A stretch of DNA of 64,000 nt from Bacteroidales bacterium (GTDB lineage Bacteria; Bacteroidota; Bacteroidia; Bacteroidales; VadinHA17), in NCBI GenBank assembly GCA_029932855.1, contig JAOZPG010000011.1, forward strand, positions 29,854 to 93,853, given 5' to 3'. Shown one piece after another: positions 1 to 64,000 of this stretch; within the stretch, counting starts at the first letter, position 1, and every line of letters starts with the position of its first letter. The notes below the pieces were generated by a model that was not told the DNA's origin, did no database searches, and worked only from the letters and a program-made list of their open reading frames with translations. The translations under genes and the position numbers were made by a program.

Positions 1-920
1 GCAACTTCGGGCCCAATGTTAAAACAAATGAAGCCGATCTGATAATTGCAATAGGAATGCGTTTTGATGACCGGGTAACAGGAAAACTTGATAAATATGC
101 CAAACAGGCAAGCATTATACATATTGAGATCGACAAGGCTGAAATAAACAAAAATGTGGACGTAGACGTGGAGATCCACGCTGATGCCAAAGAAGCCCTC
201 AGAGCCCTTAGTCCTATTATTGAAAGAAAATCACATAAAAGCTGGCTGGCCGAATTCAAAAACTGCAAAAAAACAGAGTATAATGCAGTTATAGAGAATG
301 ATTGTTATCCAAAAAAGGGAGGAATAAAGATGGGTGAAGTAATAAGACTTATCTCAGACAAGACCAATGGCGATGCAATTGTTGTTACCGATGTGGGACA
401 ACATCAGATGGCCAGTGCCAGGTACTATGAGTTCAACAAGCCAAACTCGCTTGTAACATCGGGAGGGATGGGAACAATGGGTTTTGGCATGCCTGCAGCT
501 ATAGGAGCCAGCATCGGCAAACCAGGATCCACTGTAGTATCATTTAGCGGAGACGGTGGATTTCAGATGACCATACAGGAACTTGGCACCATCATGCAGG
601 AGAAACTGCCTGTTAAAATGGTAATTCTTAATAACAGTTTTCTGGGGATGGTAAGGCAGTGGCAGGACATGTTTATGGATAAGAGATATGCATCTACAGC
701 AATGCTGAGTCCCGACTTTATAAAAGTAGCCGAAAGCTATGGCATTAAAGGGAATATGGTAGAAAACAGGGAGAAGCTTAATGAAGCCGTTGAAACAATG
801 CTGAAACATAAAGGGGCCTACCTGCTTGAAGTTCATGTTGAAAAAGAAGGTAATATTTTTCCTATGATAGAACCAGGAGCATCGGTCTCAGAAATTACAT
901 TCAGTAAAACAAATAAATAA
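1..920 (+). CDS. ilvB: Acetolactate synthase large (ThDP) subunit, C-terminal ~305 aa; 5' end outside window
   Basis: Frame 3 is open from nt 3 ([28 protein letters not shown]...), so the Met at 57 in the ORF track is internal. ThDP-binding region [16 protein letters not shown]...SGDGGFQMT...LNN is present. ilvN and ilvC follow directly. Confidence 0.9.
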
Positions 921-968
921 TAAAACATATTTAATTAGCTTTCTACTAATTACTTAATATTAAATGGA

Positions 969-1514
969 ATGAAAGAAGAATTCACAATATCTATTTTCTC
1001 GGAACATACCATAGGACTGCTTAACCAGGTAACCATTATACTTACCCGCAGACAAATAAACATTGAAAGTATCACGGCTTCAGAATCAGCTGTTAAAGGA
1101 GTTCATAAGCTTACAATTGTTGTAAATACTTCCAGGGAACTGGTTGAGAAATCAGCCAGGCAAATGGAAAAACTGGTTGATGTGCTTAAAGTTTTTGTAC
1201 ATACTCTGAATGAGATCATTTACCAGGAAATAGCCCTGTATAAGGTTAAAACCACAGAGATTATGGCCAGCAACAAAGTAGAGGAGATAGTAAGGTCTTC
1301 AACGGCAAGATTTCTTGAAATAACACCTTCTTTTGTTGTTATTGAAAAAACCGGTCACAAGCATGAAACAGCAGATCTTCTTAAAAAGCTTGAACCTTTC
1401 GGGGTTTTGCAGTTTGTTCGTTCAGGAAGAGTTGCCATTACCAAACAATTAAAAGAACTCACTTCTTACCTGAAAGAGCTGGATGAAGCAAATGGAGCCC
1501 CTAAAACCAAATAA
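969..1514 (+). CDS. ilvN: Acetolactate synthase small (regulatory, ACT-domain) subunit
   Basis: 181 aa. N-terminal ACT-like segment FTISIFSEHTIGLLNQVTIILTRRQINIESI. Sits between ilvB and ilvC. Confidence 0.85.
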   Translation: MKEEFTISIFSEHTIGLLNQVTIILTRRQINIESITASESAVKGVHKLTIVVNTSRELVEKSARQMEKLVDVLKVFVHTLNEIIYQEIALYKVKTTEIMASNKVEEIVRSSTARFLEITPSFVVIEKTGHKHETADLLKKLEPFGVLQFVRSGRVAITKQLKELTSYLKELDEANGAPKTK

Positions 1515-1566
1515 AAAAGTAAACACAGTAATATGAATTCTAAAACCTTAAATAAATAAAGTAATT

Positions 1567-2616
1567 ATGGCAAGAATTAATTTTGGCGGAGTTGAAGAGA
1601 ATGTTGTAACCAGGGATGAATTCCCTCTTCAAAAAGCACTTAACACACTTAAAGATGAAACAATAGCAATCCTTGGCTATGGTGTTCAGGGTCCCGGGCA
1701 ATCTTTAAACCTGAAAGACAACGGATTTAATGTAATTGTAGGGCAAAGAAAAGATTCCGACAGCTGGAAAAAAGCCATTAAAGACGGCTGGACACCGGGG
1801 AAAGATCTTTTCGAAATTGAAGAAGCATGCGAAAAAGGAAGTATTTTACAGTACCTGCTTTCTGATGCTGGTCAGATAGCCATGTGGCCTACAGTAAAAA
1901 AATACCTTACAAGCGGAAAAGCATTGTATTTTTCTCATGGCTTCGGTATTACCTATAGCGAAAAAACCGGCATAATACCACCTGATGATGTTGATGTAAT
2001 CCTGGTAGCGCCAAAAGGATCAGGAACATCACTGAGAAGGTTATTCCTTAATGGTGAGGGCCTGAATTCAAGCTATGCAATTTATCAGGACGCAACAGGC
2101 AAAGCATGGGACAGAGTTATTGCCCTTGGAATAGGAGTTGGTTCGGGTTACCTTTTCGAGACCGATTTTAAAAGAGAAGTTTATAGCGACCTCACAGGAG
2201 AAAGAGGAGTACTTATGGGAGCCATAGCCGGTATAATGGAAGCCCAGTACAATCTGCTCAGAAGCAAGGGACATACACCCTCAGAAGCTTTTAATGAGAC
2301 TGTTGAAGAACTTACACAAAGTCTGTTACCTCTTGTTGGTGAAAATGGCATGGACTGGATGTATGCTAATTGCTCAACCACTGCCCAGAGGGGTGCTCTG
2401 GACTGGAAAAACAGGTTCAGGGATGCCGTTGCACCGGTATTTAAAGATCTCTACGAGAGCGTTGCTTCAGGAAATGAAGCAGAGATAACCATTGAGGCTA
2501 ACAAGAAACCCGATTACAGGATCGGGCTGCAAGCCGAACTGAACGAGATACATGAGTCCGAAATGTGGCAGGCAGGGGCACAGGTTAGGAAACTCCGGCC
2601 GGGAAAGACGGAATGA
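1567..2616 (+). CDS. ilvC: Ketol-acid reductoisomerase (class I)
   Basis: 349 aa. Dinucleotide-binding motif ILGYGVQGPGQSLNLKDNG. Length and context are typical of class I KARI. Confidence 0.9.
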   Translation: MARINFGGVEENVVTRDEFPLQKALNTLKDETIAILGYGVQGPGQSLNLKDNGFNVIVGQRKDSDSWKKAIKDGWTPGKDLFEIEEACEKGSILQYLLSDAGQIAMWPTVKKYLTSGKALYFSHGFGITYSEKTGIIPPDDVDVILVAPKGSGTSLRRLFLNGEGLNSSYAIYQDATGKAWDRVIALGIGVGSGYLFETDFKREVYSDLTGERGVLMGAIAGIMEAQYNLLRSKGHTPSEAFNETVEELTQSLLPLVGENGMDWMYANCSTTAQRGALDWKNRFRDAVAPVFKDLYESVASGNEAEITIEANKKPDYRIGLQAELNEIHESEMWQAGAQVRKLRPGKTE

Positions 2617-2672
2617 TCAGCAAAGTCCGGCATATAAATTATTGTATTAGATAAACAATTAGATACCAAAAC

Positions 2673-4187
2673 ATGGAAGATAAGATATTCGTATTTGACA
2701 CTACCCTGAGAGACGGGGAACAGGTGCCGGGTTGCCAGCTGAACACGGTTGAAAAGATAGAGGTTGGTAAATCCCTGGAGTTGCTGGGAGTAGATATTAT
2801 TGAAGCAGGTTTCCCCGTTTCAAGTCCCGGAGACTTCTCATCTGTGGTAGAACTCTCAAAAGCTGTCACAAAGCCTGTTATATGTGCATTGACAAGGGCA
2901 GTGGAAAATGATATAGATGTGGCAGCCCAGGCTCTGCAATATGCAAAGAGAAAAAGGATACATACAGGCATAGGAACCTCCTATTACCATATTAATTACA
3001 AGCTTAATTCTAACCGGGATGAGATAATTGAAAGAGCAAAGGCTGCTGTGAAGTATGCAAAAAAATATGTCGAAGACGTGGAATTCTATGCCGAGGATGC
3101 AGGGAGGACAGAGAATGAATATCTGGCCCGCGTTGTGGAAGCAGTTATTGCTGCAGGGGCAACAGTGGTAAATATCCCCGACACTACAGGATATTGCCTG
3201 CCCAGTGAGTTTGGAGAGAAAATAAAGTACCTTGTGGAAAATGTTAAGAACATAGATAAGGCTGTTATCTCCACTCACTGCCATAACGATCTTGGTATGG
3301 CAACAGCCAATACCCTGACAGGGATACAAAATGGTGCCAGGCAGGTAGAAGTAACAATAAACGGAATAGGTGAACGTGCCGGGAACACTTCTCTGGAGGA
3401 AGTTGTAATGAGCCTTAAAAGCCATAAAGATCTTCCTTTCAGAACAGATATCGACTCCCGGAGAATACACCATACAAGCCGTCTTGTTTCAACTCTTATG
3501 CGTATGCCTGTACAAGCGAATAAAGCTATTGTGGGAAGAAATGCTTTTGCACACTCTTCAGGTATTCACCAGGATGGTGTACTAAAAAATCGTGAGAACT
3601 ACGAGATAATTGATCCTAAGGATGTAGGAATTAAAGAATCATCAATAGTTCTTACAGCACGCAGCGGAAGGGCTGCTCTTAACCACAGGCTGGAAATACT
3701 GGGCTATAAGTTCGACAAGAAAAAATTAACAGAGATATACCACGATTTCCTGGTGCTTGCCGACAAGAAAAAAGATATAAAAGACGATGACCTGAAAGCC
3801 CTTGCAGGAAAATCAGAAAATGAAGAATCAGCCATGAAGCTGGAGCTGCTGCAGGTTGTTAGTGGTAAGTCTGTAATACCTATGGCTACCGTTCAGTTAA
3901 AGATCAACAATGAGGTACTGAAAGCAACTGCAACGGGTAACGGTCCCATAGACGCTGCCTTTTCAGCCGTAAAACAACTTATCAACAGGAAGGTTCACCT
4001 TGAAGAGTTCCTTATCCAGGCCATAACAAGGGGAAGTGACGATCTGGGCAAGGTTCATGTTCAGATAGAAAACCGGGGGACCCTGTATTACGGCTTTTCA
4101 GCAAATACAGATATAATCACAGCCTCGGTGGAAGCTTTCATTGATGCTGTTTCAAAATGCTGTCTTTTCAAAAATGGAAAGAAATAA
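2673..4187 (+). CDS. leuA: 2-isopropylmalate synthase
   Basis: 504 aa. HMGL-like barrel motifs [10 protein letters not shown] and [19 protein letters not shown], plus a C-terminal LeuA-dimer/regulatory-type region. Directly upstream of leuCD. Confidence 0.85.
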
Positions 4188-4242
4188 TACTGAAAATCTT
4201 AAATTGTTGAATCGATTATCCGGGACTGAAAATTAAAAACAT

Positions 4243-5646
4243 ATGATTGCAAAAACACTATTCGATAAGATCTGGGATTCACACGTAGTATCTTCTATAC
4301 CCGAAGGCCCTGATGTATTATATATCGACAGGCACCTTATTCACGAGGTTACCAGTCCCCAGGCATTTACGGGTATTGAGAACAGGGGACTTAAGGTATT
4401 CAGGCCCGAAAAGACAATTGCAACAGCCGATCATAACATACCAACAAAAGACCAGCACCTGCCCATTAAGGATTCCCTTTCAAGACTTCAGGTAGAAAAA
4501 CTTACAGACAACTGTAAGAAACATGGTATTGATCTCTATGGCCTGGGCCATCCTAAGAATGGCATTGTACATGTTATTGGTCCCGAACTGGGCATTACAC
4601 AACCTGGAATGACAATGGTCTGCGGTGACAGCCATACCTCAACCCACGGAGCCTTTGGCAGCATTGCTTTTGGCATTGGTACAAGCGAGGTGGAAATGGT
4701 AATGGCCAGCCAGTGCATACTACAGCCCAAGCCTAAGAAGATGAGGATAAACATAGATGGTACACTGGGCAAAGGACTTAGTTCCAAAGACATTATCCTG
4801 TATATAATATCCAAAATATCTGCCAGCGGCGGAACAGGATTTTTTATTGAATTTGCCGGATCAACAATAAGGGCACTCAGTATGGAAGCCAGAATGACCA
4901 TATGCAATATGAGCATTGAGATGGGTGCCCGGGGCGGTCTTATTGCACCTGATGATACCACCTTTAATTATGTTAAAGGCAGGGAATTCAGTCCCAAAAA
5001 TGCAGACTGGGACAAGGCCATGAAGGTATGGAGCAAACTTAAGACTGACAATGACGCAAAGTTTGACAGGGAATTACATTATAAGGCTGAAGACATCGTT
5101 CCCATGATCACCTACGGCACAAATCCCGGTATGGGGATAAAGATCACTGATAAAATTCCTCTCAGCAAATCCCTGCCGGAGGGAAGCAGGGCCTCCTTTG
5201 AAAAATCACTTGCATATATGGGATTTGAAGCCGGCTCATCAATGATAGGTAAGAAAGTAGATTATGTTTTTCTTGGAAGCTGCACTAATGGAAGGATAGA
5301 AGATATAAGAGCCTTTGCCGGAATTGTTAAAGGAAAGAAAAAGGCTGAGGGGATAACCGCCTGGATAGTACCCGGATCAAAGCTTGTGGAAAAGCAGGCC
5401 AAAGAGGAAGGTCTTGAAAAGATACTCAATGATGCCGGATTTGAGCTCAGGCAGCCCGGTTGCTCGGCATGCCTGGCCATGAATGATGACAAAATACCGG
5501 AAGGTAAATATTCGGTCTCTACCTCCAACAGGAATTTTGAAGGCCGCCAGGGACCGGGGGCAAGAACAATGCTTGCAAGTCCCCTCACTGCAGCTGCAGC
5601 TGCCATAACAGGAAAAATCAGTGATCCCTCAGATTTTATTAATTAA
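4243..5646 (+). CDS. leuC: 3-isopropylmalate dehydratase large subunit
   Basis: 467 aa aconitase-family protein. Has [21 protein letters not shown] and [11 protein letters not shown] Fe-S ligand motifs. Confidence 0.9.
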
Positions 5647-5672
5647 ACTTATACCAAAATACAATAAAGCCA

Positions 5673-6263
5673 ATGTCAGTTGATAAATTTAACATACTTG
5701 AATCAGCATTTGTGCCACTGCCGGTTGAAAATGTCGATACAGACCAGATAATTCCTGCCAGGTTTTTAAAAGCAACAGTGCGTGAAGGCTTTGGCGAGAA
5801 GCTGTTCATGGACTGGAGATATGATGAAGATGAAAAGGAAAAAGATGATTTTGTTCTAAATAACAAAAAGTATTCCGGAAGCATACTTGTCGCAGGAAGG
5901 AATTTCGGAAGCGGGTCAAGCAGGGAACATGCTGCCTGGGCTATATACGACTATGGCTTTAAGGTTGTGGTATCCAGCTTTTTTGCAGACATCTTTAAAA
6001 ATAATGCCCTTAATAATGGCTTATTACCGGTACAGGTATCTCCCGGCTTCCTTGAAGATCTCTTTATGGAAAACTCTAAAGATGCCGGGTGTATGCTAAG
6101 GATTGATCTTCCTGAACAGGAAATCACTATACTGAAAAACGGCAGAAAGGAAAAATTTGATATCAATCACTATAAAAAAGAATGCCTGCTAAATGGCTAT
6201 GATGATATTGATTACCTGTTAAGCATGAAAGAGAAGATACTTGAATTTGAAAAGAAACTCTAA
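5673..6263 (+). CDS. leuD: 3-isopropylmalate dehydratase small subunit
   Basis: 196 aa. Aconitase swivel-domain motif [16 protein letters not shown]. Confidence 0.9.
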
Positions 6264-6273
6264 ACCAGGGACC

Positions 6274-7785
6274 ATGACTATAGAGATAATGGATACAACA
6301 CTTCGCGACGGAGAGCAAACCCAGGGGGTTTCCTTTTCTCCCCTCGAGAAGTTGCATATAGCATCACTTCTGCTTAAGGAGGTGGGTGTTGACAGGATTG
6401 AGGTTGCCTCGGCGAGGGTCTCTGAAGGTGAGTTCGAGGGAACAAAAAAAATAATGGACTGGGCTGCAGAGAATGGCTATACCGACAATGTTGAAGTGCT
6501 TGGTTTTGTGGATGGGGATATTTCTCTCGACTGGATACAAAGAGCCGGGGGACAAACCATAAACCTGCTGACAAAAGGTTCACTGAATCATGTAAGGGGA
6601 CAACTAAAGAAAACTCCTGAAGAACACCTGGCCGATATCAATAAGCTCCTTGAAGAAGCTGAAAAGAGAAATATCAATGTAAATATATATTTCGAAGACT
6701 GGTCGAACGGAATGAAAAATTCGATTGATTATGTTTACTTCCTTGTTGATGCCCTGCAGGAAAAAAACATTAAACGATATATGCTGCCCGATACCCTGGG
6801 AATACTTAACCAGGAGGAGACTGCCAGGTATATAGGACTGATGGTTGATCGTTATCCCTGTCTTCATTTCGATTTCCATGCCCATAATGATTACGACCTG
6901 GCTGTTGCCAATGTATATTCAGCAATAAAAGCAGGTGTTAGGGGAATACATACTACCGTAAACGGACTGGGTGAAAGAGCAGGGAATGCACCCCTTTCAA
7001 GTATTATAGGTGTTTTGAACGATCATCTGGGTGTTAAGACCGGGCTTAATGAGTCTAAGATCAATAAGATAAGCAGCCTTACCGAGACATTTTCGGGACT
7101 CAGGATCCCGGCCAATAAACCTATAATCGGGGATAATGTTTTCACACAAACATCCGGAATACATGCCGATGGAGACAGTAAGAACAAGCTCTACTTCAAT
7201 GACCTCCTGCCTGAACGCTTTGGAAGGAAAAGAAAATATGCCATGGGCAAGCTGTCAGGTAAGGCAAACATCGTCAAAAACCTTGAAAAGCTGGGCTTGC
7301 ACCTAAGTCAGGAATCACTCAAAAAGGTAACTCAAAAAGTTATTGAACTGGGAGACAAAAAAGAAAATGTCACAACCGAGGATCTCCCTTATATTATCTC
7401 TGATGTACTGGCGAATAATAGCAGGGAACATAGCGTTTTTATAAAGAATTTCTCCCTGTCATTATCATCCGGCATGAAGCCTCTTGCAAGTATCCAGCTT
7501 GAAATAAACGAGAAACTGTATGAAGAGACATCTATTGGGGACGGGCAATACGATGCATTTATGAAGGCTCTGTGGAAGATATATGACAGCCTCGATAAGG
7601 AACATCCTGTATTGACAGATTACAGGGTTTCCATACCCCCGGGCGGCCGGACAGATGCCCTGGTGGAGACAAAGATCAGCTGGCAGTTCCAGGACAAACA
7701 GTTTGTGACCAAGGGCCTGGATGCCGACCAGACCGAAGCAGCAATAAAGGCAACCGAAAAAATGCTTAATATATTAGAGGGCTAA
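6274..7785 (+). CDS. cimA: Second LeuA-family synthase, probably (R)-citramalate synthase (CimA-like)
   Basis: [39 protein letters not shown]. About 500 aa with a C-terminal regulatory-type domain. I chose the start MTIEIMDTT at 6274 rather than 6241, which would overlap leuD. Assigning citramalate rather than isopropylmalate or homocitrate as product is inference. Confidence 0.55.
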   Translation: MTIEIMDTTLRDGEQTQGVSFSPLEKLHIASLLLKEVGVDRIEVASARVSEGEFEGTKKIMDWAAENGYTDNVEVLGFVDGDISLDWIQRAGGQTINLLTKGSLNHVRGQLKKTPEEHLADINKLLEEAEKRNINVNIYFEDWSNGMKNSIDYVYFLVDALQEKNIKRYMLPDTLGILNQEETARYIGLMVDRYPCLHFDFHAHNDYDLAVANVYSAIKAGVRGIHTTVNGLGERAGNAPLSSIIGVLNDHLGVKTGLNESKINKISSLTETFSGLRIPANKPIIGDNVFTQTSGIHADGDSKNKLYFNDLLPERFGRKRKYAMGKLSGKANIVKNLEKLGLHLSQESLKKVTQKVIELGDKKENVTTEDLPYIISDVLANNSREHSVFIKNFSLSLSSGMKPLASIQLEINEKLYEETSIGDGQYDAFMKALWKIYDSLDKEHPVLTDYRVSIPPGGRTDALVETKISWQFQDKQFVTKGLDADQTEAAIKATEKMLNILEG

Positions 7786-7852
7786 GCGTAAATAAACGTG
7801 GAAATCCAGACTATAGGGAAAGAGAAAATGATATAAATAGAAAAAAATAAAA

Positions 7853-8920
7853 ATGAAATTAAATATTGCAGTACTCCCGGGCGACGGGATAGGAAAAGAA
7901 ATAATTGAACAGGCAAAGAAAGTTGTTGTGGCCATAGCTGATAATTTCGCACACGATGTAAACTTCACACATGCCATTGTGGGTGCCACCGCCATAGATA
8001 AAACCGGCAACCCCTTCCCGGATGAAACATTTGAGATATGCAAAGCCTCTGATGCCGTTTTATTTGGGGCCATTGGTGATCCTAAATACGATAATGACCC
8101 AAAAGCAAAAGTTCGTCCCGAGCAGGGACTTCTGTCCATGCGTAAAAAACTGGGACTTTATGCAAACCTCAGGCCTGTAACAACATTCAAGTCACTACTT
8201 GGCAAGTCCCCCATAAGGCAGGACCTCGTGCAAAATGTTGACATACTGGTTATAAGGGAGCTTACAGGAGGAATATACTTCGGGGAAAAAGGAAGAACAG
8301 ATAATGGAAATACTGCCTTTGACACAAACACATACACCCGCGAAGAGATTGACAGGATAGTAAGACTGGCATGTGACTATGCTATGAAAAGGGATAAGAA
8401 GCTTACAGTTGTTGACAAGGCCAATGTGCTTGAGACATCCAGGCTGTGGAGGGAAACTGCCCAGGAGATAATAAAGGAATATGATGGCCTGGAGACTGAA
8501 TATATGTTTGTAGATAATGCTGCAATGCAGCTGATACAGGGACCCGGCAATTTCGACGTGATGGTAACAGAAAACATGTTCGGTGATATACTTACCGACG
8601 AGGCAAGTGTTATAACCGGCTCGCTGGGACTCTTGCCATCTGCCTCAATAGGAAGCTCAACATCGGTCTTTGAACCAATTCATGGATCTTATCCCCAGGC
8701 AGCAGGAAAGAACATCGCCAATCCGCTTGGCACGATACTTTCAGCAGCTATGATGTTTGAATATGCGTTTAATTTAAAAGATGAAGCCAGGCTTATTGAA
8801 GAAGCAGTTGAAAAATCTCTGGAAGAAAATTATTCAACCGAAGATATTAACAGAAATAATCCACGCTCAACATCCGAAGTTGGCGACTGGATAGTAAAGT
8901 TTATTCAAGGAATTAAATAA
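7853..8920 (+). CDS. leuB: 3-isopropylmalate dehydrogenase
   Basis: 355 aa. N-terminus [13 protein letters not shown] and [22 protein letters not shown] motifs of the isocitrate/isopropylmalate dehydrogenase family. Confidence 0.9.
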
Positions 8921-9357
8921 GAGCTTATCAACAGGCTTGATAGAAAGCCTTCCCTGATTATGACTTCTTCCCTGAACAGGACTCAAGAAGCATAAATCGG
9001 ATAGAAAGAAGAATTGGACGATGGTAAACTGTCGCTTAAGTGGCATGCATCTATTCCCCGGAAAAACTTCATACTGTGATTCTTTAATCCCGAAATGGCT
9101 CTTTATATGTTTTCATTTTCGTTCAATATCTTTTTTTAGTTTCCTGATGAAAATATTAATGTAAATCGCTTTAAAAAAAACAATTATTCTATTTGATATT
9201 ACAACAAATAATCATTTAATTTGTTCCGTTGTAAATTAATCATATATTTTTTTATCTTGTAGTGTTCACAACAAAATGATTTAAAACTATTTTCATCAAA
9301 GATCCGATCCTGATTAATTTATGAATTAAACAGGCTGATTATCCGAAATATGGAATT

Positions 9358-10173
9358 ATGACCGGGAAACAAACAAATCCAACATTTTTAATCAATAATT
9401 TATTTGCCTCCTTAAGTAAATCTGAAAAACGTGTTGCCGAATTTGTTCAGAAACATATGGATGAAACAGTAGTATTAACCCTGCAGGGACTTGCAGATAA
9501 GTGTAATACAAGTGATGCAACTGTGCTCCGTTTCTGTCGTTCATTAGGTTATCATGGTTTTGCAGACTTTAAAGTGTCATTGGTCCCCGAACTGTTACGA
9601 TCTGGGGAAAAAGCCTATATTGATGTAAATAGCCAGGAAGAACCACAGGATCTGCGAGAAGCATTCAGACAAAATTTTATTATCCAGACTGATTCGACAC
9701 TTCAAAATTGTAATGTTGATACCCTGGGATTAATTGCATCAAAAATTTATAAAGCCAATAAAGTAGTACTTGTCGGCATAGGTGGTTCAGCAGGGGTTGC
9801 TGAAATATTTTGTGATTCACTTGGCAGCCTTGGAATTTTCAGTAATTTTTTCAGAGACCGTTCACTGATACAGAATATTATTCCAATTCTAAAACAGGAT
9901 GATGTAGTTGTTGGCATTTCACATTCCGGAGAAACAGAAGAAATTGTAAGAGCAATTGATAAAGCCAAAGAGTATGGTGCTACAACAGTTGGCATTACAA
10001 ATTCTTCTCAATCAAAAATAGCAAGCATTGCCGAATTTCCATTAACAACCGGCGTGCCTGTGAATATGATGGGAAGTTATTCCTGCCAGGCCAGAATATC
10101 CCAGTTAGTCATTCTGGAATTGTTACTGAGTGAAATTGCAAAATTATTTATTAATAATCCAAATAAAAAATAA
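9358..10173 (+). CDS. RpiR/MurR-family transcriptional regulator (HTH_6 + SIS domain)
   Basis: N-terminal LSKSEKRVAEFV...LQGLADKCNTSDATVLRFCRSLGYHGFADFK helix-turn-helix. C-terminal SIS domain VVLVGIGGSAGVAE...GISHSGETEE. Confidence 0.8.
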   Translation: MTGKQTNPTFLINNLFASLSKSEKRVAEFVQKHMDETVVLTLQGLADKCNTSDATVLRFCRSLGYHGFADFKVSLVPELLRSGEKAYIDVNSQEEPQDLREAFRQNFIIQTDSTLQNCNVDTLGLIASKIYKANKVVLVGIGGSAGVAEIFCDSLGSLGIFSNFFRDRSLIQNIIPILKQDDVVVGISHSGETEEIVRAIDKAKEYGATTVGITNSSQSKIASIAEFPLTTGVPVNMMGSYSCQARISQLVILELLLSEIAKLFINNPNKK

Positions 10174-11509
10174 CGTGTTAGGAGAACCAACATTAATACC
10201 GGGAAACAATAGTTTCAAAAAAGATCCAAAATATGAATTATGGAGATATAAAATATTTGGGATAACATGGCTGGCTTATGCCGGATTTTATCTTACGCGA
10301 GCCTCATTTTCTATTGCCAAAATTGGAATCACAGGAGATCCTGACATTGATTTGTCTATTGAGCAGATAGGTATGATTGATGGCCTCTATCTTATCGGTT
10401 ATGCTGTAGGAATGTTTGTCTGGGGAATACTTGGTGATAAATTTGGAACCAGGAAAATAGTTCTTGGAGGATTAACAGCATCTATTGTTGCCGGCTTTGC
10501 AATGGGCGTTTCTTCAGTTATGCTGGCATTTGGTGTCTTTTCACTTATTCAGGGACTAAGCCAATCTACAGGATGGGCCCCTCTGACAAAAAATGTCTCT
10601 TCCTGGTTCTCATTAAAAGAACGCGGTGTGGTTATGGGATGGTGGGCAACAAATTATACTATTGGCGGTTTGGTTGGGGCTCCTATTGCAGGATTTGCTG
10701 CAGCATATTTCTTGGATTGGAGATATGCATTTTTTATTCCTGCCCTCATACTTTTGATTGTTTTGATCTTATTTTATTTTATCCAGAAAAACAAGCCCAA
10801 AGATGTAGGTCTTCCAAGCATTGAGGAGTATCATAATGAACCTGTATCTAAAGTGCTGGATGAAAATGGCGATGAAAAAGTGTCTGAAGGATCATGGAAA
10901 CTGATTGTTGGTGTTATAAAGAATCCTATGGTTTTACTGCTTGGCTCCATGTATTTCTTTTTAAAACCCACCCGGTATGCAATCCTGTTCTGGGGCCCCC
11001 TGTATATTAGTGAATCACTGGGGAAAGGAGCTGCAGAATCGGCCGTTATAAACGGGGCATTTTTCCTGGCAGGTCCTTTGTCTGTATTGGCTGGCGGATA
11101 TGCTTCTGATAAGTTATTTCAATCACGTCGAATGCCATATAGTGCTATTTCAATGATACTCCTGGCCATTCTGTTATTTTTCTTCGATGATATTGCAGGT
11201 GCTTATCACAGTAGTATGGTTTCAGCCGGACTCTTGTTTATGCTGGGATTCTTTCTTTATGGGCCGGATTCACTTGTCAGTGCTACTGCTGCAGTCGATT
11301 TTGGAACAAGTAAAGGAGCTTCAACAGCATCTGGTATAATTAATGGTATGGGTTCTGTAGGTGCAATTATAGGAGGTACAATCCCCGGGTTTTTTAAGGA
11401 AACCTGGGGCTGGAATGGTGTTTTTATGATGTTGGCAATATCTATTTTAATAGCCAGTATGCTAATGATCTCTAAATGGAATGCGCTTCCAAAAAGCGTT
11501 GATAAATAA
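10130..11509 (+). CDS. MFS transporter, organophosphate:Pi antiporter (GlpT/UhpC-like) family
   Basis: About 12 predicted TM segments. N-terminal WRYKIFGITWLAYAGFYLTRASFSIAK resembles the GlpT/UhpT signature region. The start is uncertain: ATG 10130 overlaps the regulator by 44 nt, and an in-frame GTG at 10175 lies just after its stop codon. Confidence 0.75.
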   Translation: MKLQNYLLIIQIKNNVLGEPTLIPGNNSFKKDPKYELWRYKIFGITWLAYAGFYLTRASFSIAKIGITGDPDIDLSIEQIGMIDGLYLIGYAVGMFVWGILGDKFGTRKIVLGGLTASIVAGFAMGVSSVMLAFGVFSLIQGLSQSTGWAPLTKNVSSWFSLKERGVVMGWWATNYTIGGLVGAPIAGFAAAYFLDWRYAFFIPALILLIVLILFYFIQKNKPKDVGLPSIEEYHNEPVSKVLDENGDEKVSEGSWKLIVGVIKNPMVLLLGSMYFFLKPTRYAILFWGPLYISESLGKGAAESAVINGAFFLAGPLSVLAGGYASDKLFQSRRMPYSAISMILLAILLFFFDDIAGAYHSSMVSAGLLFMLGFFLYGPDSLVSATAAVDFGTSKGASTASGIINGMGSVGAIIGGTIPGFFKETWGWNGVFMMLAISILIASMLMISKWNALPKSVDK

Positions 11510-11533
11510 CAAGAACTAATAGAAAATAATAAT

Positions 11534-13081
11534 ATGAGTAAATCAGGAAAACTTCTGTATAACTGGCCGGATAACAATTTCGATGAGTCATTAAAATTTC
11601 ATGATGCATCACAGTTAGGCGATATTCCATATGACGTGGCAATTATTGGGGCAGGCATAGTAGGTTCTGCATTAGCCTATCAGCTTTCACAATACAAAGT
11701 AAAAGTTTTGTTAGTCGAAAAAAACTATGATGTAGGTGAAGGAACAACTAAAGGAAGTAGTGCAATAATACATACAGGCTTTGATGCTGCAATTGATACT
11801 CTGGAATCAGAACTGGTAACAAAAGCCTCTTTAGAATGGCCAGAACTAGCGGCAAAGCTTAAAATACCTCTCAGAAAGTGTGGGGCAATTGTTATTGCCA
11901 TTGATGAAGAGCAGGAAATACAATTGGATAAAGTTTACGAAAAAGGGATAAAAAATGGTGTGACTGATATTCAAAAATTAAGTGGAAAAGAGGTAAAAGA
12001 AATAGAACCAAATGTATCAGAAAAAGTCAGAGGGGGTGTTCTTGTGCCGCGGGAGTCACTTGCCGATCCCTTCTCTGCCTCGACTGCATTTTCAGAAATA
12101 GCACTACAAAACGGAACTGATATTATTCTTGGTGTTGAAGTTACAGCTATTGAAAATAAAAGTGAAAAGATAAAAACTCTTGTTACGGCCTGTGGTAAAA
12201 AAATAAAAACAAAAAGAATTGTAAATGTTGCCGGCCTTGGCAGTGAACATTTGGCCAGGATCTATGGGGGAGAAGAATTTGATACTAACCCGCGACGAGG
12301 ACAGTTCCTGATCTTTGATAAATACAGTGGATCTGAAATAAACCGGATTTTCTTACCTATTCCAACTGCAAAGACCAAAGGGGTCCTGGTAGCTCCAACT
12401 ATTTTTGGCAATTTACTGGCAGGCCCAACGGCAGAAGATTATCCTCACAGTTATGAAAATATTTCAGAAACTACTACAGAGCAACTTCAGTTATTAAAAG
12501 AGGGTGCTTCAAAACTATATCCCAAATTACAGGAACAGCCTGTAATTAATATCTTTGCCGGTGTTCGTTCCAACTGTAAACAAGGAAGTTACTGGATTAG
12601 GTGTAATGACAATAGCCCGGGGATAATAACGGTTGCCGGTGTTCGTTCAACAGGCTTTACATCTTCACCCGCTTTAGCCCGGTATCTGATTGGTAAATTA
12701 CAAGATGAACTCGGATTGAATTTAGAAGAGGATCCTGATGCAATCGATAGCCGCCCGGAAAACAAATGGCCCGGCTGGTGGAAACCGGGATATAATATAA
12801 AAGAATTGGTTGATGAAAACCCGGACAATGGTAAAATAGTATGCTTTTGCGAACAAATTACCAAAGCTGATGTTATTCGTCAACTTGATTCTCCTTTAAA
12901 ACCACGCACTTTAGATGCAATAAAACGCCGAACCCGTGCAGGAATGGGAAGATGCCAGGGATTTGACTGCATGGTACCTATTGCTAAAATTATTTCAGAC
13001 CATTGTAAAATACCGCTGGCCGAAATCAGCAAACGCGGACCCGGGACTGAAATATCTTCCACTTCAACTTCAAATAATTAA
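11534..13081 (+). CDS. FAD-dependent (DAO-family) dehydrogenase with C-terminal BFD-like [2Fe-2S] domain; GlpA-like
   Basis: YDVAIIGAGIVGSALAYQL...VEK FAD fold. C-terminal CFCEQITKADVIRQL...RRTRAGMGRCQGFDC is the BFD-type Cys pattern seen in anaerobic G3P dehydrogenase GlpA and relatives. Confidence 0.7.
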   Translation: MSKSGKLLYNWPDNNFDESLKFHDASQLGDIPYDVAIIGAGIVGSALAYQLSQYKVKVLLVEKNYDVGEGTTKGSSAIIHTGFDAAIDTLESELVTKASLEWPELAAKLKIPLRKCGAIVIAIDEEQEIQLDKVYEKGIKNGVTDIQKLSGKEVKEIEPNVSEKVRGGVLVPRESLADPFSASTAFSEIALQNGTDIILGVEVTAIENKSEKIKTLVTACGKKIKTKRIVNVAGLGSEHLARIYGGEEFDTNPRRGQFLIFDKYSGSEINRIFLPIPTAKTKGVLVAPTIFGNLLAGPTAEDYPHSYENISETTTEQLQLLKEGASKLYPKLQEQPVINIFAGVRSNCKQGSYWIRCNDNSPGIITVAGVRSTGFTSSPALARYLIGKLQDELGLNLEEDPDAIDSRPENKWPGWWKPGYNIKELVDENPDNGKIVCFCEQITKADVIRQLDSPLKPRTLDAIKRRTRAGMGRCQGFDCMVPIAKIISDHCKIPLAEISKRGPGTEISSTSTSNN

Positions 13082-13099
13082 TTCAAGGGAGACAAAAAA

Positions 13100-14071
13100 A
13101 TGAATTCAAATAAAGATTATAAAGCTATTATCATAGGAGCAGGTCCCGCCGGTGTGGGTGTGGCAATGAAGTTATACAACAGTGGGATTAAATCTGTTTT
13201 AATACTTGACCGCAATGATAAAATTGGCGGTATACCCTCTTTTTACAAAAGGGAAAAAGGTGGAGTAAAAACATTTATGAGATGGTCAAGAGGCGCCTAC
13301 CCGGTTTTTGGTCAGGACTTTGCAAAATGGCTTGAAAAATTAATATCTAAAACTGATATTGAAGTAAAACTGGATAGCCTGGTTTTAGAAATTGATGCAA
13401 AAGGAAAGACTGTGACTTTTGTTAATCCAAAAGATGGAAAGTTGAGTGTTTCTGCTGAAGCAATAATAATGGCAAGCGGTTCAAGGGAAGAAAATATTGC
13501 AGAGAGAAAATGGCTTGCCGGTGCCAGACCCTCAAGGGTAATGTACACAAAACAGTTGCTCAACTTCGATAAAAATGATTTGCTTCCAATAAAAAAACCT
13601 TTAATAATCGGATCGGATGTAATTGCATATGCAGCAGCAGCAAAACTAAAAGCCGCCGGTTCATCTGATGCTATTATAGTGGATAACACCAGCAATCCTA
13701 AATGCCCGATTCATGAAAGACTTTATTTCAGATTCTGGACTAATCCGTCCTTCCATGGTTTTAATGCAAAGACAATGGAAATAGAAGGAAAAGAATCTGC
13801 AACCGGTATCAGGGTAAATGGCGAGCATTTTGATTGTGACGGAATAGTTATTAGCGGAGAGCTTATTCCAAACAGCGAACTGGCCTTAATAGGAGATCTG
13901 AAAGTCAATGTACTTTCAAGAATTCCTGTGATCAATAAGAATAATCAGCTCTCAGAACCAGGATGGTTTGCTGCCGGAAACATACGTGGTGGCTTTCATG
14001 GTGCTGAGTGGTGTTATTTTAATGGCAAACGTACTGCAGTCTCTGTACTTAAATATATTAACAAAAAATGA
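13100..14071 (+). CDS. NAD(P)/FAD-dependent oxidoreductase (thioredoxin-reductase/NOX-like partner subunit)
   Basis: AIIIGAGPAGVGVAMKL...ILDRNDKIGG FAD motif, a second Rossmann-like PLIIGSDVIAYAAAAKL, and C-terminal WFAAGN. Lies 18 nt after the GlpA-like gene. Confidence 0.65.
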   Translation: MNSNKDYKAIIIGAGPAGVGVAMKLYNSGIKSVLILDRNDKIGGIPSFYKREKGGVKTFMRWSRGAYPVFGQDFAKWLEKLISKTDIEVKLDSLVLEIDAKGKTVTFVNPKDGKLSVSAEAIIMASGSREENIAERKWLAGARPSRVMYTKQLLNFDKNDLLPIKKPLIIGSDVIAYAAAAKLKAAGSSDAIIVDNTSNPKCPIHERLYFRFWTNPSFHGFNAKTMEIEGKESATGIRVNGEHFDCDGIVISGELIPNSELALIGDLKVNVLSRIPVINKNNQLSEPGWFAAGNIRGGFHGAEWCYFNGKRTAVSVLKYINKK

Positions 14072-14158
14072 TAATTAAGGCAGCATGAATTCTTCCTGCA
14101 ACTGCTGCATTCATAATAAAAAACTTTCAAAGAAATTAAACCTTTAAAAATAAACACT

Positions 14159-15664
14159 ATGAAAAAAAGTAAAATAATCAGGCACTCATTTTCATCTTTA
14201 TTGCTAATTAGCAGTTTTATGGCTTCTTTGTTTATTTCAGCAAGCAGCCTGTTTGCTGCTCCTCCTGAAAAAACAGGGATAATAAAAACTCATGGAGATG
14301 GCTTTTATGAAATAAAAGCAAACGGACTCAAAGTCCTTCACCTTAAAGGAACCGGGTATGAGAGAGGTTATCAATATGGTATAATGTTAAAAAATGAGAT
14401 TGAGGAATCAGTAAAAACCGGAACAACAATGTTTGCCACTTACATTGGCGACGGTGATTATGATCTGGGTTTAAAAAGGATATTCCTCGGTAAAGAAAAA
14501 ATGGAACAATATATTCCAACTGAATTCATGAATGAAATGAAAGGTATGGCCGATGCTTTAAAGGATAGTGGATCAGACCTCACATATGACGATATTATCA
14601 TGTGGAATACAATTAATGACAGCAAGATGCTTCATAAAGGCCCCTGCTCTATTGAGGATGACCTTCCTGCCGGGATAAGGCAACCCTATTTCGAAAGGGG
14701 AGGTTGTATGTCTGCCGCCGCTTTTAAGGATGCCACTGCCGATGGTAAAATGATAGTAGCAAAAAACATGGATTGGTATGCTACACAGGAAATGATGAAC
14801 AATCCCCTGCTACTCATTGTTAAGCCAACAGACGGAGGTTATGGTTATCTCACACCAGTATTTCCAGGCTGGTTTGCCTGCATAGAAGGTATGAATGAAA
14901 AAGGAATTACTACAGGACTGCAAATCAGTAAATCGGATGTAGAAACAATTAAGGGTGCCGGATGGCATGCACTTACTGCTTTAATTTTAAAATATACAGA
15001 CGAGATAGACGATGCTATAAATATTATCACCGTTTATCCAAGGCCCTGCGGAAATATTTTTCAGGTAAACGACGGAAATGCAGGTAACTCTATTGTCATT
15101 GAGACCACTGCAAACGCCTTAGCTTTACGCTATCCTGCAGAAGGAAAAAACATCCTTTGGACAACAAATCATTTCAATTGTTATCCTGGCTGGGAAGGTT
15201 ATGAGGGTTCGATCAATATGCCTGCTAAACAGGAAAAATTCTACAAGCTGGATATTAGTTCAATTGAATCCTGGCAAAATACTATCCCAATGTGGACAAA
15301 AGGCCGCTTCGACAGAACAAGGGAGATATTTAATGAGACTTATGGAAAGATTACTGTTGAAAGCATGACTTCTCTGATAAGCGACCGCTACTGTATGAAA
15401 AGAAAAGAATACGTTGAGTGGGATGTTCTGGATGCAGCTTCAATTGCTGATATTTGGGCAAACAACAAAGTTATTGGGAAAAATATTCAATACTATAAAA
15501 GCGATAGAAAAGGGGATGTAACCTATACCGGCGGCACTGTCTGGAGCCTTGTAATGACACCTCTTAGCGGTGATCTGTGGATAGCAATGGCCGGACAGGT
15601 CCCTGCACAAAGAGGAGAATTCATGCACATTAACCTTTTAGAAGAATTAGCAAAAATGGAATAA
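14159..15664 (+). CDS. Secreted peptidase C45 / acyl-CoA:6-APA acyltransferase-family Ntn hydrolase
   Basis: Signal peptide LLLISSFMASLFISASSLFA. Candidate autoprocessing/nucleophile site ERGG|CMSAAAF followed by GKMIVAKNMDW, as in C45 Ntn hydrolases. Confidence 0.6.
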   Translation: MKKSKIIRHSFSSLLLISSFMASLFISASSLFAAPPEKTGIIKTHGDGFYEIKANGLKVLHLKGTGYERGYQYGIMLKNEIEESVKTGTTMFATYIGDGDYDLGLKRIFLGKEKMEQYIPTEFMNEMKGMADALKDSGSDLTYDDIIMWNTINDSKMLHKGPCSIEDDLPAGIRQPYFERGGCMSAAAFKDATADGKMIVAKNMDWYATQEMMNNPLLLIVKPTDGGYGYLTPVFPGWFACIEGMNEKGITTGLQISKSDVETIKGAGWHALTALILKYTDEIDDAINIITVYPRPCGNIFQVNDGNAGNSIVIETTANALALRYPAEGKNILWTTNHFNCYPGWEGYEGSINMPAKQEKFYKLDISSIESWQNTIPMWTKGRFDRTREIFNETYGKITVESMTSLISDRYCMKRKEYVEWDVLDAASIADIWANNKVIGKNIQYYKSDRKGDVTYTGGTVWSLVMTPLSGDLWIAMAGQVPAQRGEFMHINLLEELAKME

Positions 15665-15666
15665 TA

Positions 15667-15948
15667 ATGAAACAAGTATTGATTCAGCTAATATTCTTTC
15701 TGATAATTTATAGTGCTGATATATACGGACAATCAGCAATAATTACCCAGGAATTAGAACCTCATCCATATCTTGAACTCAATGAGTGGTATGCCCACGA
15801 AGGGGATCTGAGTATTGAAGAGGTAATGAAAGATGATCCATCCATCTGTAATACTAAGAAGTTAAATATTCCGTTCTGGGAAAAGAAAGGAATCAAGTGG
15901 TTCAAGAAGGATGTTGTAATTCCTGAAACCCTCGCTGATCTTATGTAA
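15667..15948 (+). CDS. 93-aa signal-peptide protein; probably the N-terminal stump of a larger exported protein
   Basis: Signal peptide followed by W-x-x-x-x-GD ... W ... IKWFKKDVVIPE, which resembles the start of GH2-type/7TMR-DISMED2-type beta-sandwich domains. The ORF stops after about 70 mature residues. Confidence 0.3.
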   Translation: MKQVLIQLIFFLIIYSADIYGQSAIITQELEPHPYLELNEWYAHEGDLSIEEVMKDDPSICNTKKLNIPFWEKKGIKWFKKDVVIPETLADLM

Positions 15949-16015
15949 TATTGCATATCCATTTGGTGACGACTCTGACGGCGGGATAATTGATGAATTT
16001 GAACTGAAGCATTAA

Positions 16016-16873
16016 ATGAACTGGACTAATTTTCATACTCACAGTCATTATTGTGATGGTGAAGGGCACCTGGAAGACTATATAAGAAAAGCTATAAATA
16101 AGAAAATGTTTGCTATTGGCTTTTCCGGTCACGCTCCGGTAGATTTTAATTCATATTGGCATATGAAAAAGGAGAGTTTAGATGAGTACCTGAAGGAAAT
16201 TAGCGATTTGCAAAATAAATACAGTAAATATATCCGAATCTATTCCGGATTAGAAGTAGATTATATACCAGGTATTATAGGACCAGAAAATTTCCGGGAA
16301 CGGCAGTTAGACATAATAATAGGTTCAATACATTATGTCGGACAGTTTGAAAATGGGGAAAACTGTAGTATTGAGGATACAAAAGAAGAATTTGACAGAG
16401 GACTTGAAGCGATCTTTAATAATGACATTAAAAAGCTGGTAGGAACCTATTACGCCAGAATGATTTCAATGATCAGGAATGATCCACCTGATATAATTGG
16501 ACACTTGGATATAGTTAAGAAGAAAAATCACCACAACAGATATTTTCACGAAGAAGATAAATGGTACCAGGATCTTGTAACTGAGGTGATTAAAGCTATT
16601 TCAGATTCAAATTGTATCGTTGAACTCAATACCAGAGGATATTATAAGGGATTTACCAGGGAATTTTATCCCAGCAAATGGATATTGGAGAAATGTTTAA
16701 AATACGATATTCCTGTTACCATAAATTCAGACGCACATCATCCTGATGATATTGACAACAGTTTTAATAAAGCAGCCTCACTTCTTTTAAACATCGGATA
16801 TAAGCATGTACATATCTTCGATATGGGTAATTGGCATAAGGTGAGTTTACAAGAGAACGGATTAGAAATATAG
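16016..16873 (+). CDS. PHP-domain phosphatase, histidinol-phosphatase HisJ family
   Basis: NFHTHSHYCDGEG N-terminal metal motif, GFSGHAP, GSIHY, IGHLD and NSDAHHPDD: the PHP His/Asp ladder. Confidence 0.75.
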   Translation: MNWTNFHTHSHYCDGEGHLEDYIRKAINKKMFAIGFSGHAPVDFNSYWHMKKESLDEYLKEISDLQNKYSKYIRIYSGLEVDYIPGIIGPENFRERQLDIIIGSIHYVGQFENGENCSIEDTKEEFDRGLEAIFNNDIKKLVGTYYARMISMIRNDPPDIIGHLDIVKKKNHHNRYFHEEDKWYQDLVTEVIKAISDSNCIVELNTRGYYKGFTREFYPSKWILEKCLKYDIPVTINSDAHHPDDIDNSFNKAASLLLNIGYKHVHIFDMGNWHKVSLQENGLEI

Positions 16874-16910
16874 CCATAAAAGCCCGGAAGAGACAGTCTT
16901 GCATTTGCAA

Positions 16911-19217
16911 TTAAAACTGACTATTAAGATATTGCATTAATCCCTGCCCCTTAGTGCTTTGCGGATAGATGCTTAGTATCTTCTCTGCATATGGCCTTGC
17001 TTTTTCTATATCACCGGTCTTAATATAGTGGTCGGCCAGGGCATAAAGAAAATCTAAATTCCCGGGTTCCAGTGCAATGGCATTCAGCAGGTTTTTTTCA
17101 GCCGACTCATTATCCTTAAGGAACTGCTTAATAAGAGCAAGATTATAGAATATTCTTGCTCTGTCAGGCATTTTATTCCCTGCAATCTCAAGGTAGGTGG
17201 CAGCTTCTTCGTAATTATTCATTTCAGCCAGCAGTAGTGCAAGTGAATAATATGCTTCATGCACATCGGGGTGCTTTTCAGTAATATCGCGTAACAATGC
17301 TTCAGCCTGAGCATTATTTCCCATCTGGTTATAAAGGAGCGCAAGGTTCATCTTAGCCGGGAAGAACTGGTCGTCAATACGAATAGCCTCGCTGTAGTTG
17401 TCAACAGCTTTCTGAAACTCTCCTGTATTAGCATAATATATGCCCAGGTTATGCCTTCCCCCCGGGAAGTCAGCAGTATATTCCTGGCATTTAATATATT
17501 CCTCAATAACCTGCTTATAGCTTTTCTTATAACTTTTCTCAATTGCATCAGGTGGCAGGGCACTAAGCTTAAATGCAGCCGCAATGCGTACCGCCCTTAC
17601 CGGGTCATGAAGCATTTCACCAAGCTTCGCAGCATAATCATCCTGCGAAATCATAAAATAATATTGCACTCCTGCATGCCTCACTACTGCTTCCTGGTCG
17701 CTCATAGCCATTTCCAGAGCATCCAGACTTTTTTCATTGCCGTATGAGGCTATCTGCGAAAGAGCCGTTGACCTGACAACAGTCCCATACAGGTCGCTAT
17801 GAGCAATATCGATCAGTTCATCCAGTGTTTCAGGCAGATTTTCACCGGCCCGGGCAAAGATGCTGCCGTAATGAACTTTCCTGTTCTTGCCATACCACTC
17901 ATTTATCTTTTCTACAGCCCAGCCGGCAGATTCATCTTTATGACATCCGTTACATGCATTAGGAGTTCCATTGCTCAGACTAATATCGGGACGGGGTATT
18001 CTCATGCTATGATCCCTGCGAAAATCAACACCCATAAAATACTGTCCCGGCATATGACAACTCACACATAAGGCCCCTTCGCCAACATAAAAGGTAGTAT
18101 CCCCAAAGACCAGGTCCTCACCGGCCTCACCGGCATATTTATGAAAATGATGCTGGTATGTATCATATTCCACCTTTTTATGGCACTGCAGGCAAAGCTC
18201 ATTATCATCCAGCACCAGCTTCCCGCTGTGTACGTTATGACAATCATTACAACGGACATCATTATAATACATCCTGCTCTGCAAAAAGGAAGCATATACA
18301 TAGTCTTCCTCAAGTATCTGTCCGTCAACATGATAGAATGGCTCACTAATATTCTGCGGTATGAAGTAATCCAGCATGTCATCATATGAACCGGGAAAAT
18401 CGTCAAGTACAGATCTCCTGGCATGACAGCGTGCACATTGCTCAACATATTTCTTAGTTTCTATATTGCTTGTCTGCACAATGAGTCCGAAATTAGAATC
18501 CATGGGCCTTGCAATATCCGGGAGCTTTGCCCATTTTATATGTTCTTCCCCGGGTCCGTGACAGGCTTCACAACCCACATTAATATCCGACCACGTAGTA
18601 TGAAACTCATGACTTTCTATATCATAACCTTTCTTCAGGTCGGTAGAATGACAGTCAGCACACATGCCGTTCCAGTTCTGAGCGTTATTGGTCCAGTAGA
18701 GCCAGTCGTCCGGGTGAATATTCATTCCTGAATATATGGTATCAACCAGGTCGTACCACTCCCCTTTTTCCGTGTTCCAGGCCAGGTTAAGACATTGAAA
18801 CCTCCCATTTTCCATGGGAACGAGGTATTGTTGCAGGGGAGTATAACCAAAAGTATAGGCAAGCTGGTAATCATCCATTTTGCCATCTATACCGGCTGTA
18901 TGGACAAAGTACTTACCATCCCTGGTATAAAACCTGCTTGTTATTCCGGACTTACTTGTAAACCCGGCATTATTAAAATCTCCCAGTACTGTTTCGGCTA
19001 TGGCCGTATCCATGGCCCTGGCATGATCCGACTCCAGCCACAGGTCGTTTTCCAGCTTATGGCATTCAGTACATGATTCAGTTCCTGTATATGCTATCTC
19101 ATCATTGGTCTGCAATAAACGCTCCTGTGCCTCCCGGGAATGCCTTAGCACATATATGGGAAAGGATAGTATAATTACCAGACTGGCTACAAAAGCTGTT
19201 ATCTTCCGGTTATGCAT
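16911..19217 (-). CDS. Membrane-anchored octaheme c-type cytochrome fused to HEAT-like and TPR repeats
   Basis: N-terminal TM helix. Eight CXXCH motifs: CTECH, CADCH, CEACH, CARCH, CNDCH, CLQCH, CVSCH, CNGCH. These are followed by HEAT-like (AVVRHAGV, DPVRAVRIAAAFKL) and several TPR units (GIYYANTGEFQKAVDNYSEAIRID...). The start overlaps the Rieske stop (ATGCATAA). Confidence 0.8.
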   Translation of the reverse strand: MHNRKITAFVASLVIILSFPIYVLRHSREAQERLLQTNDEIAYTGTESCTECHKLENDLWLESDHARAMDTAIAETVLGDFNNAGFTSKSGITSRFYTRDGKYFVHTAGIDGKMDDYQLAYTFGYTPLQQYLVPMENGRFQCLNLAWNTEKGEWYDLVDTIYSGMNIHPDDWLYWTNNAQNWNGMCADCHSTDLKKGYDIESHEFHTTWSDINVGCEACHGPGEEHIKWAKLPDIARPMDSNFGLIVQTSNIETKKYVEQCARCHARRSVLDDFPGSYDDMLDYFIPQNISEPFYHVDGQILEEDYVYASFLQSRMYYNDVRCNDCHNVHSGKLVLDDNELCLQCHKKVEYDTYQHHFHKYAGEAGEDLVFGDTTFYVGEGALCVSCHMPGQYFMGVDFRRDHSMRIPRPDISLSNGTPNACNGCHKDESAGWAVEKINEWYGKNRKVHYGSIFARAGENLPETLDELIDIAHSDLYGTVVRSTALSQIASYGNEKSLDALEMAMSDQEAVVRHAGVQYYFMISQDDYAAKLGEMLHDPVRAVRIAAAFKLSALPPDAIEKSYKKSYKQVIEEYIKCQEYTADFPGGRHNLGIYYANTGEFQKAVDNYSEAIRIDDQFFPAKMNLALLYNQMGNNAQAEALLRDITEKHPDVHEAYYSLALLLAEMNNYEEAATYLEIAGNKMPDRARIFYNLALIKQFLKDNESAEKNLLNAIALEPGNLDFLYALADHYIKTGDIEKARPYAEKILSIYPQSTKGQGLMQYLNSQF

Positions 19218-19683
19218 AAGTTAAGTCGCTCTTTTCAAATTTTCTACGCCTGATCTTTTTATCCAGATCCACCATTACCTTACCTTCTTTTACAATCACC
19301 TTATAAGTATCCAGGGCATGGGGAGCCGGAGGCTTTAACACATCTCCAAAACGGTTAAACTCTGAAGAATGACATGGACAAATGAATTTATCCTCATCCT
19401 CATTCCAGTGGATTGAACAACCCAGATGAGTACATTTTAACGACAGAGCCAACATCCCCCCGTCGGAATGTCTTACAAGATATAGCCTGCCATTACTGTA
19501 AGGATATACCTCTCCTGGCTTGATATCTTCCAGGCGTCCTATCACCTTCAGCCGGTCGGAATTATGCCTCTCTCCCCTCTTCTTTCCCGAGACCAGGAAG
19601 GATAATGACAGTCCCAGGAACTCAATCCCTGCCACCACTCCTATCCATATCCATATCTTATTTAAAAAAGATCTTCTGTTCAT
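19210..19683 (-). CDS. Rieske [2Fe-2S] protein with twin-arginine signal/anchor
   Basis: MNRRSFLNKIW Tat motif plus a TM helix. Cluster-binding boxes CTHLGC and CPCHSSEF. Confidence 0.85.
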   Translation of the reverse strand: MNRRSFLNKIWIWIGVVAGIEFLGLSLSFLVSGKKRGERHNSDRLKVIGRLEDIKPGEVYPYSNGRLYLVRHSDGGMLALSLKCTHLGCSIHWNEDEDKFICPCHSSEFNRFGDVLKPPAPHALDTYKVIVKEGKVMVDLDKKIRRRKFEKSDLTYA

Positions 19684-19759
19684 TATTTTTATTTTTTGCC
19701 ATTTTATTATTTCTTTTTCATGTTCTCCCCTGCAGCCCGGCTACAAGCTAATATGAACT

Positions 19760-21094
19760 CTAACGCATCCATGGCCAACACAACTCCATCCCTTCTCCTC
19801 TAAACCATATTCCAATAAACATTAAAACCAGGTATGAGCTTATTATAAAGACAAATATCCCCTGTACAATCTCATTCATATTGTAATTTCCTTTCCTGCT
19901 TAGCCACAATACAAATAATGCCATTAAGAACAAGAACATAAAAAAGGGTATCAGTCCGTTTATAATAAAAGCCCTGACACCTGAAGATGCTTCCACCATG
20001 TCAGGTATCAATTCGCTGGCCAAAACCAGGACCGGCACAAGTAAAAGAGTAACTAAGGCAATCTTTTTACTCAATCTCTTTCCTTTATCCGAACTAAACC
20101 ATATCCCTGCCCTGTCTTCCCTGAACCTGAGAAAAGTAAGGCTGAACAATGAAATAATAAATAAGAAAGGAATAAGTATTGCAGCAAAAAAAGGATGTAA
20201 ATGCATAAGCAGCTCCTGGATTCCCATAAAATACCAGGGAGCCTTGGCAGGGTTGGGACTAAGGGCCGGATTGGCCCTCTCAAGCAATGGGACATTTCGC
20301 AAAGAACTTACAAGAAAAATCAGGGCAAGCAAAACCAGGGCAACAACAAATTCACGAGCAACAAGATTTGGATATACTTGCACCTTTTCAATGTCTTTAT
20401 CTCCTGCCCCACCAGGGATTACCACTCCACCTGCTTTTCGAACTTTCCAGAAGTGAAATGCCATCAGGATCACAATGCTTAAGGGAAATATCCCGGTATG
20501 GAAATTATAAAAATTCAAAAGAGTGATTGCGCCAACATCCTCCCCTCCACGAATTACAAGCATCAGCTTTTCTCCTATAAAGGGCAGGTAGTCAAGCATA
20601 CTGGTGGCTACTGTTACCGCCCAGAATGAAAGCTGGTCCCAGGGAAGCAGGTAACCGGAGAAATTTGAAAAAATAACCAGCAAGAGTAATACCACCCCTA
20701 TAATCCAGTTCCCCCTGCGGGGTGGTTTATAAGCTTCTGTAAATACTACCCTGAGCAAGTGAAAGAATACCAGCACAACCATCAGCATACCTGCAGTATG
20801 GTGAATATTCCTCACAAACTGTCCCATGAATACATCCTGCTGAATTGAAAGAATTGAATCATAAGCTTTTTCCGGGGATGGCTGGTACACAAATCTTAAA
20901 AGAATACCTGTAAAAGCCTGTAATACAAAAAGCAGGGCCAGCATACCTCCAAGTCCGAATGTATGATTAAAGGCTATACTCTTTTTTGGAATTCTCACAG
21001 GATGCAGGTGAAGCACAAGATTCCTGAATACCACGCCTGCATAAACTTTACTGCCTGTAAGAGAACTATTCACTTTTTGAGGATTCTGCTTCAT
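19760..21094 (-). CDS. Cytochrome b (fused b6 + subunit IV type) of a Rieske/cyt b complex
   Basis: 444 aa, polytopic. Heme-ligand His pairs in HHTAGMLMVVLVFFH and FHTGIFPLSIVILMAFH (14 residues between the His of the second pair, b6-like). The Qo-region motif reads KAPWYF in place of PEWY. Confidence 0.85.
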   Translation of the reverse strand: MKQNPQKVNSSLTGSKVYAGVVFRNLVLHLHPVRIPKKSIAFNHTFGLGGMLALLFVLQAFTGILLRFVYQPSPEKAYDSILSIQQDVFMGQFVRNIHHTAGMLMVVLVFFHLLRVVFTEAYKPPRRGNWIIGVVLLLLVIFSNFSGYLLPWDQLSFWAVTVATSMLDYLPFIGEKLMLVIRGGEDVGAITLLNFYNFHTGIFPLSIVILMAFHFWKVRKAGGVVIPGGAGDKDIEKVQVYPNLVAREFVVALVLLALIFLVSSLRNVPLLERANPALSPNPAKAPWYFMGIQELLMHLHPFFAAILIPFLFIISLFSLTFLRFREDRAGIWFSSDKGKRLSKKIALVTLLLVPVLVLASELIPDMVEASSGVRAFIINGLIPFFMFLFLMALFVLWLSRKGNYNMNEIVQGIFVFIISSYLVLMFIGIWFRGEGMELCWPWMR

Positions 21095-21254
21095 AAATCA
21101 GATACAAAAATAATCTTTATGTCGTCAATTGTACAACAGTCAATCATTTATCTGTGTCTTTAAGTTCCATATACTAATCTTATACCTAAAAAATGTATAC
21201 TAAACCTTGTTTTATTCACTCTTATCATAAATACTGTTTATTAAGTCAATCTTT

Positions 21255-21285
21255 TTTGCAGCTATTTAGAATAGTTATAAATTTG
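21255..21285 (+). promoter_or_regulatory. Bacteroidota-type promoter candidate (TTTG-N19-TAAATTTG)
   Basis: TTTG at 21255-21258, a 19-nt spacer, and TAAATTTG (TAnnTTTG) at 21278-21285, 30 nt upstream of the ATG at 21315. Confidence 0.55.
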
Positions 21286-21314
21286 TGACAAATTATTAAA
21301 ATTAATTAACAGAT

Positions 21315-22016
21315 ATGCTTAAACAAAAGAAAACGATCAGTTACACTATATATGTACTTTTCATTACAATCCCGCTTTTATTCTTTTCCTGCTATCCCGG
21401 AGGAATAGAATACTACAATGAGTCAGACATTATTCTTACAATGTATGACGACCAGTTTGACTTTGCTGACAATTCAAACTATTTCATGCCCGACACTATT
21501 ATCCATGCTATTGAAGAAGGTGAAGAAGATAATATAAGTCGTGCTTATGATGGTCCTATCTTAGACCAGATAGCAGATCAAATGTCAGCTGCCGGATACA
21601 CCAGGTTAGAAAGTAATATAATTACCGATTCTGTTCTGGTTGATTCTGCCGATGTTGTTTTATCTGTTGTTATTACATCATCTGAATACACTGGGATTGG
21701 TTACATACCCGGTGGCGGTGGTTATTGGGGCTGGTATCCCGGCTGGGGCTGGGGCGGAGGTTATTACCCCGGCTACCCATGGTGTCCTGGTTATGGATGG
21801 GGTTATCCATATACTTATTCTTATTCTACGGGCAGTCTTTTTATTGAAATGATTGACCAGAACAGCATTAACTACCAGGGAGACAATAATGAACTTCCTA
21901 TTACATGGCAAGCTACAATAAACGGGATGCTTAGCGGCAACCAAAATAATATGCAATGGAGAATTGACAACGGTATTGAGCAATGTTTTAAGCAGTCTCC
22001 TTACCTGTCAAACTAA
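21315..22016 (+). CDS. DUF4136-like lipoprotein with Gly/Trp/Tyr/Pro-rich insert
   Basis: Lipobox-like LLFFSC. Central low-complexity segment GGGGYWGWYPGWGWGGGYYPGYPWCPGYGWGYPYTYSY. The family call is from memory of DUF4136 proteins, not from a search. Confidence 0.5.
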   Translation: MLKQKKTISYTIYVLFITIPLLFFSCYPGGIEYYNESDIILTMYDDQFDFADNSNYFMPDTIIHAIEEGEEDNISRAYDGPILDQIADQMSAAGYTRLESNIITDSVLVDSADVVLSVVITSSEYTGIGYIPGGGGYWGWYPGWGWGGGYYPGYPWCPGYGWGYPYTYSYSTGSLFIEMIDQNSINYQGDNNELPITWQATINGMLSGNQNNMQWRIDNGIEQCFKQSPYLSN

Positions 22017-22051
22017 AATAGCAGTATCAACCAACGAAACATTTTAACGAA

Positions 22052-22654
22052 ATGAAAAGAATAAAAACAATTATAGCTTTAAGCGTACTGCTTATTTCAA
22101 TAAATACTTACGGACAGGAATTCTATACAAACATGACATATAATATCTCTGTCCCTATGGGTGAGACAGCCGATTTTATCTCAAATACCAGCTTCAGAGG
22201 AGCTACATTTAACATGGGCCGCTTCCTGACTGATAAAATAGCAGTTGACATGAGATTTTCATGGAATACCTTTTACCAGGCCATGGACTTTGATACTTAT
22301 ACCAGCGATAACGGACTCATATCTGTTTCCGGCACGCAATTCAGGTATATCAATGCTTTCCCAATCACTCTTGGAGCCAGATATGTTTTAAATGCATCAA
22401 GTAACTTCTCTCCCTATTTTGCAGCGGGACTGGGTACTTATAAAATAAACGAAAGGCTGGATATGGGTATTTATTCTAATGAGATAAGAAAATGGCACTT
22501 TGGAATGTATCCTGAGCTGGGATTCTTTTACCGCTTGTCTTATGATGTTGGAATAAACATGTATGCCCGTTATGACCATGCTTTTAAGACAAGCAGTACA
22601 AAAGCATATTCTTATATAGCATTCGGACTTGGATTCCATTTTACCAAACTGTAA
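22052..22654 (+). CDS. Small outer-membrane beta-barrel protein (OmpW/porin-like)
   Basis: Signal peptide ending TYGQ. Alternating aromatic/hydrophobic beta-strand pattern. About 200 aa with a C-terminal GLGFHFTKL. Confidence 0.5.
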   Translation: MKRIKTIIALSVLLISINTYGQEFYTNMTYNISVPMGETADFISNTSFRGATFNMGRFLTDKIAVDMRFSWNTFYQAMDFDTYTSDNGLISVSGTQFRYINAFPITLGARYVLNASSNFSPYFAAGLGTYKINERLDMGIYSNEIRKWHFGMYPELGFFYRLSYDVGINMYARYDHAFKTSSTKAYSYIAFGLGFHFTKL

Positions 22655-22670
22655 ATAATCAGACAATAAT

Positions 22671-23288
22671 ATGAAAAAACTAATATTCATAAGCCTGGCT
22701 CTTAGCCTCCTGCTATTACCACTCAAAACATTTTCACAACAGGGAATTGAGATATCTGCCTATTCGGGCTGGATGCTGGGTGGAAAAGTAAACCTCTATA
22801 ATGGAAAACTTCAGATCGACGACGGGAATAACTGGGGTTTTACATTATCATATAATGTTGCTCCCGGAATGCATGCCGAATTCATGTATAACAGGCTTGT
22901 TTCTGACCTTATCGTAAGGGAATATGGTGATCCTCCTTATGTTGCAACTGAAATTGCAACACAGTATTTCCAGTTAGGCGCTGTTAGGGAATTGATGTAT
23001 GATGGTGCAATAAGGCCATTTGGTACAGGCGGACTGGGAGTTGCAATTTTTTCCGACCGTATAGGCTATGAAAGTGATGTTTGGAGAATGTCTTTTAGCC
23101 TGGGGGGAGGAATAAAAATATTTCCGGTTGAACGGATAGGTATCAGGCTGCAGGCAAGAATGCTTGTACCCATGTACTTTAACGGTATTTGGATGGGTAT
23201 CGGAACAGGCGGCAGCAGTGGCGGAGTAAGTGCAAGCTCTTCTATCGTTCAGGGAGATTTTACCGCTGGACTGATACTTGCATTCTAA
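22671..23288 (+). CDS. Small outer-membrane beta-barrel protein
   Basis: Signal peptide ending TFSQQ, alternating-strand pattern, and a terminal aromatic residue (..AGLILAF). Lies 16 nt after the preceding barrel gene. Confidence 0.5.
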   Translation: MKKLIFISLALSLLLLPLKTFSQQGIEISAYSGWMLGGKVNLYNGKLQIDDGNNWGFTLSYNVAPGMHAEFMYNRLVSDLIVREYGDPPYVATEIATQYFQLGAVRELMYDGAIRPFGTGGLGVAIFSDRIGYESDVWRMSFSLGGGIKIFPVERIGIRLQARMLVPMYFNGIWMGIGTGGSSGGVSASSSIVQGDFTAGLILAF

Positions 23289-23476
23289 TTATTAAATTAA
23301 AACAAACATTCTGCTATTCATTATAAAAAAACAATCTTATTCACACTAAGCTTGTGAAAAACGATCTTTTATCAAGAATAGCTTAAAGCTTAGTTCCGGT
23401 TATAAATAGTATATTCAAAAAAGCCTGCCCTGGCTTGGTGATAAATACTAGTTTACAGCTGTTAAAGAAATTAAGG

Positions 23477-23509
23477 AAACCCTTTTGCAAGTTTGTGAAA
23501 GGGTTTTTT
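23477..23509 (+). terminator. Rho-independent terminator-like hairpin with no assigned gene upstream
   Basis: AAACCCTTT (23477-23485), a 12-nt loop, and AAAGGGTTT (23498-23506) running into a T-tract that ends at 23509. It lies ~190 nt after the nearest upstream stop (23288). Confidence 0.45.
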
Positions 23510-23624
23510 GCTTATAATTTGTTTAACTTGTATTTATGAAACTTTTGTTATTGCTTTATTAACCACAAATAAAATCTATAAACCAAACCTGAGTTTGCAA
23601 GCCAATAAAGCTTAGTCCTGTATT

Positions 23625-24116
23625 ATGATATCAAAAATACTATCCGTCTGCATCCGGGTTTTTATCCTGCTCCTTCCGGCCCTGCCGGCAGAAGGACAGG
23701 TAACATATTATCCCATAGCTGAGAAACAGGATGTTAAAGGACTTTCTGTAAAATGGCTGGAGATAACCGAAAATTATACAATAATTGACTTTTTCTTTCA
23801 GCCGGAAGAAGAAACAATTATATGCCTGGATAAGGCATTCTACATTACACCTGCAGGCATGAACGACCCCCATTTTATGATCATGGCTAAACAGATAAGC
23901 ATTTGTCCCAAAAGCATAAAGATAGATTCTTATAATAAGTACCTGGAATTCAAGGTCTGGTTTCCTAAACTGGAAAAAAACATAAGGAAAATAGATATAA
24001 TTGAAAACAAAAAGAACAGAAATGGATTTAACATGTACAGAGTTCCAATAATTAATGGCCAGGAGACCCCATCTCCAGACAGCCTTGATATTAATGGCAA
24101 TAATCCGCCAGAGTAA
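23625..24116 (+). CDS. Hypothetical secreted protein
   Basis: 163 aa with an N-terminal signal-like hydrophobic segment. I recognise no motif. Confidence 0.4.
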   Translation: MISKILSVCIRVFILLLPALPAEGQVTYYPIAEKQDVKGLSVKWLEITENYTIIDFFFQPEEETIICLDKAFYITPAGMNDPHFMIMAKQISICPKSIKIDSYNKYLEFKVWFPKLEKNIRKIDIIENKKNRNGFNMYRVPIINGQETPSPDSLDINGNNPPE

Positions 24117-24143
24117 TTAGCTTTGTAAAAAAATGTTTAAGTG

Positions 24144-24827
24144 ATGAGAATTGATATTATAACAGTACTCCCCGAACTGATAAAGAGTCCCCTGGAACAT
24201 TCAATAATTAAGAGGGCCAAAGAGAAAGGACTTGTAGAGATAGTGATACATAACCTGCGCGACTATGCTTCCGATAAATATAAGACAGTTGATGATTACG
24301 CCTTCGGGGGGGAAGCCGGGATGGTGATGAAGATAGAACCAATTGTTAAAGTCATAGAATTTCTCAGCTCTCAGCGCGATTATGATGAAATAATATATAC
24401 ATCCCCCGACGGGAAACCATTCTCACAAAGCACGGCAAATAGTCTGTCCCTGCTTAAGAACATCATAATCCTTTGCGGACATTATAAAGGCATAGACCAG
24501 AGAATCAGGGAAAATATCATAAGCATGGAGATATCCATAGGTGATTATGTATTGTCGGGTGGTGAACTTGCAGCTGCAGTTATAAGCGATGCAATAGTCC
24601 GACTTATTCCGGGAGTCATCTCTGATGAGACCTCTGCCCTGAGTGATTCCTTTCAGGATGGCCTGTTGGCCCCCCCGGTATATACCCGGCCTGCTGAGTT
24701 CAGAAACTGGAAAGTTCCGGATGTGCTTCTCTCGGGTAATGCAGCTGAAATTGACAAGTGGAGAATGGAACAGTCTCTGGAAAGAACAAGAAAACTAAGG
24801 CCCGGCCTTATAGATGATGATAACTGA
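24144..24827 (+). CDS. trmD: tRNA (guanine37-N1)-methyltransferase
   Basis: [12 protein letters not shown]..., [37 protein letters not shown] (SPOUT knot). The ORF-track start at 24141 is a GTG, and an ATG follows at 24144. Confidence 0.9.
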
Positions 24828-24837
24828 ATATTTTATG

Positions 24838-25552
24838 CTATTTTTCTTTTTTTCCTATTCCTGCCTTTATTGGGATCATTATGCCCAGCTGAAAAGTACG
24901 GTTAGAAGAGATTCTTTCTATTGAAGGATCATAAATATTTGCCAGTCCGTGAGCATAATTAAGTCTTATTTGTACTCCCGGATCTCCTTGCAAATGAAAA
25001 TTAAGACTGCCCACAAGGGCAAAATCCATCCTTCTGAAATTATCAATTATATCTGTTCTGGTGGCTATATCCCAGTTATCATATTCATGTTCAAAGCTAT
25101 CATCAGCCATAAACATCAGGCTGGCTTGAAATCCCAGGCCAAACCCCAGCCATGGAACCGGCCTGTACTGCAAAACCACAGGAAGATCAAAGTAACTTAA
25201 GCGACGGAAAGATTTCGCTCCGAAATAAATACTATCGGGTAAGGGAGTAAAATAATCATCAAAACCGAATTCCCGTACCCCCTTTGGGAGAATTGAATAA
25301 AAGAGAAGAGGCCAGAACGAGGTGATCAGACATCTTGAAATCGAAAAACAGTCCAATGGCCAGCCCCCTTCCAAACTTACTGCCTTCAATATTGCTCTGG
25401 GTAGTGAAATTCCCGCTTACATTAAGTCCGAATTCCAGTTTCTCATTATTCAGCTTATCACCAAATAAAAGGCTGATAAGTATTTGAGACTGTGCTGCGG
25501 ATACAGAAAAAACCAATAGTATGATTATAATTCCCAGCTTCTTAACAGGCAT
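24838..25552 (-). pseudogene. Porin-family outer-membrane beta-barrel gene split by a +1 frameshift
   Basis: ORF 25552-25259 carries the signal peptide and first strands. ORF 25389-24838 carries the rest of the barrel (..YFDLPVVLQYRP..GFGLGFQ..). The two frames switch at a G5 run (C5 on the plus strand, 25278-25282). Removing one base gives ..LLFNSPKGVREFGFDDYF.. and a 237-aa product. Confidence 0.6.
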
Positions 25553-25604
25553 AACATTTCCATTTAAAATTCAACATTATCATAAGAATAAATGCATAAG
25601 ACAG

Positions 25605-27353
25605 TTAACGCAAGATCTTCCTTACGAAAGCCACTGTAAAATATGACATCATAAAAAGACCGGTAAAACCCTCAATACCAGACAAAACTCTTATAAAACC
25701 AGAAGGATAGTAATCTCCATAACCAATGGTAAGAAAAGTAATGGCACTATGATAAAAAGAAACAGCAAGTGGTCCCAGCTTATCCGGATCACCTATTGAA
25801 GAATATATACTGGATCCTGAAAACATCATCAGCACATAATAAAGCAGGGAGAAAACTGTATAGGCAACCAGCATGCTCAGTAAAACACGTAATGGAGCAG
25901 TTGCATATTTACCCATCTTTTCAAGTATAAGCCACTGGGAAGCATACTTTGGCCATACCCACAGCCTGTTCAATGAATTTTGTTTTACTGCCTCTTCAAC
26001 ATCTGCAATTGCTTCAGTCCTCTTAAACTCAACATAAGCCAGATCCTCATATTCATATTTACCTGTTATCATATAATTCTCTTTCAGGAGCCTGAATTGT
26101 TCGGATTTCTGCCTGATATTAGTTTCTTCCTGCCTGTTTATCAGATCTTTTACTTTGTTTCTTTTCCAGTCAATAAATATCTTGCCCAGCAACCTCATGC
26201 CTGTGAGATTTAATATATCCATCTTAATATCAAAATCGAATGGTTGCATGTCAATTATGTCACGGGCAATAGTATTGGACAGGTTAACATATTCACAGGA
26301 TGCCAGTCTTAAATCGAGATAATGATCCAGGTGACATGAACTTAAACACAGTCTTTTCAATCTTGAATTATAGAAACTGAGATTGCCACTACCAAAGTCT
26401 GAGTTCTCAAGCCTGAGTTCTGAATTATCAAATTCAAGGAGCTCAAAATTCTTGTTCCCCTCACCAAAACTCACCCTCTTCATTGAACATCTTCCCGAGC
26501 TTATCTGGCTTGCCTCAAAACTAATATCCCCCTTGCCAAAGACAGACCTGTTAAAGTTGATCCTTCCATCCCCAAACTCAACTGTCCTGAAGTCCACCCT
26601 GCTATCACCAAACTCTGTACGCTCAAAAGAGATATCGCCTTCACCAAATTTTGCAAAATGAAAATCCACCTTTCCCCCAAGAATACGAGCTATTTTAAAG
26701 CTTACCGGTCCATCTCCAAAATCTGCATTGATAAATGACAGTTCCCCAAAATTAAATTCAGTATTGGCAAATGAGCTTAATCCTTCACCAAAATCTGCAT
26801 ACTGAAAATCTTTCTTCCCATTGCCAAACACCGAATTCCGGAAGTTAACCTCCCCTTTTCCAAAACGCACATTTGAGAAATCAACATCACCTTCTCTGAA
26901 AAAAAGGCCCGAGAAATTCACATCTCCGTCTTCAAAGTGAGCAGAATTGAAGTTAACCCTTCCGTTAACAAACTGGCTGCCTTCAAAGCTGACCCCTCCT
27001 TTTTTAAAAAGAGCAAAAGAAAAATCAGTCTCCGTTTTACTGTCAAACACTGAATCACTGGATGAAAAACCATTAAGTATCACAGTAGATTTTTCCTCCA
27101 GCTTATAAAATTTACGATAATTGCCAAGTGAAAAATCAGATATATAGCAATGGTCAAGGACTAGCTCCTCTCCCCTGTTTATTGTTTTATAGATATCCTC
27201 AATATCCGGACAGCCCAGGGTTTCCTCCGAACTTGTTATGTCTTCATCATCAAGAAATGTAACAATGGCAGTCCTAGGATATAGTATCCCCCCTTCCGAA
27301 ACAAACTCCTTATTTATAATTTTAACTTTTAATTTCCTGTAGTATGAAATCAT
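25605..27353 (-). CDS. Two-TM K+ channel pore domain fused to an N-terminal 12-residue-repeat (beta-solenoid-like) domain
   Basis: C-terminal TM, pore helix and filter FLTIGYGDYYP (TIGYGD encoded at 25713-25730), then a second TM. Residues 111-338 are 19 gap-free repeats F-x-x-[AS]-x-F-G-x-G-x-[VI]-[SND]. Confidence 0.75.
   Translation of the reverse strand: MISYYRKLKVKIINKEFVSEGGILYPRTAIVTFLDDEDITSSEETLGCPDIEDIYKTINRGEELVLDHCYISDFSLGNYRKFYKLEEKSTVILNGFSSSDSVFDSKTETDFSFALFKKGGVSFEGSQFVNGRVNFNSAHFEDGDVNFSGLFFREGDVDFSNVRFGKGEVNFRNSVFGNGKKDFQYADFGEGLSSFANTEFNFGELSFINADFGDGPVSFKIARILGGKVDFHFAKFGEGDISFERTEFGDSRVDFRTVEFGDGRINFNRSVFGKGDISFEASQISSGRCSMKRVSFGEGNKNFELLEFDNSELRLENSDFGSGNLSFYNSRLKRLCLSSCHLDHYLDLRLASCEYVNLSNTIARDIIDMQPFDFDIKMDILNLTGMRLLGKIFIDWKRNKVKDLINRQEETNIRQKSEQFRLLKENYMITGKYEYEDLAYVEFKRTEAIADVEEAVKQNSLNRLWVWPKYASQWLILEKMGKYATAPLRVLLSMLVAYTVFSLLYYVLMMFSGSSIYSSIGDPDKLGPLAVSFYHSAITFLTIGYGDYYPSGFIRVLSGIEGFTGLFMMSYFTVAFVRKILR
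26340..27023 (-). repeat. 19 in-register 36-nt (12-codon) coding repeats inside the channel gene
   Basis: FSFALFKKGGVS / FEGSQFVNGRVN / FNSAHFEDGDVN / FSGLFFREGDVD / FSNVRFGKGEVN ... LENSDFGSGNLS / FYNSRLKRLCLS. There are no indels between units. Confidence 0.85.
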
Positions 27354-27375
27354 AAGGTAAATATATATAAAATGG

Positions 27376-30237
27376 CTAATCTATCTCCTCCCTGGAACAT
27401 ATTTTGTTATAGCTGCAATACTTGCAGATATCCCTGTCCGCTGCCTGGCTAAAAGGGATATCTGTATTATATATCTCTTCCATAAGTTTTTTAAGCTCAT
27501 CCACAAACTCATCCTGCAATGGTAAAAAGTCACCAAGCTTTTTCTTATCCATGCTTATGGCTGATGAAAATTCCCTTAAGTGCATATCCCGGATATTATA
27601 AATACCGGGTACAATTATCTCCTTATCTGCATCTGCCAAATACAACCAACAGTATAAAAAAGTCTGGAATATCTCTTTTTTTCTCTTGCTCTTGCCTCTC
27701 TCAAACAGTTCTGTTAGCAATACAAAATCTTTTCCGGCCGATCCGCTTTTATAATCAATGATCCTTGTCCTCCCATCCTGTATATCAATCCTGTCAACAA
27801 TACCTTTTAGGCCCGCTCTCCCTCCATTAAAGTCTATACTCCGCTCAAATAAAGTTTCAAGCCCTTTTATCTGCAATGGAGCAATCAGGGCATCATGCTT
27901 TAAGATATTTTGTATATAGCTTATTATTACTTCCTTTATTATAATGTTAGTCTTATCTTCCTGTTTCTTGCGTACCCCTTTTTCTTTCAGCCATATACGC
28001 CGAAAAGAATCATCCAATAAACTTCTTATCCTTGCCTTGTCCTTCATAAAAGCCTTAATATCATCAGCACTCAGCAGTTTGCCTGAACCGATATAAGCTT
28101 TGTAAATATTATTGAGTACATCATGTATAATATTTCCAAAAAGAATGGGATCTATCTCCTCGCTGATCTCATCCGTCTCTCCTATCCCTGCAACATACCT
28201 GAAATAAAACTTCAGTGAACAATCCATATAAGAGTTCAGTGCGGAAGGTGAAAAACGCCTGTCTCCTCCCTCAAGGTATTTCTTAAGCACAGCCATTTCG
28301 GTCTTTCCCTTCTGAACAACAATACTCCTGGCCTCCATCCTTGCAGGGGAATACACCAGGTTCCTCTCTGTAAGCTTAATATCTGAAAGGTATTTTAACT
28401 GATAGATAAAACGGCTCTTCTCCCCCGTTTTAAATCCATCATCAGCAGTAGAATATATTAAAGTAACATTCTTTGCTCTTTGTATCAACCTGTAAAAATA
28501 ATATGCATAGATACGGTCGCGGTACTCTGTTGTAGGCAGGCCAAATCCTTTCCTGAGCTTATATGGAATAACAGAATTCCCTGCTGAACTGCCCGGGAAT
28601 GAACCCTCATTCATAGAAAGTATCAACAAGTTATTAAAATCCAGTGCCCTTGCTTCAAGTATCCCCATTATCTGCAGTCCCTTCAATGGCTCACCGGAAA
28701 AGGGCACACTTATATGTCTTATTATCTTTTTAAGAAGCTTCCTGAAAATAGTGGGTCCGATATAAATTTTTTCCTCTTTTACCAGGTCCGATAACCTGCC
28801 TGAAGCAATATAAACCTGAAAAATATACTCTGCCTGCAATTCAAATCCTCCCCCTTCCCTGTTAAGCATCACAATCTTATGCAGTATGGCCCTCAGGTAA
28901 TCTGACAGGGCCTCTGCTCCTTCAGCCCTGGTAAATATCATGCTGCTCAGTTCATCCCTTATGAGGAATGAAGCCATGGGAAAAATCAGGTTACGTCTCA
29001 GCATCTCCTTCCTTATATTCATCATCTCCTCCCCTCCGCATGCCAGTATATACTGGTGACCCAGTATTTTTAGTACATCTTTATTATAAAACAACAATTC
29101 TCCGTCTTTGCCCGATTCCTTCAATCCCTGCTGCAGATCTATAAGGCTTTCAACCAGGCCATAAACGGGTGTATTCTTCAGAGGGAGTCCCATAGTAATA
29201 TTTATGTCCTCATATTCGCCGGGTACGGAATTCATAACAACAGACAAAATATCTTCATCCGGAAGGACAACAGCAGTGTCACTTCCCTTACTTATCCCTG
29301 CCTGCTTCCATTGTTCCAGTTTCATTCCCATAATCTTTGCCTGTGCCGTGCGCCCGGGGGCAGAAATCACCTCAATAGTCTTTTTAGCTGTAAAACGGCA
29401 GGCAGGGTGTTCAGTCCTGAGGTCAGGAAATAATCTCAGGTTCTCCCGTATAAAAAAACCGGCCTCATGCTGCCTGTCATCTATGTATGAACTGTCATAA
29501 TCCCAGTAAAAACCAGCCCTGCCCGATCCGTACAACTTTGACAGTATCCTTTTCTCACTTATTGTCAAAGCATTGAAACCGATAAAATAGGCCATCCTGA
29601 ACCCCGGTTCTGTATCTTCCTCCATACGCTCACAGGCTTTCCTGTATGCCAGTCCCTCATAAACCGAACCCGACTTGTCGAGCATCTTCCTGAACCTGCT
29701 GTAAAGCTTGTGCATAATGCCCCATATCTCTCTGAACTCATTCTTCTCATCAGATTCCCTGGATATTTGAAAACTATCCCAGAAAGATCGTATAAGCTCT
29801 ATCTGTTCCGGTTCCAGGTAACTAAAATCATCATCTATGGCTTTCATCGATTCAAGGTTCCTGAACAGATCTGCAGCATCTACCATATTCTTGTCAACAT
29901 CACCAAAATCATTCAGCAAGACTTCCCCGAATAACATAAATTCATCAAAGCTTTCCGGGTTCTCAGCCTCCTGGCAATATATCCTGTAGAGGCTAAATAT
30001 CAACTGCAGGGGATCTGCAGGCCGGTATCCCGACAGCTTCATCATCATCTCACTGACAGTTATTGAATGAGGTGCCCATACAGGTTTATCTATTAAGGAA
30101 GACAGCTGTTTCATAAAAAACAGCTTTGCCCTGTGCCCGGGAAAGACAAGCCAGCATTCCGGTAGGCGGTCCTTCTCCCTGGAATATATGTCACGGGCAA
30201 CATCTTCAAGAAAGCTATATGTACTGCCTGGATTCAT
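27376..30237 (-). CDS. AddB-like PD-(D/E)XK nuclease family protein (inactivated-helicase scaffold + Fe-S staple nuclease)
   Basis: 953 aa. The C-terminal nuclease region has Cys in SYMDCSLKFYF plus CKYCSYNKIC (C..CxxCx5C), the iron-staple pattern of AddB/Cas4-type nucleases, and IIDYKSG. It is paired with a UvrD-type helicase-nuclease 1 kb upstream. Confidence 0.7.
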   Translation of the reverse strand: MNPGSTYSFLEDVARDIYSREKDRLPECWLVFPGHRAKLFFMKQLSSLIDKPVWAPHSITVSEMMMKLSGYRPADPLQLIFSLYRIYCQEAENPESFDEFMLFGEVLLNDFGDVDKNMVDAADLFRNLESMKAIDDDFSYLEPEQIELIRSFWDSFQISRESDEKNEFREIWGIMHKLYSRFRKMLDKSGSVYEGLAYRKACERMEEDTEPGFRMAYFIGFNALTISEKRILSKLYGSGRAGFYWDYDSSYIDDRQHEAGFFIRENLRLFPDLRTEHPACRFTAKKTIEVISAPGRTAQAKIMGMKLEQWKQAGISKGSDTAVVLPDEDILSVVMNSVPGEYEDINITMGLPLKNTPVYGLVESLIDLQQGLKESGKDGELLFYNKDVLKILGHQYILACGGEEMMNIRKEMLRRNLIFPMASFLIRDELSSMIFTRAEGAEALSDYLRAILHKIVMLNREGGGFELQAEYIFQVYIASGRLSDLVKEEKIYIGPTIFRKLLKKIIRHISVPFSGEPLKGLQIMGILEARALDFNNLLILSMNEGSFPGSSAGNSVIPYKLRKGFGLPTTEYRDRIYAYYFYRLIQRAKNVTLIYSTADDGFKTGEKSRFIYQLKYLSDIKLTERNLVYSPARMEARSIVVQKGKTEMAVLKKYLEGGDRRFSPSALNSYMDCSLKFYFRYVAGIGETDEISEEIDPILFGNIIHDVLNNIYKAYIGSGKLLSADDIKAFMKDKARIRSLLDDSFRRIWLKEKGVRKKQEDKTNIIIKEVIISYIQNILKHDALIAPLQIKGLETLFERSIDFNGGRAGLKGIVDRIDIQDGRTRIIDYKSGSAGKDFVLLTELFERGKSKRKKEIFQTFLYCWLYLADADKEIIVPGIYNIRDMHLREFSSAISMDKKKLGDFLPLQDEFVDELKKLMEEIYNTDIPFSQAADRDICKYCSYNKICSREEID

Positions 30238-30293
30238 CTATTTATAAAGTACTTATACTAATTTTTGTAAAAAATCTTTTAATGCCGGCATAT

Positions 30294-31265
30294 TTATTTT
30301 TTCCCCTCAATGTATTTTTTTCCCTGCCAGCTATTCCTCTCTTCAAGCCTTTTCTCAAACAATTCAAGAACATTGTCGCTGCGTTTCAGGTCCCACCTCG
30401 GACCGGCAATAAATTTCGGAGGAGCCTCCCCACTCACCCTTTCTACAATAAATGCCGGGTTCAGCCTCTCTATAAAATCAATAATAAATTCCCTGTATTC
30501 TTCCCATTCAAACAACTCAAAACTACCTGGGTTTTCTTTATATTGCTTAGCCATTTCAGTTCCCTTAATTATCTGAAGCTGGTGAAACTTTACATTGTTA
30601 AGAGGCAAAGCCGATAATATCTCTGCTTCCTTAAGCATATCATCCCTCGACTCTCCGGGAAGTCCGAAGATCAGATGTCCACCGGTTCTTATACCCCGGG
30701 CTGCCGTAGCCTCTATGGCCCAAAGACTCTTCTCAAAGCTGTGCTGCCTGTTTATAAGTTCAAGAGTATTGTTATAGCACGATTCAATCCCGTATTCAAT
30801 GATCAGGTAGGCTTTCTCAGACAGCTCTCTGAAATAATCAAGTTTCTCCTCATCCACACAATCGGGCCTTGTCCCTATTACCAGCCCGATGATGCCGGGT
30901 AATTCCAGGGCTTCATTATATAGTTTTTTCAGATGATCAAGCGGGGCATAGGTATTGGAATACGCCTGGAAATATGCAAGATACTTTTTTGCCTTGCGGT
31001 ATCTCTTCCGGTGAAATTCCATTCCCAGTTCAAGCTGCTCCTTTATTCCTTTCTGAGCTGTACAATAAGAAGGATTGAAAGCATCATTGTTACAATAGCT
31101 ACAACCGCCATATGCAAGGCTACCATCCCTGTTGGGACATGTGAAGCCGGCATCCACCGAAAGTTTCTGCACTCTCTCACCAAATAAAGACCTGAAATAA
31201 TTAGAGTAAGCATTGAACCTTCGCTCATGTCCCCATGGAAATCTATGTTTGCCTGATTTATTCAT
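30294..31265 (-). CDS. TIGR01212-family radical SAM protein (E. coli YhcC-like)
   Basis: GFTCPNRDGSLAYGGCSYCNN, KYLAYFQAYSNTY, IGTRPDC and LIFGLPGE. Co-linear with my recollection of E. coli YhcC. Confidence 0.85.
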   Translation of the reverse strand: MNKSGKHRFPWGHERRFNAYSNYFRSLFGERVQKLSVDAGFTCPNRDGSLAYGGCSYCNNDAFNPSYCTAQKGIKEQLELGMEFHRKRYRKAKKYLAYFQAYSNTYAPLDHLKKLYNEALELPGIIGLVIGTRPDCVDEEKLDYFRELSEKAYLIIEYGIESCYNNTLELINRQHSFEKSLWAIEATAARGIRTGGHLIFGLPGESRDDMLKEAEILSALPLNNVKFHQLQIIKGTEMAKQYKENPGSFELFEWEEYREFIIDFIERLNPAFIVERVSGEAPPKFIAGPRWDLKRSDNVLELFEKRLEERNSWQGKKYIEGKK

Positions 31266-31301
31266 ATTCTTTCTTCTCCTGAGTGTTATCTGCGATCTTT
31301 A

Positions 31302-34300
31302 TCATAAAGCTTCAAGCTCTCCAAGCATTGCATACCATATATATGCTTCAACATTTCTATAGCCCATCTGCTCAAGCAGCTTTTTATAATTCATCAGCTG
31401 CTTCCTGTATCCCTCCTTCTTGAGTTCCCCGAATTTATAATCTATCACTATGGCCTTATTTCCCGATATCATAACCCTGTCCGGCCGTCTCATATCTCCC
31501 CCCGGTAAAAGTATCTCCGCCTCCGTTTTTATTTCTTCCATACTACCGTCAAACCAGGCCGAAACCGCAGGATGCCCTGTCAGTTCTTTAACAAGTTCCC
31601 TGTAATGATCCCTCTCCCGTAGTGCAATACGTCCGGAAGATGCAATGCTATCTATTGCCACATCTATATCTCTCATACTAACAATATCCTCAAACAGCCT
31701 GTGCAATATCCTGCCCTGATCAAGCTTTTCCAGCTTTTCATCGCTAAACAGCTCCTCTGTTTTCTGCTTCAGCCTTAAGCCCGGCCTTGCCGGCCAGCTC
31801 TGATATTTATCTATATTAAATGAAATGTCACCCGGCCTTTCTGTATAGCTGTGATCATCCAGGCTTCCAAGCTCCCAATAATCTTTTTCTTCATTCCAGT
31901 GCCCGGAAAACTGCACAAAAGGTTTATCTCCATTCCCGGGCAGACTTTGCTCACTAAGTAAACTCCTTTTAATAAGTCCCGCTACGCTTGTGAGTTTTTT
32001 TTCTTCCTTTCCATATATCCATAAACCTTTCTCCGAGCGGGTAAGTGCAACATACAAAAGGTTAATATTATCTATAAGTACATCCAGCTTCTCTTTAAGG
32101 TAATCTGCCTCAAACAGGGAATTCTTCAGTGTAGAGGAGTAAACAACCGGTAATAAGGGGATGTCTCTGAATGGCTTTTCTTCTGATTGGCACCAGATAA
32201 CAGGCCTGTGCGAGTTATCAATCTTCCATGATGCGAAAGGAATGAAAAGATAAGGAAACTCCAGACCCTTGGCCTTATGCACTGTTAATACCCTGAGTGC
32301 ATATTTGTCATCACCAGGTTTTAGCGAGCTCTTATACCCATCTTTCTCCCACCAGTCCAGGAATGAACTCAGGTCTCCTGAATCATCATTTGAATATTTC
32401 AGGATAATATCCATAAAGGCCTGTATATAGGCAATGTCTCTTCCATCTTTACCAATAGAGTAAAGCCTTATTATTCCTTCAGCCATTTCTGCAAGTGAAG
32501 CCATTTTTAGCTTTTGCAGTTCTTCATTAATAGCTGCATCTGACAGCAGTTTGCCTGCAAGCGCCTCAAAATCGCCGGGAAAGCCCATAATCCCCACAGA
32601 ACCTGATACCAGGTCCTCATGCTCTATATACAATCCTGCAAGATGAACTTTGTCTTCGCTGTTAAGGAAATATGAAAAGAAGCTAAGCAAAAACCTTACT
32701 GCAGGCGAATTCTGAAGATACAAACTATCATTAGACACAATGGTAAAAGAAGAATATGCACTGCCAGGCATACCCTCCCTGAACTTCATAAGTGCCTCCA
32801 CTGCCAGCCTGCTGTCTTTCCTGTCTCTTACAAGCACTGCTATTTCTCCCGGAAGCACCCCCCTCTCCAGCAAGTGTCCTATTTCGCCGGTAAACCTGCT
32901 GGCAGATTCATCCTTCCATTCCTTACCCTCAATAAAGCTAATACTCACATATCCTTCTTCAACAGCTGCCTGTTTTGATGATTCCTGGGCTTGCCCATGG
33001 TAAAGATCAATTATCCTTCCCTGCATAATTTCGGCCTCGTCCCTGTCAAAAAGACTACTGTTAAAATCAGCATTAAAATGCTTCTGCAAAACTTCAGGGG
33101 CTTTCATGAAAAGAGAATTATTGAAAGCAACTATATTCCTGCAGCTTCTAAAATTAAGCTCAAGACTCTCGGTTTCAGCCTTAAGTCCTGCCATGATCTT
33201 CCAGTCACTGTTCCTCCACCTGTAAACAGACTGTTTTATGTCACCCACCACCAGATTGCTGTATCCCTGTGCTATACTATTTTCAATAAGAGGCCTGAAG
33301 TTGGCCCATTGTATCACTGATGTATCCTGGAACTCATCCAACAGGAAATGATTGAAAAATGATCCTGTCTTCTCATATATAAAAGGAGCATCATTATTAG
33401 CTATTATCTTCCACAGGAATGTGGAAGCCTCGGATATTAAAAAGCTGTTCCTCTCTTTAGAATACTCTCTTATCTTAGCAACCAGATCGTAAAAAACACC
33501 CAGTGAATAAACCTGTTTTATTAATAAGCGGGCGGTGTAATAAGACCGGAAATTCTGTTCGGCATAGAGAGATATCTCCTGCAGCAGGGGTCTGAGACTA
33601 TCCCTTATTAAAGGCAGCTTACTAATGGCATATTCCGAGGATTTGGGAAACCACATATTCTCATCTTCAACAGCTGCCCTTACATATGAGTTTAATTCAT
33701 AGGCCTTTCCACTTGCTATTTTTTCAAAAAAACCCCCTACACCTTTTCCTTTTTGTCTGAAATCATCTGCTTCAAGGGAGTTTAGCTCTAATATATCAAG
33801 GCCTCTGTGACCCATCTCCTGCATGTTGCTTTGGAATTTATCTATCAAGCCGTTCATACCTTCCTTAAAACTTCCCAGCATAGTTCTCTCACTCAGTGAA
33901 GAACTAAGCTTATCCCATTGAGCCTTTACCTTCTCTGTAAAGTACTCCTGGCCCATATCAAGAAGGTTCTTACGAAAGTTCCATGAATTGCCTTCAGCTA
34001 TCTTCATTCGGGCAAAGCTTATAAGCCACTTTCCAAGCTCCGGCGAATCATCAGCCTCCCGTAAAAGTGAATCTATAGATTCCTCCAGCACTCTTTCATG
34101 ATCAAGTTCTACCGAATAATTATAGGGCAGGCCCAGTTCCCTTATGAAACTCCTTATTACCTTCTGAAAGAAACTGTCTATTGTCTGAACTGCAAATCCG
34201 GAGTACTGGTGGAGTATGGTTTTGAGGGCTCTTCCAGCCATCTCCCTCACCTTACTGGCTGTTAATCCTGATTTTTCAACAAGGTAAGCGGTATAATGAA

Positions 34301-34547
34301 TCTCATCCTCACTGCTGCTTATCTCATGTAACTTCAGCAATATCCTGGCCTTCATCTCGTCTGCAGCCTTATTGGTAAAGGTAACTGCAAGAATATGCCT
34401 GAACTGCTCAGGATCTTTTATTATCAGCAGGACATAGTCCCTTGCAAGCCTGAATGTTTTTCCAGAACCGGCCGATGCCCTGTATAATTTTAGTTCTCCC
34501 AAATCATTCCTTTCCGTATGCACCAAATTTCTTTTCCAGGGCATCAA
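31302..34547 (-). CDS. AddA-like UvrD/REP superfamily-1 helicase with C-terminal PD-(D/E)XK nuclease
   Basis: Walker A YRASAGSGKTFRL, DEFQDTS (motif II), VGDIKQSVYRWR, TVHKAKGLEF and a C-terminal RPDRVMI...VIDYKFG nuclease motif. The ATG at 34547 overlaps murF by 44 nt. An in-frame TTG just after the murF stop (giving ..GELKLYRASAGSGKT) is an alternative start. Confidence 0.75.
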   Translation of the reverse strand: MMPWKRNLVHTERNDLGELKLYRASAGSGKTFRLARDYVLLIIKDPEQFRHILAVTFTNKAADEMKARILLKLHEISSSEDEIHYTAYLVEKSGLTASKVREMAGRALKTILHQYSGFAVQTIDSFFQKVIRSFIRELGLPYNYSVELDHERVLEESIDSLLREADDSPELGKWLISFARMKIAEGNSWNFRKNLLDMGQEYFTEKVKAQWDKLSSSLSERTMLGSFKEGMNGLIDKFQSNMQEMGHRGLDILELNSLEADDFRQKGKGVGGFFEKIASGKAYELNSYVRAAVEDENMWFPKSSEYAISKLPLIRDSLRPLLQEISLYAEQNFRSYYTARLLIKQVYSLGVFYDLVAKIREYSKERNSFLISEASTFLWKIIANNDAPFIYEKTGSFFNHFLLDEFQDTSVIQWANFRPLIENSIAQGYSNLVVGDIKQSVYRWRNSDWKIMAGLKAETESLELNFRSCRNIVAFNNSLFMKAPEVLQKHFNADFNSSLFDRDEAEIMQGRIIDLYHGQAQESSKQAAVEEGYVSISFIEGKEWKDESASRFTGEIGHLLERGVLPGEIAVLVRDRKDSRLAVEALMKFREGMPGSAYSSFTIVSNDSLYLQNSPAVRFLLSFFSYFLNSEDKVHLAGLYIEHEDLVSGSVGIMGFPGDFEALAGKLLSDAAINEELQKLKMASLAEMAEGIIRLYSIGKDGRDIAYIQAFMDIILKYSNDDSGDLSSFLDWWEKDGYKSSLKPGDDKYALRVLTVHKAKGLEFPYLFIPFASWKIDNSHRPVIWCQSEEKPFRDIPLLPVVYSSTLKNSLFEADYLKEKLDVLIDNINLLYVALTRSEKGLWIYGKEEKKLTSVAGLIKRSLLSEQSLPGNGDKPFVQFSGHWNEEKDYWELGSLDDHSYTERPGDISFNIDKYQSWPARPGLRLKQKTEELFSDEKLEKLDQGRILHRLFEDIVSMRDIDVAIDSIASSGRIALRERDHYRELVKELTGHPAVSAWFDGSMEEIKTEAEILLPGGDMRRPDRVMISGNKAIVIDYKFGELKKEGYRKQLMNYKKLLEQMGYRNVEAYIWYAMLGELEAL

Positions 34548-35889
34548 CCACAGTCTCCATGCTTACGCTGTTTGAACCCTGCAGAAGAATAACATCCCCG
34601 CTCTCAAGTATTTCAAGCAGGTAGGCAGCAGCCCCTGCAGAATCCTTAAAATGCTTCCATTTCCTGTTTTTCGATTCCTCACCAATAAGCCGTGCATATT
34701 CACCAACCGTAACAAGATGATCAATGCCGGCCTTTAATTCAGCTATCACATGCCCGATATGCTTATGTGCCTCTTCACTATGCGAACCCAGCTCTACCAT
34801 TTCTCCTATTACAGCAATGGTACGCCTGCCTCTTTGGGTCAATACAGAAATAGTGTCAAGTGATGCTTTTATAGAGTCAGGCGCAGCACTGTATGTACTA
34901 TCCAGCAAGAGTGCACCATTCTTTAAGTATGATACAACACCTCTTTTCTCAGGCGACCTGAAAGAAGAGAACCTGCCTGCTATATCTTCATCCTTTAATC
35001 CCATTTCCCTGGCGATAATATATGCAACTGCTGCATTGTATGCATAATACCTGCCAACACAATTATCCATTGTCACCGGCAGGCCGTTCAGTTTGAATGA
35101 GGGATGTGCATTTTCACATAATTGTATATCACTTATCCTCACATCTGCATCTTTACCTGCTCCAAAAGAAACAACTTTACAAGCTGCCTTTTCAGCAATA
35201 AAGTCGTAAAAATCATCATCACGGTTTAATATCAGCATCCCCCCATTATCCATCCCCTCAAGGATTTCCAGTTTAGCCCTTGCAATATTCTCCCTGCTCT
35301 TCAAAATCTCAATATGAGACATGCCAATATTTGTGATCACTGAAATTGACGGCCTGGCTATCCTGGAAAGGTAATTGATCTGGTTCATCCCTCTCATCCC
35401 AAACTCAACAACCGAAAATTGATGATCTCTTTCCAAACGCAACAGTTCTATTGGCACCCCAAGCTGATTATTAAAGTTTTTTCGACTCTTATGGGTTTTA
35501 AACCCATGCTGCAGTACATGTGCTATAAGATCTTTGGTAGATGTTTTTCCAACACTACCGGTAACAGCTACAAGAGGTATATTCAGGCGTCCCCGCCATA
35601 TCCTTCCCAAATAGCCCAATGACTCAACTGTTGAATGGACTATGAACTGTGGTATATTTATATTACTGACTTCATTTTCCACCACTGCAGCAACAGCACC
35701 TGCATCTTCAGCTTCCTTTACAAAATCATGGCCATCAACCCGCTTTCCTTTCAAGGCAACGAACAAAGTGCCTTTTTTTACCTCTTTGGAATTCTGACTA
35801 ACCCCAAAAACATAATCAATCGGAGATATCTCTTTATTGGACCTGCCTCCAACTGCAACACAGGCCTCAAATAATGGTATTGTTATCAT
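34504..35889 (-). CDS. murF: UDP-N-acetylmuramoyl-tripeptide--D-alanyl-D-alanine ligase
   Basis: SQNSKEVKKGTLFVALKGKRVDGHDFV, the P-loop VAVTGSVGKTSTKD, and overall Mur-ligase architecture. 461 aa. Confidence 0.85.
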   Translation of the reverse strand: MITIPLFEACVAVGGRSNKEISPIDYVFGVSQNSKEVKKGTLFVALKGKRVDGHDFVKEAEDAGAVAAVVENEVSNINIPQFIVHSTVESLGYLGRIWRGRLNIPLVAVTGSVGKTSTKDLIAHVLQHGFKTHKSRKNFNNQLGVPIELLRLERDHQFSVVEFGMRGMNQINYLSRIARPSISVITNIGMSHIEILKSRENIARAKLEILEGMDNGGMLILNRDDDFYDFIAEKAACKVVSFGAGKDADVRISDIQLCENAHPSFKLNGLPVTMDNCVGRYYAYNAAVAYIIAREMGLKDEDIAGRFSSFRSPEKRGVVSYLKNGALLLDSTYSAAPDSIKASLDTISVLTQRGRRTIAVIGEMVELGSHSEEAHKHIGHVIAELKAGIDHLVTVGEYARLIGEESKNRKWKHFKDSAGAAAYLLEILESGDVILLQGSNSVSMETVVDALEKKFGAYGKE

Positions 35890-35897
35890 ATTACTGA

Positions 35898-35974
35898 TTT
35901 ATTAATCAAACATTATTCAATATAATATCTGCTTTGCTTTATTAATCAAGTATTATTCAATATAATATCTGCTT
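35898..35974. repeat. Tandem duplication, 2 x 37 bp at 40-bp period, 35/37 identical
   Basis: Copy 1 at 35898-35934 and copy 2 at 35938-35974 (TTTATTAATCAA[AC/GT]ATTATTCAATATAATATCTGCTT). Copy 2 contains the last 7 codons and stop of alr. Copy 1 lies 9-45 nt upstream of the murF ATG. Confidence 0.9.
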
Positions 35975-37086
35975 ACCCTTTTACTAATATTACATGTAAC
36001 TTCATAAGGAATTGTATTCATTATTTCTGCATAATCATCAACAGTAAATAAATCATTATCAAAAATAAAGACTTCAGTCCCTTGTTCATAATAATCCAGG
36101 CCCAAATTTATCATTATCTGGTCCATGGTAATTGTTCCAATCTGACTATAGAACTTATCCCCTATCCTGATCCGCATTTTATTCGACAGCGACCTTGATA
36201 TGCCATCGGCATAACCAAGCGGGATCGTGGCTATATAACAATCCTCCCCTGTAAAGCTGTTTACCCCGTATGAAATACTGGTTCCCTTCTTCACATGCTT
36301 GATAAAAGAGATCTCTGTCCTGAGCATCATGGCCGGATTAAGGATATTATATGGTTCAGAAGCAGTAAAGGGCTGGTAACCGTATAAAATAATACCGGGA
36401 CGCAGCATATCAAAATGAGATTCAGGAAGACTTAAAATAGCCCCGCTGTTTGCCATATGTTTAATAAGAGTCCTGCCTGTGGCATTTTCAAGAAAGCTGC
36501 TTGCTGACTTAAATCTTTGGATCTGGCCATTAGAGAATTCAATGTTTGACGAATCGGAAAAATGTGAGAAAACCCCTTCAAAATAAATGTTTGCTGAACT
36601 ATTCAGCTCTTCAGCCAGGGGAGCCAGGCTATCAGGATCAGCACCTATGCGCCCCATGCCTGTATCAATTACAAGATGTAACTTTACTCTTTTTTTACAG
36701 GCTAAAGCCAGCCTGTTAAGTTCCTTAATGTCTTCTGTAGTGCATACTGTAACACTAAGCTCATTTTTTACGGACAACTCAAACTGGTCCCTGAATGTTA
36801 TACCTAGCAATAATACCGGGAGACGGATACCACCGTCTCTAAGCTCTATCCCTTCTTCAACCGTTGCCACCCCAAAGTAATCAGCCAGGCCGGCATTTTC
36901 TATATATTTTGAAACGGCAAGCGCTCCATGACCATAAGCATCTGCTTTAACAACAGCACATACTTTTGTCTCACCGGCAATAGCTTTAATATTATCAAGA
37001 TTCTTCCTGATCCGGCTTAAATCCACAATTGCAGCTGTCTTTCTTTTTCCATTAAAATTCATCAATACTTGTTTTTGATCTTTCAA
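35953..37086 (-). CDS. alr: Alanine racemase
   Basis: PLP-lysine motif AVVKADAYGHG. 377 aa, with the two-domain (TIM barrel + beta) length typical of Alr. Confidence 0.9.
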   Translation of the reverse strand: MKDQKQVLMNFNGKRKTAAIVDLSRIRKNLDNIKAIAGETKVCAVVKADAYGHGALAVSKYIENAGLADYFGVATVEEGIELRDGGIRLPVLLLGITFRDQFELSVKNELSVTVCTTEDIKELNRLALACKKRVKLHLVIDTGMGRIGADPDSLAPLAEELNSSANIYFEGVFSHFSDSSNIEFSNGQIQRFKSASSFLENATGRTLIKHMANSGAILSLPESHFDMLRPGIILYGYQPFTASEPYNILNPAMMLRTEISFIKHVKKGTSISYGVNSFTGEDCYIATIPLGYADGISRSLSNKMRIRIGDKFYSQIGTITMDQIMINLGLDYYEQGTEVFIFDNDLFTVDDYAEIMNTIPYEVTCNISKRVSRYYIE

Positions 37087-37584
37087 TAAACAACAATTTT
37101 GAAAACCGGTTCCTTAGGGGAAAAATATAATCTAGCTTAAAAATACGGTTAATTTGCAGAAAAAACAGTAAACAGAAATGCAGAATTATTATTTAATCCG
37201 ATCTATACACAAATTGATCTGTTACGAATACGTCGGTGATAAAGCTATACATTATATAAACAGACCGTTATCAGCAAAGATATCTGGCTCAATAATTATT
37301 AAGGTATATTTAGTTCCGGACTTCTTTTTCAGTCCGGTAAAATTGATTTAATAATAACATACTGATACATTATATTGCAAATACAACAAGATACAAGTCA
37401 ATGCTTTATAAAAGATCGGACAGAAGTGGATTGTTACTGCCAGGGATATCTTCAGGCATGTGTCATAATAATCCGGCCTGTCTGCAAATCTCAATATCAA
37501 AATTTATCAGGCAGGAGATGTCAGCTAATTAGCACTTCATGAATTTCTATAACAATTGTGTATATTTAAGACTTCATGATCTAA

Positions 37585-38304
37585 ATATATTTAATTTCAA
37601 ATAAGCTGATTGATGAAATATCTTTTTTTTGGATTGGCAGCACTCTTTACTGCTGTACTGATTATTCCCGGCTCAGGGAGCAGTTAATTCCCCCGGAGAT
37701 CCCTGTAGGAATCCCTTTTGAACTCCTTCAGCGGCGTCCGGACCCGGTACAGGCCGAACAGCTTTTCTATGCAGAGACTGCCCGGATTGGAGTGCTTCAG
37801 GCTATGCGTTTTCCTTCATTTAGCATCACCGGAGCACTGGGACTGGCAAGCTCCGAGCTGATCTCCCTGACGAAGGGTAATGCCCTAATATATAGTGCGG
37901 GAGGCAGTATGCTGGGCCCTATATTTAACTGGGGAAAATACAAGCGCAGGAAGGAGATACAGGAGGAAATAGCACATCAGGCCCTTTATCGCTACGAACA
38001 GTCGGTACTACAGGCTTTCAGGGAAGTGGACGATGCCCTGATCGATGTGGATACCTATACGAGGGAAACCATAGCCAGGCAACGGCAGATGGAGGCAGCC
38101 ACTAATGCAGCCAAGCTATCAAGGGCCAGATATGATGGTGGACAGGCAGGATACCTGGAGGTATTGGATACTGAACGTTCCATGTTTAGTGCCGAGCTTG
38201 ATGCCACTTCTGCATGGCGTCATCAGCTTTCAGCCTATCTCTACCTGTACAAGGCTCTTGGAGGAGGATGGATCACACCCCGGGAACAAGACTCATCGAA
38301 ATAG
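37585..38304 (+). pseudogene. 3' remnant of an RND-efflux outer-membrane factor (NodT/TolC family) gene
   Basis: The open frame begins just after a stop codon (TAA at 37582-37584) and has no credible start. From ~37690 it reads IPPEIPVGIPFELLQRRPDPVQAEQ...FPSFSITG...GPIFNWGKY...YEQSVLQAFREVDDAL...ARYDGGQAGYLEVLD...LYKALGGGW, which is the C-terminal repeat half of OMF proteins. It is visibly more GC-rich than its neighbours. Confidence 0.65.
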
Positions 38305-38340
38305 AGATAATAAGATAAATATCTTAAAAGGCATAAAATC

Positions 38341-38372
38341 AAAGAAGGCTGTCGCTTCAGATAGCCTTCTTT
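38341..38372. terminator. Bidirectional terminator-like hairpin between the OMF remnant and rubrerythrin
   Basis: AAAGAAGGCT (38341-38350), a 12-nt loop, and AGCCTTCTTT (38363-38372). This is a perfect 10-bp stem flanked by A/T-rich runs on both sides. Confidence 0.5.
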
Positions 38373-38437
38373 ATTTATCTTCATAAAATACAAAAGACAA
38401 GGTTTAACGGATCAGAAATATCAACAGGCAAAGTCTG

Positions 38438-39013
38438 TTAATAATTAGCTTCCTGTATCTCGAAATATGATTTCGGATGCAGGCAGGCCGGGCATATTTC
38501 CGGGGCTTTGGCTCCTTCATGCAGATAACCGCAATTCCTGCACTTCCATACTACTTTCCCTTCCCTTTCAAATACTTTTCCTTTATCCAGGTTATCAAAA
38601 AGCTTTCTGTACCTTTCCTCGTGGGCTTTCTCCACCTCGGCAATTTTTCTGAAAGCAACAGCCACATCTGCATATCCCTCCTCATCTGCTACCCTGGCAA
38701 ACTCAGGATACAGTAATGTCCACTCCTCATTTTCTCCTTCAGCCGAAGCCTCGAGGTTTTCCATAGTTGTTCCTATCATACCTGCTGGATAACTGGCTGT
38801 AATCTCTGTCATTCCGCCCTCAAGAAATTTAAAGAACCTCTTGGCATGCTCCTTTTCATTTAAAGCAGTCTCAGCAAAGATTGCTGCAATTTGCTCAAGG
38901 CCTTCTTTCTTTGCCTGCTTGCTAAAATAGTCATACCTCATGCGGGCCTGAGACTCACCGGCAAAAGATTTCAATAAATTCTGCTCTGTTTTGCTCCCTT
39001 TAATACTTTTCAT
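38438..39013 (-). CDS. rbr: Rubrerythrin
   Basis: N-terminal ferritin-like diiron domain (two E..EXXH-type helices: [16 protein letters not shown]) plus a C-terminal rubredoxin-like CRNCG...CPAC. 191 aa. Confidence 0.9.
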
Positions 39014-39048
39014 TGTTTTCCCCTTTTAATTTATGTATTATGTTTCTG

Positions 39049-39564
39049 CTAATTCTTCTTAACAATATGTGTGGGAGCATTTTTAGGTACCAGTCCCTTC
39101 CTTGCCTCCCTGTAATGTGCATAAGTGAGAAGCTCCTTGCCGGAATCCAGCACCCGTGCATCAATTATCCTTCCAATAAACAGCATATGTGTTCCCACAT
39201 CTTTACTATCCTCCAGCTCACATTCAAAGTATGCAACTGCATTTTCACTAACAACAGGAACCCCTGTGCTGCCTGAAAAATGGGCTACCGTAGCAAACTT
39301 ATCAGTATCCCTTCCGCTTTTAAAACCAAACAGGCCTATTAGTTGTGGTTTTGTGTCTTTTTCAAGCACGGAAACAGAAAATGCCTTATTTCTTATTATT
39401 AAGCCGGCAGTATAGTTATTTTTACTGCAGGCAACAGATATTTTGGCGGGATCGGCGCTTACCTGCATAACAGTGTTGCTAATATAGCCGCTTTGATCAT
39501 CCTTATTGCCCGAACAAATAATATATAAGCCGTATGTGATAGAACTTAATGCTGCCTGATCCAT
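39049..39564 (-). CDS. Flavin reductase-like (FMN-binding split-barrel) protein
   Basis: 171 aa. ITYGLYIICSG...SGYISNTVMQVSADPAKISV resembles the flavin reductase domain family. Lies 35 nt upstream of rubrerythrin on the same strand. Confidence 0.6.
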   Translation of the reverse strand: MDQAALSSITYGLYIICSGNKDDQSGYISNTVMQVSADPAKISVACSKNNYTAGLIIRNKAFSVSVLEKDTKPQLIGLFGFKSGRDTDKFATVAHFSGSTGVPVVSENAVAYFECELEDSKDVGTHMLFIGRIIDARVLDSGKELLTYAHYREARKGLVPKNAPTHIVKKN

Positions 39565-39670
39565 GTATGAAACTCCAGATATATTAATTCATAACGACTG
39601 TAAAAACAAACAAATACAATAATTAAATACAAATATATTATATCCTTAGCAAGATAATACACAATTTGAA

Positions 39671-39781
39671 ATGAAAATGAATAAAGAAGTTTTCTTATTA
39701 GTTCTTCTTACAATTCTTTCCGGCTCATGCAGGAATTCTTATCATGATACTTATCTTCTTATCAGGAAGGGAACAATTTGA
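39671..39781 (+). CDS. Possible 36-aa lipoprotein-like small ORF (below ORF-track cutoff)
   Basis: MKMNKEVFLLVLLTILSGSCRNSYHDTYLLIRKGTI. Signal peptide plus a lipobox-like LSGSC. No other support. Confidence 0.25.
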   Translation: MKMNKEVFLLVLLTILSGSCRNSYHDTYLLIRKGTI

Positions 39782-39821
39782 GCAGGCTATTGACAGGGCT
39801 TAGAGAATACATATCTTTTAG

Positions 39822-39829
39822 TAATTTTG
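39822..39829 (+). promoter_or_regulatory. Candidate -7 box (TAATTTTG) for mnmA
   Basis: Matches TAnnTTTG, 28 nt upstream of the ATG at 39858. No good -33 TTTG at the expected spacing. Confidence 0.35.
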
Positions 39830-39857
39830 TCGGCTGAATACAGGCAATCGCTGAATT

Positions 39858-41051
39858 ATGAAAGTAGTTATAGGGCTATCGGGTGGTGTTGACAGCAGTG
39901 TTGCTGCTTATTTACTTAAGCTGCAGGGACATGAAGTTATTGCCATGTTCATGAAAAACTGGCATGACACAACAGGTGTATTGAAAGGCGACTGCCCCTG
40001 GGACGAAGATGTAACTTTCGCAGAGCTTGTTGCCAGGAAACTGGATATTCCATTTCATACAGTTGATCTGAGCGAGGCATACAGAGAAAAAGTGGTTGAT
40101 TATATGTTTAGCGAGTATGAAAAGGGAAGGACTCCAAACCCCGATGTACTATGTAACAGAGAGGTTAAATTCGACCTCTTCGTTAAGGAAGCAAAAAAGC
40201 TGGGAGCCGAAAAAGTTGCAACAGGTCATTATTCAAGAATAGAAGAATGCATCGTCAATGGAAAGAAAGTATATCGTCTTTTAGCCGGCCTGGATGCAAA
40301 TAAGGACCAGAGCTATTTCCTGTGCCAGCTTTCACAGCAGCAACTTGGTATTTCATTATTCCCCCTGGGTGAGATCGAGAAGCCGGAAGTAAGAAAAGTT
40401 GCCGCTATTCAAAAACTGGCTACTGCCACCAGGAAAGATTCACAGGGGATTTGTTTCGTTGGGAAAGTAGACCTCCCCGTATTCCTGCAACAGAAGCTAA
40501 AAGCAAGAAAAGGAGATATAATTGAACTGCCAAAAGATATAAATGTTCCTGTATTTGAGGATAGCCTTCCGGAAAACGAAATATCTGAGCAATTGCTGCA
40601 AGAGATGTCTGTCCCCGCAAAGTTCCTTGCCGGTGACGGGGTAATTGCCGGGAAGCATAATGGTGCGCATTTTTTTACCGTAGGACAAAGAAAGGGTATT
40701 AACATAGGAGGTAAAGCCCAGCCCCTCTTCGTTATAAATGTAGATGTAGCCAATAACCTCCTTTTTGTGGGACAGGGACATGATCATCCTGCCCTGAACC
40801 GGAAAGGTCTTTTTATCCCATGGGGTGAAGATCACTGGCTAAGACCGGATATGAAGTTAAAGCCTGGTGAAAGCCGTGAAGAACTGGCCAGGATAAGATA
40901 CCGCCAGCCATTGCAGGAGGCAAAACTATTTGCCAGGAAAAAAGGATTGTATCTTATCTTTAAAGAACTGCAAAGGGGGATAACACCGGGACAGTTTGCT
41001 GCCTGGTATGATGGAGATGAGCTTATTGGTTCAGGAGTGATCTTTGCTTAG
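39858..41051 (+). CDS. mnmA: tRNA 2-thiouridine(34) synthase
   Basis: PP-loop VVIGLSGGVDSSVAAYLL, NPDVLCN, ATGHY, and the catalytic-Cys context DSQGICFVG. Confidence 0.9.
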   Translation: MKVVIGLSGGVDSSVAAYLLKLQGHEVIAMFMKNWHDTTGVLKGDCPWDEDVTFAELVARKLDIPFHTVDLSEAYREKVVDYMFSEYEKGRTPNPDVLCNREVKFDLFVKEAKKLGAEKVATGHYSRIEECIVNGKKVYRLLAGLDANKDQSYFLCQLSQQQLGISLFPLGEIEKPEVRKVAAIQKLATATRKDSQGICFVGKVDLPVFLQQKLKARKGDIIELPKDINVPVFEDSLPENEISEQLLQEMSVPAKFLAGDGVIAGKHNGAHFFTVGQRKGINIGGKAQPLFVINVDVANNLLFVGQGHDHPALNRKGLFIPWGEDHWLRPDMKLKPGESREELARIRYRQPLQEAKLFARKKGLYLIFKELQRGITPGQFAAWYDGDELIGSGVIFA

Positions 41052-42356
41052 CGTAAATCTTAGAATAAGATAGCCGGAGACACCTGCTATCAACGAACCT
41101 ATAAGTATGCCAATCTTTGCCTGGTTTAGCAATTCAGGATCACTGAATGCCAGGTTACTGATAAATAAGGACATGGTAAAGCCCATACCTCCAAGCATGG
41201 CAATACCAATAAGGTTAATCCATTTTACATTTTTTGGCAGTGATGCCAGTCCTGTCTTTATGACTATCCATGAAGCCAGGCTTATACCAATCAGATTACC
41301 CAGCACAAGAGCAAGGAGAATGCTATAGCTTAAAGAGTTCAAAATGCCTGTGTCGCCTGATGTAAGAATAATTCCGGCATTGGCAAGGGCAAAAACGGGC
41401 ATTACAAAATATGAAACAAAACCGTGAAGTGAATGCTCGAGCTCCTGCACTGGACTCTGAACCTTTTTTGTAAGCATTTCCATCTTGTCAATAGCAACCA
41501 TCTGCTTATTGCTTAAGTATATTGCTCCATTACAATCTTTCTTGAATTCATCAAGATTTTCCCTCATGTACAATACAAACTCATCCCCCATTACTTTCCT
41601 GTGCTGCGGGATAAGAAAAGCCAGAATAACACCTGCCAGGGTAGGATGAACACCTGAAACAAGGAAAAAATACCACAAAATAAAACCAATTAAAATATAC
41701 AGGCTAATTGCGTTCAGCCTGAAATAATTAAGGAGCAGAAGTACAAATACCAAGGCTCCGGCGATAAAAAGGGCATTCAGTACTATGCCTGAATTATAAA
41801 AAATAGCTATTATAAGCACAGCTCCCAGGTCATCAACTATGGCAAAGGCAGTAAGAAATATTTTTAAACTAAGGGGCACACGTTTCCCAAGTAAAGATAA
41901 TATGCCAAGAGAAAAAGCTATGTCTGTTGCCATTGGTACTCCCCAGCCCTCACTACCATTCCCGTCTCCAACCAGGAAAACAAAAATAAGTGCCGGAACA
42001 AGCATCCCTCCGATGGCCGCAGCAATTGGAAGCGATGCCTGCTTAAGGGAAGACAGCTCACCTGCAACAATCTCGCGTTTAATCTCCAGTCCCACCACAA
42101 AAAAGAAAATAGCCATCAGGCCGTCATTTATCCAATGCCCCAGTGTCTCCGATATATTAAATTCACCAAAACCAATTGTAAGTTTTTTTGCCCATAATGA
42201 AGTATAGATATTTCCCCATGGAGAGTTGGCCCAAACAAGGGCTATCAATGTAAAAACAATTAAGAGTATACCACTGGATGCCTCTGTCCTAAAAAACCTC
42301 TGGAAAGGATCCTTTATAGTTTCAAAAACGCTTTTTTCTCTTTTAAACTTTAACAT
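41031..42356 (-). CDS. nhaA: Na+/H+ antiporter NhaA
   Basis: 441 aa polytopic protein. WINDGLMAIFFFVVGLEIKRE and FLTAFAIVDDLGAVLIIA are the NhaA signature region with the Asp pair. Confidence 0.9.
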   Translation of the reverse strand: MLKFKREKSVFETIKDPFQRFFRTEASSGILLIVFTLIALVWANSPWGNIYTSLWAKKLTIGFGEFNISETLGHWINDGLMAIFFFVVGLEIKREIVAGELSSLKQASLPIAAAIGGMLVPALIFVFLVGDGNGSEGWGVPMATDIAFSLGILSLLGKRVPLSLKIFLTAFAIVDDLGAVLIIAIFYNSGIVLNALFIAGALVFVLLLLNYFRLNAISLYILIGFILWYFFLVSGVHPTLAGVILAFLIPQHRKVMGDEFVLYMRENLDEFKKDCNGAIYLSNKQMVAIDKMEMLTKKVQSPVQELEHSLHGFVSYFVMPVFALANAGIILTSGDTGILNSLSYSILLALVLGNLIGISLASWIVIKTGLASLPKNVKWINLIGIAMLGGMGFTMSLFISNLAFSDPELLNQAKIGILIGSLIAGVSGYLILRFTLSKDHS

Positions 42357-42501
42357 CTTATAATCAGCCTTGTATTAATATGCCCAAAATAAGAAAAATC
42401 TCAAAACCCTGTCACCCTGTAAATGTCAGAATAATATTTATTTGCATTCAGTATTGATGAAATAATTAAGTCCGGGCGCAGAAATGAATCATTATACTGT
42501 C

Positions 42502-43236
42502 TTAAGAATTAGCTATTTCAGGGAAAAGCAGCTTTGCCTGGTCCAGGGAACCGGGTTTACCAATATCAAGCCATCTTGTATCATCATGTATATAGCACTT
42601 TATCTTTTCAGTCACGGCAAGATCGAGGTAAGCCGGGATAATGGAAAAGACCTTTTCTGAGGGAAGCTTCTTAAATATCCCGGTACTTATAAGCTGTATT
42701 CCCGAATAGGCCAATATCTCATGTTCTTTTTTCTCCGGTCTCGATATTATCTCATCTCCAGTTTTAATATTTCTCCAGCCAATCAGGTTTTGTTCCTTAT
42801 CAGTAATCAGGTAACGGACAGTATCCCTGTGCCTTACAGCCATTGTAGCCAGTGAAGAAGATTCCTGATGAGCTTTGATAAGCTCATCAAGGTCAAGGTC
42901 GGTAAGCACATCAACATTATATACAAGGAAAGGCTCCTCTCCTTCCAGGAACCAGGAAGCTTTTTTCAGAGCACCCCCTGTCTCCAGGAGCAATTCCCTC
43001 TCGTCAGAGATCTTAATATCAAGTCCGAAATTATTCTTTGACTCCAGGAAATCTATGATCTGCCCGGCAAAATGATGAACATTAACTATGATCTCTTTAA
43101 AACCATGGCCGGAAACTTTGCGAATGGCATTTTCCAGCATACTAATGCCATTGATCTTTACCAGGGCTTTAGGCGTATCACTGGTAAGCCTGCCCAGACG
43201 GGTTCCCTTGCCTGCCGCAAAGATCATTGCTTTCAT
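42502..43236 (-). CDS. Sugar-1-phosphate nucleotidyltransferase, MurU-like (MurNAc-1-P uridylyltransferase candidate)
   Basis: MKAMIFAAGKGTRLGRLTSDTPKALV nucleotidyltransferase motif. 244 aa. Lies 9 nt downstream of the AmgK-like kinase gene. Confidence 0.65.
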   Translation of the reverse strand: MKAMIFAAGKGTRLGRLTSDTPKALVKINGISMLENAIRKVSGHGFKEIIVNVHHFAGQIIDFLESKNNFGLDIKISDERELLLETGGALKKASWFLEGEEPFLVYNVDVLTDLDLDELIKAHQESSSLATMAVRHRDTVRYLITDKEQNLIGWRNIKTGDEIISRPEKKEHEILAYSGIQLISTGIFKKLPSEKVFSIIPAYLDLAVTEKIKCYIHDDTRWLDIGKPGSLDQAKLLFPEIANS

Positions 43237-43245
43237 GCTATAACA

Positions 43246-44676
43246 TTACTGAAGGAACTCCTGTTCCCTGTGTTTAAGTTCAATCTTAATACTGTATTTT
43301 TTCCTGAGTTCAGCAGCCAGGTATTCTGCAGCATAAACCGACCTGTGCCTGCCCCCTGTACAGCCATAACTAACCATCAGGCTTACGAATCCCCTTTCTA
43401 TGTAGTTCTCAATGGCATTTTCAACCAGCTTCTTTGTCTGCTTAAGAAAAAGCTTCATATCTTCCTGTTTATCCAGGAAGTCAATGACCTTGCGGTCTTT
43501 TCCTGTAAGCTCCCTGTACTCCTTATGCCTGCCGGGGTTATTAAGCCACCTGCAATCAAATACAAATCCTCCGCCATTACCTGTTTCATCAACGGGTATC
43601 CCTCTCTTATATGAAAAACTGTTAATCCTCAGTGTAAGATCTTTTTTCGACCGGGCTATCTGTTCAAGCTTTTTCGATTTTGTAAGCTGCAGCCAGGCTT
43701 GCTTCAGATGAGGAATATCCACAGGAAGCTCCTTGGTTAACAGGTATTTAAGGTTCTTAATTGCATAAGGAATACTTTGAAGGAAATGCTCCTTGCGTTC
43801 ATAAAAGCCCCTGAATCCATAGGCTCCCAGGGCCTGCATTATCCTGATAAGTACATAGCCATAATAATAGCCCTTAAACTTTTCTTCATCAAATTTTATG
43901 CTTTTCCCGGACTGCACGAGATAATATGTAAGCAATTCTTCGCGAACCTCTTCAGGAATATCAGCCTTGGCATCATAAAGCAGAGATGCAAGATCATACT
44001 GAAGTGCTCCTTTGCGGCCTCCCTGGTAATCAATAAAATAAGGCTCACCATCCATTAGCATTATATTCCGGGACTGAAAGTCGCGGTATAAGAAAAATTC
44101 CCTGTTAGACTCCAGCAGGAATTCTGCAAAAATATTAAAGTCATCCTCAAGCTTTTGCTCATCAAAACTAATTCCGGCAAGCTTTAAAAAATAATATTTG
44201 AAATAGTGAAGGTCCCACATCATGGATTGCTTATCGAAACTTGCCCTGGGATAACAATAATCATAATTTATTGCTTTGCCGGCCCTGTCCTGGAATATCA
44301 CCAGCTTATCAAGAACCTTCTTGTAAATGTTCTTTAAGTCTTCATTAAATCCAAACTGACTCCTGACCTGTGTGAGGTATGCATAAAGGGTAGTATTACC
44401 CAGGTCCTCCACCAGGTAAATATCCTGCTCCCTGTCCTCCTTAAGCACCTTAGGTACAGGCAGCCCTTTACTGTAAAATGTTTTTGTAAACTCAATAAAG
44501 GCCCGGTTTTCTTTAGAATCGGGATTAAAAACAGCTATCGCCCCCTTATTCTCACTCTCTATCCTGTAATACTCCCTGTTCGATCCGGATGGAGGTAATG
44601 CCTGGTACCTGACAGCCTGTTCTTTCGACCAACTCTCAAAAAGATCAATAAGTAACTGCTTCTTATCTTTTTGCAT
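43246..44676 (-). CDS. Fusion protein: AmgK-like (APH-fold) anomeric sugar kinase + RapZ/YvcJ C-terminal domain
   Basis: Residues ~20-330 form an APH-type kinase (FLYRDFQSRNIML catalytic loop, YFIDYQGG). Residues ~347-470 read LRINSFSYKRGIPVD...FVFDCRWLNNPGR...LTGKDRKVIDFL...SYGCTGGRHRSVYAAEYLA. This is co-linear with the E. coli RapZ C-terminal domain (FGFKHGIP.DADYVFDVRFLPNPHW...MTGLDKPV..FL...IGCTGGKHRSVYIAEQLA). Confidence 0.7.
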   Translation of the reverse strand: MQKDKKQLLIDLFESWSKEQAVRYQALPPSGSNREYYRIESENKGAIAVFNPDSKENRAFIEFTKTFYSKGLPVPKVLKEDREQDIYLVEDLGNTTLYAYLTQVRSQFGFNEDLKNIYKKVLDKLVIFQDRAGKAINYDYCYPRASFDKQSMMWDLHYFKYYFLKLAGISFDEQKLEDDFNIFAEFLLESNREFFLYRDFQSRNIMLMDGEPYFIDYQGGRKGALQYDLASLLYDAKADIPEEVREELLTYYLVQSGKSIKFDEEKFKGYYYGYVLIRIMQALGAYGFRGFYERKEHFLQSIPYAIKNLKYLLTKELPVDIPHLKQAWLQLTKSKKLEQIARSKKDLTLRINSFSYKRGIPVDETGNGGGFVFDCRWLNNPGRHKEYRELTGKDRKVIDFLDKQEDMKLFLKQTKKLVENAIENYIERGFVSLMVSYGCTGGRHRSVYAAEYLAAELRKKYSIKIELKHREQEFLQ

Positions 44677-44735
44677 TAAATAGTTTTTTTGAGTTTTGAA
44701 ATTTTAAAAAAACAATCCTCTTTTCCCGGCATCTG

Positions 44736-45839
44736 TCATATCTTAATGAATATCTTTTTCCTGTATAGCAACCATCCTATGAACCAGAACAATAGACCGT
44801 GAAATGCAGCAAACATAAATGAGCCAAACATGTTGCCAAACAAGGGGGCAAATATAGTATTATATAGCCAGGTATATCCATTTACGGTCCCATCTCCTGA
44901 TGAAAAATGTATAATATATATTAGTGTCCTCGCCCATAATCCGGAAAGCACGTAAATAAACAAGGGGTTCATTCCATATACTATAAGAGGATGGGCCCAA
45001 CTCCTGAATTTATGAATATCGATCAGCCATACAAACAAGGCAAGCAAAGAAGATCCTATTCCCACAGTATATAATACATATGAGCTGGTCCAGATAGGCT
45101 TGTTTATCGGGAAATAAATATTCCAGAATAAGCCAAGCAGTATTCCTGCAATTCCAATAATCAACAGTTTCACCGGAAGTAACTTTTTGTTGGCTGCACC
45201 CGCAATAATCTCCCCAATCTGGTATCCCAGTATTACATTGACCATAGCCGGCAATGTGCTTAAGAGCCCCTCGGGATCAAAAGCTATTCCAAATCCTTTA
45301 TATATATGCTGGGCTCCCAGGATAAGTAAATCAATCTTTGTTACATAATTTGCCTCAAGCGAATACGGATCATCACCACCCAGGGCCCAAAGCAGAACCC
45401 AGTATCCAAACAAAATGCTGAATGCAAGGACCCATCTGGCCCATTTTTTCAGTAATAAAACCAGTACAGATGCAAATCCGTATGCCAGGGCTATTCGCTG
45501 CAAAACCCCCATTATTCGCAATTGCTCAAAATTGAAACGAGGAAAAGCATTCAGAAAGAGTCCTATTGCAAATATAAATACCGTCCTTTTTAATATCTTG
45601 ACAAAAGCATTTGTGCTCAGGCTATGATTATATTTACGGAAAGAATAATACATGGCAACCCCCACAATAAATAGGAAAAAAGGGAATACCAGATCGGTCG
45701 GAGTACAACCATGCCACTCTGAATGACGAAAAGGGGGATAAACATACTTCCAGCTTCCCGGGGTATTTACCACTATCATCAACATTATTGTAAGCCCCCT
45801 GAATGCATCAAGAGATATGAGGCGCTGACTTGCTTTCAT
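44736..45839 (-). CDS. HGSNAT-like / DUF5009 (NagX-type) polytopic membrane protein
   Basis: RLISLDAFRGLTIMLMIVVNTPGSW...HSEWHGCTPTDLVFPFFLFIVG parallels the heparan-alpha-glucosaminide N-acetyltransferase family signature. About 10-11 TM segments. Confidence 0.6.
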   Translation of the reverse strand: MKASQRLISLDAFRGLTIMLMIVVNTPGSWKYVYPPFRHSEWHGCTPTDLVFPFFLFIVGVAMYYSFRKYNHSLSTNAFVKILKRTVFIFAIGLFLNAFPRFNFEQLRIMGVLQRIALAYGFASVLVLLLKKWARWVLAFSILFGYWVLLWALGGDDPYSLEANYVTKIDLLILGAQHIYKGFGIAFDPEGLLSTLPAMVNVILGYQIGEIIAGAANKKLLPVKLLIIGIAGILLGLFWNIYFPINKPIWTSSYVLYTVGIGSSLLALFVWLIDIHKFRSWAHPLIVYGMNPLFIYVLSGLWARTLIYIIHFSSGDGTVNGYTWLYNTIFAPLFGNMFGSFMFAAFHGLLFWFIGWLLYRKKIFIKI

Positions 45840-45940
45840 GGAAATAAATATTAAGTTTATTAATCATGATCAAACTTTAAAGATAAGTTTTTTAACATTT
45901 CTTTCAATTATTAACTACCTGAATAGTATATAAAATTTAC

Positions 45941-45948
45941 TATTTTTG
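45941..45948 (+). promoter_or_regulatory. Candidate -7 box (TATTTTTG) for murQ
   Basis: Matches TAnnTTTG, 42 nt upstream of the ATG at 45991. No clear -33 element. Confidence 0.3.
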
Positions 45949-45990
45949 TTTTTATCAACTCGCTTTATTCATGCCTCATAAGCTATAAGT

Positions 45991-46806
45991 ATGACAAAAA
46001 AAATAAATATCACTGAAGGCTCCTCAAAGTATGACGATCTCGACAAGATGACCATAAGGCAGCTGCTTACAAGTATCAATAATGAAGACCAGCTGGTACC
46101 CTTGGTAATAAAGAATGAAATTCCGGTAATTGAAAAAGTAGTTTCAAGAATAGTTAAAAACATGAAAGCCGGGGGCAAACTATTCTATCTCGGTGCCGGA
46201 ACAAGCGGCAGGCTGGGAATACTTGATGCATCGGAAATACCCCCCACATTCGGAGCCCCTTATGACCTCGTGATAGGACTGATCGCCGGCGGAGATGAAG
46301 CTATACGTAAGGCTGTGGAATCAGCCGAAGATGACTACGACCAGGCATGGAAAGACATGGAAGAATACCAGCCAGGTCCAAATGATTCAGTTGTGGGAAT
46401 AGCCGCTTCAGGAAGGACTCCTTATGTAATAGGCGGCGTGCAGACTGCAAAAAAACATGGCCTTTTTACTGCCTGTATCACAAATAATCCGGGCAGCGAG
46501 CTTGCCAAAAATGTTGATATAGCCATTGAAGTGGTGGTGGGACCGGAATTTGTTACAGGAAGTACAAGAATGAAGTCGGGAACAGCACAAAAATTTGTAT
46601 TGAATATGATAACCACCAGTACAATGATACAGCTGGGCAAGGTTAAGGGCAATAAGATGGTAGATATGCAGCTTACCAACATCAAACTGGTTGAAAGAGG
46701 AACAAAAATGATAATGGAAGAAACCGGCCTGGACAGGAAAGAATCAGAAAGGCTGCTATTACTGCATGGGTCCGTTAGAAGTGTATTAAAGGAATTACGA
46801 AAATAA
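45991..46806 (+). CDS. murQ: N-acetylmuramic acid 6-phosphate etherase
   Basis: SIS domain with GAGTSGRLGILDASEIPPTFG and IAASGRTPYV. 271 aa. Confidence 0.9.
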   Translation: MTKKINITEGSSKYDDLDKMTIRQLLTSINNEDQLVPLVIKNEIPVIEKVVSRIVKNMKAGGKLFYLGAGTSGRLGILDASEIPPTFGAPYDLVIGLIAGGDEAIRKAVESAEDDYDQAWKDMEEYQPGPNDSVVGIAASGRTPYVIGGVQTAKKHGLFTACITNNPGSELAKNVDIAIEVVVGPEFVTGSTRMKSGTAQKFVLNMITTSTMIQLGKVKGNKMVDMQLTNIKLVERGTKMIMEETGLDRKESERLLLLHGSVRSVLKELRK

Positions 46807-46815
46807 ATCTTTATC

Positions 46816-49401
46816 ATGTTAAAGAATACATTAAGCAGGCTGGTACTCACCAGCCTTATTGCTTTTCATCTTATTAATTCATACCCGCAGCAAAACATCC
46901 CGGAGACTGATATGCAATGGGTGGACTCGGTATTCAGGACACTTAAGCTTGAAGAACAGATCTCTCAGCTTATAATTGTGGACAGCTATTCCGACAGGGA
47001 TATCAATCATGAAGCAGAGCTGACAAGCTTAATCAGAAACAATAAAATAGGCGGACTCTTTTTCCACAAGGGCTCTCCTTCAAAGCAGGTGGTATTATCT
47101 GACTTTTATCAGTCCCAGTCTAAAATACCGCTTATTATGGCTATGAATCCTGACCCCCGGCCAGGGAATCTGACTATGGCTGCTGTAAAAAATGACAGCC
47201 TGATATACATGGCCGGAAAAGAACAGGGCAGAAAGTTTTGCAGGCTGGGCATACAATTATGTCTTACAGAAGCCACCGATACCTGGAGTAAGAAAAAGGA
47301 AGGCCTGTATATTATGGCTATGCAAAGCGAAAAAATATTCTATGATACAACACTATCCCGTTCCCTTGCAGCCGTGAAAGAACCGGAAAAAATAACTGAT
47401 CATATATTATCCTCTGTAAATTATCTTGTATCATCCCCGCAGAATGTAAACAAACTAATAGCAGGCATAAAAAATGCTGTTTTCAGTGGACAAATATCAC
47501 GACAGGTATTGGAGAAACAATGCAGGAAGGCACTTGCCGCCAAAGCATCTCCTGGCTTTTCCGGGAGGGAAAAGATTAATGAAAAAGAATTATTAAGTGA
47601 TCTGAACAATACAGGATCCAGGATACTTATCAGAAAGTTGTTAAAAGAGTCTATCACTGTTTTAAATAATTACGGCAGTATAATTCCTGTAAAAAACCTT
47701 GGTACATGCAGAATAGCCAGCCTCTCAATCGGAGATGATAAACTGCCTCATTACTATAAAATGCTTGATAAGTACAGCCGTATAGATCATTATGACTGGG
47801 ATCCGGAAACACAGGATTTCTCAGATCTGCTTAGATCCCTGGAAGGATACGATCTTCTGATTACGGGGATAAGTCTTTCCGGGTGTAAAGATCACAACTT
47901 GCAGCCGGTTTACAGCCTTATAAGCGACAGCCTGTCAATAATACAGGATTCGCTTAATACCATAATCAGCATATTTGGAGAGCCCTTCATTTTAAATGAT
48001 TTACATGGCATTGATAAAGCCGGCGGACTACTATTGACTTACGAGGATAGCAGGCTGGCACAGGAAATGGCAGCACAGCTAATCTTTGGAGCCATAGCTG
48101 CCAGGGGAAGCCTGCCCCTCAACATTAATAAGAATTATACTAAAGGATATGGTTTGGAAACAAATGAATTATCCAGGCTTGGCTTTGCCATTCCCGAAGA
48201 GGTGGGACTTGATTCAAAAAAACTTAATAATACAATAGACTCAATTGCCATGCTGGGACTAAATGCAGGGGCCTACCCGGGCTGCCAGGTCCTGGTTGCA
48301 AGAAATGGAAAAATAGTTCTGCACAAAACATATGGCTACCATACTTATGAAAACAGAAATCCTGTTAATAAAAATGATATTTACGATTTTGCATCTGTAA
48401 CAAAGATAACAGGGACTCTGCCTGCCCTGATGAGACTGGTTGATGAGGGAAAAATCGATATTGATGATAAGCTAAGTAAGTACTGGCCGGATTTTAAACA
48501 TTCAAATAAATCAGAACTGAGCATCAGGGAGATTCTTGCCCACCAGTCAGGAATGATACCATATATCAAGTTCTGGGAAAAAACATTAAAGAAAAACGGG
48601 ACTTATAAGACTAGGATATTTAAACATGATTCTTCTGAGAAATTTTGCGATCCGGTGGCGGCCGGCCTATATATGAATAAGAACTACAGGAAAAAAATGT
48701 ATAAGGAAATCAAAAGGTCTCCTGTATCTGAAGAAAAAAAATATGTTTACTCGGGACTTAGCTTCTACCTCTATCCTCAGATAATTGAGAACTTAAGCGG
48801 CAGTAATTATGAGACTTATGTTAAAACTAATATATACAGGCCTCTTGGAGCATACAGCCTTACATATACACCATCATACCATTTTCCCCTGCAACAGATA
48901 ATACCTACCGAGTATGATAGCTTTTTCAGGCATATGCAGCTGCACGGATATGTTCATGATGAAGGGGCAGCAATGATGGGAGGTGTATCAGGAAATGCAG
49001 GTCTTTTTGGCAAGGCAGTTGACCTGGCTAAACTTATGGATATGTATCTCAACATGGGTTATTATGGCGACAAGCAGTTTATATCGGAAAAGACCATGAG
49101 AGAATTTACGGCATACCAGTACCCCGACAATAATAACAGACGTGGACTGGGATTTGATAAGCCTAAAGTTAATAACAGGGAGCTTCCTGCTGAGGAGCAA
49201 TACCCTACTGGCAGTGTATCCGCATCAAGTTTTGGCCATTCCGGTTATACAGGAACATTTACCTGGGTGGATCCTGAGGAACAAATATTACTGGTGTTTC
49301 TCTCAAACAGGGTTTACCCAACCAGAAATAATAGCTTATTATACAAAATGAATATCAGGCCGGCAATTCTTGAATCTATATATTCGTCTATCATACAATA
49401 A
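46816..49401 (+). CDS. Exported fusion: GH3 (NagZ)-like N-terminal domain + beta-lactamase-fold serine hydrolase (AmiE-like)
   Basis: Signal peptide. The N-terminal half is co-linear with the GH3 N-domain (KIGGLFFHKG...IPLIMAMNPD...). The C-terminal half has S-x-x-K (ASVTK, 48394-48405), YSGLSF and GHSGYTG motifs of class-C-like beta-lactamase/esterase folds. Confidence 0.65.
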   Translation: MLKNTLSRLVLTSLIAFHLINSYPQQNIPETDMQWVDSVFRTLKLEEQISQLIIVDSYSDRDINHEAELTSLIRNNKIGGLFFHKGSPSKQVVLSDFYQSQSKIPLIMAMNPDPRPGNLTMAAVKNDSLIYMAGKEQGRKFCRLGIQLCLTEATDTWSKKKEGLYIMAMQSEKIFYDTTLSRSLAAVKEPEKITDHILSSVNYLVSSPQNVNKLIAGIKNAVFSGQISRQVLEKQCRKALAAKASPGFSGREKINEKELLSDLNNTGSRILIRKLLKESITVLNNYGSIIPVKNLGTCRIASLSIGDDKLPHYYKMLDKYSRIDHYDWDPETQDFSDLLRSLEGYDLLITGISLSGCKDHNLQPVYSLISDSLSIIQDSLNTIISIFGEPFILNDLHGIDKAGGLLLTYEDSRLAQEMAAQLIFGAIAARGSLPLNINKNYTKGYGLETNELSRLGFAIPEEVGLDSKKLNNTIDSIAMLGLNAGAYPGCQVLVARNGKIVLHKTYGYHTYENRNPVNKNDIYDFASVTKITGTLPALMRLVDEGKIDIDDKLSKYWPDFKHSNKSELSIREILAHQSGMIPYIKFWEKTLKKNGTYKTRIFKHDSSEKFCDPVAAGLYMNKNYRKKMYKEIKRSPVSEEKKYVYSGLSFYLYPQIIENLSGSNYETYVKTNIYRPLGAYSLTYTPSYHFPLQQIIPTEYDSFFRHMQLHGYVHDEGAAMMGGVSGNAGLFGKAVDLAKLMDMYLNMGYYGDKQFISEKTMREFTAYQYPDNNNRRGLGFDKPKVNNRELPAEEQYPTGSVSASSFGHSGYTGTFTWVDPEEQILLVFLSNRVYPTRNNSLLYKMNIRPAILESIYSSIIQ

Positions 49402-49693
49402 GTTATAAGCCTTACACCTATGATGTCCAGGTAAATATTAGTAGCTCTTACAATAAAAATTGCTTATTTTTCTTTTTTAAATTTGCAAAAGTTTAGCTAA
49501 ATTGTACTTAAGCATAACACAGATTATAGCTATATAGTAGTTCTACATATTTGGATATCATGTAAATGTTTGTTAATCTTGTGATTGATAAAGAGTTATT
49601 ATGAAGCTGACATAAAGCTAATATATAGGTCTGTAAATTATTGATGATGTTTTATGTGGATCTCATTATAGCTCTGAAAATAATTATTATCGT

Positions 49694-49864
49694 ATGAAAT
49701 TGTGGGATATGGCAATGAAAGTGCTTAAAATCCTTAATCCTTTCCATGAAATGATGGAAGCCAGAAGAGACTTGAAGAAGCTCAGCAATGAGACTGAGAA
49801 GCTGGACCATGAGTTGGAAAAAATAAAGGATAAGAAAAAGAAAGTGCTTTATACAAAGCAGTAG
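49694..49864 (+). CDS. Possible 56-aa coiled-coil small ORF (below ORF-track cutoff)
   Basis: MKLWDMAMKVLKILNPFHEMMEARRDLKKLSNETEKLDHELEKIKDKKKKVLYTKQ. Charged heptad-like composition. It ends 8 nt before the tandem repeat. No further support. Confidence 0.25.
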   Translation: MKLWDMAMKVLKILNPFHEMMEARRDLKKLSNETEKLDHELEKIKDKKKKVLYTKQ

Positions 49865-49872
49865 GCCCATAC

Positions 49873-49922
49873 TATACCCTATAACCCTATACCCTATAAC
49901 CCTATACCCTATACCCCACCCC
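49873..49922. repeat. Short tandem repeat (TATACCC / TATAACCC units; 15-bp super-unit x ~3)
   Basis: TATACCC TATAACCC TATACCC TATAACCC TATACCC TATACCCC ACCCCA. A further TATACCC lies at 49982-49988, and both are preceded by GCCCAT. Confidence 0.9.
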
Positions 49923-50079
49923 ACAATTATTCAGCAAAGCACTTACTCATGCTGGAGATCATCAGCTTAGCCCATGCGGGATATACCCAATTGTTTATTC
50001 CTGTTAAGAAAAAATAAAACAAATAGCTACATTAGCTTAGAAAATTCATTCAGCTTGCATTAACTCAAAAAATCTGCTC

Positions 50080-51009
50080 ATGAAACTTCAAAGACCTGAA
50101 TACCTGAAAAATATAGCTGCCATGATAAAAGCAGACTTTAAAGGTGACCCTCAGCATATCATTAAAGGATTAAATGAAATTCATATGGTCGAACCGGGCG
50201 ACCTCAGCTTTGTCGATCATGAGAAATATTATGAGAAAGCTTTGAGCTCAAAGGCCACAACCATACTTATTAATAAGAATCTTGACCCGCCAGCCGGTAA
50301 AGCACTTATTTATTCCAATGATCCCTTTTCCGATTTTATGCAGCTGGTAAGAAAATTCCGGCCTTTCAAAGAAGCTAAAAAAATGATAAGTGAAACTGCT
50401 GATATTGGAGAGAATACTGTGATCCAGCCCGGAGTATTCATTGGAGAGAATGTAAAAATTGGAAAGAACTGCCTCATACATGCCAATGTAAGCATTTATG
50501 AGCATTCCCTGATCGGTGATAATGTGATTATACATTCGGGCTCTGTAATTGGTGCCGATGGTTTTTACTTTCAGAAAAGAGAAGACAAAAGCCTGAAATT
50601 TGAGTCCTGTGGCAGGGTAATTATTAAGGATCATGTTGAAATAGGTGCCCTCTGTACCATAGACAAGGGTGTAACAGGTGATACTATCATAGATGAATAT
50701 ACCAAATTCGACAACCATATTCAGATAGGCCATGATACATATATAGGTAAAAGATGCCTGCTTGCATCTGCAGTCCTGGTTGCCGGGGTTACCACGATTG
50801 AAGACGATGTAATCTTATGGGGACAGGTAGTTGTAAATAAAGACATTGTGATACACAAGGGAGCTGTGGTACTTGCAGTTTCTGCTGTTGACAAAACACT
50901 TGAAGGAGGTAAGACTTATTTTGGAGCCCCGGCAGAACTGGCATCAAAAAAATGGAGAGAAATGGCAATGCTCAGGAAATTACCTGAAATATATAAGCAG
51001 TTAAAATAA
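50080..51009 (+). CDS. lpxD: UDP-3-O-acylglucosamine N-acyltransferase (LpxD family; short form)
   Basis: Left-handed beta-helix hexapeptide repeats with GSVIGADGFYF...GRVIIKDHVEIGALCTIDKG...IGHDTYIGK, co-linear with E. coli LpxD. 309 aa. Confidence 0.7.
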   Translation: MKLQRPEYLKNIAAMIKADFKGDPQHIIKGLNEIHMVEPGDLSFVDHEKYYEKALSSKATTILINKNLDPPAGKALIYSNDPFSDFMQLVRKFRPFKEAKKMISETADIGENTVIQPGVFIGENVKIGKNCLIHANVSIYEHSLIGDNVIIHSGSVIGADGFYFQKREDKSLKFESCGRVIIKDHVEIGALCTIDKGVTGDTIIDEYTKFDNHIQIGHDTYIGKRCLLASAVLVAGVTTIEDDVILWGQVVVNKDIVIHKGAVVLAVSAVDKTLEGGKTYFGAPAELASKKWREMAMLRKLPEIYKQLK

Positions 51010-51106
51010 AAAACTTGATGACTATATAAATGATTGTTTATTTTTGCTGACTGATTGCGCTGAAAAAATAGTTTTTTTTAATTGGAAAATTTCAATCACG
51101 AATAAT

Positions 51107-52666
51107 ATGAATTACACTACAAGTATATTACTTCATAGTCCTGAAACAGGAAATATTACCGACGACTCCTTTATGGCCACACTGGAATCTGTTAAAGAGC
51201 AATTAAACAGGAACTTTGACATTATTATTCTTGGAAAGATTAAGGATAAAAATATCTTAAAAGATGATTCTTTTAGAATCATACAGCTTGACGGTAATGA
51301 TATGAAACAGGCAGAACTGCTCAACCGGGGTATTAAGCATTCAGCTGCCGGCTTTATATTGTATATAGACAACCGGGAAAAACCCATTTTATTGAAAAAA
51401 GCCGCACTTGATGCATTTCTTATGTCTGCCGTCAGAAATAGCGATGCAGGCATGTTCTACGCAGACTATGAACTGGAAGATGATGATAGCACGAATGAGA
51501 TAAAACTCTTGTTTCATCATAAAGGCAGACTCAGAGACAACCAGGATTATGGCAAAGTATTTTATTTCAGCATGCAGGCCCTGAAAAAAGTATCTTTCTT
51601 CGATGAATCACTCAACTACAATGCCCTCTATGACAATCGCCTTAAAATCGCTGAACATTTCAAACTGATAAGAATATCAAATAGATTCAATGGGTCTTTA
51701 TACAAGGTTTTTTCAAAAGGACAAAGAGCTAATGTTTTTGATTACCTGCTTTCCGGCAAGGAAGTACAGCTTGAAGCTGAAAAAATAATTACCAGACACC
51801 TGAAGCGCATAGGTGCATACCTGAAACCAGGTGATCTTATGCCTGTTGACAATAATTATGAAGACATGTCAAGGCTTGATGCTTCTGTAATAATTCCTGT
51901 TGGATTCAGGCCCGATTTTATTGGAACAGCCATTGAAAGCATACAGGCCCAGAGCCTGAAGAATATTGAAGCCCTGATAATGATTAACGGAGGCCAGGAA
52001 GATCCGACCGCTGACGTTGTTAAGAAATATATGAAGGGTGGTGAGCTTTACGATCCGGAAAAACCTGAGGTAAGGATGCATGTGATAGACATCAACAGCA
52101 TAGGATTGTGTTTAAACATGGGTGTTAATATGGCCCGCGGCAAATATTATGTTCAGCTTGATTCCGACGACAGGCTGAAACCTGATGCAATTGAAAAGAT
52201 AGTAGAATCATTCAGTTCATCGGAAAATACAGGAATAGTAATAGGTTCTTATGAAGTATGGGAGCAACACGACAATGGTGAACTAAACAGGATGGAAGGT
52301 ATTCCTGTTGTTAGTCATGATGAATGGACAGAGGAAAACGGAAGAAACAACCTGCTCAGGATAAATGGTGCAGGAGCGCCCAGAGCTATTCCCATACGTA
52401 TAATTAAGGAGATGGGCTATTTCAGCATCAATGATGATGCATGGAGCAGGAATTACGGGGAAGACTATGAGATGGTAAATAAGATTGCGGAGCATTACAA
52501 AGTCGGACGGATAACAGATCCGATATATGAAGTAGTACGTCACTCCGGTGGTACAGATCACGCCATCAGCCAGGAGCTGGTTGACAGGAATGATGAGGCC
52601 AAGGACGACATGAGATTGCATACCATAAACAGAAGGATTGCTTTTAACAATAGCTTTAGAAACTAA
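51107..52666 (+). CDS. Two-lobed glycosyltransferase family 2 protein (degenerate N-lobe + canonical C-lobe)
   Basis: The C-terminal half reads SVIIPVGFRPDFIGTAIESIQAQS...GKYYVQLDSDDRL (GT2 fold with DxD). The N-terminal half is GT2-like but lacks DxD (ILYIDN). The ORF-track start at 51044 is a TTG, and I prefer ATG 51107 (MNYTTSILL). Confidence 0.65.
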   Translation: MNYTTSILLHSPETGNITDDSFMATLESVKEQLNRNFDIIILGKIKDKNILKDDSFRIIQLDGNDMKQAELLNRGIKHSAAGFILYIDNREKPILLKKAALDAFLMSAVRNSDAGMFYADYELEDDDSTNEIKLLFHHKGRLRDNQDYGKVFYFSMQALKKVSFFDESLNYNALYDNRLKIAEHFKLIRISNRFNGSLYKVFSKGQRANVFDYLLSGKEVQLEAEKIITRHLKRIGAYLKPGDLMPVDNNYEDMSRLDASVIIPVGFRPDFIGTAIESIQAQSLKNIEALIMINGGQEDPTADVVKKYMKGGELYDPEKPEVRMHVIDINSIGLCLNMGVNMARGKYYVQLDSDDRLKPDAIEKIVESFSSSENTGIVIGSYEVWEQHDNGELNRMEGIPVVSHDEWTEENGRNNLLRINGAGAPRAIPIRIIKEMGYFSINDDAWSRNYGEDYEMVNKIAEHYKVGRITDPIYEVVRHSGGTDHAISQELVDRNDEAKDDMRLHTINRRIAFNNSFRN

Positions 52667-52680
52667 TAAACACATAAGAG

Positions 52681-53889
52681 ATGAGCAATATGCACAGGCC
52701 TGAAGATATTATGCTTATTGGTATAGACGGGGGGGCTTCAAAAGTAAGTGGCTGGCTGGTTGAACTGGATATAAAGTCCGGACTGTTCAGTATGGCTAAT
52801 GTGAATGTTGAAAAAAGGTATATGGACTATGAGGGATATAACGATGCTTTTGTTCCTGTTGACCTGAACACCCAGTTAGTTGAGATGAATTCCCATATTC
52901 ATCTGCAGGAAGATGAAAAGAAGCAGGGCTATTTTTACAAAAAAGCAGCAGCAGATGTTATTTCAGAATTACTGCAAAACGGAAAAGATAAATTAGTGCT
53001 TGTCGGAATTGGAATGCCCGGCTTAAAGACCAAAGACATGAGGGGCATCTCTGTTTTGGCAAATGGTCCCAGGATGCCTGACTACTCAGACTTCATAGAA
53101 GAAGAACTGGCAGGAAAAGGTTTGATGCTGGGAGCTCCTATTGCACACCTCGGAAGTGATGCCGACTATTGCGGACTTGGAGAGGAACATTCCGGATCAG
53201 GGCTGTTCAGGGATGTTGAAAATGCATATTACTTTGGTGGAGGAACAGGTGTGGCAGATGCTATGAAACTGAAAGGAAAACTGATAAGTTTTGACCAGTC
53301 TAAGAGCTGGATAGCCAAATCATGGGAAATGATGAGTACAAAAACAAGATCCTTTGAATTTTATACTTCGGCTTCCGGTATCCAGAAATTATACAGCTAC
53401 TACAGCAAAATAAGCCTGACAGACCTGAACAAAAACCGGATATACCCAATGCAGATACTGGAAAAAGCACTGAATAATGAAGAGGCTGCATTTCTTACAA
53501 TAAAAGATCTTAGCGATAAGCTGGCCCTCCTGCTGTTTGAAAGAATTACTACAATCTATTCAGGCTGGTCAGATGTCTTTTCTTTTGTCAATCCTGACAA
53601 GGAAAAACCACTTAGTGATCATAAATACAAAGGCAGTCTTCTCGACAGGATAATTATAGGACAACGACTGGGCGACCTGCTGGAAAGATCTAAAGATACA
53701 GACCTCTTATACAATGATATAAAGAAACAGTTGGGAGATATGATCATAAACACCGGAGATAAAAAGCTCATATCGCATTTCTTAAGAGCCAGGTCATTCA
53801 GGAGTGAAATACTTCGTATATCCAAACTACGGGAAGCCCCTGCCCTGGGTGCAGGAATAGACGCATTCTTAAGTCATAAAAAATACTAA
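52681..53889 (+). CDS. BadF/BadG/BcrA/BcrD-type ATPase; MurNAc/GlcNAc kinase (MurK-like) candidate
   Basis: ASKHA phosphate-1 motif LIGIDGGASKVSGW, plus GIGMPG and FGGGTGVADA. 402 aa. Located in the MurNAc salvage operon. Confidence 0.6.
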   Translation: MSNMHRPEDIMLIGIDGGASKVSGWLVELDIKSGLFSMANVNVEKRYMDYEGYNDAFVPVDLNTQLVEMNSHIHLQEDEKKQGYFYKKAAADVISELLQNGKDKLVLVGIGMPGLKTKDMRGISVLANGPRMPDYSDFIEEELAGKGLMLGAPIAHLGSDADYCGLGEEHSGSGLFRDVENAYYFGGGTGVADAMKLKGKLISFDQSKSWIAKSWEMMSTKTRSFEFYTSASGIQKLYSYYSKISLTDLNKNRIYPMQILEKALNNEEAAFLTIKDLSDKLALLLFERITTIYSGWSDVFSFVNPDKEKPLSDHKYKGSLLDRIIIGQRLGDLLERSKDTDLLYNDIKKQLGDMIINTGDKKLISHFLRARSFRSEILRISKLREAPALGAGIDAFLSHKKY

Positions 53890-53892
53890 ATC

Positions 53893-55266
53893 ATGTTAAT
53901 ACCAGGAATCATTCCTGATAAGGAACCTGTACTCAGGGTAGGAATAATCCTTCCCGAAGACAGGAAGACTACAATATTTCTGGATATCCATGAACCCGGC
54001 TCCTGCCATATAGAACTCGACAATAAGAAAAGTAACCTTCCCGGAACAGGAAAGCTTAAACTGGAATTAAGAGAAAATATTATCAGCCTTTCAGTACCGG
54101 AACCCACAAGCGGGCTAAGTGCAGATAAGGAACAGGAAAACAAGCATTGCCACAAAGTAAAGCTCAGGCAGGAAAAACCCGACAGCTATGTTATGGTAAA
54201 TGATGTGCCTGCCGGAAGGGGTTTTCACTGGCTCAAGGAAATAGCTGTCAAGCTTCCCGGCAGCATTGAGATAGATATCAAAAAAGGATTCCTGTGCCTG
54301 ACTAACGAGCTACCTCTGGAAACATACCTTGCCTGCGTTGCCACCTCAGAGATGAGTGCAGAAAGTCCTGCGTCATTCATTGAGGCCCAGACAATTGCAG
54401 CCAGGTCATGGATGCTGGCAAATGTTGAGCGTAAGCATGTGGAGCTCGGATTTGATGTATGTAATGATGATTGTTGCCAAAGATACCAGGGCGTAAATAA
54501 TATCACCAGGACTTCAATTGAAGGAGCAGCAAGAACCAGGGGCCAGGTGCTAATGTGGAAAGATACAATCTGTGATGCCAGGTACTCGAAATCATGCGGT
54601 GGCATAATGGAAAAGTTCGAGAACTTATGGGATGGGGATCCCCTCCCCTATATGCAGAATATTGCCGATGGCCCGGGAGAATTTAATATTGACCTGACAC
54701 GCGAGGATGATATGAGAGAATGGGTCAGCCAGGTCCCTGAAACATATTGCAGTCCACACTATATTCCTGAAAACCAGCTTAAAAAGTATATGGGCAAAGT
54801 GGATGAAGAAAGTAATTATTTCAGATGGGAAAAGAAAGTAAGCCAGGAAGAACTGTGTGTCAATCTTAATAATAAACTTGATATTGATGCAGACAAAGTA
54901 GTCTCTCTTACTCCACTGAAAAGAGGAGGAAGCGGCAGGCTGCTTGAACTTGAAATAAAGTATCTCAGCAAAGAAGGCAAAACAATATCAATGATCATTG
55001 AAAAAGATTACGAAGTCCGCAGGCTGCTTCATAAAGACTTCCTTTTCAGCTCAGCCATAATAATCGAAGAACTGTATGCAGATCAAACTAATATCCATGT
55101 ATCAGAAATAAAAGTTCCGGCTGCTTTTATTTACAAGGGAGCAGGCTGGGGACATGGAGCAGGCATGTGCCAGATTGGAGGCATAGGGATGTCACTTAAA
55201 GGCCACAGTGCTGAAGAAATAGTGTCACACTATTACCCTGGGGCGGAATTAAAGAAAATCTATTAA
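53893..55266 (+). CDS. SpoIID/LytB domain protein
   Basis: YLACVATSEMSAESPASFIEAQTIAARSW, CNDDCCQRYQG, ARYSKSCGG and GAGWGHGAGMCQIGGIGMS are the conserved SpoIID blocks. Confidence 0.8.
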   Translation: MLIPGIIPDKEPVLRVGIILPEDRKTTIFLDIHEPGSCHIELDNKKSNLPGTGKLKLELRENIISLSVPEPTSGLSADKEQENKHCHKVKLRQEKPDSYVMVNDVPAGRGFHWLKEIAVKLPGSIEIDIKKGFLCLTNELPLETYLACVATSEMSAESPASFIEAQTIAARSWMLANVERKHVELGFDVCNDDCCQRYQGVNNITRTSIEGAARTRGQVLMWKDTICDARYSKSCGGIMEKFENLWDGDPLPYMQNIADGPGEFNIDLTREDDMREWVSQVPETYCSPHYIPENQLKKYMGKVDEESNYFRWEKKVSQEELCVNLNNKLDIDADKVVSLTPLKRGGSGRLLELEIKYLSKEGKTISMIIEKDYEVRRLLHKDFLFSSAIIIEELYADQTNIHVSEIKVPAAFIYKGAGWGHGAGMCQIGGIGMSLKGHSAEEIVSHYYPGAELKKIY

Positions 55267-55290
55267 CTCAACCATTAGAAAGAGAAAAGT

Positions 55291-56958
55291 ATGAGCAACT
55301 CAGGAAATAACAAGAGATCTCCATGGTCATGGATACCCTCGCTCTATTTTGCCGAGGGAATACCCTATATCATTGTGATGTTCGTTGCCAGCGACATGTT
55401 TAAAACACTTGGTGTCTCCAACAGCAAGCTGGCCTTTTGGACCAGTATATTATACCTGCCATGGGTAATAAAACCATTTTGGAGTCCATTTATTGATATC
55501 TATTATACAAAACGTAAATGGATAGTATGGATGCAGCTGGGACTGGCTCTGTCATTCTTCGGCGTCTCCCTGTCACTGCAAACACCCTGGTGGTTCACAT
55601 TAAGCCTTGCCTTCCTGTGGCTCATGGCCCTTGAATCCTCTACCCACGACATTGCTGCCGATGGTTTTTACATGCTTGCCCTGAATGAACATAAGCAGGC
55701 TTTTTTCAGTGGTATAAGATCTACCTTTTACCGTATGGCAATGATTGCCGGGCTGGGACTTCTTGTAATTTTAACCGGACTAATACTCGATAAAACGGGA
55801 CTTGAAACAGTAAGTATAGAGATTGAGTTGAGTGAGCAGCCTGCTATGCTTGAAACCTTCGATATAAACAACATTTCTATTGAAGCTACAGGCGGTGAGA
55901 CTCCAAAGATACTTCATTACCCTGAAAAGGTGCAGCTTAACCTGGATAAGACAGGCCAGGCTGATTCAACAATAATCTACTTTGTATTATCTGCCCCCCC
56001 CGGAGAAGATGAAGAGATAAAGATGAATTTCGGACATAAAAAAGGGAGCAAGGACATATACCTGGCCAGCAATGGTAATTTTGTATTTACCAGCGAGAAC
56101 TGGAACATCCCCGTATCGGCTGTGATAAAATATAAACCGGGTATTAAGGAAGCTACAAAGGCAAGTTTTGATGCCAAGGCAGGAAATGTTCCTTTTAGCT
56201 GGGCTGTTTCAATAGGCTTCCTGGGATTATTGTTCCTGGTATTCGCCATCTATCATAGTTTCATTCTTCCCCGCCCTGAAGCAGGTGAAAAGAAAACTAA
56301 GCGGTCAGATGCCTCATACTGGCATGTTTTAAAAACATTCTTCACTAATAAAGATATTGTTCCTGCAATTGCCTTCCTCCTCTTTTACCGCTTTGCTGAA
56401 TCCCAGCTTTCAAAGATGGCTTCTCCCTTCCTGCTTGATACAAGGGAAAACGGGGGACTGGCCCTTTCCCTTACCGAAAAAGGAGTCGCCTATGGAACGG
56501 TCGGACTAATAGCTTTGCTGATAGGTGGTGTACTTGGTGGCATACTTGCTTCAAAACACGGATTAAAGAAATGGATATGGTGGATGGCTGTGGGCATTAA
56601 CCTGCCAAACCTGGTTTATATATTCCTGTCATATGCACAACCTGATAATTTTGTTATCGTTAATATATGCATAGCCATAGAACAATTCGGATATGGATTT
56701 GGATTTACGGCATACATGCTTTACATGTTATACATTTCAGGACAAGGAGAATATAAGACTGCCCATTTTGCAATTACTACCGGCTTTATGGCCCTGGGGA
56801 TGATGATACCCGGAATGATAAGTGGTACCATACAGGAAGCCCTGGGTTACCAGCACTTTTTCATTTACGTTATCATGTGTACCATTCCAAGCTTTATCGC
56901 CCTGTGGTTTGTTAAAATAGATCCGGCCTTTGGCATAAAAAAGAAACATGCAAACTAA
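55291..56958 (+). CDS. ampG: AmpG-family MFS muropeptide permease with ~135-aa extra-membrane insert
   Basis: N-terminal YFAEGIPYIIV, WSPFID and THDIAADGFY blocks are typical of AmpG. A hydrophilic insert (residues ~167-302, nt 55789-56196) lies between TM5 and TM6. Confidence 0.7.
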   Translation: MSNSGNNKRSPWSWIPSLYFAEGIPYIIVMFVASDMFKTLGVSNSKLAFWTSILYLPWVIKPFWSPFIDIYYTKRKWIVWMQLGLALSFFGVSLSLQTPWWFTLSLAFLWLMALESSTHDIAADGFYMLALNEHKQAFFSGIRSTFYRMAMIAGLGLLVILTGLILDKTGLETVSIEIELSEQPAMLETFDINNISIEATGGETPKILHYPEKVQLNLDKTGQADSTIIYFVLSAPPGEDEEIKMNFGHKKGSKDIYLASNGNFVFTSENWNIPVSAVIKYKPGIKEATKASFDAKAGNVPFSWAVSIGFLGLLFLVFAIYHSFILPRPEAGEKKTKRSDASYWHVLKTFFTNKDIVPAIAFLLFYRFAESQLSKMASPFLLDTRENGGLALSLTEKGVAYGTVGLIALLIGGVLGGILASKHGLKKWIWWMAVGINLPNLVYIFLSYAQPDNFVIVNICIAIEQFGYGFGFTAYMLYMLYISGQGEYKTAHFAITTGFMALGMMIPGMISGTIQEALGYQHFFIYVIMCTIPSFIALWFVKIDPAFGIKKKHAN

Positions 56959-58264
56959 TAGTTTTACATATAAAATGATCAATAAAGTATTTCTATCCCG
57001 GATGGCTATGTTATCATTGGCTTTAATGACTGTAATCCCGGCCATGCCTGCCTGCCGGGCCGCTAACATCATAGGGCCTGCTTTGTCACAAACCAAAGTT
57101 AAAACAGGCATAGAGGTCCTCAGGGAAGATGGCTTTAAGATTCTGCAGGGCAAAAAAGTAGGTCTTATCACTAACCAGACAGGGGTTGACAGTAAACTAA
57201 GAACTACAATAGACATACTTTATAATGCTCCGGGCCTTGAGCTGGTAGCCCTGTTTGGTCCCGAACACGGGGTAAGGGGAGATTCTCCTGCAGGAGAATA
57301 TGTTGAATCATATACTGATGAAAAGACGGGACTTCCTGTTTACTCACTCTATGGAAAAACCAGGAAGCCAACTGAGAAAATGCTTGAAGGCATTGATGTT
57401 CTGGTATATGATATTCAGGATATTGGAGTACGTTCATACACCTATATAAGTACCATGGGCTATACCATGGAAGCAGCAGCGCAGCATGGTATAGAATATG
57501 TAGTACTGGACAGACCCAACCCCCTTGGAGGATATAAGATTGAAGGCTCCCCGGTTAAGGAAGGATTCTTTTCAATGGTAAGTGCCTACCCTATTCCATA
57601 CGTTTATGGCCTTACATGTGGTGAACTGGCAAAATTATATGTTGAAGAAAAACTCTTAAACAGCCAAAAGAGATGCAATCTGAGTGTTGTGGCAATGAAG
57701 GGCTGGCATAGAAACATGAATTATAAGGATACAGGACTGCCCTGGGTACTGTCATCTCCACACCTGCCAAATCCTGAGACTGCTGCGGCTTATGTTGCAA
57801 CAGGAGTAATGGGTGAGCTGTTCGTATTTTCTGAAGGTGTAGGATATACCCTCCCTTTCCAGCTCTATGCTGCCGAATGGATAGATCAGTTCAAGCTGGC
57901 AGAAGCAATGAATGATCTCGGCATGGAAGGTGTTATGTTCAGGCCACTGCAGTTTAAACCATACTACGGAAGGGACAAGGCTAAAGAACTGCACGGAGTA
58001 CAGATATATATAAGCGATGCTGCTAAAGTAAACCTTATGTCTCTTCAATTCAGGTTTATGGAGGTTCATCATAATTTATACCCCGGTATAGATGTACTTG
58101 AACTGTCGAAAAAAAGGCATAATATGTTTGATAAGGTTACCGGGTCATCTGAAATAAGGGAAACTTTCTTTAAGAATTATCTCTATGACGATATTAAGGA
58201 ACTACTGAATGAAGGTGTAGATGAGTTCAGACAGATCTCAAAACAATATTATCTGTATAAGTAA
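56948..58264 (+). CDS. namZ: DUF1343 protein, exo-beta-N-acetylmuramidase (NamZ/YbbC-like)
   Basis: KVGLITNQTGVD, FGPEHG, DIQDIGVR and VLDRPNP blocks of DUF1343. Signal-anchor/lipoprotein-like N-terminus. Overlaps ampG by 11 nt; later in-frame Met codons exist. Confidence 0.75.
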   Translation: MQTNSFTYKMINKVFLSRMAMLSLALMTVIPAMPACRAANIIGPALSQTKVKTGIEVLREDGFKILQGKKVGLITNQTGVDSKLRTTIDILYNAPGLELVALFGPEHGVRGDSPAGEYVESYTDEKTGLPVYSLYGKTRKPTEKMLEGIDVLVYDIQDIGVRSYTYISTMGYTMEAAAQHGIEYVVLDRPNPLGGYKIEGSPVKEGFFSMVSAYPIPYVYGLTCGELAKLYVEEKLLNSQKRCNLSVVAMKGWHRNMNYKDTGLPWVLSSPHLPNPETAAAYVATGVMGELFVFSEGVGYTLPFQLYAAEWIDQFKLAEAMNDLGMEGVMFRPLQFKPYYGRDKAKELHGVQIYISDAAKVNLMSLQFRFMEVHHNLYPGIDVLELSKKRHNMFDKVTGSSEIRETFFKNYLYDDIKELLNEGVDEFRQISKQYYLYK

Positions 58265-58328
58265 GGATACTATACAGAAATTTATAGCTAATTTTATTCT
58301 ATATATATCATAGTAAATACCTGTTCCT

Positions 58329-61300
58329 ATGAAAAACTCACTCCTGGGAATTATTATTCCTGTAATAATACTCTCAGCATTAATCAGCCAGCCTGCCTGG
58401 TCGCAAAAAAATGACAAGCTGCTGCATAAAGCAGAAAAAAAACTGAACTTACTGGAATTACCGTCTAATCTGAAGATTGATTCCATAATTGTCTCCCCCG
58501 GCGAACAAAAGATACAGCTGCTTTTCAGCAAGTCCCTCTCCTATCTTCCGGTTCGCGAGAACAGCATAATGGAACTTAACAAGTCCATTACAAGTCAGCT
58601 TGGAAGAACATTCAGAAACTACCAAATAGAGATAATTACTGGCGGGCATATTATTTCAGACCTGGTACCCAATATTTACAGGGATAAACTGGCAAAAGAT
58701 TCAAGCCGTCTGTCTGCTTCGGAGACCAACCGGCCTGCTTTTATTAGCAGGCAGGACAGAGAACAATATAAGCAGGGGCTTGATAAGAAAAATATTGTCA
58801 TCTGGCACAGTCACGGATGGTATTATGAATCAAAACTCGACAGGTGGGAATGGCAGAGAGCCAGGCTTCATTCAACTGTAGAAGATATATATCCCATGGG
58901 CTATGTGCTTCCCTATATTGCCCCCATGCTTGAAAATGCTGGAGCAACCGTATTTATCCCCAGGGAGAGGGATATTCAGCTAAATGAAGTAATTGTTGAC
59001 AATGATCTTTCAACAGGAAGGTCTGAGATTACTGCCTTGGAAATCGTTCCTGATACAATGCAGCCGGGATTTTTATGGAAAGACACATTATTTAATAACG
59101 ATAACCCTTTCAGGCTGGGCAGTTACCTTCAATTAGAAGCATCATCACATGGCTCGCTGACATATATTCCCGACATTCCAGAAGACGGGGAATATGCCGT
59201 TTATATTAGTTATGCTGAGACCGGCAATAATACAGACAATGCCGGCTACCTGGTAAATTATTCCGGTGGACATGCCATATTCAGGGTAAACCAGCAAATG
59301 GGAGCCGGAACATGGATATATCTTGGAACATTTTATTTTAAGAAAGGAAAATATCCGGAAACCGCTTCTGTTGTAGTTTCAGCCGGATCCGGATCCGGCA
59401 TCTTAAGTTCCGATGCCATAAAATTTGGAGGAGGAATGGGAAATATTGTACGCAGACCTTCGAAAGAACTAATAAACAACCGGCAGTCTTCAAAAAAGGA
59501 ACAAAGTCCGGCTGATGACAATACAGGGATTGATCCTGATCTGTTTGACTGGAAGCTAAGCAATAAACCAAGGTATATGGAAGCTGCCAGATATTTCCTG
59601 CAATATTCCGGAATGCCTGATTCTATTGTATATAGCTTAAACAATTTTAAGAATGATTATAACGATGATTACCAGTCCCGTGGAGAATGGGTTGATTACC
59701 TGATGGGCTCTCCTAATGGTCCCTCCGGCCATCGTAATGTAAAAGGGCTTGGTATTCCTGTTGACCTTTCCATGGCTTTTCATACCGACGCAGGGATCCT
59801 TAAAAAAGACTCAATCGTTGGTACACTTGCGATATACAGTTCGGATACAGATGAGGGGCATTTCCCAAATGGCCAGTCAAAATTAGCCAGCAGGGACCTG
59901 GCAGACATTCTCCAGTCGCAAATAGTTAAAGACCTGAGACAAACATTCAGGAAAGACTGGACAAGAAGGGGCTTATGGGATAAGCAGTACTCAGAGGCAT
60001 ACAGACCAAATGTTCCTACAATGTTGCTCGAGCTGCTCTCACATCAGAATCTTGCCGATATGAGCTACGGTCTCGATCCCAGGTTCAGATTTACAGTCAG
60101 CAGGTCCATATATAAAGGCATGTTGCGTTTCCTGGCATTCCAGGAAGGTAAAGAATATATTGTCCAGCCACTGGCAGTTAATAATTTCTCTATCACCAGC
60201 CGGGGTGGCAAATCTGTTAGGCTTAGCTGGTCGCCTGTCCCCGATCCGCTTGAACCAACTGCTATTCCCAATAGTTACAGGCTTTATACCCGCAGGGGCA
60301 AACAGGGTTTTGACCAGGGTATAATTGTAAATGATACAACTATCAGCCTTGAGCTTGAGAAGTACAATGAGATATACAGCTTTAAGATCACTGCTGTAAA
60401 TGAGGGTGGTGAGAGCTTCCCTTCGGAAGTACTTTCTGCAGGATTTGTAGAAAACACCGGAAAAACAGCACTTGTTGTAAATGCTTTTGATCGTATTTCG
60501 GGACCTACAATTATTGATGGCAGTGAAGTCTCGGGAGTGGCAATGTGGGATGACCAGGGAGTGCCATATATCAGGGATGTAGGACAAACAGGTATGGTTT
60601 ACGATTTCAGGAGAAAATCGCCCTGGCTTGATGATGATAATCCTGGCTGGGGAGCCAGCTATGCAAATGATGAGGGAAAAATCATTCCCGGAAACACTTT
60701 CGATTTTACTATTTTACATGGTGAAGCAATTATGGCTTCAGGCATATCTTTTATTTCAACAAGTGACGAGGCATTTGAGAGATCAAATACAAAGGGGCAA
60801 CAGTTCTCTTTTGTTGATATCATATTTGGAGAAGAAAAATCAACGCCCGGACTGTCTGATAATAACATACCGGCCTTCCGGGTGTTTACACCGGGGATAA
60901 TATCAAGAATAAAGGAAATTGCAGATGATGGAGGAAATATTTTTATAAGCGGGGCCTATATAGCCTCAGATCATATTATCAGTAAGGATACTATAACTGC
61001 AAAATTTGCTGAAGAAGTTCTGCATTATAAATGGCGTACAAACCATGCAGTTGCAACAGGCAAATTTTATGCAACAGATTATGCCAGATCTGTACTTAAA
61101 GGCAACTGGGAGTTTAATACTGCTTATAACCCCACGATCTATACCGTTGAAGCCCCTGATGCTATTGAGCCTGCCGGAGAGGGAGCAATTACCGCTTTCC
61201 GCTATACAGAGAACAATACCAGTGCCGGAGTCTTATATAATGGCTTATATAAAACAGTTATCCTGGGCTTTCCTTTTGAAACAATTCCTGAAAAAGACCA

Positions 61301-61349
61301 GCGCTTGGATTTAATGACACAGCTGCTTGATTTCTTTCTTAAGCAGTAA
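58329..61349 (+). CDS. 1006-aa exported multidomain protein: split MurNAc-L-Ala amidase (Amidase_3)-like fold + golvesin-C-like insert + FN3 + unknown C-terminal domain
   Basis: Signal peptide. VIWHSHGWYYES...ATVFIPRERD and, ~330 aa later, SMAFHTDAG...PTMLLELLSHQN resemble the two halves of the Zn amidase_3 fold. The insert GEYAVYISY...GYLVNYSGGHAIFRVNQQMGAGTWIYLGTFYFKKG...SSDAIKFGG is golvesin-C-like. The FN3-like region reads VRLSWSPVPD...YSFKITAVNEGGES. Domain calls are from pattern memory. Confidence 0.5.
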   Translation: MKNSLLGIIIPVIILSALISQPAWSQKNDKLLHKAEKKLNLLELPSNLKIDSIIVSPGEQKIQLLFSKSLSYLPVRENSIMELNKSITSQLGRTFRNYQIEIITGGHIISDLVPNIYRDKLAKDSSRLSASETNRPAFISRQDREQYKQGLDKKNIVIWHSHGWYYESKLDRWEWQRARLHSTVEDIYPMGYVLPYIAPMLENAGATVFIPRERDIQLNEVIVDNDLSTGRSEITALEIVPDTMQPGFLWKDTLFNNDNPFRLGSYLQLEASSHGSLTYIPDIPEDGEYAVYISYAETGNNTDNAGYLVNYSGGHAIFRVNQQMGAGTWIYLGTFYFKKGKYPETASVVVSAGSGSGILSSDAIKFGGGMGNIVRRPSKELINNRQSSKKEQSPADDNTGIDPDLFDWKLSNKPRYMEAARYFLQYSGMPDSIVYSLNNFKNDYNDDYQSRGEWVDYLMGSPNGPSGHRNVKGLGIPVDLSMAFHTDAGILKKDSIVGTLAIYSSDTDEGHFPNGQSKLASRDLADILQSQIVKDLRQTFRKDWTRRGLWDKQYSEAYRPNVPTMLLELLSHQNLADMSYGLDPRFRFTVSRSIYKGMLRFLAFQEGKEYIVQPLAVNNFSITSRGGKSVRLSWSPVPDPLEPTAIPNSYRLYTRRGKQGFDQGIIVNDTTISLELEKYNEIYSFKITAVNEGGESFPSEVLSAGFVENTGKTALVVNAFDRISGPTIIDGSEVSGVAMWDDQGVPYIRDVGQTGMVYDFRRKSPWLDDDNPGWGASYANDEGKIIPGNTFDFTILHGEAIMASGISFISTSDEAFERSNTKGQQFSFVDIIFGEEKSTPGLSDNNIPAFRVFTPGIISRIKEIADDGGNIFISGAYIASDHIISKDTITAKFAEEVLHYKWRTNHAVATGKFYATDYARSVLKGNWEFNTAYNPTIYTVEAPDAIEPAGEGAITAFRYTENNTSAGVLYNGLYKTVILGFPFETIPEKDQRLDLMTQLLDFFLKQ

Positions 61350-61655
61350 ATCCAGCAAAACATTTATTCTATCTGCTCAGACTCCATCTTTGTATCAATA
61401 TTGATCCTGACCAGACAGACAATGTCAGAGAGAACACCCCTAACAGTATTAGCAAGCTGTACCATAAAGTAAGATAATTATCTAGCCAGTAACTCCTTTT
61501 AGTAAGCCTGGTATATCTGGCATAGCCGATCCGGTACTTATTGGGAACCAATAAGCTCTAAACACCTGATCCACAATCAATAAACAAAGACATTGTCATA
61601 AATATTCTTAAGTGTAAAAAGCAGGCATAAAAGCATTGTTGTTTATTATAATTTG

Positions 61656-61663
61656 TACTTTTG
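61656..61663 (+). promoter_or_regulatory. Candidate -7 box (TACTTTTG) for icd
   Basis: Matches TAnnTTTG, 72 nt upstream of the ATG at 61735. Only a weak TTG lies upstream. Confidence 0.3.
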
Positions 61664-61734
61664 TATATTCCTGAATGGAAAAATAAGAAAGATAAATATC
61701 AAACCAAAAATCAACCTATAAAAGAAATAGAATC

Positions 61735-63957
61735 ATGAAAGATGCGAAAATAACCTGGACAAAAATTGATGAGGCTCCGGCTTTGGCAACATATTCACTA
61801 TTACCAATAGTAAATGCTTTTACAAATGCCGCTGGAATAACTGTTGAGACAAGGGATATTTCGCTGGCAGCAAGGATTCTTTCAACTTTTCCTGAATATC
61901 TAAAAAATGATCAAAAGATAAATGATGAACTTTCTCTGTTGGGAGATCTTGTACAAAAGCCGGAAGCAAATATTATAAAACTTCCTAATATCAGTGCCTC
62001 AATTCCTCAGTTAAAGGCTGCTATTGCCGAACTTCAGTCAAAGGGCTATAAGCTGCCCGATTACCCCGAAGAACCAAAAAACAAAGAAGAGGAAGAGATA
62101 AAAGCAAGATATGCAAAATGTCTGGGCAGTGCTGTAAACCCTATATTACGTGAAGGAAATTCCGATCGCCGCGTAGCACCGTCAGTAAAGGCATATGCCA
62201 TGAAGAACCCAAAGAAACTTGGTGAATGGACTCCCGATTCAAAGACACATGTAGCATACATGAAGGATAATGATTTCTATGGCAATGAGAAATCCGTTAT
62301 AATGGATAAGGATGATAGCGTTGACTGGGAATTCACAGATAAGAATGGTAAAGTTACAGTTTTAAAAAAGGGGCTTCCCCTTGTTAAAGATGAAGTACTC
62401 GATGGTACATTTATGAGTGCGAAAGCATTACGTTCCTTTATTGCCGAACAGATTGATGATGCCAGGAAAAACAACACCTTGTTCTCAGTACATTTGAAAG
62501 CTACAATGATGAAGGTCTCCGATCCAATTATTTTTGGAAACTTTGTGTCGGTTTATTTTAAGGATGTATTTGATAAGCATGCAGATACATTTAAAGAACT
62601 TGGTATAGTACCAGATATGGGTTTGGGAGACTTATACAAAAAGATAAGCAATCTTGACCAGGCTAAACGCAAAGAGATCGAAGAAGATATTCAGGCAGTT
62701 TATGATAAAAACCCTGCACTTGCAATGGTGGATTCAGATAAAGGAATAACAAATCTTCATGCAAGTAATGATATCATTATAGATGCTTCTATGCCTAATG
62801 TAATCCGCGACAGTGGAAAAATGTGGAATGCAGATGGAAAGCTTCAGGACACAAAAGCTGTAATACCAGACAGGTGTTACTCTACATTTTACCAGGAAGG
62901 AATTGAGTTCTGTAAAGAAAATGGTGCTTTTGACCCTGCAAAAATGGGTAATGTTTCCAATGTTGGATTAATGGCTAAGAAAGCAGAAGAATATGGTTCA
63001 CATGATAAGACTTTTAAAGTTCCCGGAGACGGTACAATAAGGATAGTAAACAGTAAGGGAGATATATTAATGGAACATGAAGTCGAAAAAGACGACATCT
63101 TTCGCAGCTGCCAGACAAAAGATGTTGCTATTCGCGACTGGGTAAAACTTGCTATAAACAGAGCACGTGCCACAGGCAATCCTGCTATTTTCTGGCTTGA
63201 TGAAAACCGCGCACACGACAGTAAGTTAATTGCACTTGTAAATAATTATCTTAAAGATTATGATACTAAAGGTCTTGAGATCAAGATAATGGATCCTGTT
63301 AATGCAATGAGATTCACCCTTGAAAGATCAAAGGCCGGAAAGGATACTATTTCTGTTACAGGTAATGCATTGAGGGATTATTTAACCGATCTGTTCCCCA
63401 TCCTTGAACTGGGTACCAGTGCAAAAATGTTGTCAATAGTTCCTCTTCTTGCAGGAGGAGGACTTTTTGAAACAGGTGCCGGCGGATCAGCTCCAAAGCA
63501 TGTTCAACAATTTCTTTCAGAAGGCCATTTAAGATGGGATTCACTTGGCGAATTCCTTGCATTGACAGTGTCGCTGGAGCATCTTGCAAATACTTATAAT
63601 AACGATGTTGCCCGGATACTTTCAACAAGTCTTGACAAAGCTGTTTCCAAATATCTTGATAATAAAAAAGGACCGTCACGCAAAGCAGGGGAAATAGATA
63701 ACCGTGGAAGCCAAATGTTCCTTGCTCAGTACTGGGCTGAGGAGCTGGCAATACAAAATGATAATGCAGAACTTAAAGCAAAATTCGAAGGTGTAGCTAA
63801 GCAATTAATAGAAAACGAAGAGAAAATACTTGCTGAGATTACAGCTGCTGAAGGAAAAGCGACTGATATTGGCGGATACTACCTGCCGGATGAAGAATTA
63901 GCTACAAAAGCAATGCGACCCAGTAAAACAATGAATACTATAATTGACAACATTTAA
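61735..63957 (+). CDS. icd: NADP-dependent isocitrate dehydrogenase, monomeric type
   Basis: 740 aa. The N-terminus [22 protein letters not shown] and the overall length are characteristic of the monomeric (~80 kDa) IDH family. Confidence 0.9.
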
Positions 63958-64000
63958 CTTTTTAATACTCGCGGAGATTAACCTGAGCTTGATAAACGAA

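Follow-up and report, generated by a model that had tools for sequence, protein, structure and literature searches.

A gene in the window (the whole 64,000-nucleotide stretch of Bacteroidales DNA that was analysed) encodes a probable K+ channel, in which a canonical 2-TM pore follows a predicted beta-solenoid made of strictly phased 12-residue repeats. The best explanation of the data, and one we regard as reasonably likely, is that this is a K+-selective 2-TM channel regulated through its N-terminal solenoid and a conserved linker. Judged from sequence and structural models, its family appears to be an uncharacterised K+ channel variant with a solenoid regulatory domain. Bacterial K+ channels are models for channel gating, and the cytoplasmic sensors known from them are RCK, cNMP-binding, Kir-type and voltage-sensor domains. 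Here the sole candidate sensor is a solenoid of 12-residue repeats to which no solved structure is closely similar; if it gates the pore, the channel would couple sensor and pore by a new mechanism and put the pentapeptide-repeat fold to a new use. Such a widespread, unstudied Bacteroidota family points to an unexplored control of a bacterial ion channel, and the protein is compact, predicted with high confidence and open to standard experiments. The parts of the gene and its upstream neighbours are listed in Table 1.

Table 1 Features of the putative solenoid-K+ channel gene and of the genes upstream of it (positions in the window). AF2, AlphaFold2.
Feature	Position	Strand	Description and basis
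Whole gene	25605..27353	(-)	582 aa, putative solenoid-K+ channel; ORF list and translation
N-terminal alpha/beta domain, residues 1-60	27174..27353	(-)	3 strands and 1 helix (AF2 DSSP)
N-terminal cap coils, residues 61-108	27030..27173	(-)	5-residue-type spacing, LVLDHCYISDFSLGNYR...; sequence; ordered in AF2
19 in-phase 12-residue repeats, residues 109-336	26346..27029	(-)	V-[SDN]-F-x-x-[AST]-x-F-G-x-G-x; autocorrelation, PSSM, AF2
C-terminal solenoid cap, residues 337-400	26154..26345	(-)	Leu-centred 5-residue-type coils, LSSCHLDHYLDLRLASCEYVNLSN...; sequence, conservation, AF2
Helical linker, residues 401-486	25896..26153	(-)	Joins solenoid to TM1; H413-430, H433-458, H460-484 (AF2)
2-TM pore, residues 487-582	25608..25895	(-)	TM1 487-511, pore helix 528-542, TM2 553-581; Pfam, PDB profile matches, AF2
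Selectivity filter TIGYGD, residues 542-547	25713..25730	(-)	Invariant in 40/40 orthologues
addB-like PD-(D/E)XK nuclease gene	27376..30237	(-)	Pfam PDDEXK_1; sub-threshold NCBIfam AddB matches
mnmL/ytqA tRNA-modification radical SAM gene	30294..31265	(-)	NCBIfam TIGR01212, 310.9 bits vs cut-off 180
addA/recB-like helicase-nuclease gene	31302..34547	(-)	Pfam UvrD-helicase, UvrD_C, PDDEXK_1; NCBIfam RecB-like/AddA matches below cut-off

The pore was readily assigned. Residues 506-580 matched Pfam Ion_trans_2 (PF07885) with an E-value of 2.7e-9 (37.2 bits, cut-off 22.5), the profile matches in the PDB included the pores of Kir7.1, Kv2.1 and KcsA, and the filter agrees with the T-x-G-[YF]-G-D signature, in line with the minimal 2-TM pore and canonical filter described in the earlier note. 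No signal peptide is present, TM1 and TM2 have K/R residues next to their cytoplasmic ends in the sequence, and the protein ends directly after TM2. The channel would conduct K+ and probably assembles as a tetramer. We also considered that the pore module might be a non-conducting membrane anchor that merely tetramerises the solenoid, since some distant members of the family carry degenerate filters (TIGYGN/E/G/T/H, LIGYDA, IIGYED, TMSYN). Within the orthologous group, however, the filter TIGYGD, the pore helix and TM2 either do not vary or are better conserved than any other part, with conservation peaking in the pore helix, filter and TM2 (0.82 and 0.81), which argues for selection on conduction and makes such an anchor very improbable.

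The repeat array comprises 19 indel-free units, each exactly 12 residues long, at residues 111-338 in the register in which it had originally been noticed (F-x-x-[AS]-x-F-G-x-G-x-[VI]-[SND]); this register is offset by two from the one over residues 109-336 that is used here. The final two to three units are degenerate, and a PSSM built from the family detected 18 strong units over residues 109-324, every spacing being exactly 12. Over residues 109-338 the identity autocorrelation amounted to 0.33 at lags 12, 24 and 36, against 0.086 ± 0.018 in shuffled sequences (z = 12-13, reached by 0 of 5000 shuffles). At lags 5, 7 and 10 it was not significant (z = 2.1, 1.7 and 1.0), and thus the claim that the period is 12 rather than 5 is borne out, z being about 13 at lag 12. 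As the pairwise identity between units averages 31% and a 36-nt tandem repeat was not found in the DNA of the array, the array is old and did not arise by recent expansion.

Despite this period, the repeat is related to pentapeptide repeats. At the level of sequence, the core of the family profile consists of F3 (91%) paired with V/I/L1 and F8 (74%) paired with A/S/T6, so that the pentapeptide-type core, a central hydrophobic residue i with a small residue at i-2, recurs on each face. Two pentapeptide-like units can be recognised in the 12-mer, x-V-[SDN]-F-x and x-[AST]-x-F-G, together with a two-residue G-x insertion (5+7), and coils of the 5-residue type lie on both sides of the array, at residues 61-108 and 325-365. 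It had been anticipated that automated pipelines would call the repeats 'pentapeptide', and this does happen: Pentapeptide_3 (PF13576) matched the full protein with 29.0 bits at a cut-off of 27, and the repeat region alone with 37.9 bits, in a marginal match made of fragments with insertions. An idealised 12-mer array scored 52.6 bits against the same model, again only with insertions, and canonical Pentapeptide (PF00805) matched neither the protein nor the idealised array. Since lag 5 is not significant and PF00805 does not match, we rejected the array as a canonical pentapeptide repeat and retained pentapeptide repeats as its evolutionary and structural relative. No well-characterised family claimed the region in Pfam, NCBIfam and PDB sequence and profile searches, and the PDB yielded no sequence relative of the solenoid. 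Literature searches found no paper on the solenoid-K+ channel architecture or on PF13576.

The AlphaFold2 models agree with an ordered beta-solenoid, as had been proposed. The full-length monomer was predicted with a pLDDT of 90.5, residues 1-400 with a pLDDT of 95.0 (about 95 over the repeat region) and a pTM of 0.90, and the 12-residue array, residues 109-336, with a pLDDT of 94-98. The N-terminal domain, to which neither Pfam nor NCBIfam gave a match, was modelled as E7-13, E28-34, E40-47 and H51-59 with a pLDDT of about 90, and the C-terminal cap as strands E352-357, E366-368, E378-382 and E391-393. When the solenoid alone was searched with Foldseek, pentapeptide-repeat proteins led the matches (6fls, 2w7z, 2xt2; E 2-3e-3, TM 0.16-0.23). 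TM-scores to solved pentapeptide-repeat proteins ranged from 0.16 to 0.29 for the full-length and solenoid models, at most 0.29 to those of the Qnr/AlbG type, and the modelled solenoid is thus without a close solved counterpart.

The earlier note had left the coil at 12 or 24 residues and had likened the periodicity to that of 12-residue beta-helical antifreeze proteins. Each unit places two Phe, a Val and an Ala/Ser/Thr in core-type positions, and the lengths of the strands assigned by DSSP in the AlphaFold2 models alternate with a period of 24. Because of this core-residue count and strand alternation, the models favour a 24-residue coil with two repeats per coil, and a 12-residue coil is unlikely. 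The antifreeze comparison did not hold up: the period of 12 that the repeats share with the Tenebrio molitor-type helix is a numerical likeness only, the Cys/disulfide ladder and T-x-T face of the latter are both absent from the channel repeats, and an antifreeze-type 12-residue coil has no room for two Phe per unit. The composition of the core and the DSSP period thus led us to discard an antifreeze-like coil. DNA mimicry by charge was likewise unsupported, the solenoid being only mildly acidic (net charge -9 over 240 aa).

The design is not rare, contrary to the view of the earlier note that it is an unusual architecture. The family occurs in at least 555 species-representative genomes and comprises 2567 clusters at 50% identity (E <= 1e-3); it is spread widely over Bacteroidota, and its members are already deposited as generic 'potassium channel family protein'. 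Homologues with 580-582 aa are 50-74% identical to the channel; a second 582-aa ORF, at locus L007, proved unrelated. The survey of homologues that had been suggested showed the repeat number to be nearly fixed among orthologues, the 252-residue segment around the array (residues 97-348) being of equal length in 38 of 40. Paralogues carry about seven extra repeats, and the same 12-residue solenoid was also found on another C-terminal membrane module; together these fit a transferable sensor domain. The sequencing runs in which the channel sequence was found were hydrothermal-vent metagenome DNA, with no RNA runs among them.

Conservation across orthologues suggests where such a domain might act. 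Surface positions 4 and 5 of the repeat (0.77 and 0.70) are better conserved than core positions 1 and 6 (0.57 and 0.58), the best-conserved repeats are 7-14 (0.70-0.81), and K172, N173, Q184, N197, K220, H232, E244, R256, N268, R269 and E280, all at positions 4-5, are invariant or nearly so. The C-terminal cap, at 0.73, ranks with the best-kept segments, and in the linker E418, Q419, K424, N426, G431, Y433, E436, D437, Y440, F443 and R445 are invariant. In the mechanism that we favour, the cytoplasmic N-terminus of about 400 aa would form a rigid beta-solenoid derived from pentapeptide repeats, in which a 24-residue coil most likely contains two 12-residue units, with about 10 coils in all. 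The three-helix linker would connect it to TM1, beside the inner gate formed by TM2, and solenoid and linker together would serve as the regulatory module. Regulation may start with the binding of a ligand or protein partner from the cytoplasm to the polar ladders that are conserved at positions 4-5 in repeats 6-15; alternatively, the four solenoids may rearrange against one another. In either case the linker would transmit the change to the pore, which would open or close in a manner resembling the gating of HalA by an N-terminal cytoplasmic crown and linker (PMC13434031).

Some of the same observations would also suit a solenoid that serves passively as a scaffold or docking platform, for instance by holding other proteins at the membrane or by keeping the channel at a distance from cytoplasmic structures, in a channel gated by another factor such as voltage, pH, lipids or K+ itself. 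The conserved surface of the solenoid may equally be the inter-subunit packing face of such a static scaffold; pentapeptide-repeat solenoids (Rfr fold) generally form rigid rods and have no catalytic sites; a near-invariant repeat number would befit a molecular ruler; and no ligand-binding motif was recognised in Pfam or NCBIfam. We nevertheless consider a scaffold unlikely, as the linker between solenoid and TM1 is helical and highly conserved, which suggests mechanical coupling of the two, and as there is no other candidate sensor. RCK/TrkA, cNMP-binding and S1-S4 voltage-sensor domains were all missing from the 582-aa protein in Pfam searches at E <= 1, where Ion_trans_2 and Pentapeptide_3 were the only matches; NCBIfam gave nothing, and no residues follow TM2 that could form a C-terminal sensor. 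The architecture put forward in the earlier note, a cytoplasmic solenoid joined to a pore without an RCK or cNMP domain, therefore stands; as to its suggestion of direct gating, we infer a regulatory rather than a passive role for the solenoid.

The resemblance to HalA, which is reportedly a DNA-gated ion channel and acts as effector in the Hailong anti-phage system (Tan et al. 2025, via PMC13434031), called for a different reading to be weighed. Among PDB structures, HalA (9nyi) matched the full-length model best (E 1.4e-4, prob 1.0, TMt 0.43, rmsd 9.7). In 55 of 74 informative species-representative loci an addB-like gene immediately precedes the channel on the same strand, despite an AddB identity of only about 35% across loci, the downstream neighbour trmD being adjacent in only 12 of 76. 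In the present locus 22 nt separate the end of the addB-like gene from the start of the channel, and the channel follows an addA-like/mnmL/addB-like block of conserved order. Neither the interval from addB to the channel nor the sequence downstream of the channel showed an intrinsic terminator-like site, in a scan of the sigma-70/E. coli type that is uninformative for Bacteroidota. The channel might then be a HalA-like guard effector tied to the AddAB-type helicase-nuclease; a signal dependent on nucleic acid or AddAB would keep it closed, and interference of phage proteins with AddAB or DNA ends would open it, so that the cell depolarises.

Most of the evidence speaks against such a guard. 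The gene mnmL, a tRNA-modification gene without a link to DNA repair, sits between addA-like and addB-like, so gene order here need not reflect function; the other neighbours are trmD, a porin gene and, farther upstream, the core housekeeping genes murF and alr. The gene lies outside any defence island and has no PADLOC match, and no HalB-type nucleotidyltransferase is nearby, nor is any nucleotidyltransferase present in seven homologous neighbourhoods. Sequence and length are strongly conserved among the orthologues, whereas typical defence genes evolve fast and are patchy; members of a paralogous subfamily of about 670 aa do not have AddB next to them; and the canonical K+ filter contrasts with the Na+ inflow reported for HalA (PMC13434031). 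Sequence similarity to HalA was found neither in a phmmer search with the channel nor with the linker region nor with profile A2, and HalA was absent among the best 60 of 235 matches of profile A1. It was also absent from the best 50 matches of the solenoid-only structure search, which indicates that the likeness resides in the linker and pore and not in the solenoid. With neither sequence similarity in these searches nor a HalB gene nor a PADLOC match, and with the fold match lost once linker and pore are removed, we rejected membership in the HalA family and hold the guard reading to be improbable. The same low credence applies to its fullest form, in which addA-like, mnmL, addB-like and the channel would be a functional unit, the channel would be a HalA-type guard over AddAB or its DNA products that collapses the membrane potential when these are perturbed by phage factors or DNA damage, and the 12-residue solenoids would be a transferable cytoplasmic sensor on at least two membrane effector modules. 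Two side issues were also considered: an idealised ADLSG/ANLSG array matched 36 PDB sequences, 9nyi not among them, so canonical pentapeptide repeats in HalA are unsupported, and a TenA match to the linker (E 0.003) was judged to be a chance low-complexity helical match.

Among known systems, a channel regulated through its solenoid would share the M1-pore helix-TxGYGD-M2 module with prokaryotic 2-TM K+ channels of the KcsA/KirBac/MthK type. In those channels the regulatory domain lies at the C-terminus and is of the RCK, Kir-type Ig-like or cNMP type, whereas here the candidate regulatory domain is an N-terminal beta-solenoid and the C-terminal tail is wholly absent. With the pentapeptide-repeat proteins of the Rfr fold (MfpA, Qnr, EfsQnr, AlbG, Np275/276; PF00805, PF13576, PF13599) the solenoid has in common the tandem units, the central Phe/Leu with a small residue two before it, the 5-residue type of its flanking coils and a Pentapeptide_3 match at threshold. 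Their period is 5, A(D/N)LXX, in the 20-residue coils of a right-handed quadrilateral beta-helix, in contrast to 12 (5+7) and the 24-residue coils suggested here, and they are free-standing DNA mimics, whereas this solenoid is fused to a channel and is only mildly acidic. Precedents for attaching a pentapeptide-type solenoid to such partners are SV2A, an MFS transporter-like protein whose luminal domain is made of pentapeptide repeats, which was a weak match in the structure search with the full-length model, and KCTD9, in which the repeats accompany a BTB/T1 domain, a channel-tetramerisation fold; both, however, are eukaryotic, have canonical 5-residue repeats and are not fused to a K+ pore. 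HalA differs in its reported Na+ inflow, its length of 333 aa, its HalB partner and its defence-island context, the solenoid-K+ channel having a canonical K+ filter, no HalB and a place in the core genome. Nevertheless, the two are alike in the order of an N-terminal cytoplasmic regulatory domain, a helical linker and a C-terminal channel domain, tetrameric in HalA and probably so here, and this structural link suggests a broader class of N-terminally regulated 2-TM channels.

Only two Pfam families were recognised in P0001, the predicted solenoid-channel protein of the window: Ion_trans_2 at residues 506-580 (E = 2.7e-9) and Pentapeptide_3 (PF13576), which was barely over threshold (29.0 versus 27 bits). 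The NCBIfam scan gave no match, and neither scan found an RCK/TrkA, cNMP or voltage-sensor domain. Residues 109-336 form 19 rows of 12 in a single register, V-[SDN]-F-x-x-[AST]-x-F-G-x-G-x, with zero indels and with the final two or three units degenerate. This agrees with the earlier note, whose motif (F-x-x-[AS]-x-F-G-x-G-x-[VI]-[SND], residues 111-338) is the same register offset by two residues. Its proposal of a period of 12, not 5, was also borne out: identity autocorrelation was 0.33 at lags 12, 24 and 36 compared with 0.086 ± 0.018 in 5000 shuffles (z = 12-13), and was not significant at lags 5, 7 and 10. A family-derived PSSM detected 18 strong units spaced by exactly 12 throughout. 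Since the units share a mean identity of 31% and no 36-nt repeat was found in the DNA of the array, the latter is ancient.

In each 12-mer, two pentapeptide-type faces (V1-x-F3 and [AST]6-x-F8) and a two-residue G-x insertion can be made out, i.e. 5+7, and ordinary coils of 5-residue spacing border the array (residues 61-108 and about 325-365). An idealised perfect 12-mer array scored 52.6 bits against PF13576, only with insertions, and did not score against the canonical PF00805, whereas an idealised perfect 5-mer Phe-type array reached 91 bits with PF13576 and 163 bits with PF00805. Hence, the Pfam pentapeptide models assume a period of 5 and make no specific provision for the 12-residue variant.

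AlphaFold2 gave a pLDDT of 90.5 and a pTM of 0.77 for full-length P0001 (40-sequence alignment), and 95.0 and 0.90 for residues 1-400 (32 sequences). In the predicted chain, a small alpha/beta domain comes first, then an uninterrupted beta-solenoid that extends to about residue 395. Next come three long helices (413-430, 433-458 and 460-484), and the chain finishes with TM1 (487-511), a pore helix (528-542) and TM2 (553-581). The regular solenoid, helical linker and 2-TM pore previously proposed from the sequence were all reproduced, the solenoid being ordered in the model of residues 1-400. The 12-residue coil suggested by analogy with antifreeze proteins was set aside: in both models DSSP strand lengths alternate between long and short with a period of 24 (residues 193-316), the core-type positions of each 12-mer comprise two Phe, a Val and an Ala/Ser/Thr, and the repeats contain no Cys ladder. 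From these features we infer a coil of 24 residues built from two repeats, which would give about 10 coils. Searched alone against the PDB with Foldseek, the solenoid had no match at E ≤ 1e-3; its top matches were the pentapeptide-repeat proteins 6fls, EfsQnr (2w7z) and AlbG (2xt2), at E of 2-3e-3 and TM of 0.16-0.23, followed by generic right-handed beta-helices. A PDB profile search with residues 1-400 found no sequence relatives, the lone match having an E of 0.77. The solenoid is confidently predicted, and no solved structure is a close counterpart to it.

Among orthologues, the best-conserved segments are the pore helix with the filter (0.82), TM2 (0.81) and the C-terminal solenoid cap (0.73), and invariant residues are densely packed in the linker. 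In the repeats, conservation is higher at surface positions 4 and 5 (0.77 and 0.70) than at core positions 1 and 6 (0.57 and 0.58), and position 10 is variable (0.36); along the array, conservation peaks in repeats 7-14. All of the invariant polar residues (K172, N173, Q184, N197, K220, H232, E244, R256, N268, R269 and E280) occupy positions 4-5; given 24-residue coils, they would line up as two ladders along opposite edges of the rod. Such conservation fits a binding or inter-subunit surface better than a mere spacer, and on this basis we propose that the solenoid and linker may serve as the regulatory module of P0001. The protein would presumably form tetramers, conduct, be gated and have a ligand.

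Of 8000 candidates scored in a word-indexed search, 1426 matched. The best 120 share 50-74% identity with P0001 and are almost all 580-582 aa long; their source MAGs belong to Bacteroidota or 'Chlorobi', and their annotations say no more than 'potassium channel family protein' or 'two pore domain potassium channel family protein'. In an exhaustive search of 50%-identity representatives, 2567 clusters passed E ≤ 1e-3 and 241 passed E ≤ 1e-30, and a genome scan found relatives in at least 555 species-representative genomes, the best 80 of which are all MAGs with almost all Bacteroidota-type labels. The 252 residues around the array (97-348) are equal in length in 38 of 40 orthologues. Distant representatives keep the period of 12 with a varying repeat number (0-31 PSSM units, median 13), and about seven extra repeats distinguish a paralogous subfamily of 650-672 aa.

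Several cluster representatives depart from this pattern. The related channels P0250, P0251 and P0269 have a period of 11/22/33, not 12/24/36, from which coil size appears to differ between subfamilies; P0251 strongly matches Pentapeptide_3 (112.6 bits). Altered filters (TIGYGN, TIGYGG, TIGYGT, TIGYGH, LIGYDA, IIGYED, TMSYN and TIGYEN) occur in the distant members P0153, P0166, P0174, P0178, P0179, P0182, P0189, P0193, P0195, P0205, P0215 and P0232, which suggests changed ion selectivity or lost conduction in some paralogues; TIGYGE is a further variant among distant members. In others, this solenoid is joined to an unrelated C-terminal membrane module ending ...FLFLIGLGLRNRFRL, so that the 12-residue solenoid seems to behave as a transferable module. 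This alternative module (P0176, P0208, P0213, P0237, P0238, P0244, P0245, P0248 and P0258, all with a 12-residue-period solenoid) has no K+ filter, no Pfam family and a conserved end, ...[IL]FLFL[IV]GLGLRNRFR[LIM]; among the proteins scanned, the attached solenoids match Pentapeptide_3 with up to 139 bits (P0176), and P0208 has no Pfam match.

Channel gene and its neighbours in the window
Feature	Position	Strand	Remark
P0001 gene	25605..27353	-	ORF, 582 aa
AddB-like PD-(D/E)XK nuclease gene	stop codon 22 nt before channel ATG	-	directly upstream
radical-SAM gene MnmL/YtqA	between addB-like and addA-like	-	tRNA modification; TIGR01212, 310.9 bits (cut-off 180)
AddA/RecB-like helicase-nuclease gene	upstream of mnmL	-	
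murF, alr	beyond addA-like gene, further upstream		
split porin gene, trmD	downstream of channel		

Of the 80 species-representative loci, 74 are informative for AddB: in 55 an AddB-like gene immediately precedes the channel gene on its strand, with gaps of 25-371 nt (median about 70), and another 5 have it within 0.6-4.3 kb. Identity of these AddB proteins to that of the window is 31-57%, mostly about 35%. On the downstream side, trmD adjoins the channel in only 12 of 76 loci. The AddB-channel linkage is real, and conservation is stronger there than in the flanks. The order addA-like, mnmL/ytqA, addB-like (window 27376-34547, minus strand) is kept across diverged Bacteroidales MAGs (L008-L087), so that a tRNA-modification gene separates the genes for two subunits of one helicase-nuclease. 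At 24838-25552 (minus strand), overlapping ORFs 24838..25389 and 25259..25552 resemble one frameshift-split OMP_b-brl_2 outer-membrane beta-barrel gene, which is intact (about 243 aa) in the same neighbourhood of homologous loci L002 and L005. One hydrothermal-vent metagenome DNA run contains all of window 25605-28400 (share of sampled words 1.00) and three further DNA runs of that study contain it in part; no RNA run containing it was found.

The 670-aa paralogous channels lie elsewhere. In two loci (L088 6435-10013 and L089 6438-10016), they are encoded ~40 nt downstream of a DUF6272-SiaC fusion protein of 506-508 aa, in partner-switching neighbourhoods rich in SpoIIE phosphatase, SiaC and DUF6272 genes, which hints at protein-partner regulation in this subfamily. 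That P0001 itself guards AddAB might be read from the conserved AddB linkage and from the best fold match of the full-length model, HalA, the ion-channel effector of the Hailong anti-phage system; we consider this quite improbable, because the block already includes the functionally unrelated MnmL/YtqA, the surroundings are of core housekeeping type, not those of a defence island, PADLOC gave no match, the 670-aa paralogues are located elsewhere, and for a defence gene the orthologues vary unusually little.

Databases carry these proteins under generic names, partly as a Pentapeptide_3 + Ion_trans_2 architecture, and nothing describing the channel family, the 12-residue repeat or PF13576 turned up in our literature searches. 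The family is large and amenable to experiment, and its study could uncover a new gating module. By its profile and filter, P0001 belongs to the 2-TM K+ channel superfamily and is probably such a channel in function. Its solenoid looks like a derivative of the pentapeptide-repeat fold, yet it lacks the 5-residue period that defines this group, and its superposition on the solved members is poor.

HalA (9nyi_A; E = 1.4e-4, prob 1.0, TMt 0.43, 345 columns) outranked every other K+ channel structure against the full-length model, the others aligning over ~155-205 pore columns only. It was absent from the top 50 Foldseek matches of the solenoid searched alone. PDB sequence searches showed no similarity of HalA to P0001, its linker region or the A2 profile (residues 1-400), HalA was not among the 60 matches listed for the A1 profile, and an idealised canonical pentapeptide array did not match its sequence. 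By elimination, the likeness lies in the linker-plus-pore architecture. Hailong membership was rejected for P0001: the overall layout is alike (an N-terminal cytoplasmic domain, a helical linker and a 2-TM pore), but these searches gave no sequence similarity, and HalA drops out of the top 50 with the solenoid alone. HalA is described as having a crown that binds oligodeoxyadenylate made by the nucleotidyltransferase HalB, and a channel that opens once phage exonuclease removes the bound oligodeoxyadenylate (PMC13434031). HalA offers a useful mechanistic analogy, not evidence of membership, in which a helical linker would couple an N-terminal cytoplasmic domain to the gating of a 2-TM pore.

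Follow-up and report, generated by a model that had tools for sequence, protein, structure and literature searches.

The ORF at positions 43246–44676 on the minus strand of the 64-kb window (the whole stretch of DNA that was analyzed) encodes a protein of 476 aa in which an AmgK-like APH-fold kinase (residues ~1–330) is fused to the C-terminal domain (CTD) of RapZ (residues ~345–472). We consider it reasonably probable that this protein is an AmgK-type kinase carrying a dimerizing, phospho-sugar-binding RapZ-type module that serves the AmgK–MurU route, and that the RNA-adaptor role of the module has been lost. Nearly everything known about the RapZ C-domain concerns RNA adaptation in enterobacteria, and many bacteria lack GlmY/GlmZ. 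The fusion points to a domain that handles a sugar metabolite rather than RNA. The gene and its neighbors are as follows:

42502–43236, minus strand, MurU-like sugar-1-phosphate uridylyltransferase, 244 aa (Pfam NTP_transferase; top NCBIfam match MurU)
43246–43248, minus strand, TAA stop of the fusion gene, separated from murU by 9 nt (direct sequence reading)
43249–43686, minus strand, helical linker and RapZ-type C-terminal domain (residues 331–476)
43687–44676, minus strand, AmgK-like APH-fold sugar kinase domain (residues ~1–330)
44736–45839, minus strand, NagX-like polytopic membrane protein, upstream of the fusion gene and 59 nt away (NCBIfam NagX, E = 1.1e-45, below cutoff)
45991–46806, plus strand, MurQ (MurNAc-6-phosphate etherase), divergently transcribed (PRK05441, 362 bits; TIGR00274, 302.6 bits; both above cutoff)

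Domain Architecture and Predicted Structure

Pfam places an APH domain at residues 29–262 (E = 2.8e-12) and PapZ_C (PF22740, the RapZ C-terminal domain) at residues 348–472 (E = 7e-36; 123.5 bits vs. a cutoff of 27), and AmgK models give the top two kinase matches in NCBIfam (E = 3.5e-18 and 5.4e-14), in agreement with the preliminary description of this DNA, which had proposed an AmgK-type APH kinase joined to the RapZ C-domain. Both AmgK models score far below their equivalog cutoffs (65.8 bits for NF045759, cutoff 550; 52.2 bits for NF045698, cutoff 500), and by the NCBI criterion the fusion kinase is best classed as a distant AmgK relative and not as an equivalog. The kinase catalytic motifs YRDFQSRN (D199, N204) and IDYQGG (D216) are invariant in the family alignment.

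The RapZ model PRK05416 is matched only over its positions 144–277 of 278 (116.1 bits vs. an equivalog cutoff of 244). Similarly, a phmmer search against the PDB aligns residues 331–471 with residues 144–278 of Escherichia coli RapZ (E = 5e-19) and residues 29–304 with 3csv, an alphaproteobacterial APH-fold protein whose annotation goes no further than putative aminoglycoside phosphotransferase and that we infer to be AmgK-like. The P-loop (Walker A/B) N-domain of RapZ is thus absent from the fusion protein, since both the profile match and the PDB alignment begin at position 144 and the N-terminus has the APH fold; its replacement by a kinase had been correctly anticipated. The conserved blocks of the C-domain read SFSYKRGIP, FDCRWLNNP, and GCTGGRHRSV. 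Two of the RapZ blocks quoted previously, FDxRxLxNP and GCTGGxHRSV, are accordingly present as described, whereas the third, given as FxFxxGxP, is FxYxxGxP. Further features of the C-domain are a pocket loop (G438-C-T-G-G-x-H-R-S-V447), a strand containing FDCR (D374, C375, R376) followed by NPG382, a Gly-rich insert at residues 364–370, and a nonbasic tail ending in LKHREQEFLQ.

The full-length AF2 model has a mean pLDDT of 88, with the linker confidently modeled as helices, and a model of the CTD alone has a pLDDT of 89. Foldseek overlays the CTD model on the crystal structure of the E. coli RapZ CTD (5o5s) with a target TM-score of 0.92 and an rmsd of 1.7 Å, so that the structure prediction proposed as a check supports the assignment. 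The top match of the kinase part is again 3csv (target TM-score 0.79), accompanied by many APH or choline kinases. For the CTD-only model RapZ is the sole significant match, phosphofructokinases appear at E ~0.5, and no PTP, LMW-PTP, or ArsC folds are found among the Foldseek matches. The Pfam match and the overlay on 5o5s assign the CTD to PapZ_C, with its PFK-like fold. Its C-x5-R-S motif is flanked in the model by a strand (residues 432–439) and a helix (residues 445–460), and the likeness of this CX5R segment to Cys phosphatases goes no further than the motif and the strand–loop–helix in which it sits.

Distribution of the Fusion and Occurrence of Triple Fusions

The taxonomic survey called for in the preliminary description shows that the fusion is very widespread: it occurs in Bacteroidota, Calditrichota, Ignavibacteria, and Marinimicrobia, where at least 586 species genomes and more than 8000 protein clusters contain it. 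Cultured bacteria with a homolog include Carboxylicivirga, Caldithrix abyssi, and Mariniphaga anaerophila. The best species-representative match to the protein is 61% identical to it, and another database protein is 76% identical. The ORF is uninterrupted in 80/80 independent genome loci, with a median length of 477 aa. A frameshift or assembly error that artificially joined two genes had been raised as a possible source of the fusion; given these intact loci, the thousands of two-domain clusters, and the confidently modeled helical linker, we reject this explanation and regard its probability as negligible. The fusion is the standard form of the kinase across the Bacteroidota/Calditrichota/Ignavibacteria/Marinimicrobia group and no oddity of one genome.

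A MurU homolog is encoded directly downstream of the fusion gene in 43 of the 80 loci and is nonadjacent in the other 37. In gut Bacteroidaceae and Muribaculaceae, the kinase, RapZ C-domain, and NTP_transferase (MurU) domain are joined in frame in a triple fusion, of which one survey contains seven representatives and another contains the triple fusion in nearly all of its top 120 clusters. The triple fusion is a continuous ORF in two loci (L081 and L082), and the version in the second of these is present on at least 24 contigs. These triple fusions are a new observation, unforeseen in the preliminary description, and are the strongest functional evidence that we have.

The architecture survey never found a CTD of the fusion type joined to the P-loop N-domain of RapZ. 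Five other PapZ_C architectures each occur once (GT1 fragment + PapZ_C, GH92 fragment + PapZ_C, HSP70 fragment + PapZ_C, HEAT + PapZ_C, and exonuclease + APH + PapZ_C) and are probable truncations or chimeras. The kinase–RapZ C-domain architecture is already recorded in Pfam and NCBI annotation, and some nr members are named "RNase adapter RapZ." Because the PRK05416 score lies below its equivalog cutoff, such names are, as judged from sequence, over-annotations; they are misleading and their correction is due. Our literature search found no paper on the kinase–RapZ C-domain fusion, none naming both AmgK and RapZ, and nothing tying RapZ, YvcJ, or YhbJ to Bacteroidota.

Gene Neighborhood

The murU-like gene (NCBIfam MurU, E = 1.2e-38; 133 bits vs. 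an equivalog cutoff of 250) starts exactly 9 nt past the stop codon of the fusion gene (TAA tgttatagc ATG), as had been stated previously. No terminator was found between the two genes, and translation of murU is probably coupled to that of the fusion gene. The NagX-like gene is a neighbor of the fusion in 0 of 80 other genome loci, and its linkage to the fusion is therefore lineage-specific. MurQ acts in the branch that degrades the same sugar, MurNAc. The peptidoglycan-salvage context of the window comprises, in addition to MurQ, a PBP4B-like protein, SpoIID, an AmpG-like MFS transporter, and NamZ. A Pfam scan of ORFs of at least 150 aa identified neither a stand-alone rapZ nor glmS in the window. 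A promoter and terminator scan gave counts at background level, the σ70 consensus that it used being inappropriate for Bacteroidota.

Conservation of the Pocket, Dimer Interface, and Tail

We measured conservation over 341 family sequences. Residues C439, T440, G441, H444, and R445, which correspond to C247, T248, G249, H252, and R253 of E. coli RapZ, are 100% conserved, as is D374, the counterpart of the E. coli dimer residue D182. The position of E. coli H190 is occupied by glycine (G382) in every sequence, such that, of the six residues in the sulfate/malonate pocket of RapZ, the putative GlcN6P site (C247, H190, T248, G249, H252, and R253), five are invariant and the sixth is replaced by an invariant Gly. 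Other residues are specific to the family and invariant or nearly so: R428 (99%; N236 in E. coli), F430 (98%; R238 in E. coli), a Gly-rich insert after the position of E. coli D176, and C375, a second invariant Cys. The E. coli positions that match the conserved loop, G382, R428, F430, and the Gly-rich insert belong to the sulfate/malonate pocket or adjoin it (PMC9841335; PMC5737377), and by analogy the family-specific invariant residues would line the pocket region. This pattern suggests a pocket that has been kept, albeit rebuilt with family-specific residues, and that appears to be under strong selection.

The basic RNA-binding tail of RapZ, for which the consensus RxRxKNxQxRHRTxxKRK has been reported (PMC7525490), is absent from the fusion family; the last 15 residues have a mean net charge of −0.3 over 77 family members versus about +5 in E. 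coli. Of the basic surface residues that contact GlmZ in E. coli, several are retained or have a conservative substitute: K357 (K170), R376 (R184), R388 (R196), and R443 (K251).

Proposed Role of the RapZ-Type Domain

In our proposal, the AmgK-type anomeric MurNAc/GlcNAc kinase and the MurU-like uridylyltransferase would turn salvaged cell-wall sugar into UDP-sugar; the substrates assigned to the two enzymes are those suggested by homology and context. We link the fusion protein to the AmgK–MurU route because murU lies directly downstream in over half of the genomes and in-frame triple fusions are abundant. The RapZ-type domain would retain two general properties of the fold, homodimerization and a phosphate/phospho-sugar pocket at the strand–loop–helix C439-x5-R445, having lost the enterobacterial RNA-adaptor role. 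Since the pocket is rebuilt with family-specific residues, it would probably bind a phosphorylated amino sugar or a UDP-sugar from the pathway, with MurNAc-1P, UDP-MurNAc, MurNAc-6P, and GlcN6P as candidates. Binding of this ligand may tune kinase activity by feedback or feed-forward or, alternatively, may retain the sugar-1-phosphate on its way from the kinase to MurU. A metabolite-sensing module coupled to salvage was one of two possibilities previously suggested and is the reading that we favor; the other was an RNA/protein-binding adaptor, of which the RNA form is disfavored by the missing basic tail and the H190-to-Gly replacement.

The precedent for ligand binding differs from the one first offered. 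The preliminary description treated "GlmR/YvcJ" as a single Bacillus protein that binds UDP-GlcNAc and activates GlmS, which conflates two proteins: GlmR is YvcK, the activator of GlmS, and YvcJ is the RapZ homolog (PMC7525490). Moreover, UDP-GlcNAc binding by YvcJ is lost in the Walker-A mutant K22A and therefore maps to the N-domain (PMC7525490), which the fusion lacks. The ligand known for the C-domain is GlcN6P, which the isolated E. coli RapZ CTD binds with a KD of about 10 nM (PMC7073468).

The module could instead act solely in dimerization or as a scaffold, holding the kinase as a dimer and perhaps serving as a docking site for MurU, with no ligand of its own. The E. coli CTD alone forms tight dimers that require D182 (PMC7073468, PMC5737377), the matching D374 is invariant, and the place that the domain occupies in the triple fusions, flanked by the kinase and MurU, would suit a linker or scaffold. 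We nevertheless find this reading unlikely, given that a scaffold has no need for a C-T-G-G-x-H-R-S loop that is 100% conserved, nor for G382, R428, and F430, across phyla. Catalysis would fit the invariant pocket equally well. A strand–loop–helix C-x5-R-S is the layout of Cys-phosphatase phosphate-binding loops, and the domain could be a Cys-dependent phosphatase or phosphotransferase acting via C439-x5-R445-S446, a candidate being a MurNAc-6P phosphatase that replaces Pseudomonas MupP. Such a protein, at once a 6-phosphatase and a 1-kinase, would divert MurNAc-6P to anabolism through MurU. In addition to the invariant motif, the family-specific C375 and the divergent neighbor MurQ, a consumer of MurNAc-6P, are in keeping with such an activity. 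Both the C247S and the C247A substitution inactivate E. coli RapZ, for which the authors suggest a possible specialized catalytic function of the thiol, and they report pocket density resembling a product into which GlcN6P had been chemically converted (PMC9841335); phosphatase activity has been reported for YvcJ of B. subtilis (PMC7525490). However, the fold search returned RapZ and none of the Cys-phosphatase folds, no general-acid residue was identified, and a place between AmgK and MurU calls for no 6-phosphatase in particular, so that we judge catalysis to be improbable. Slightly more doubtful still is its broadest form, in which the RapZ C-domain is at root a Cys-dependent sugar-phosphate phosphatase/phosphotransferase that here dephosphorylates MurNAc-6P and passes MurNAc to the fused kinase and then to MurU. 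Were this true, the protein would be a two- or three-activity enzyme taking recycled cell-wall sugar straight to UDP-MurNAc, and the E. coli C247S phenotype and the transformed GlcN6P density would also be accounted for.

An RNA-binding adaptor resembling E. coli RapZ would tie an sRNA, mRNA, or RNase to the salvage pathway. The retention of several basic GlmZ-contact residues and of those pocket residues whose E. coli counterparts contact the RNA backbone would fit such a role, yet we consider it very improbable. Besides the near-neutral tail, the family has an invariant Gly in place of H190, a residue whose substitution in E. coli RapZ (H190A) abolishes GlmZ processing (PMC9841335), and it lacks the P-loop N-domain on which the GlmZ-matching RapZ tetramer depends (PMC5737377). 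Even for B. subtilis YvcJ there is no evidence of RNA binding (PMC7525490). Finally, the Rosetta-stone fusions indicate enzymes, not RNA, as the partners of the domain.

Implications

A RapZ C-domain with a conserved, remodeled pocket is welded to two peptidoglycan-sugar salvage enzymes throughout a large bacterial group that includes human-gut Bacteroidaceae and Muribaculaceae, and this comparative evidence suggests that the older, more general job of the domain lies in amino-sugar metabolism. The fusion offers a simple enzyme system for finding the ligand or activity of the RapZ C-domain. The AmgK/MurU route yields UDP-MurNAc independently of MurA; the fosfomycin tolerance of Pseudomonas and the MurNAc auxotrophy of Tannerella stem from this. 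AmgK/MurU pairs from Bacteroidota serve as tools for metabolic labeling of cell walls. An unrecognized regulatory or catalytic domain would bear on both the MurA-independent supply of UDP-MurNAc and cell-wall labeling.

Comparison with Known Systems

RapZ (YhbJ) of E. coli senses GlcN6P and acts as an adaptor of RNase E for the sRNA GlmZ. Its CTD is homologous to and superposable on that of the fusion (38% identity), with the pocket residues C247, T248, G249, H252, and R253 and the dimer residue D182 kept. In contrast, the fusion has neither the P-loop N-domain nor the basic tail, has Gly at the position of H190, contains a Gly-rich insert and the extra invariant residues C375, R428, and F430, and belongs to a family from another phylum group, in which we know of no GlmY/GlmZ system. 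YvcJ of B. subtilis and Rv1421 of Mycobacterium tuberculosis are RapZ homologs for which no RNA role is known; they show that nonenterobacterial members of the RapZ family, like the fusion, have no RNA tail, and that such proteins are connected with the metabolism of UDP-GlcNAc and peptidoglycan precursors. Unlike the fusion, they bind UDP-sugar through their Walker-A N-domain (the N-terminal domain in Rv1421), which is missing here, and their partner is GlmR (YvcK) rather than AmgK or MurU. MupP, a HAD-family MurNAc-6P phosphatase of Pseudomonas that provides free MurNAc to AmgK, performs the step that a catalytic RapZ-type domain would carry out, with an unrelated fold and chemistry. AmgK itself is the anomeric MurNAc/GlcNAc kinase of Pseudomonas putida and P. 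aeruginosa, with homologs studied in Caulobacter, Legionella, and Tannerella forsythia. The fusion shares with it the APH fold, the xRDxxxxN and IDxQ motifs, a gene position directly upstream of a MurU-like gene, and a peptidoglycan-recycling neighborhood, and differs from it in being ~145 residues longer through the RapZ-type C-domain and, in some Bacteroidales, in being fused to MurU as well.

Architecture and Distribution of the Fusion Protein

43246–44676, minus strand: kinase–RapZ C-domain fusion ORF, 476 residues
42502–43236, minus strand: MurU-like ORF, with MurU as the top NCBIfam match (E = 1.2e-38)

The preliminary description of this DNA reported an AmgK-type APH kinase fused to the RapZ C-domain, and that observation is confirmed as described. 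Residues 29–262 belong to the APH phosphotransferase family (Pfam, E = 2.8e-12), and two AmgK models are the top NCBIfam matches of the N-terminal part (E = 3.5e-18 and 5.4e-14). Residues 348–472 match PapZ_C, Pfam's family for the RapZ C-terminal domain (PF22740; E = 7e-36, 123.5 bits vs. a gathering score of 27), the NCBIfam RapZ model PRK05416 aligns over its positions 144–277 of 278 only, and, against PDB sequences, residues 331–471 align with Escherichia coli RapZ 144–278 (E = 5e-19) and residues 29–304 with 3csv, an alphaproteobacterial structural-genomics "aminoglycoside phosphotransferase." The sequence blocks quoted in the description are present, although the first reads FxYxxGxP rather than FxFxxGxP. 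An AlphaFold2 model of the whole protein, built from a 26-sequence alignment, is confident and two-domained (mean pLDDT 88.2, pTM 0.72); its first PDB match is 3csv (target TM 0.79), and APH, choline-kinase, and methylthioribose-kinase folds rank next. A separate AlphaFold2 model of residues 331–476 (pLDDT 89.2, pTM 0.83) superposes on 5o5s, the E. coli RapZ C-domain in a 1.17 Å crystal structure, with a target TM of 0.92 and an rmsd of 1.7 Å over 128 columns at 38% identity. The significant fold matches of this second model are RapZ entries only, with phosphofructokinases at E ~0.5 and no phosphatase folds among its PDB matches.

The fusion is neither an artifact nor rare. Searching a 5.8-billion-protein collection yielded at least 8000 scored candidates, of which the best 120 all contain both Pfam domains, nearly all at ~475 aa, with a few truncated or extended entries (390–540 aa). 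When one genome per GTDB species was scanned, at least 586 species genomes contained a relative; at the 80 best loci, the gene is invariably a single uninterrupted ORF (median 477 aa), with a highest identity to the window protein of 61%. A frameshift or an assembly join of two genes is thus ruled out by these loci together with the 120 two-domain candidates. A 76%-identical relative is labeled "Bacteroidota bacterium," and named hosts include Marinilabiliales, Prolixibacteraceae, Cytophagia, Saprospiraceae, and others within Bacteroidota, as well as Calditrichota, Ignavibacteria/Chlorobiota, and Marinimicrobia/Fidelibacterota.

Pfam-based annotation and NCBI names already include this domain architecture. 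Family members are called "phosphotransferase," "RapZ C-terminal domain-containing protein," or "RNase adapter RapZ," the last of which is unjustified because the fusion protein scores 116 bits against a PRK05416 cutoff of 244 and the N-domain is absent. Among nr entries so named are P0004, P0095, P0066, and P0096 (P numbers denote proteins or cluster representatives from our searches), which have no P-loop N-domain, no RNA-binding tail, and a sub-cutoff RapZ score; the name is probably a propagating over-annotation. Our literature search found no paper naming AmgK together with RapZ, no paper on RapZ-family proteins in Bacteroidota, and, in the accessible AmgK literature, no mention of an extra domain on AmgK.

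Gene Neighborhood

44736–45839, minus strand: NagX-like polytopic membrane protein, 59 nt upstream of the fusion gene (NCBIfam E = 1.1e-45, below the equivalog cutoff)
46816–49401, plus strand: 861-aa PBP4B-like serine hydrolase next to murQ, C-terminal half a beta-lactamase fold
52681–53889: 402-aa protein, no Pfam match, preceding the salvage block
53893–58264, plus strand: salvage block of SpoIID-domain protein, 555-aa MFS transporter, and exo-beta-N-acetylmuramidase NamZ

On the predicted functions of its neighbors, the fusion gene sits in a peptidoglycan-salvage neighborhood. The murQ gene is its divergently transcribed neighbor; the N-terminal ~460 residues of the PBP4B-like protein have no Pfam match at E ≤ 0.01, and the MFS transporter is possibly AmpG-like. 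LpxD-like and GT2 genes also precede the salvage block. On the other side of the fusion gene are a MurF-like ligase and alanine racemase. Neither a stand-alone rapZ nor glmS was found within the 64-kb window. NagX-like and MurQ neighbors occur at none of 80 other fusion loci, and this linkage is therefore specific to the lineage of the window.

Other features were observed. A further amino-sugar uptake unit could be encoded at 9358–11509 (plus strand), where a gene for an RpiR/MurR-type regulator (HTH_6 and SIS domains) extends into the beginning of an MFS sugar-transporter gene. Within 16911–21094 (minus strand), multiheme cytochrome c motifs occur together with HEAT and TPR repeats in a 768-aa protein; Rieske and cytochrome b genes come next, which makes for a respiratory module unusual in a Bacteroidota-like genome. 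Two LeuA/CimA-type HMGL-like synthase paralogs (2673–4187 and 6241–7785, plus strand) lie in one branched-chain amino-acid operon (ilvB fragment, ilvN, ilvC, leuA, leuCD, second leuA-like gene, leuB).

Coupling to MurU

The MurU-like ORF begins 9 nt past the fusion-gene stop codon (TAA tgttatagc ATG), as the preliminary description had it, and no terminator-like site was found in this gap. At 43 of 80 two-domain loci, the next gene downstream, on the same strand, encodes a MurU homolog (gaps of 9–370 nt); a 44th match is ~5.8 kb away. At loci that lack an adjacent murU, several of them Prolixibacteraceae/Draconibacterium loci within L014–L080, two recurring genes often flank the fusion gene: upstream and divergent, one of ~240 aa that looks like the DUF218/YdcF–ElyC type (17 loci), and downstream, one of ~236 aa that is YebC-like by appearance (13 loci).

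With the C-domain alone as query, HMMER run in full over 1.84 billion cluster representatives gave 3539 relatives, of which 234 reach E ≤ 1e-30. Among the best 150 are seven proteins of 714–768 aa that combine APH, PapZ_C, and NTP_transferase in one chain and thus run kinase–RapZ_C–MurU, and a search with such a triple fusion recovered this architecture in nearly all of the best 120 clusters, the named ones being Bacteroidaceae and Muribaculaceae MAGs. At the DNA level, the triple-fusion genes are continuous at locus L081 (P0190, 768 aa, 406–2712) and locus L082 (P0320, 751 aa, 6001–8256), the latter with an unchanged neighborhood on at least 24 contigs. Single-chain forms of ~715–790 aa are common in these two families (further cases: P0153, P0182, P0195, P0209, P0242, and P0260). 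Stand-alone NTP-transferase entries of 243 aa (NCBI) fall into one of the 90% clusters as well, and fused and split forms may therefore coexist among close relatives.

Among proteins of RapZ-like length, none pairs a P-loop N-domain with this C-domain type; those found are truncated fusions or odd one-off chimeras. A set of one-off architectures (P0266, 570 aa; P0162, 293 aa; P0142, 298 aa; P0227, 279 aa; P0197, 718 aa), whose partners include HEAT repeats, GH92, GT1, and HSP70 fragments, and a 3'–5' exonuclease with APH, probably represents truncations or assembly chimeras. Given the triple fusions, the adjacent MurU, and the lack of a P-loop partner, the RapZ-type domain of this family belongs to the AmgK–MurU module, and we regard this coupling as the strongest functional clue.

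A Conserved but Remodeled Pocket

The sulfate/malonate pocket of E. coli RapZ is formed by H190, T248, G249, H252, and R253 with C247 beside it; it lies along the path of the RNA backbone and is the proposed site for GlcN6P. The mutants H190A, G249W, R253A, T248D, K170A, and C247A are inactive, and so is even C247S (PMC5737377, PMC9841335). The isolated C-domain dimerizes in a D182-dependent manner and binds GlcN6P with a KD of ~10 nM (PMC7073468). In 341 distinct fused-family C-domains aligned with the E. coli sequence, C439 (C247), T440 (T248), G441 (G249), G442 (G250), H444 (H252), R445 (R253), D374 (D182), R376 (R184), N380, and P381 are kept without exception (E. coli equivalents in parentheses), and H190 is invariably replaced by glycine (G382). 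C375 (V183), R428 (N236), and F430 (R238), together with a glycine-rich insert (consensus SGNGGG, G368–G370) after the position matching D176, are peculiar to the family and vary little or not at all within it. Since I175, N236, and S239 are described as adjoining the E. coli pocket (PMC9841335), we infer that these family-specific residues cluster around the same pocket. RNA binding by RapZ requires a basic C-terminal tail with the consensus RxRxKNxQxRHRTxxKRK, and even the Bacillus homolog YvcJ does not conserve it (PMC7525490). The window protein ends in LKHREQEFLQ, which is not basic, and the last 15 residues of 77 family members have a mean net charge of −0.3, versus ~+5 for the E. coli tail.

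Proposed Role of the RapZ-Type Domain

Based on the AmgK-like kinase, the true RapZ-type C-domain with its invariant but remodeled pocket and retained dimer residue, the missing RNA tail and H190, and the coupling to MurU at both gene and protein levels, we infer that the fused domain is a dimerizing module that would bind a phospho-sugar or UDP-sugar and would either regulate the fused kinase or hold sugar-1-phosphate for MurU. Service as a scaffold alone would leave the invariant pocket unexplained and is less likely; the RNA-adaptor role that the preliminary description entertained is unlikely with the basic tail and H190 lost from the family. Less probably, the domain may be catalytic, given that its C-x5-R-S loop lies at a strand-to-helix junction, the layout of Cys-phosphatase P-loops. 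The unexpected inactivity of C247S and the "chemically transformed" ligand density in E. coli RapZ (PMC9841335), as well as the phosphatase activity reported for YvcJ (PMC7525490), are in keeping with catalysis; however, the PDB fold search of the 331–476 model gives it no support.

As to the ligand of the proposed sugar-binding module, the earlier text had treated GlmR and YvcJ as one protein; GlmR is YvcK, the GlmS activator, and YvcJ is the RapZ homolog. UDP-GlcNAc is no longer bound by the Walker-A mutant K22A of YvcJ and therefore belongs to the N-domain, which the fusion lacks (PMC7525490); the documented ligand of the RapZ C-domain is GlcN6P (PMC7073468).

Real and widespread, the fusion is an unstudied elaboration of the AmgK–MurU salvage module and bears on the role of the RapZ C-domain outside enterobacteria. 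Like E. coli RapZ, the fused family keeps the equivalents of C247, T248, G249, H252, and R253 and the dimer residue D182; unlike E. coli RapZ, it has neither the P-loop N-domain nor the basic RNA tail and carries glycine in place of H190.
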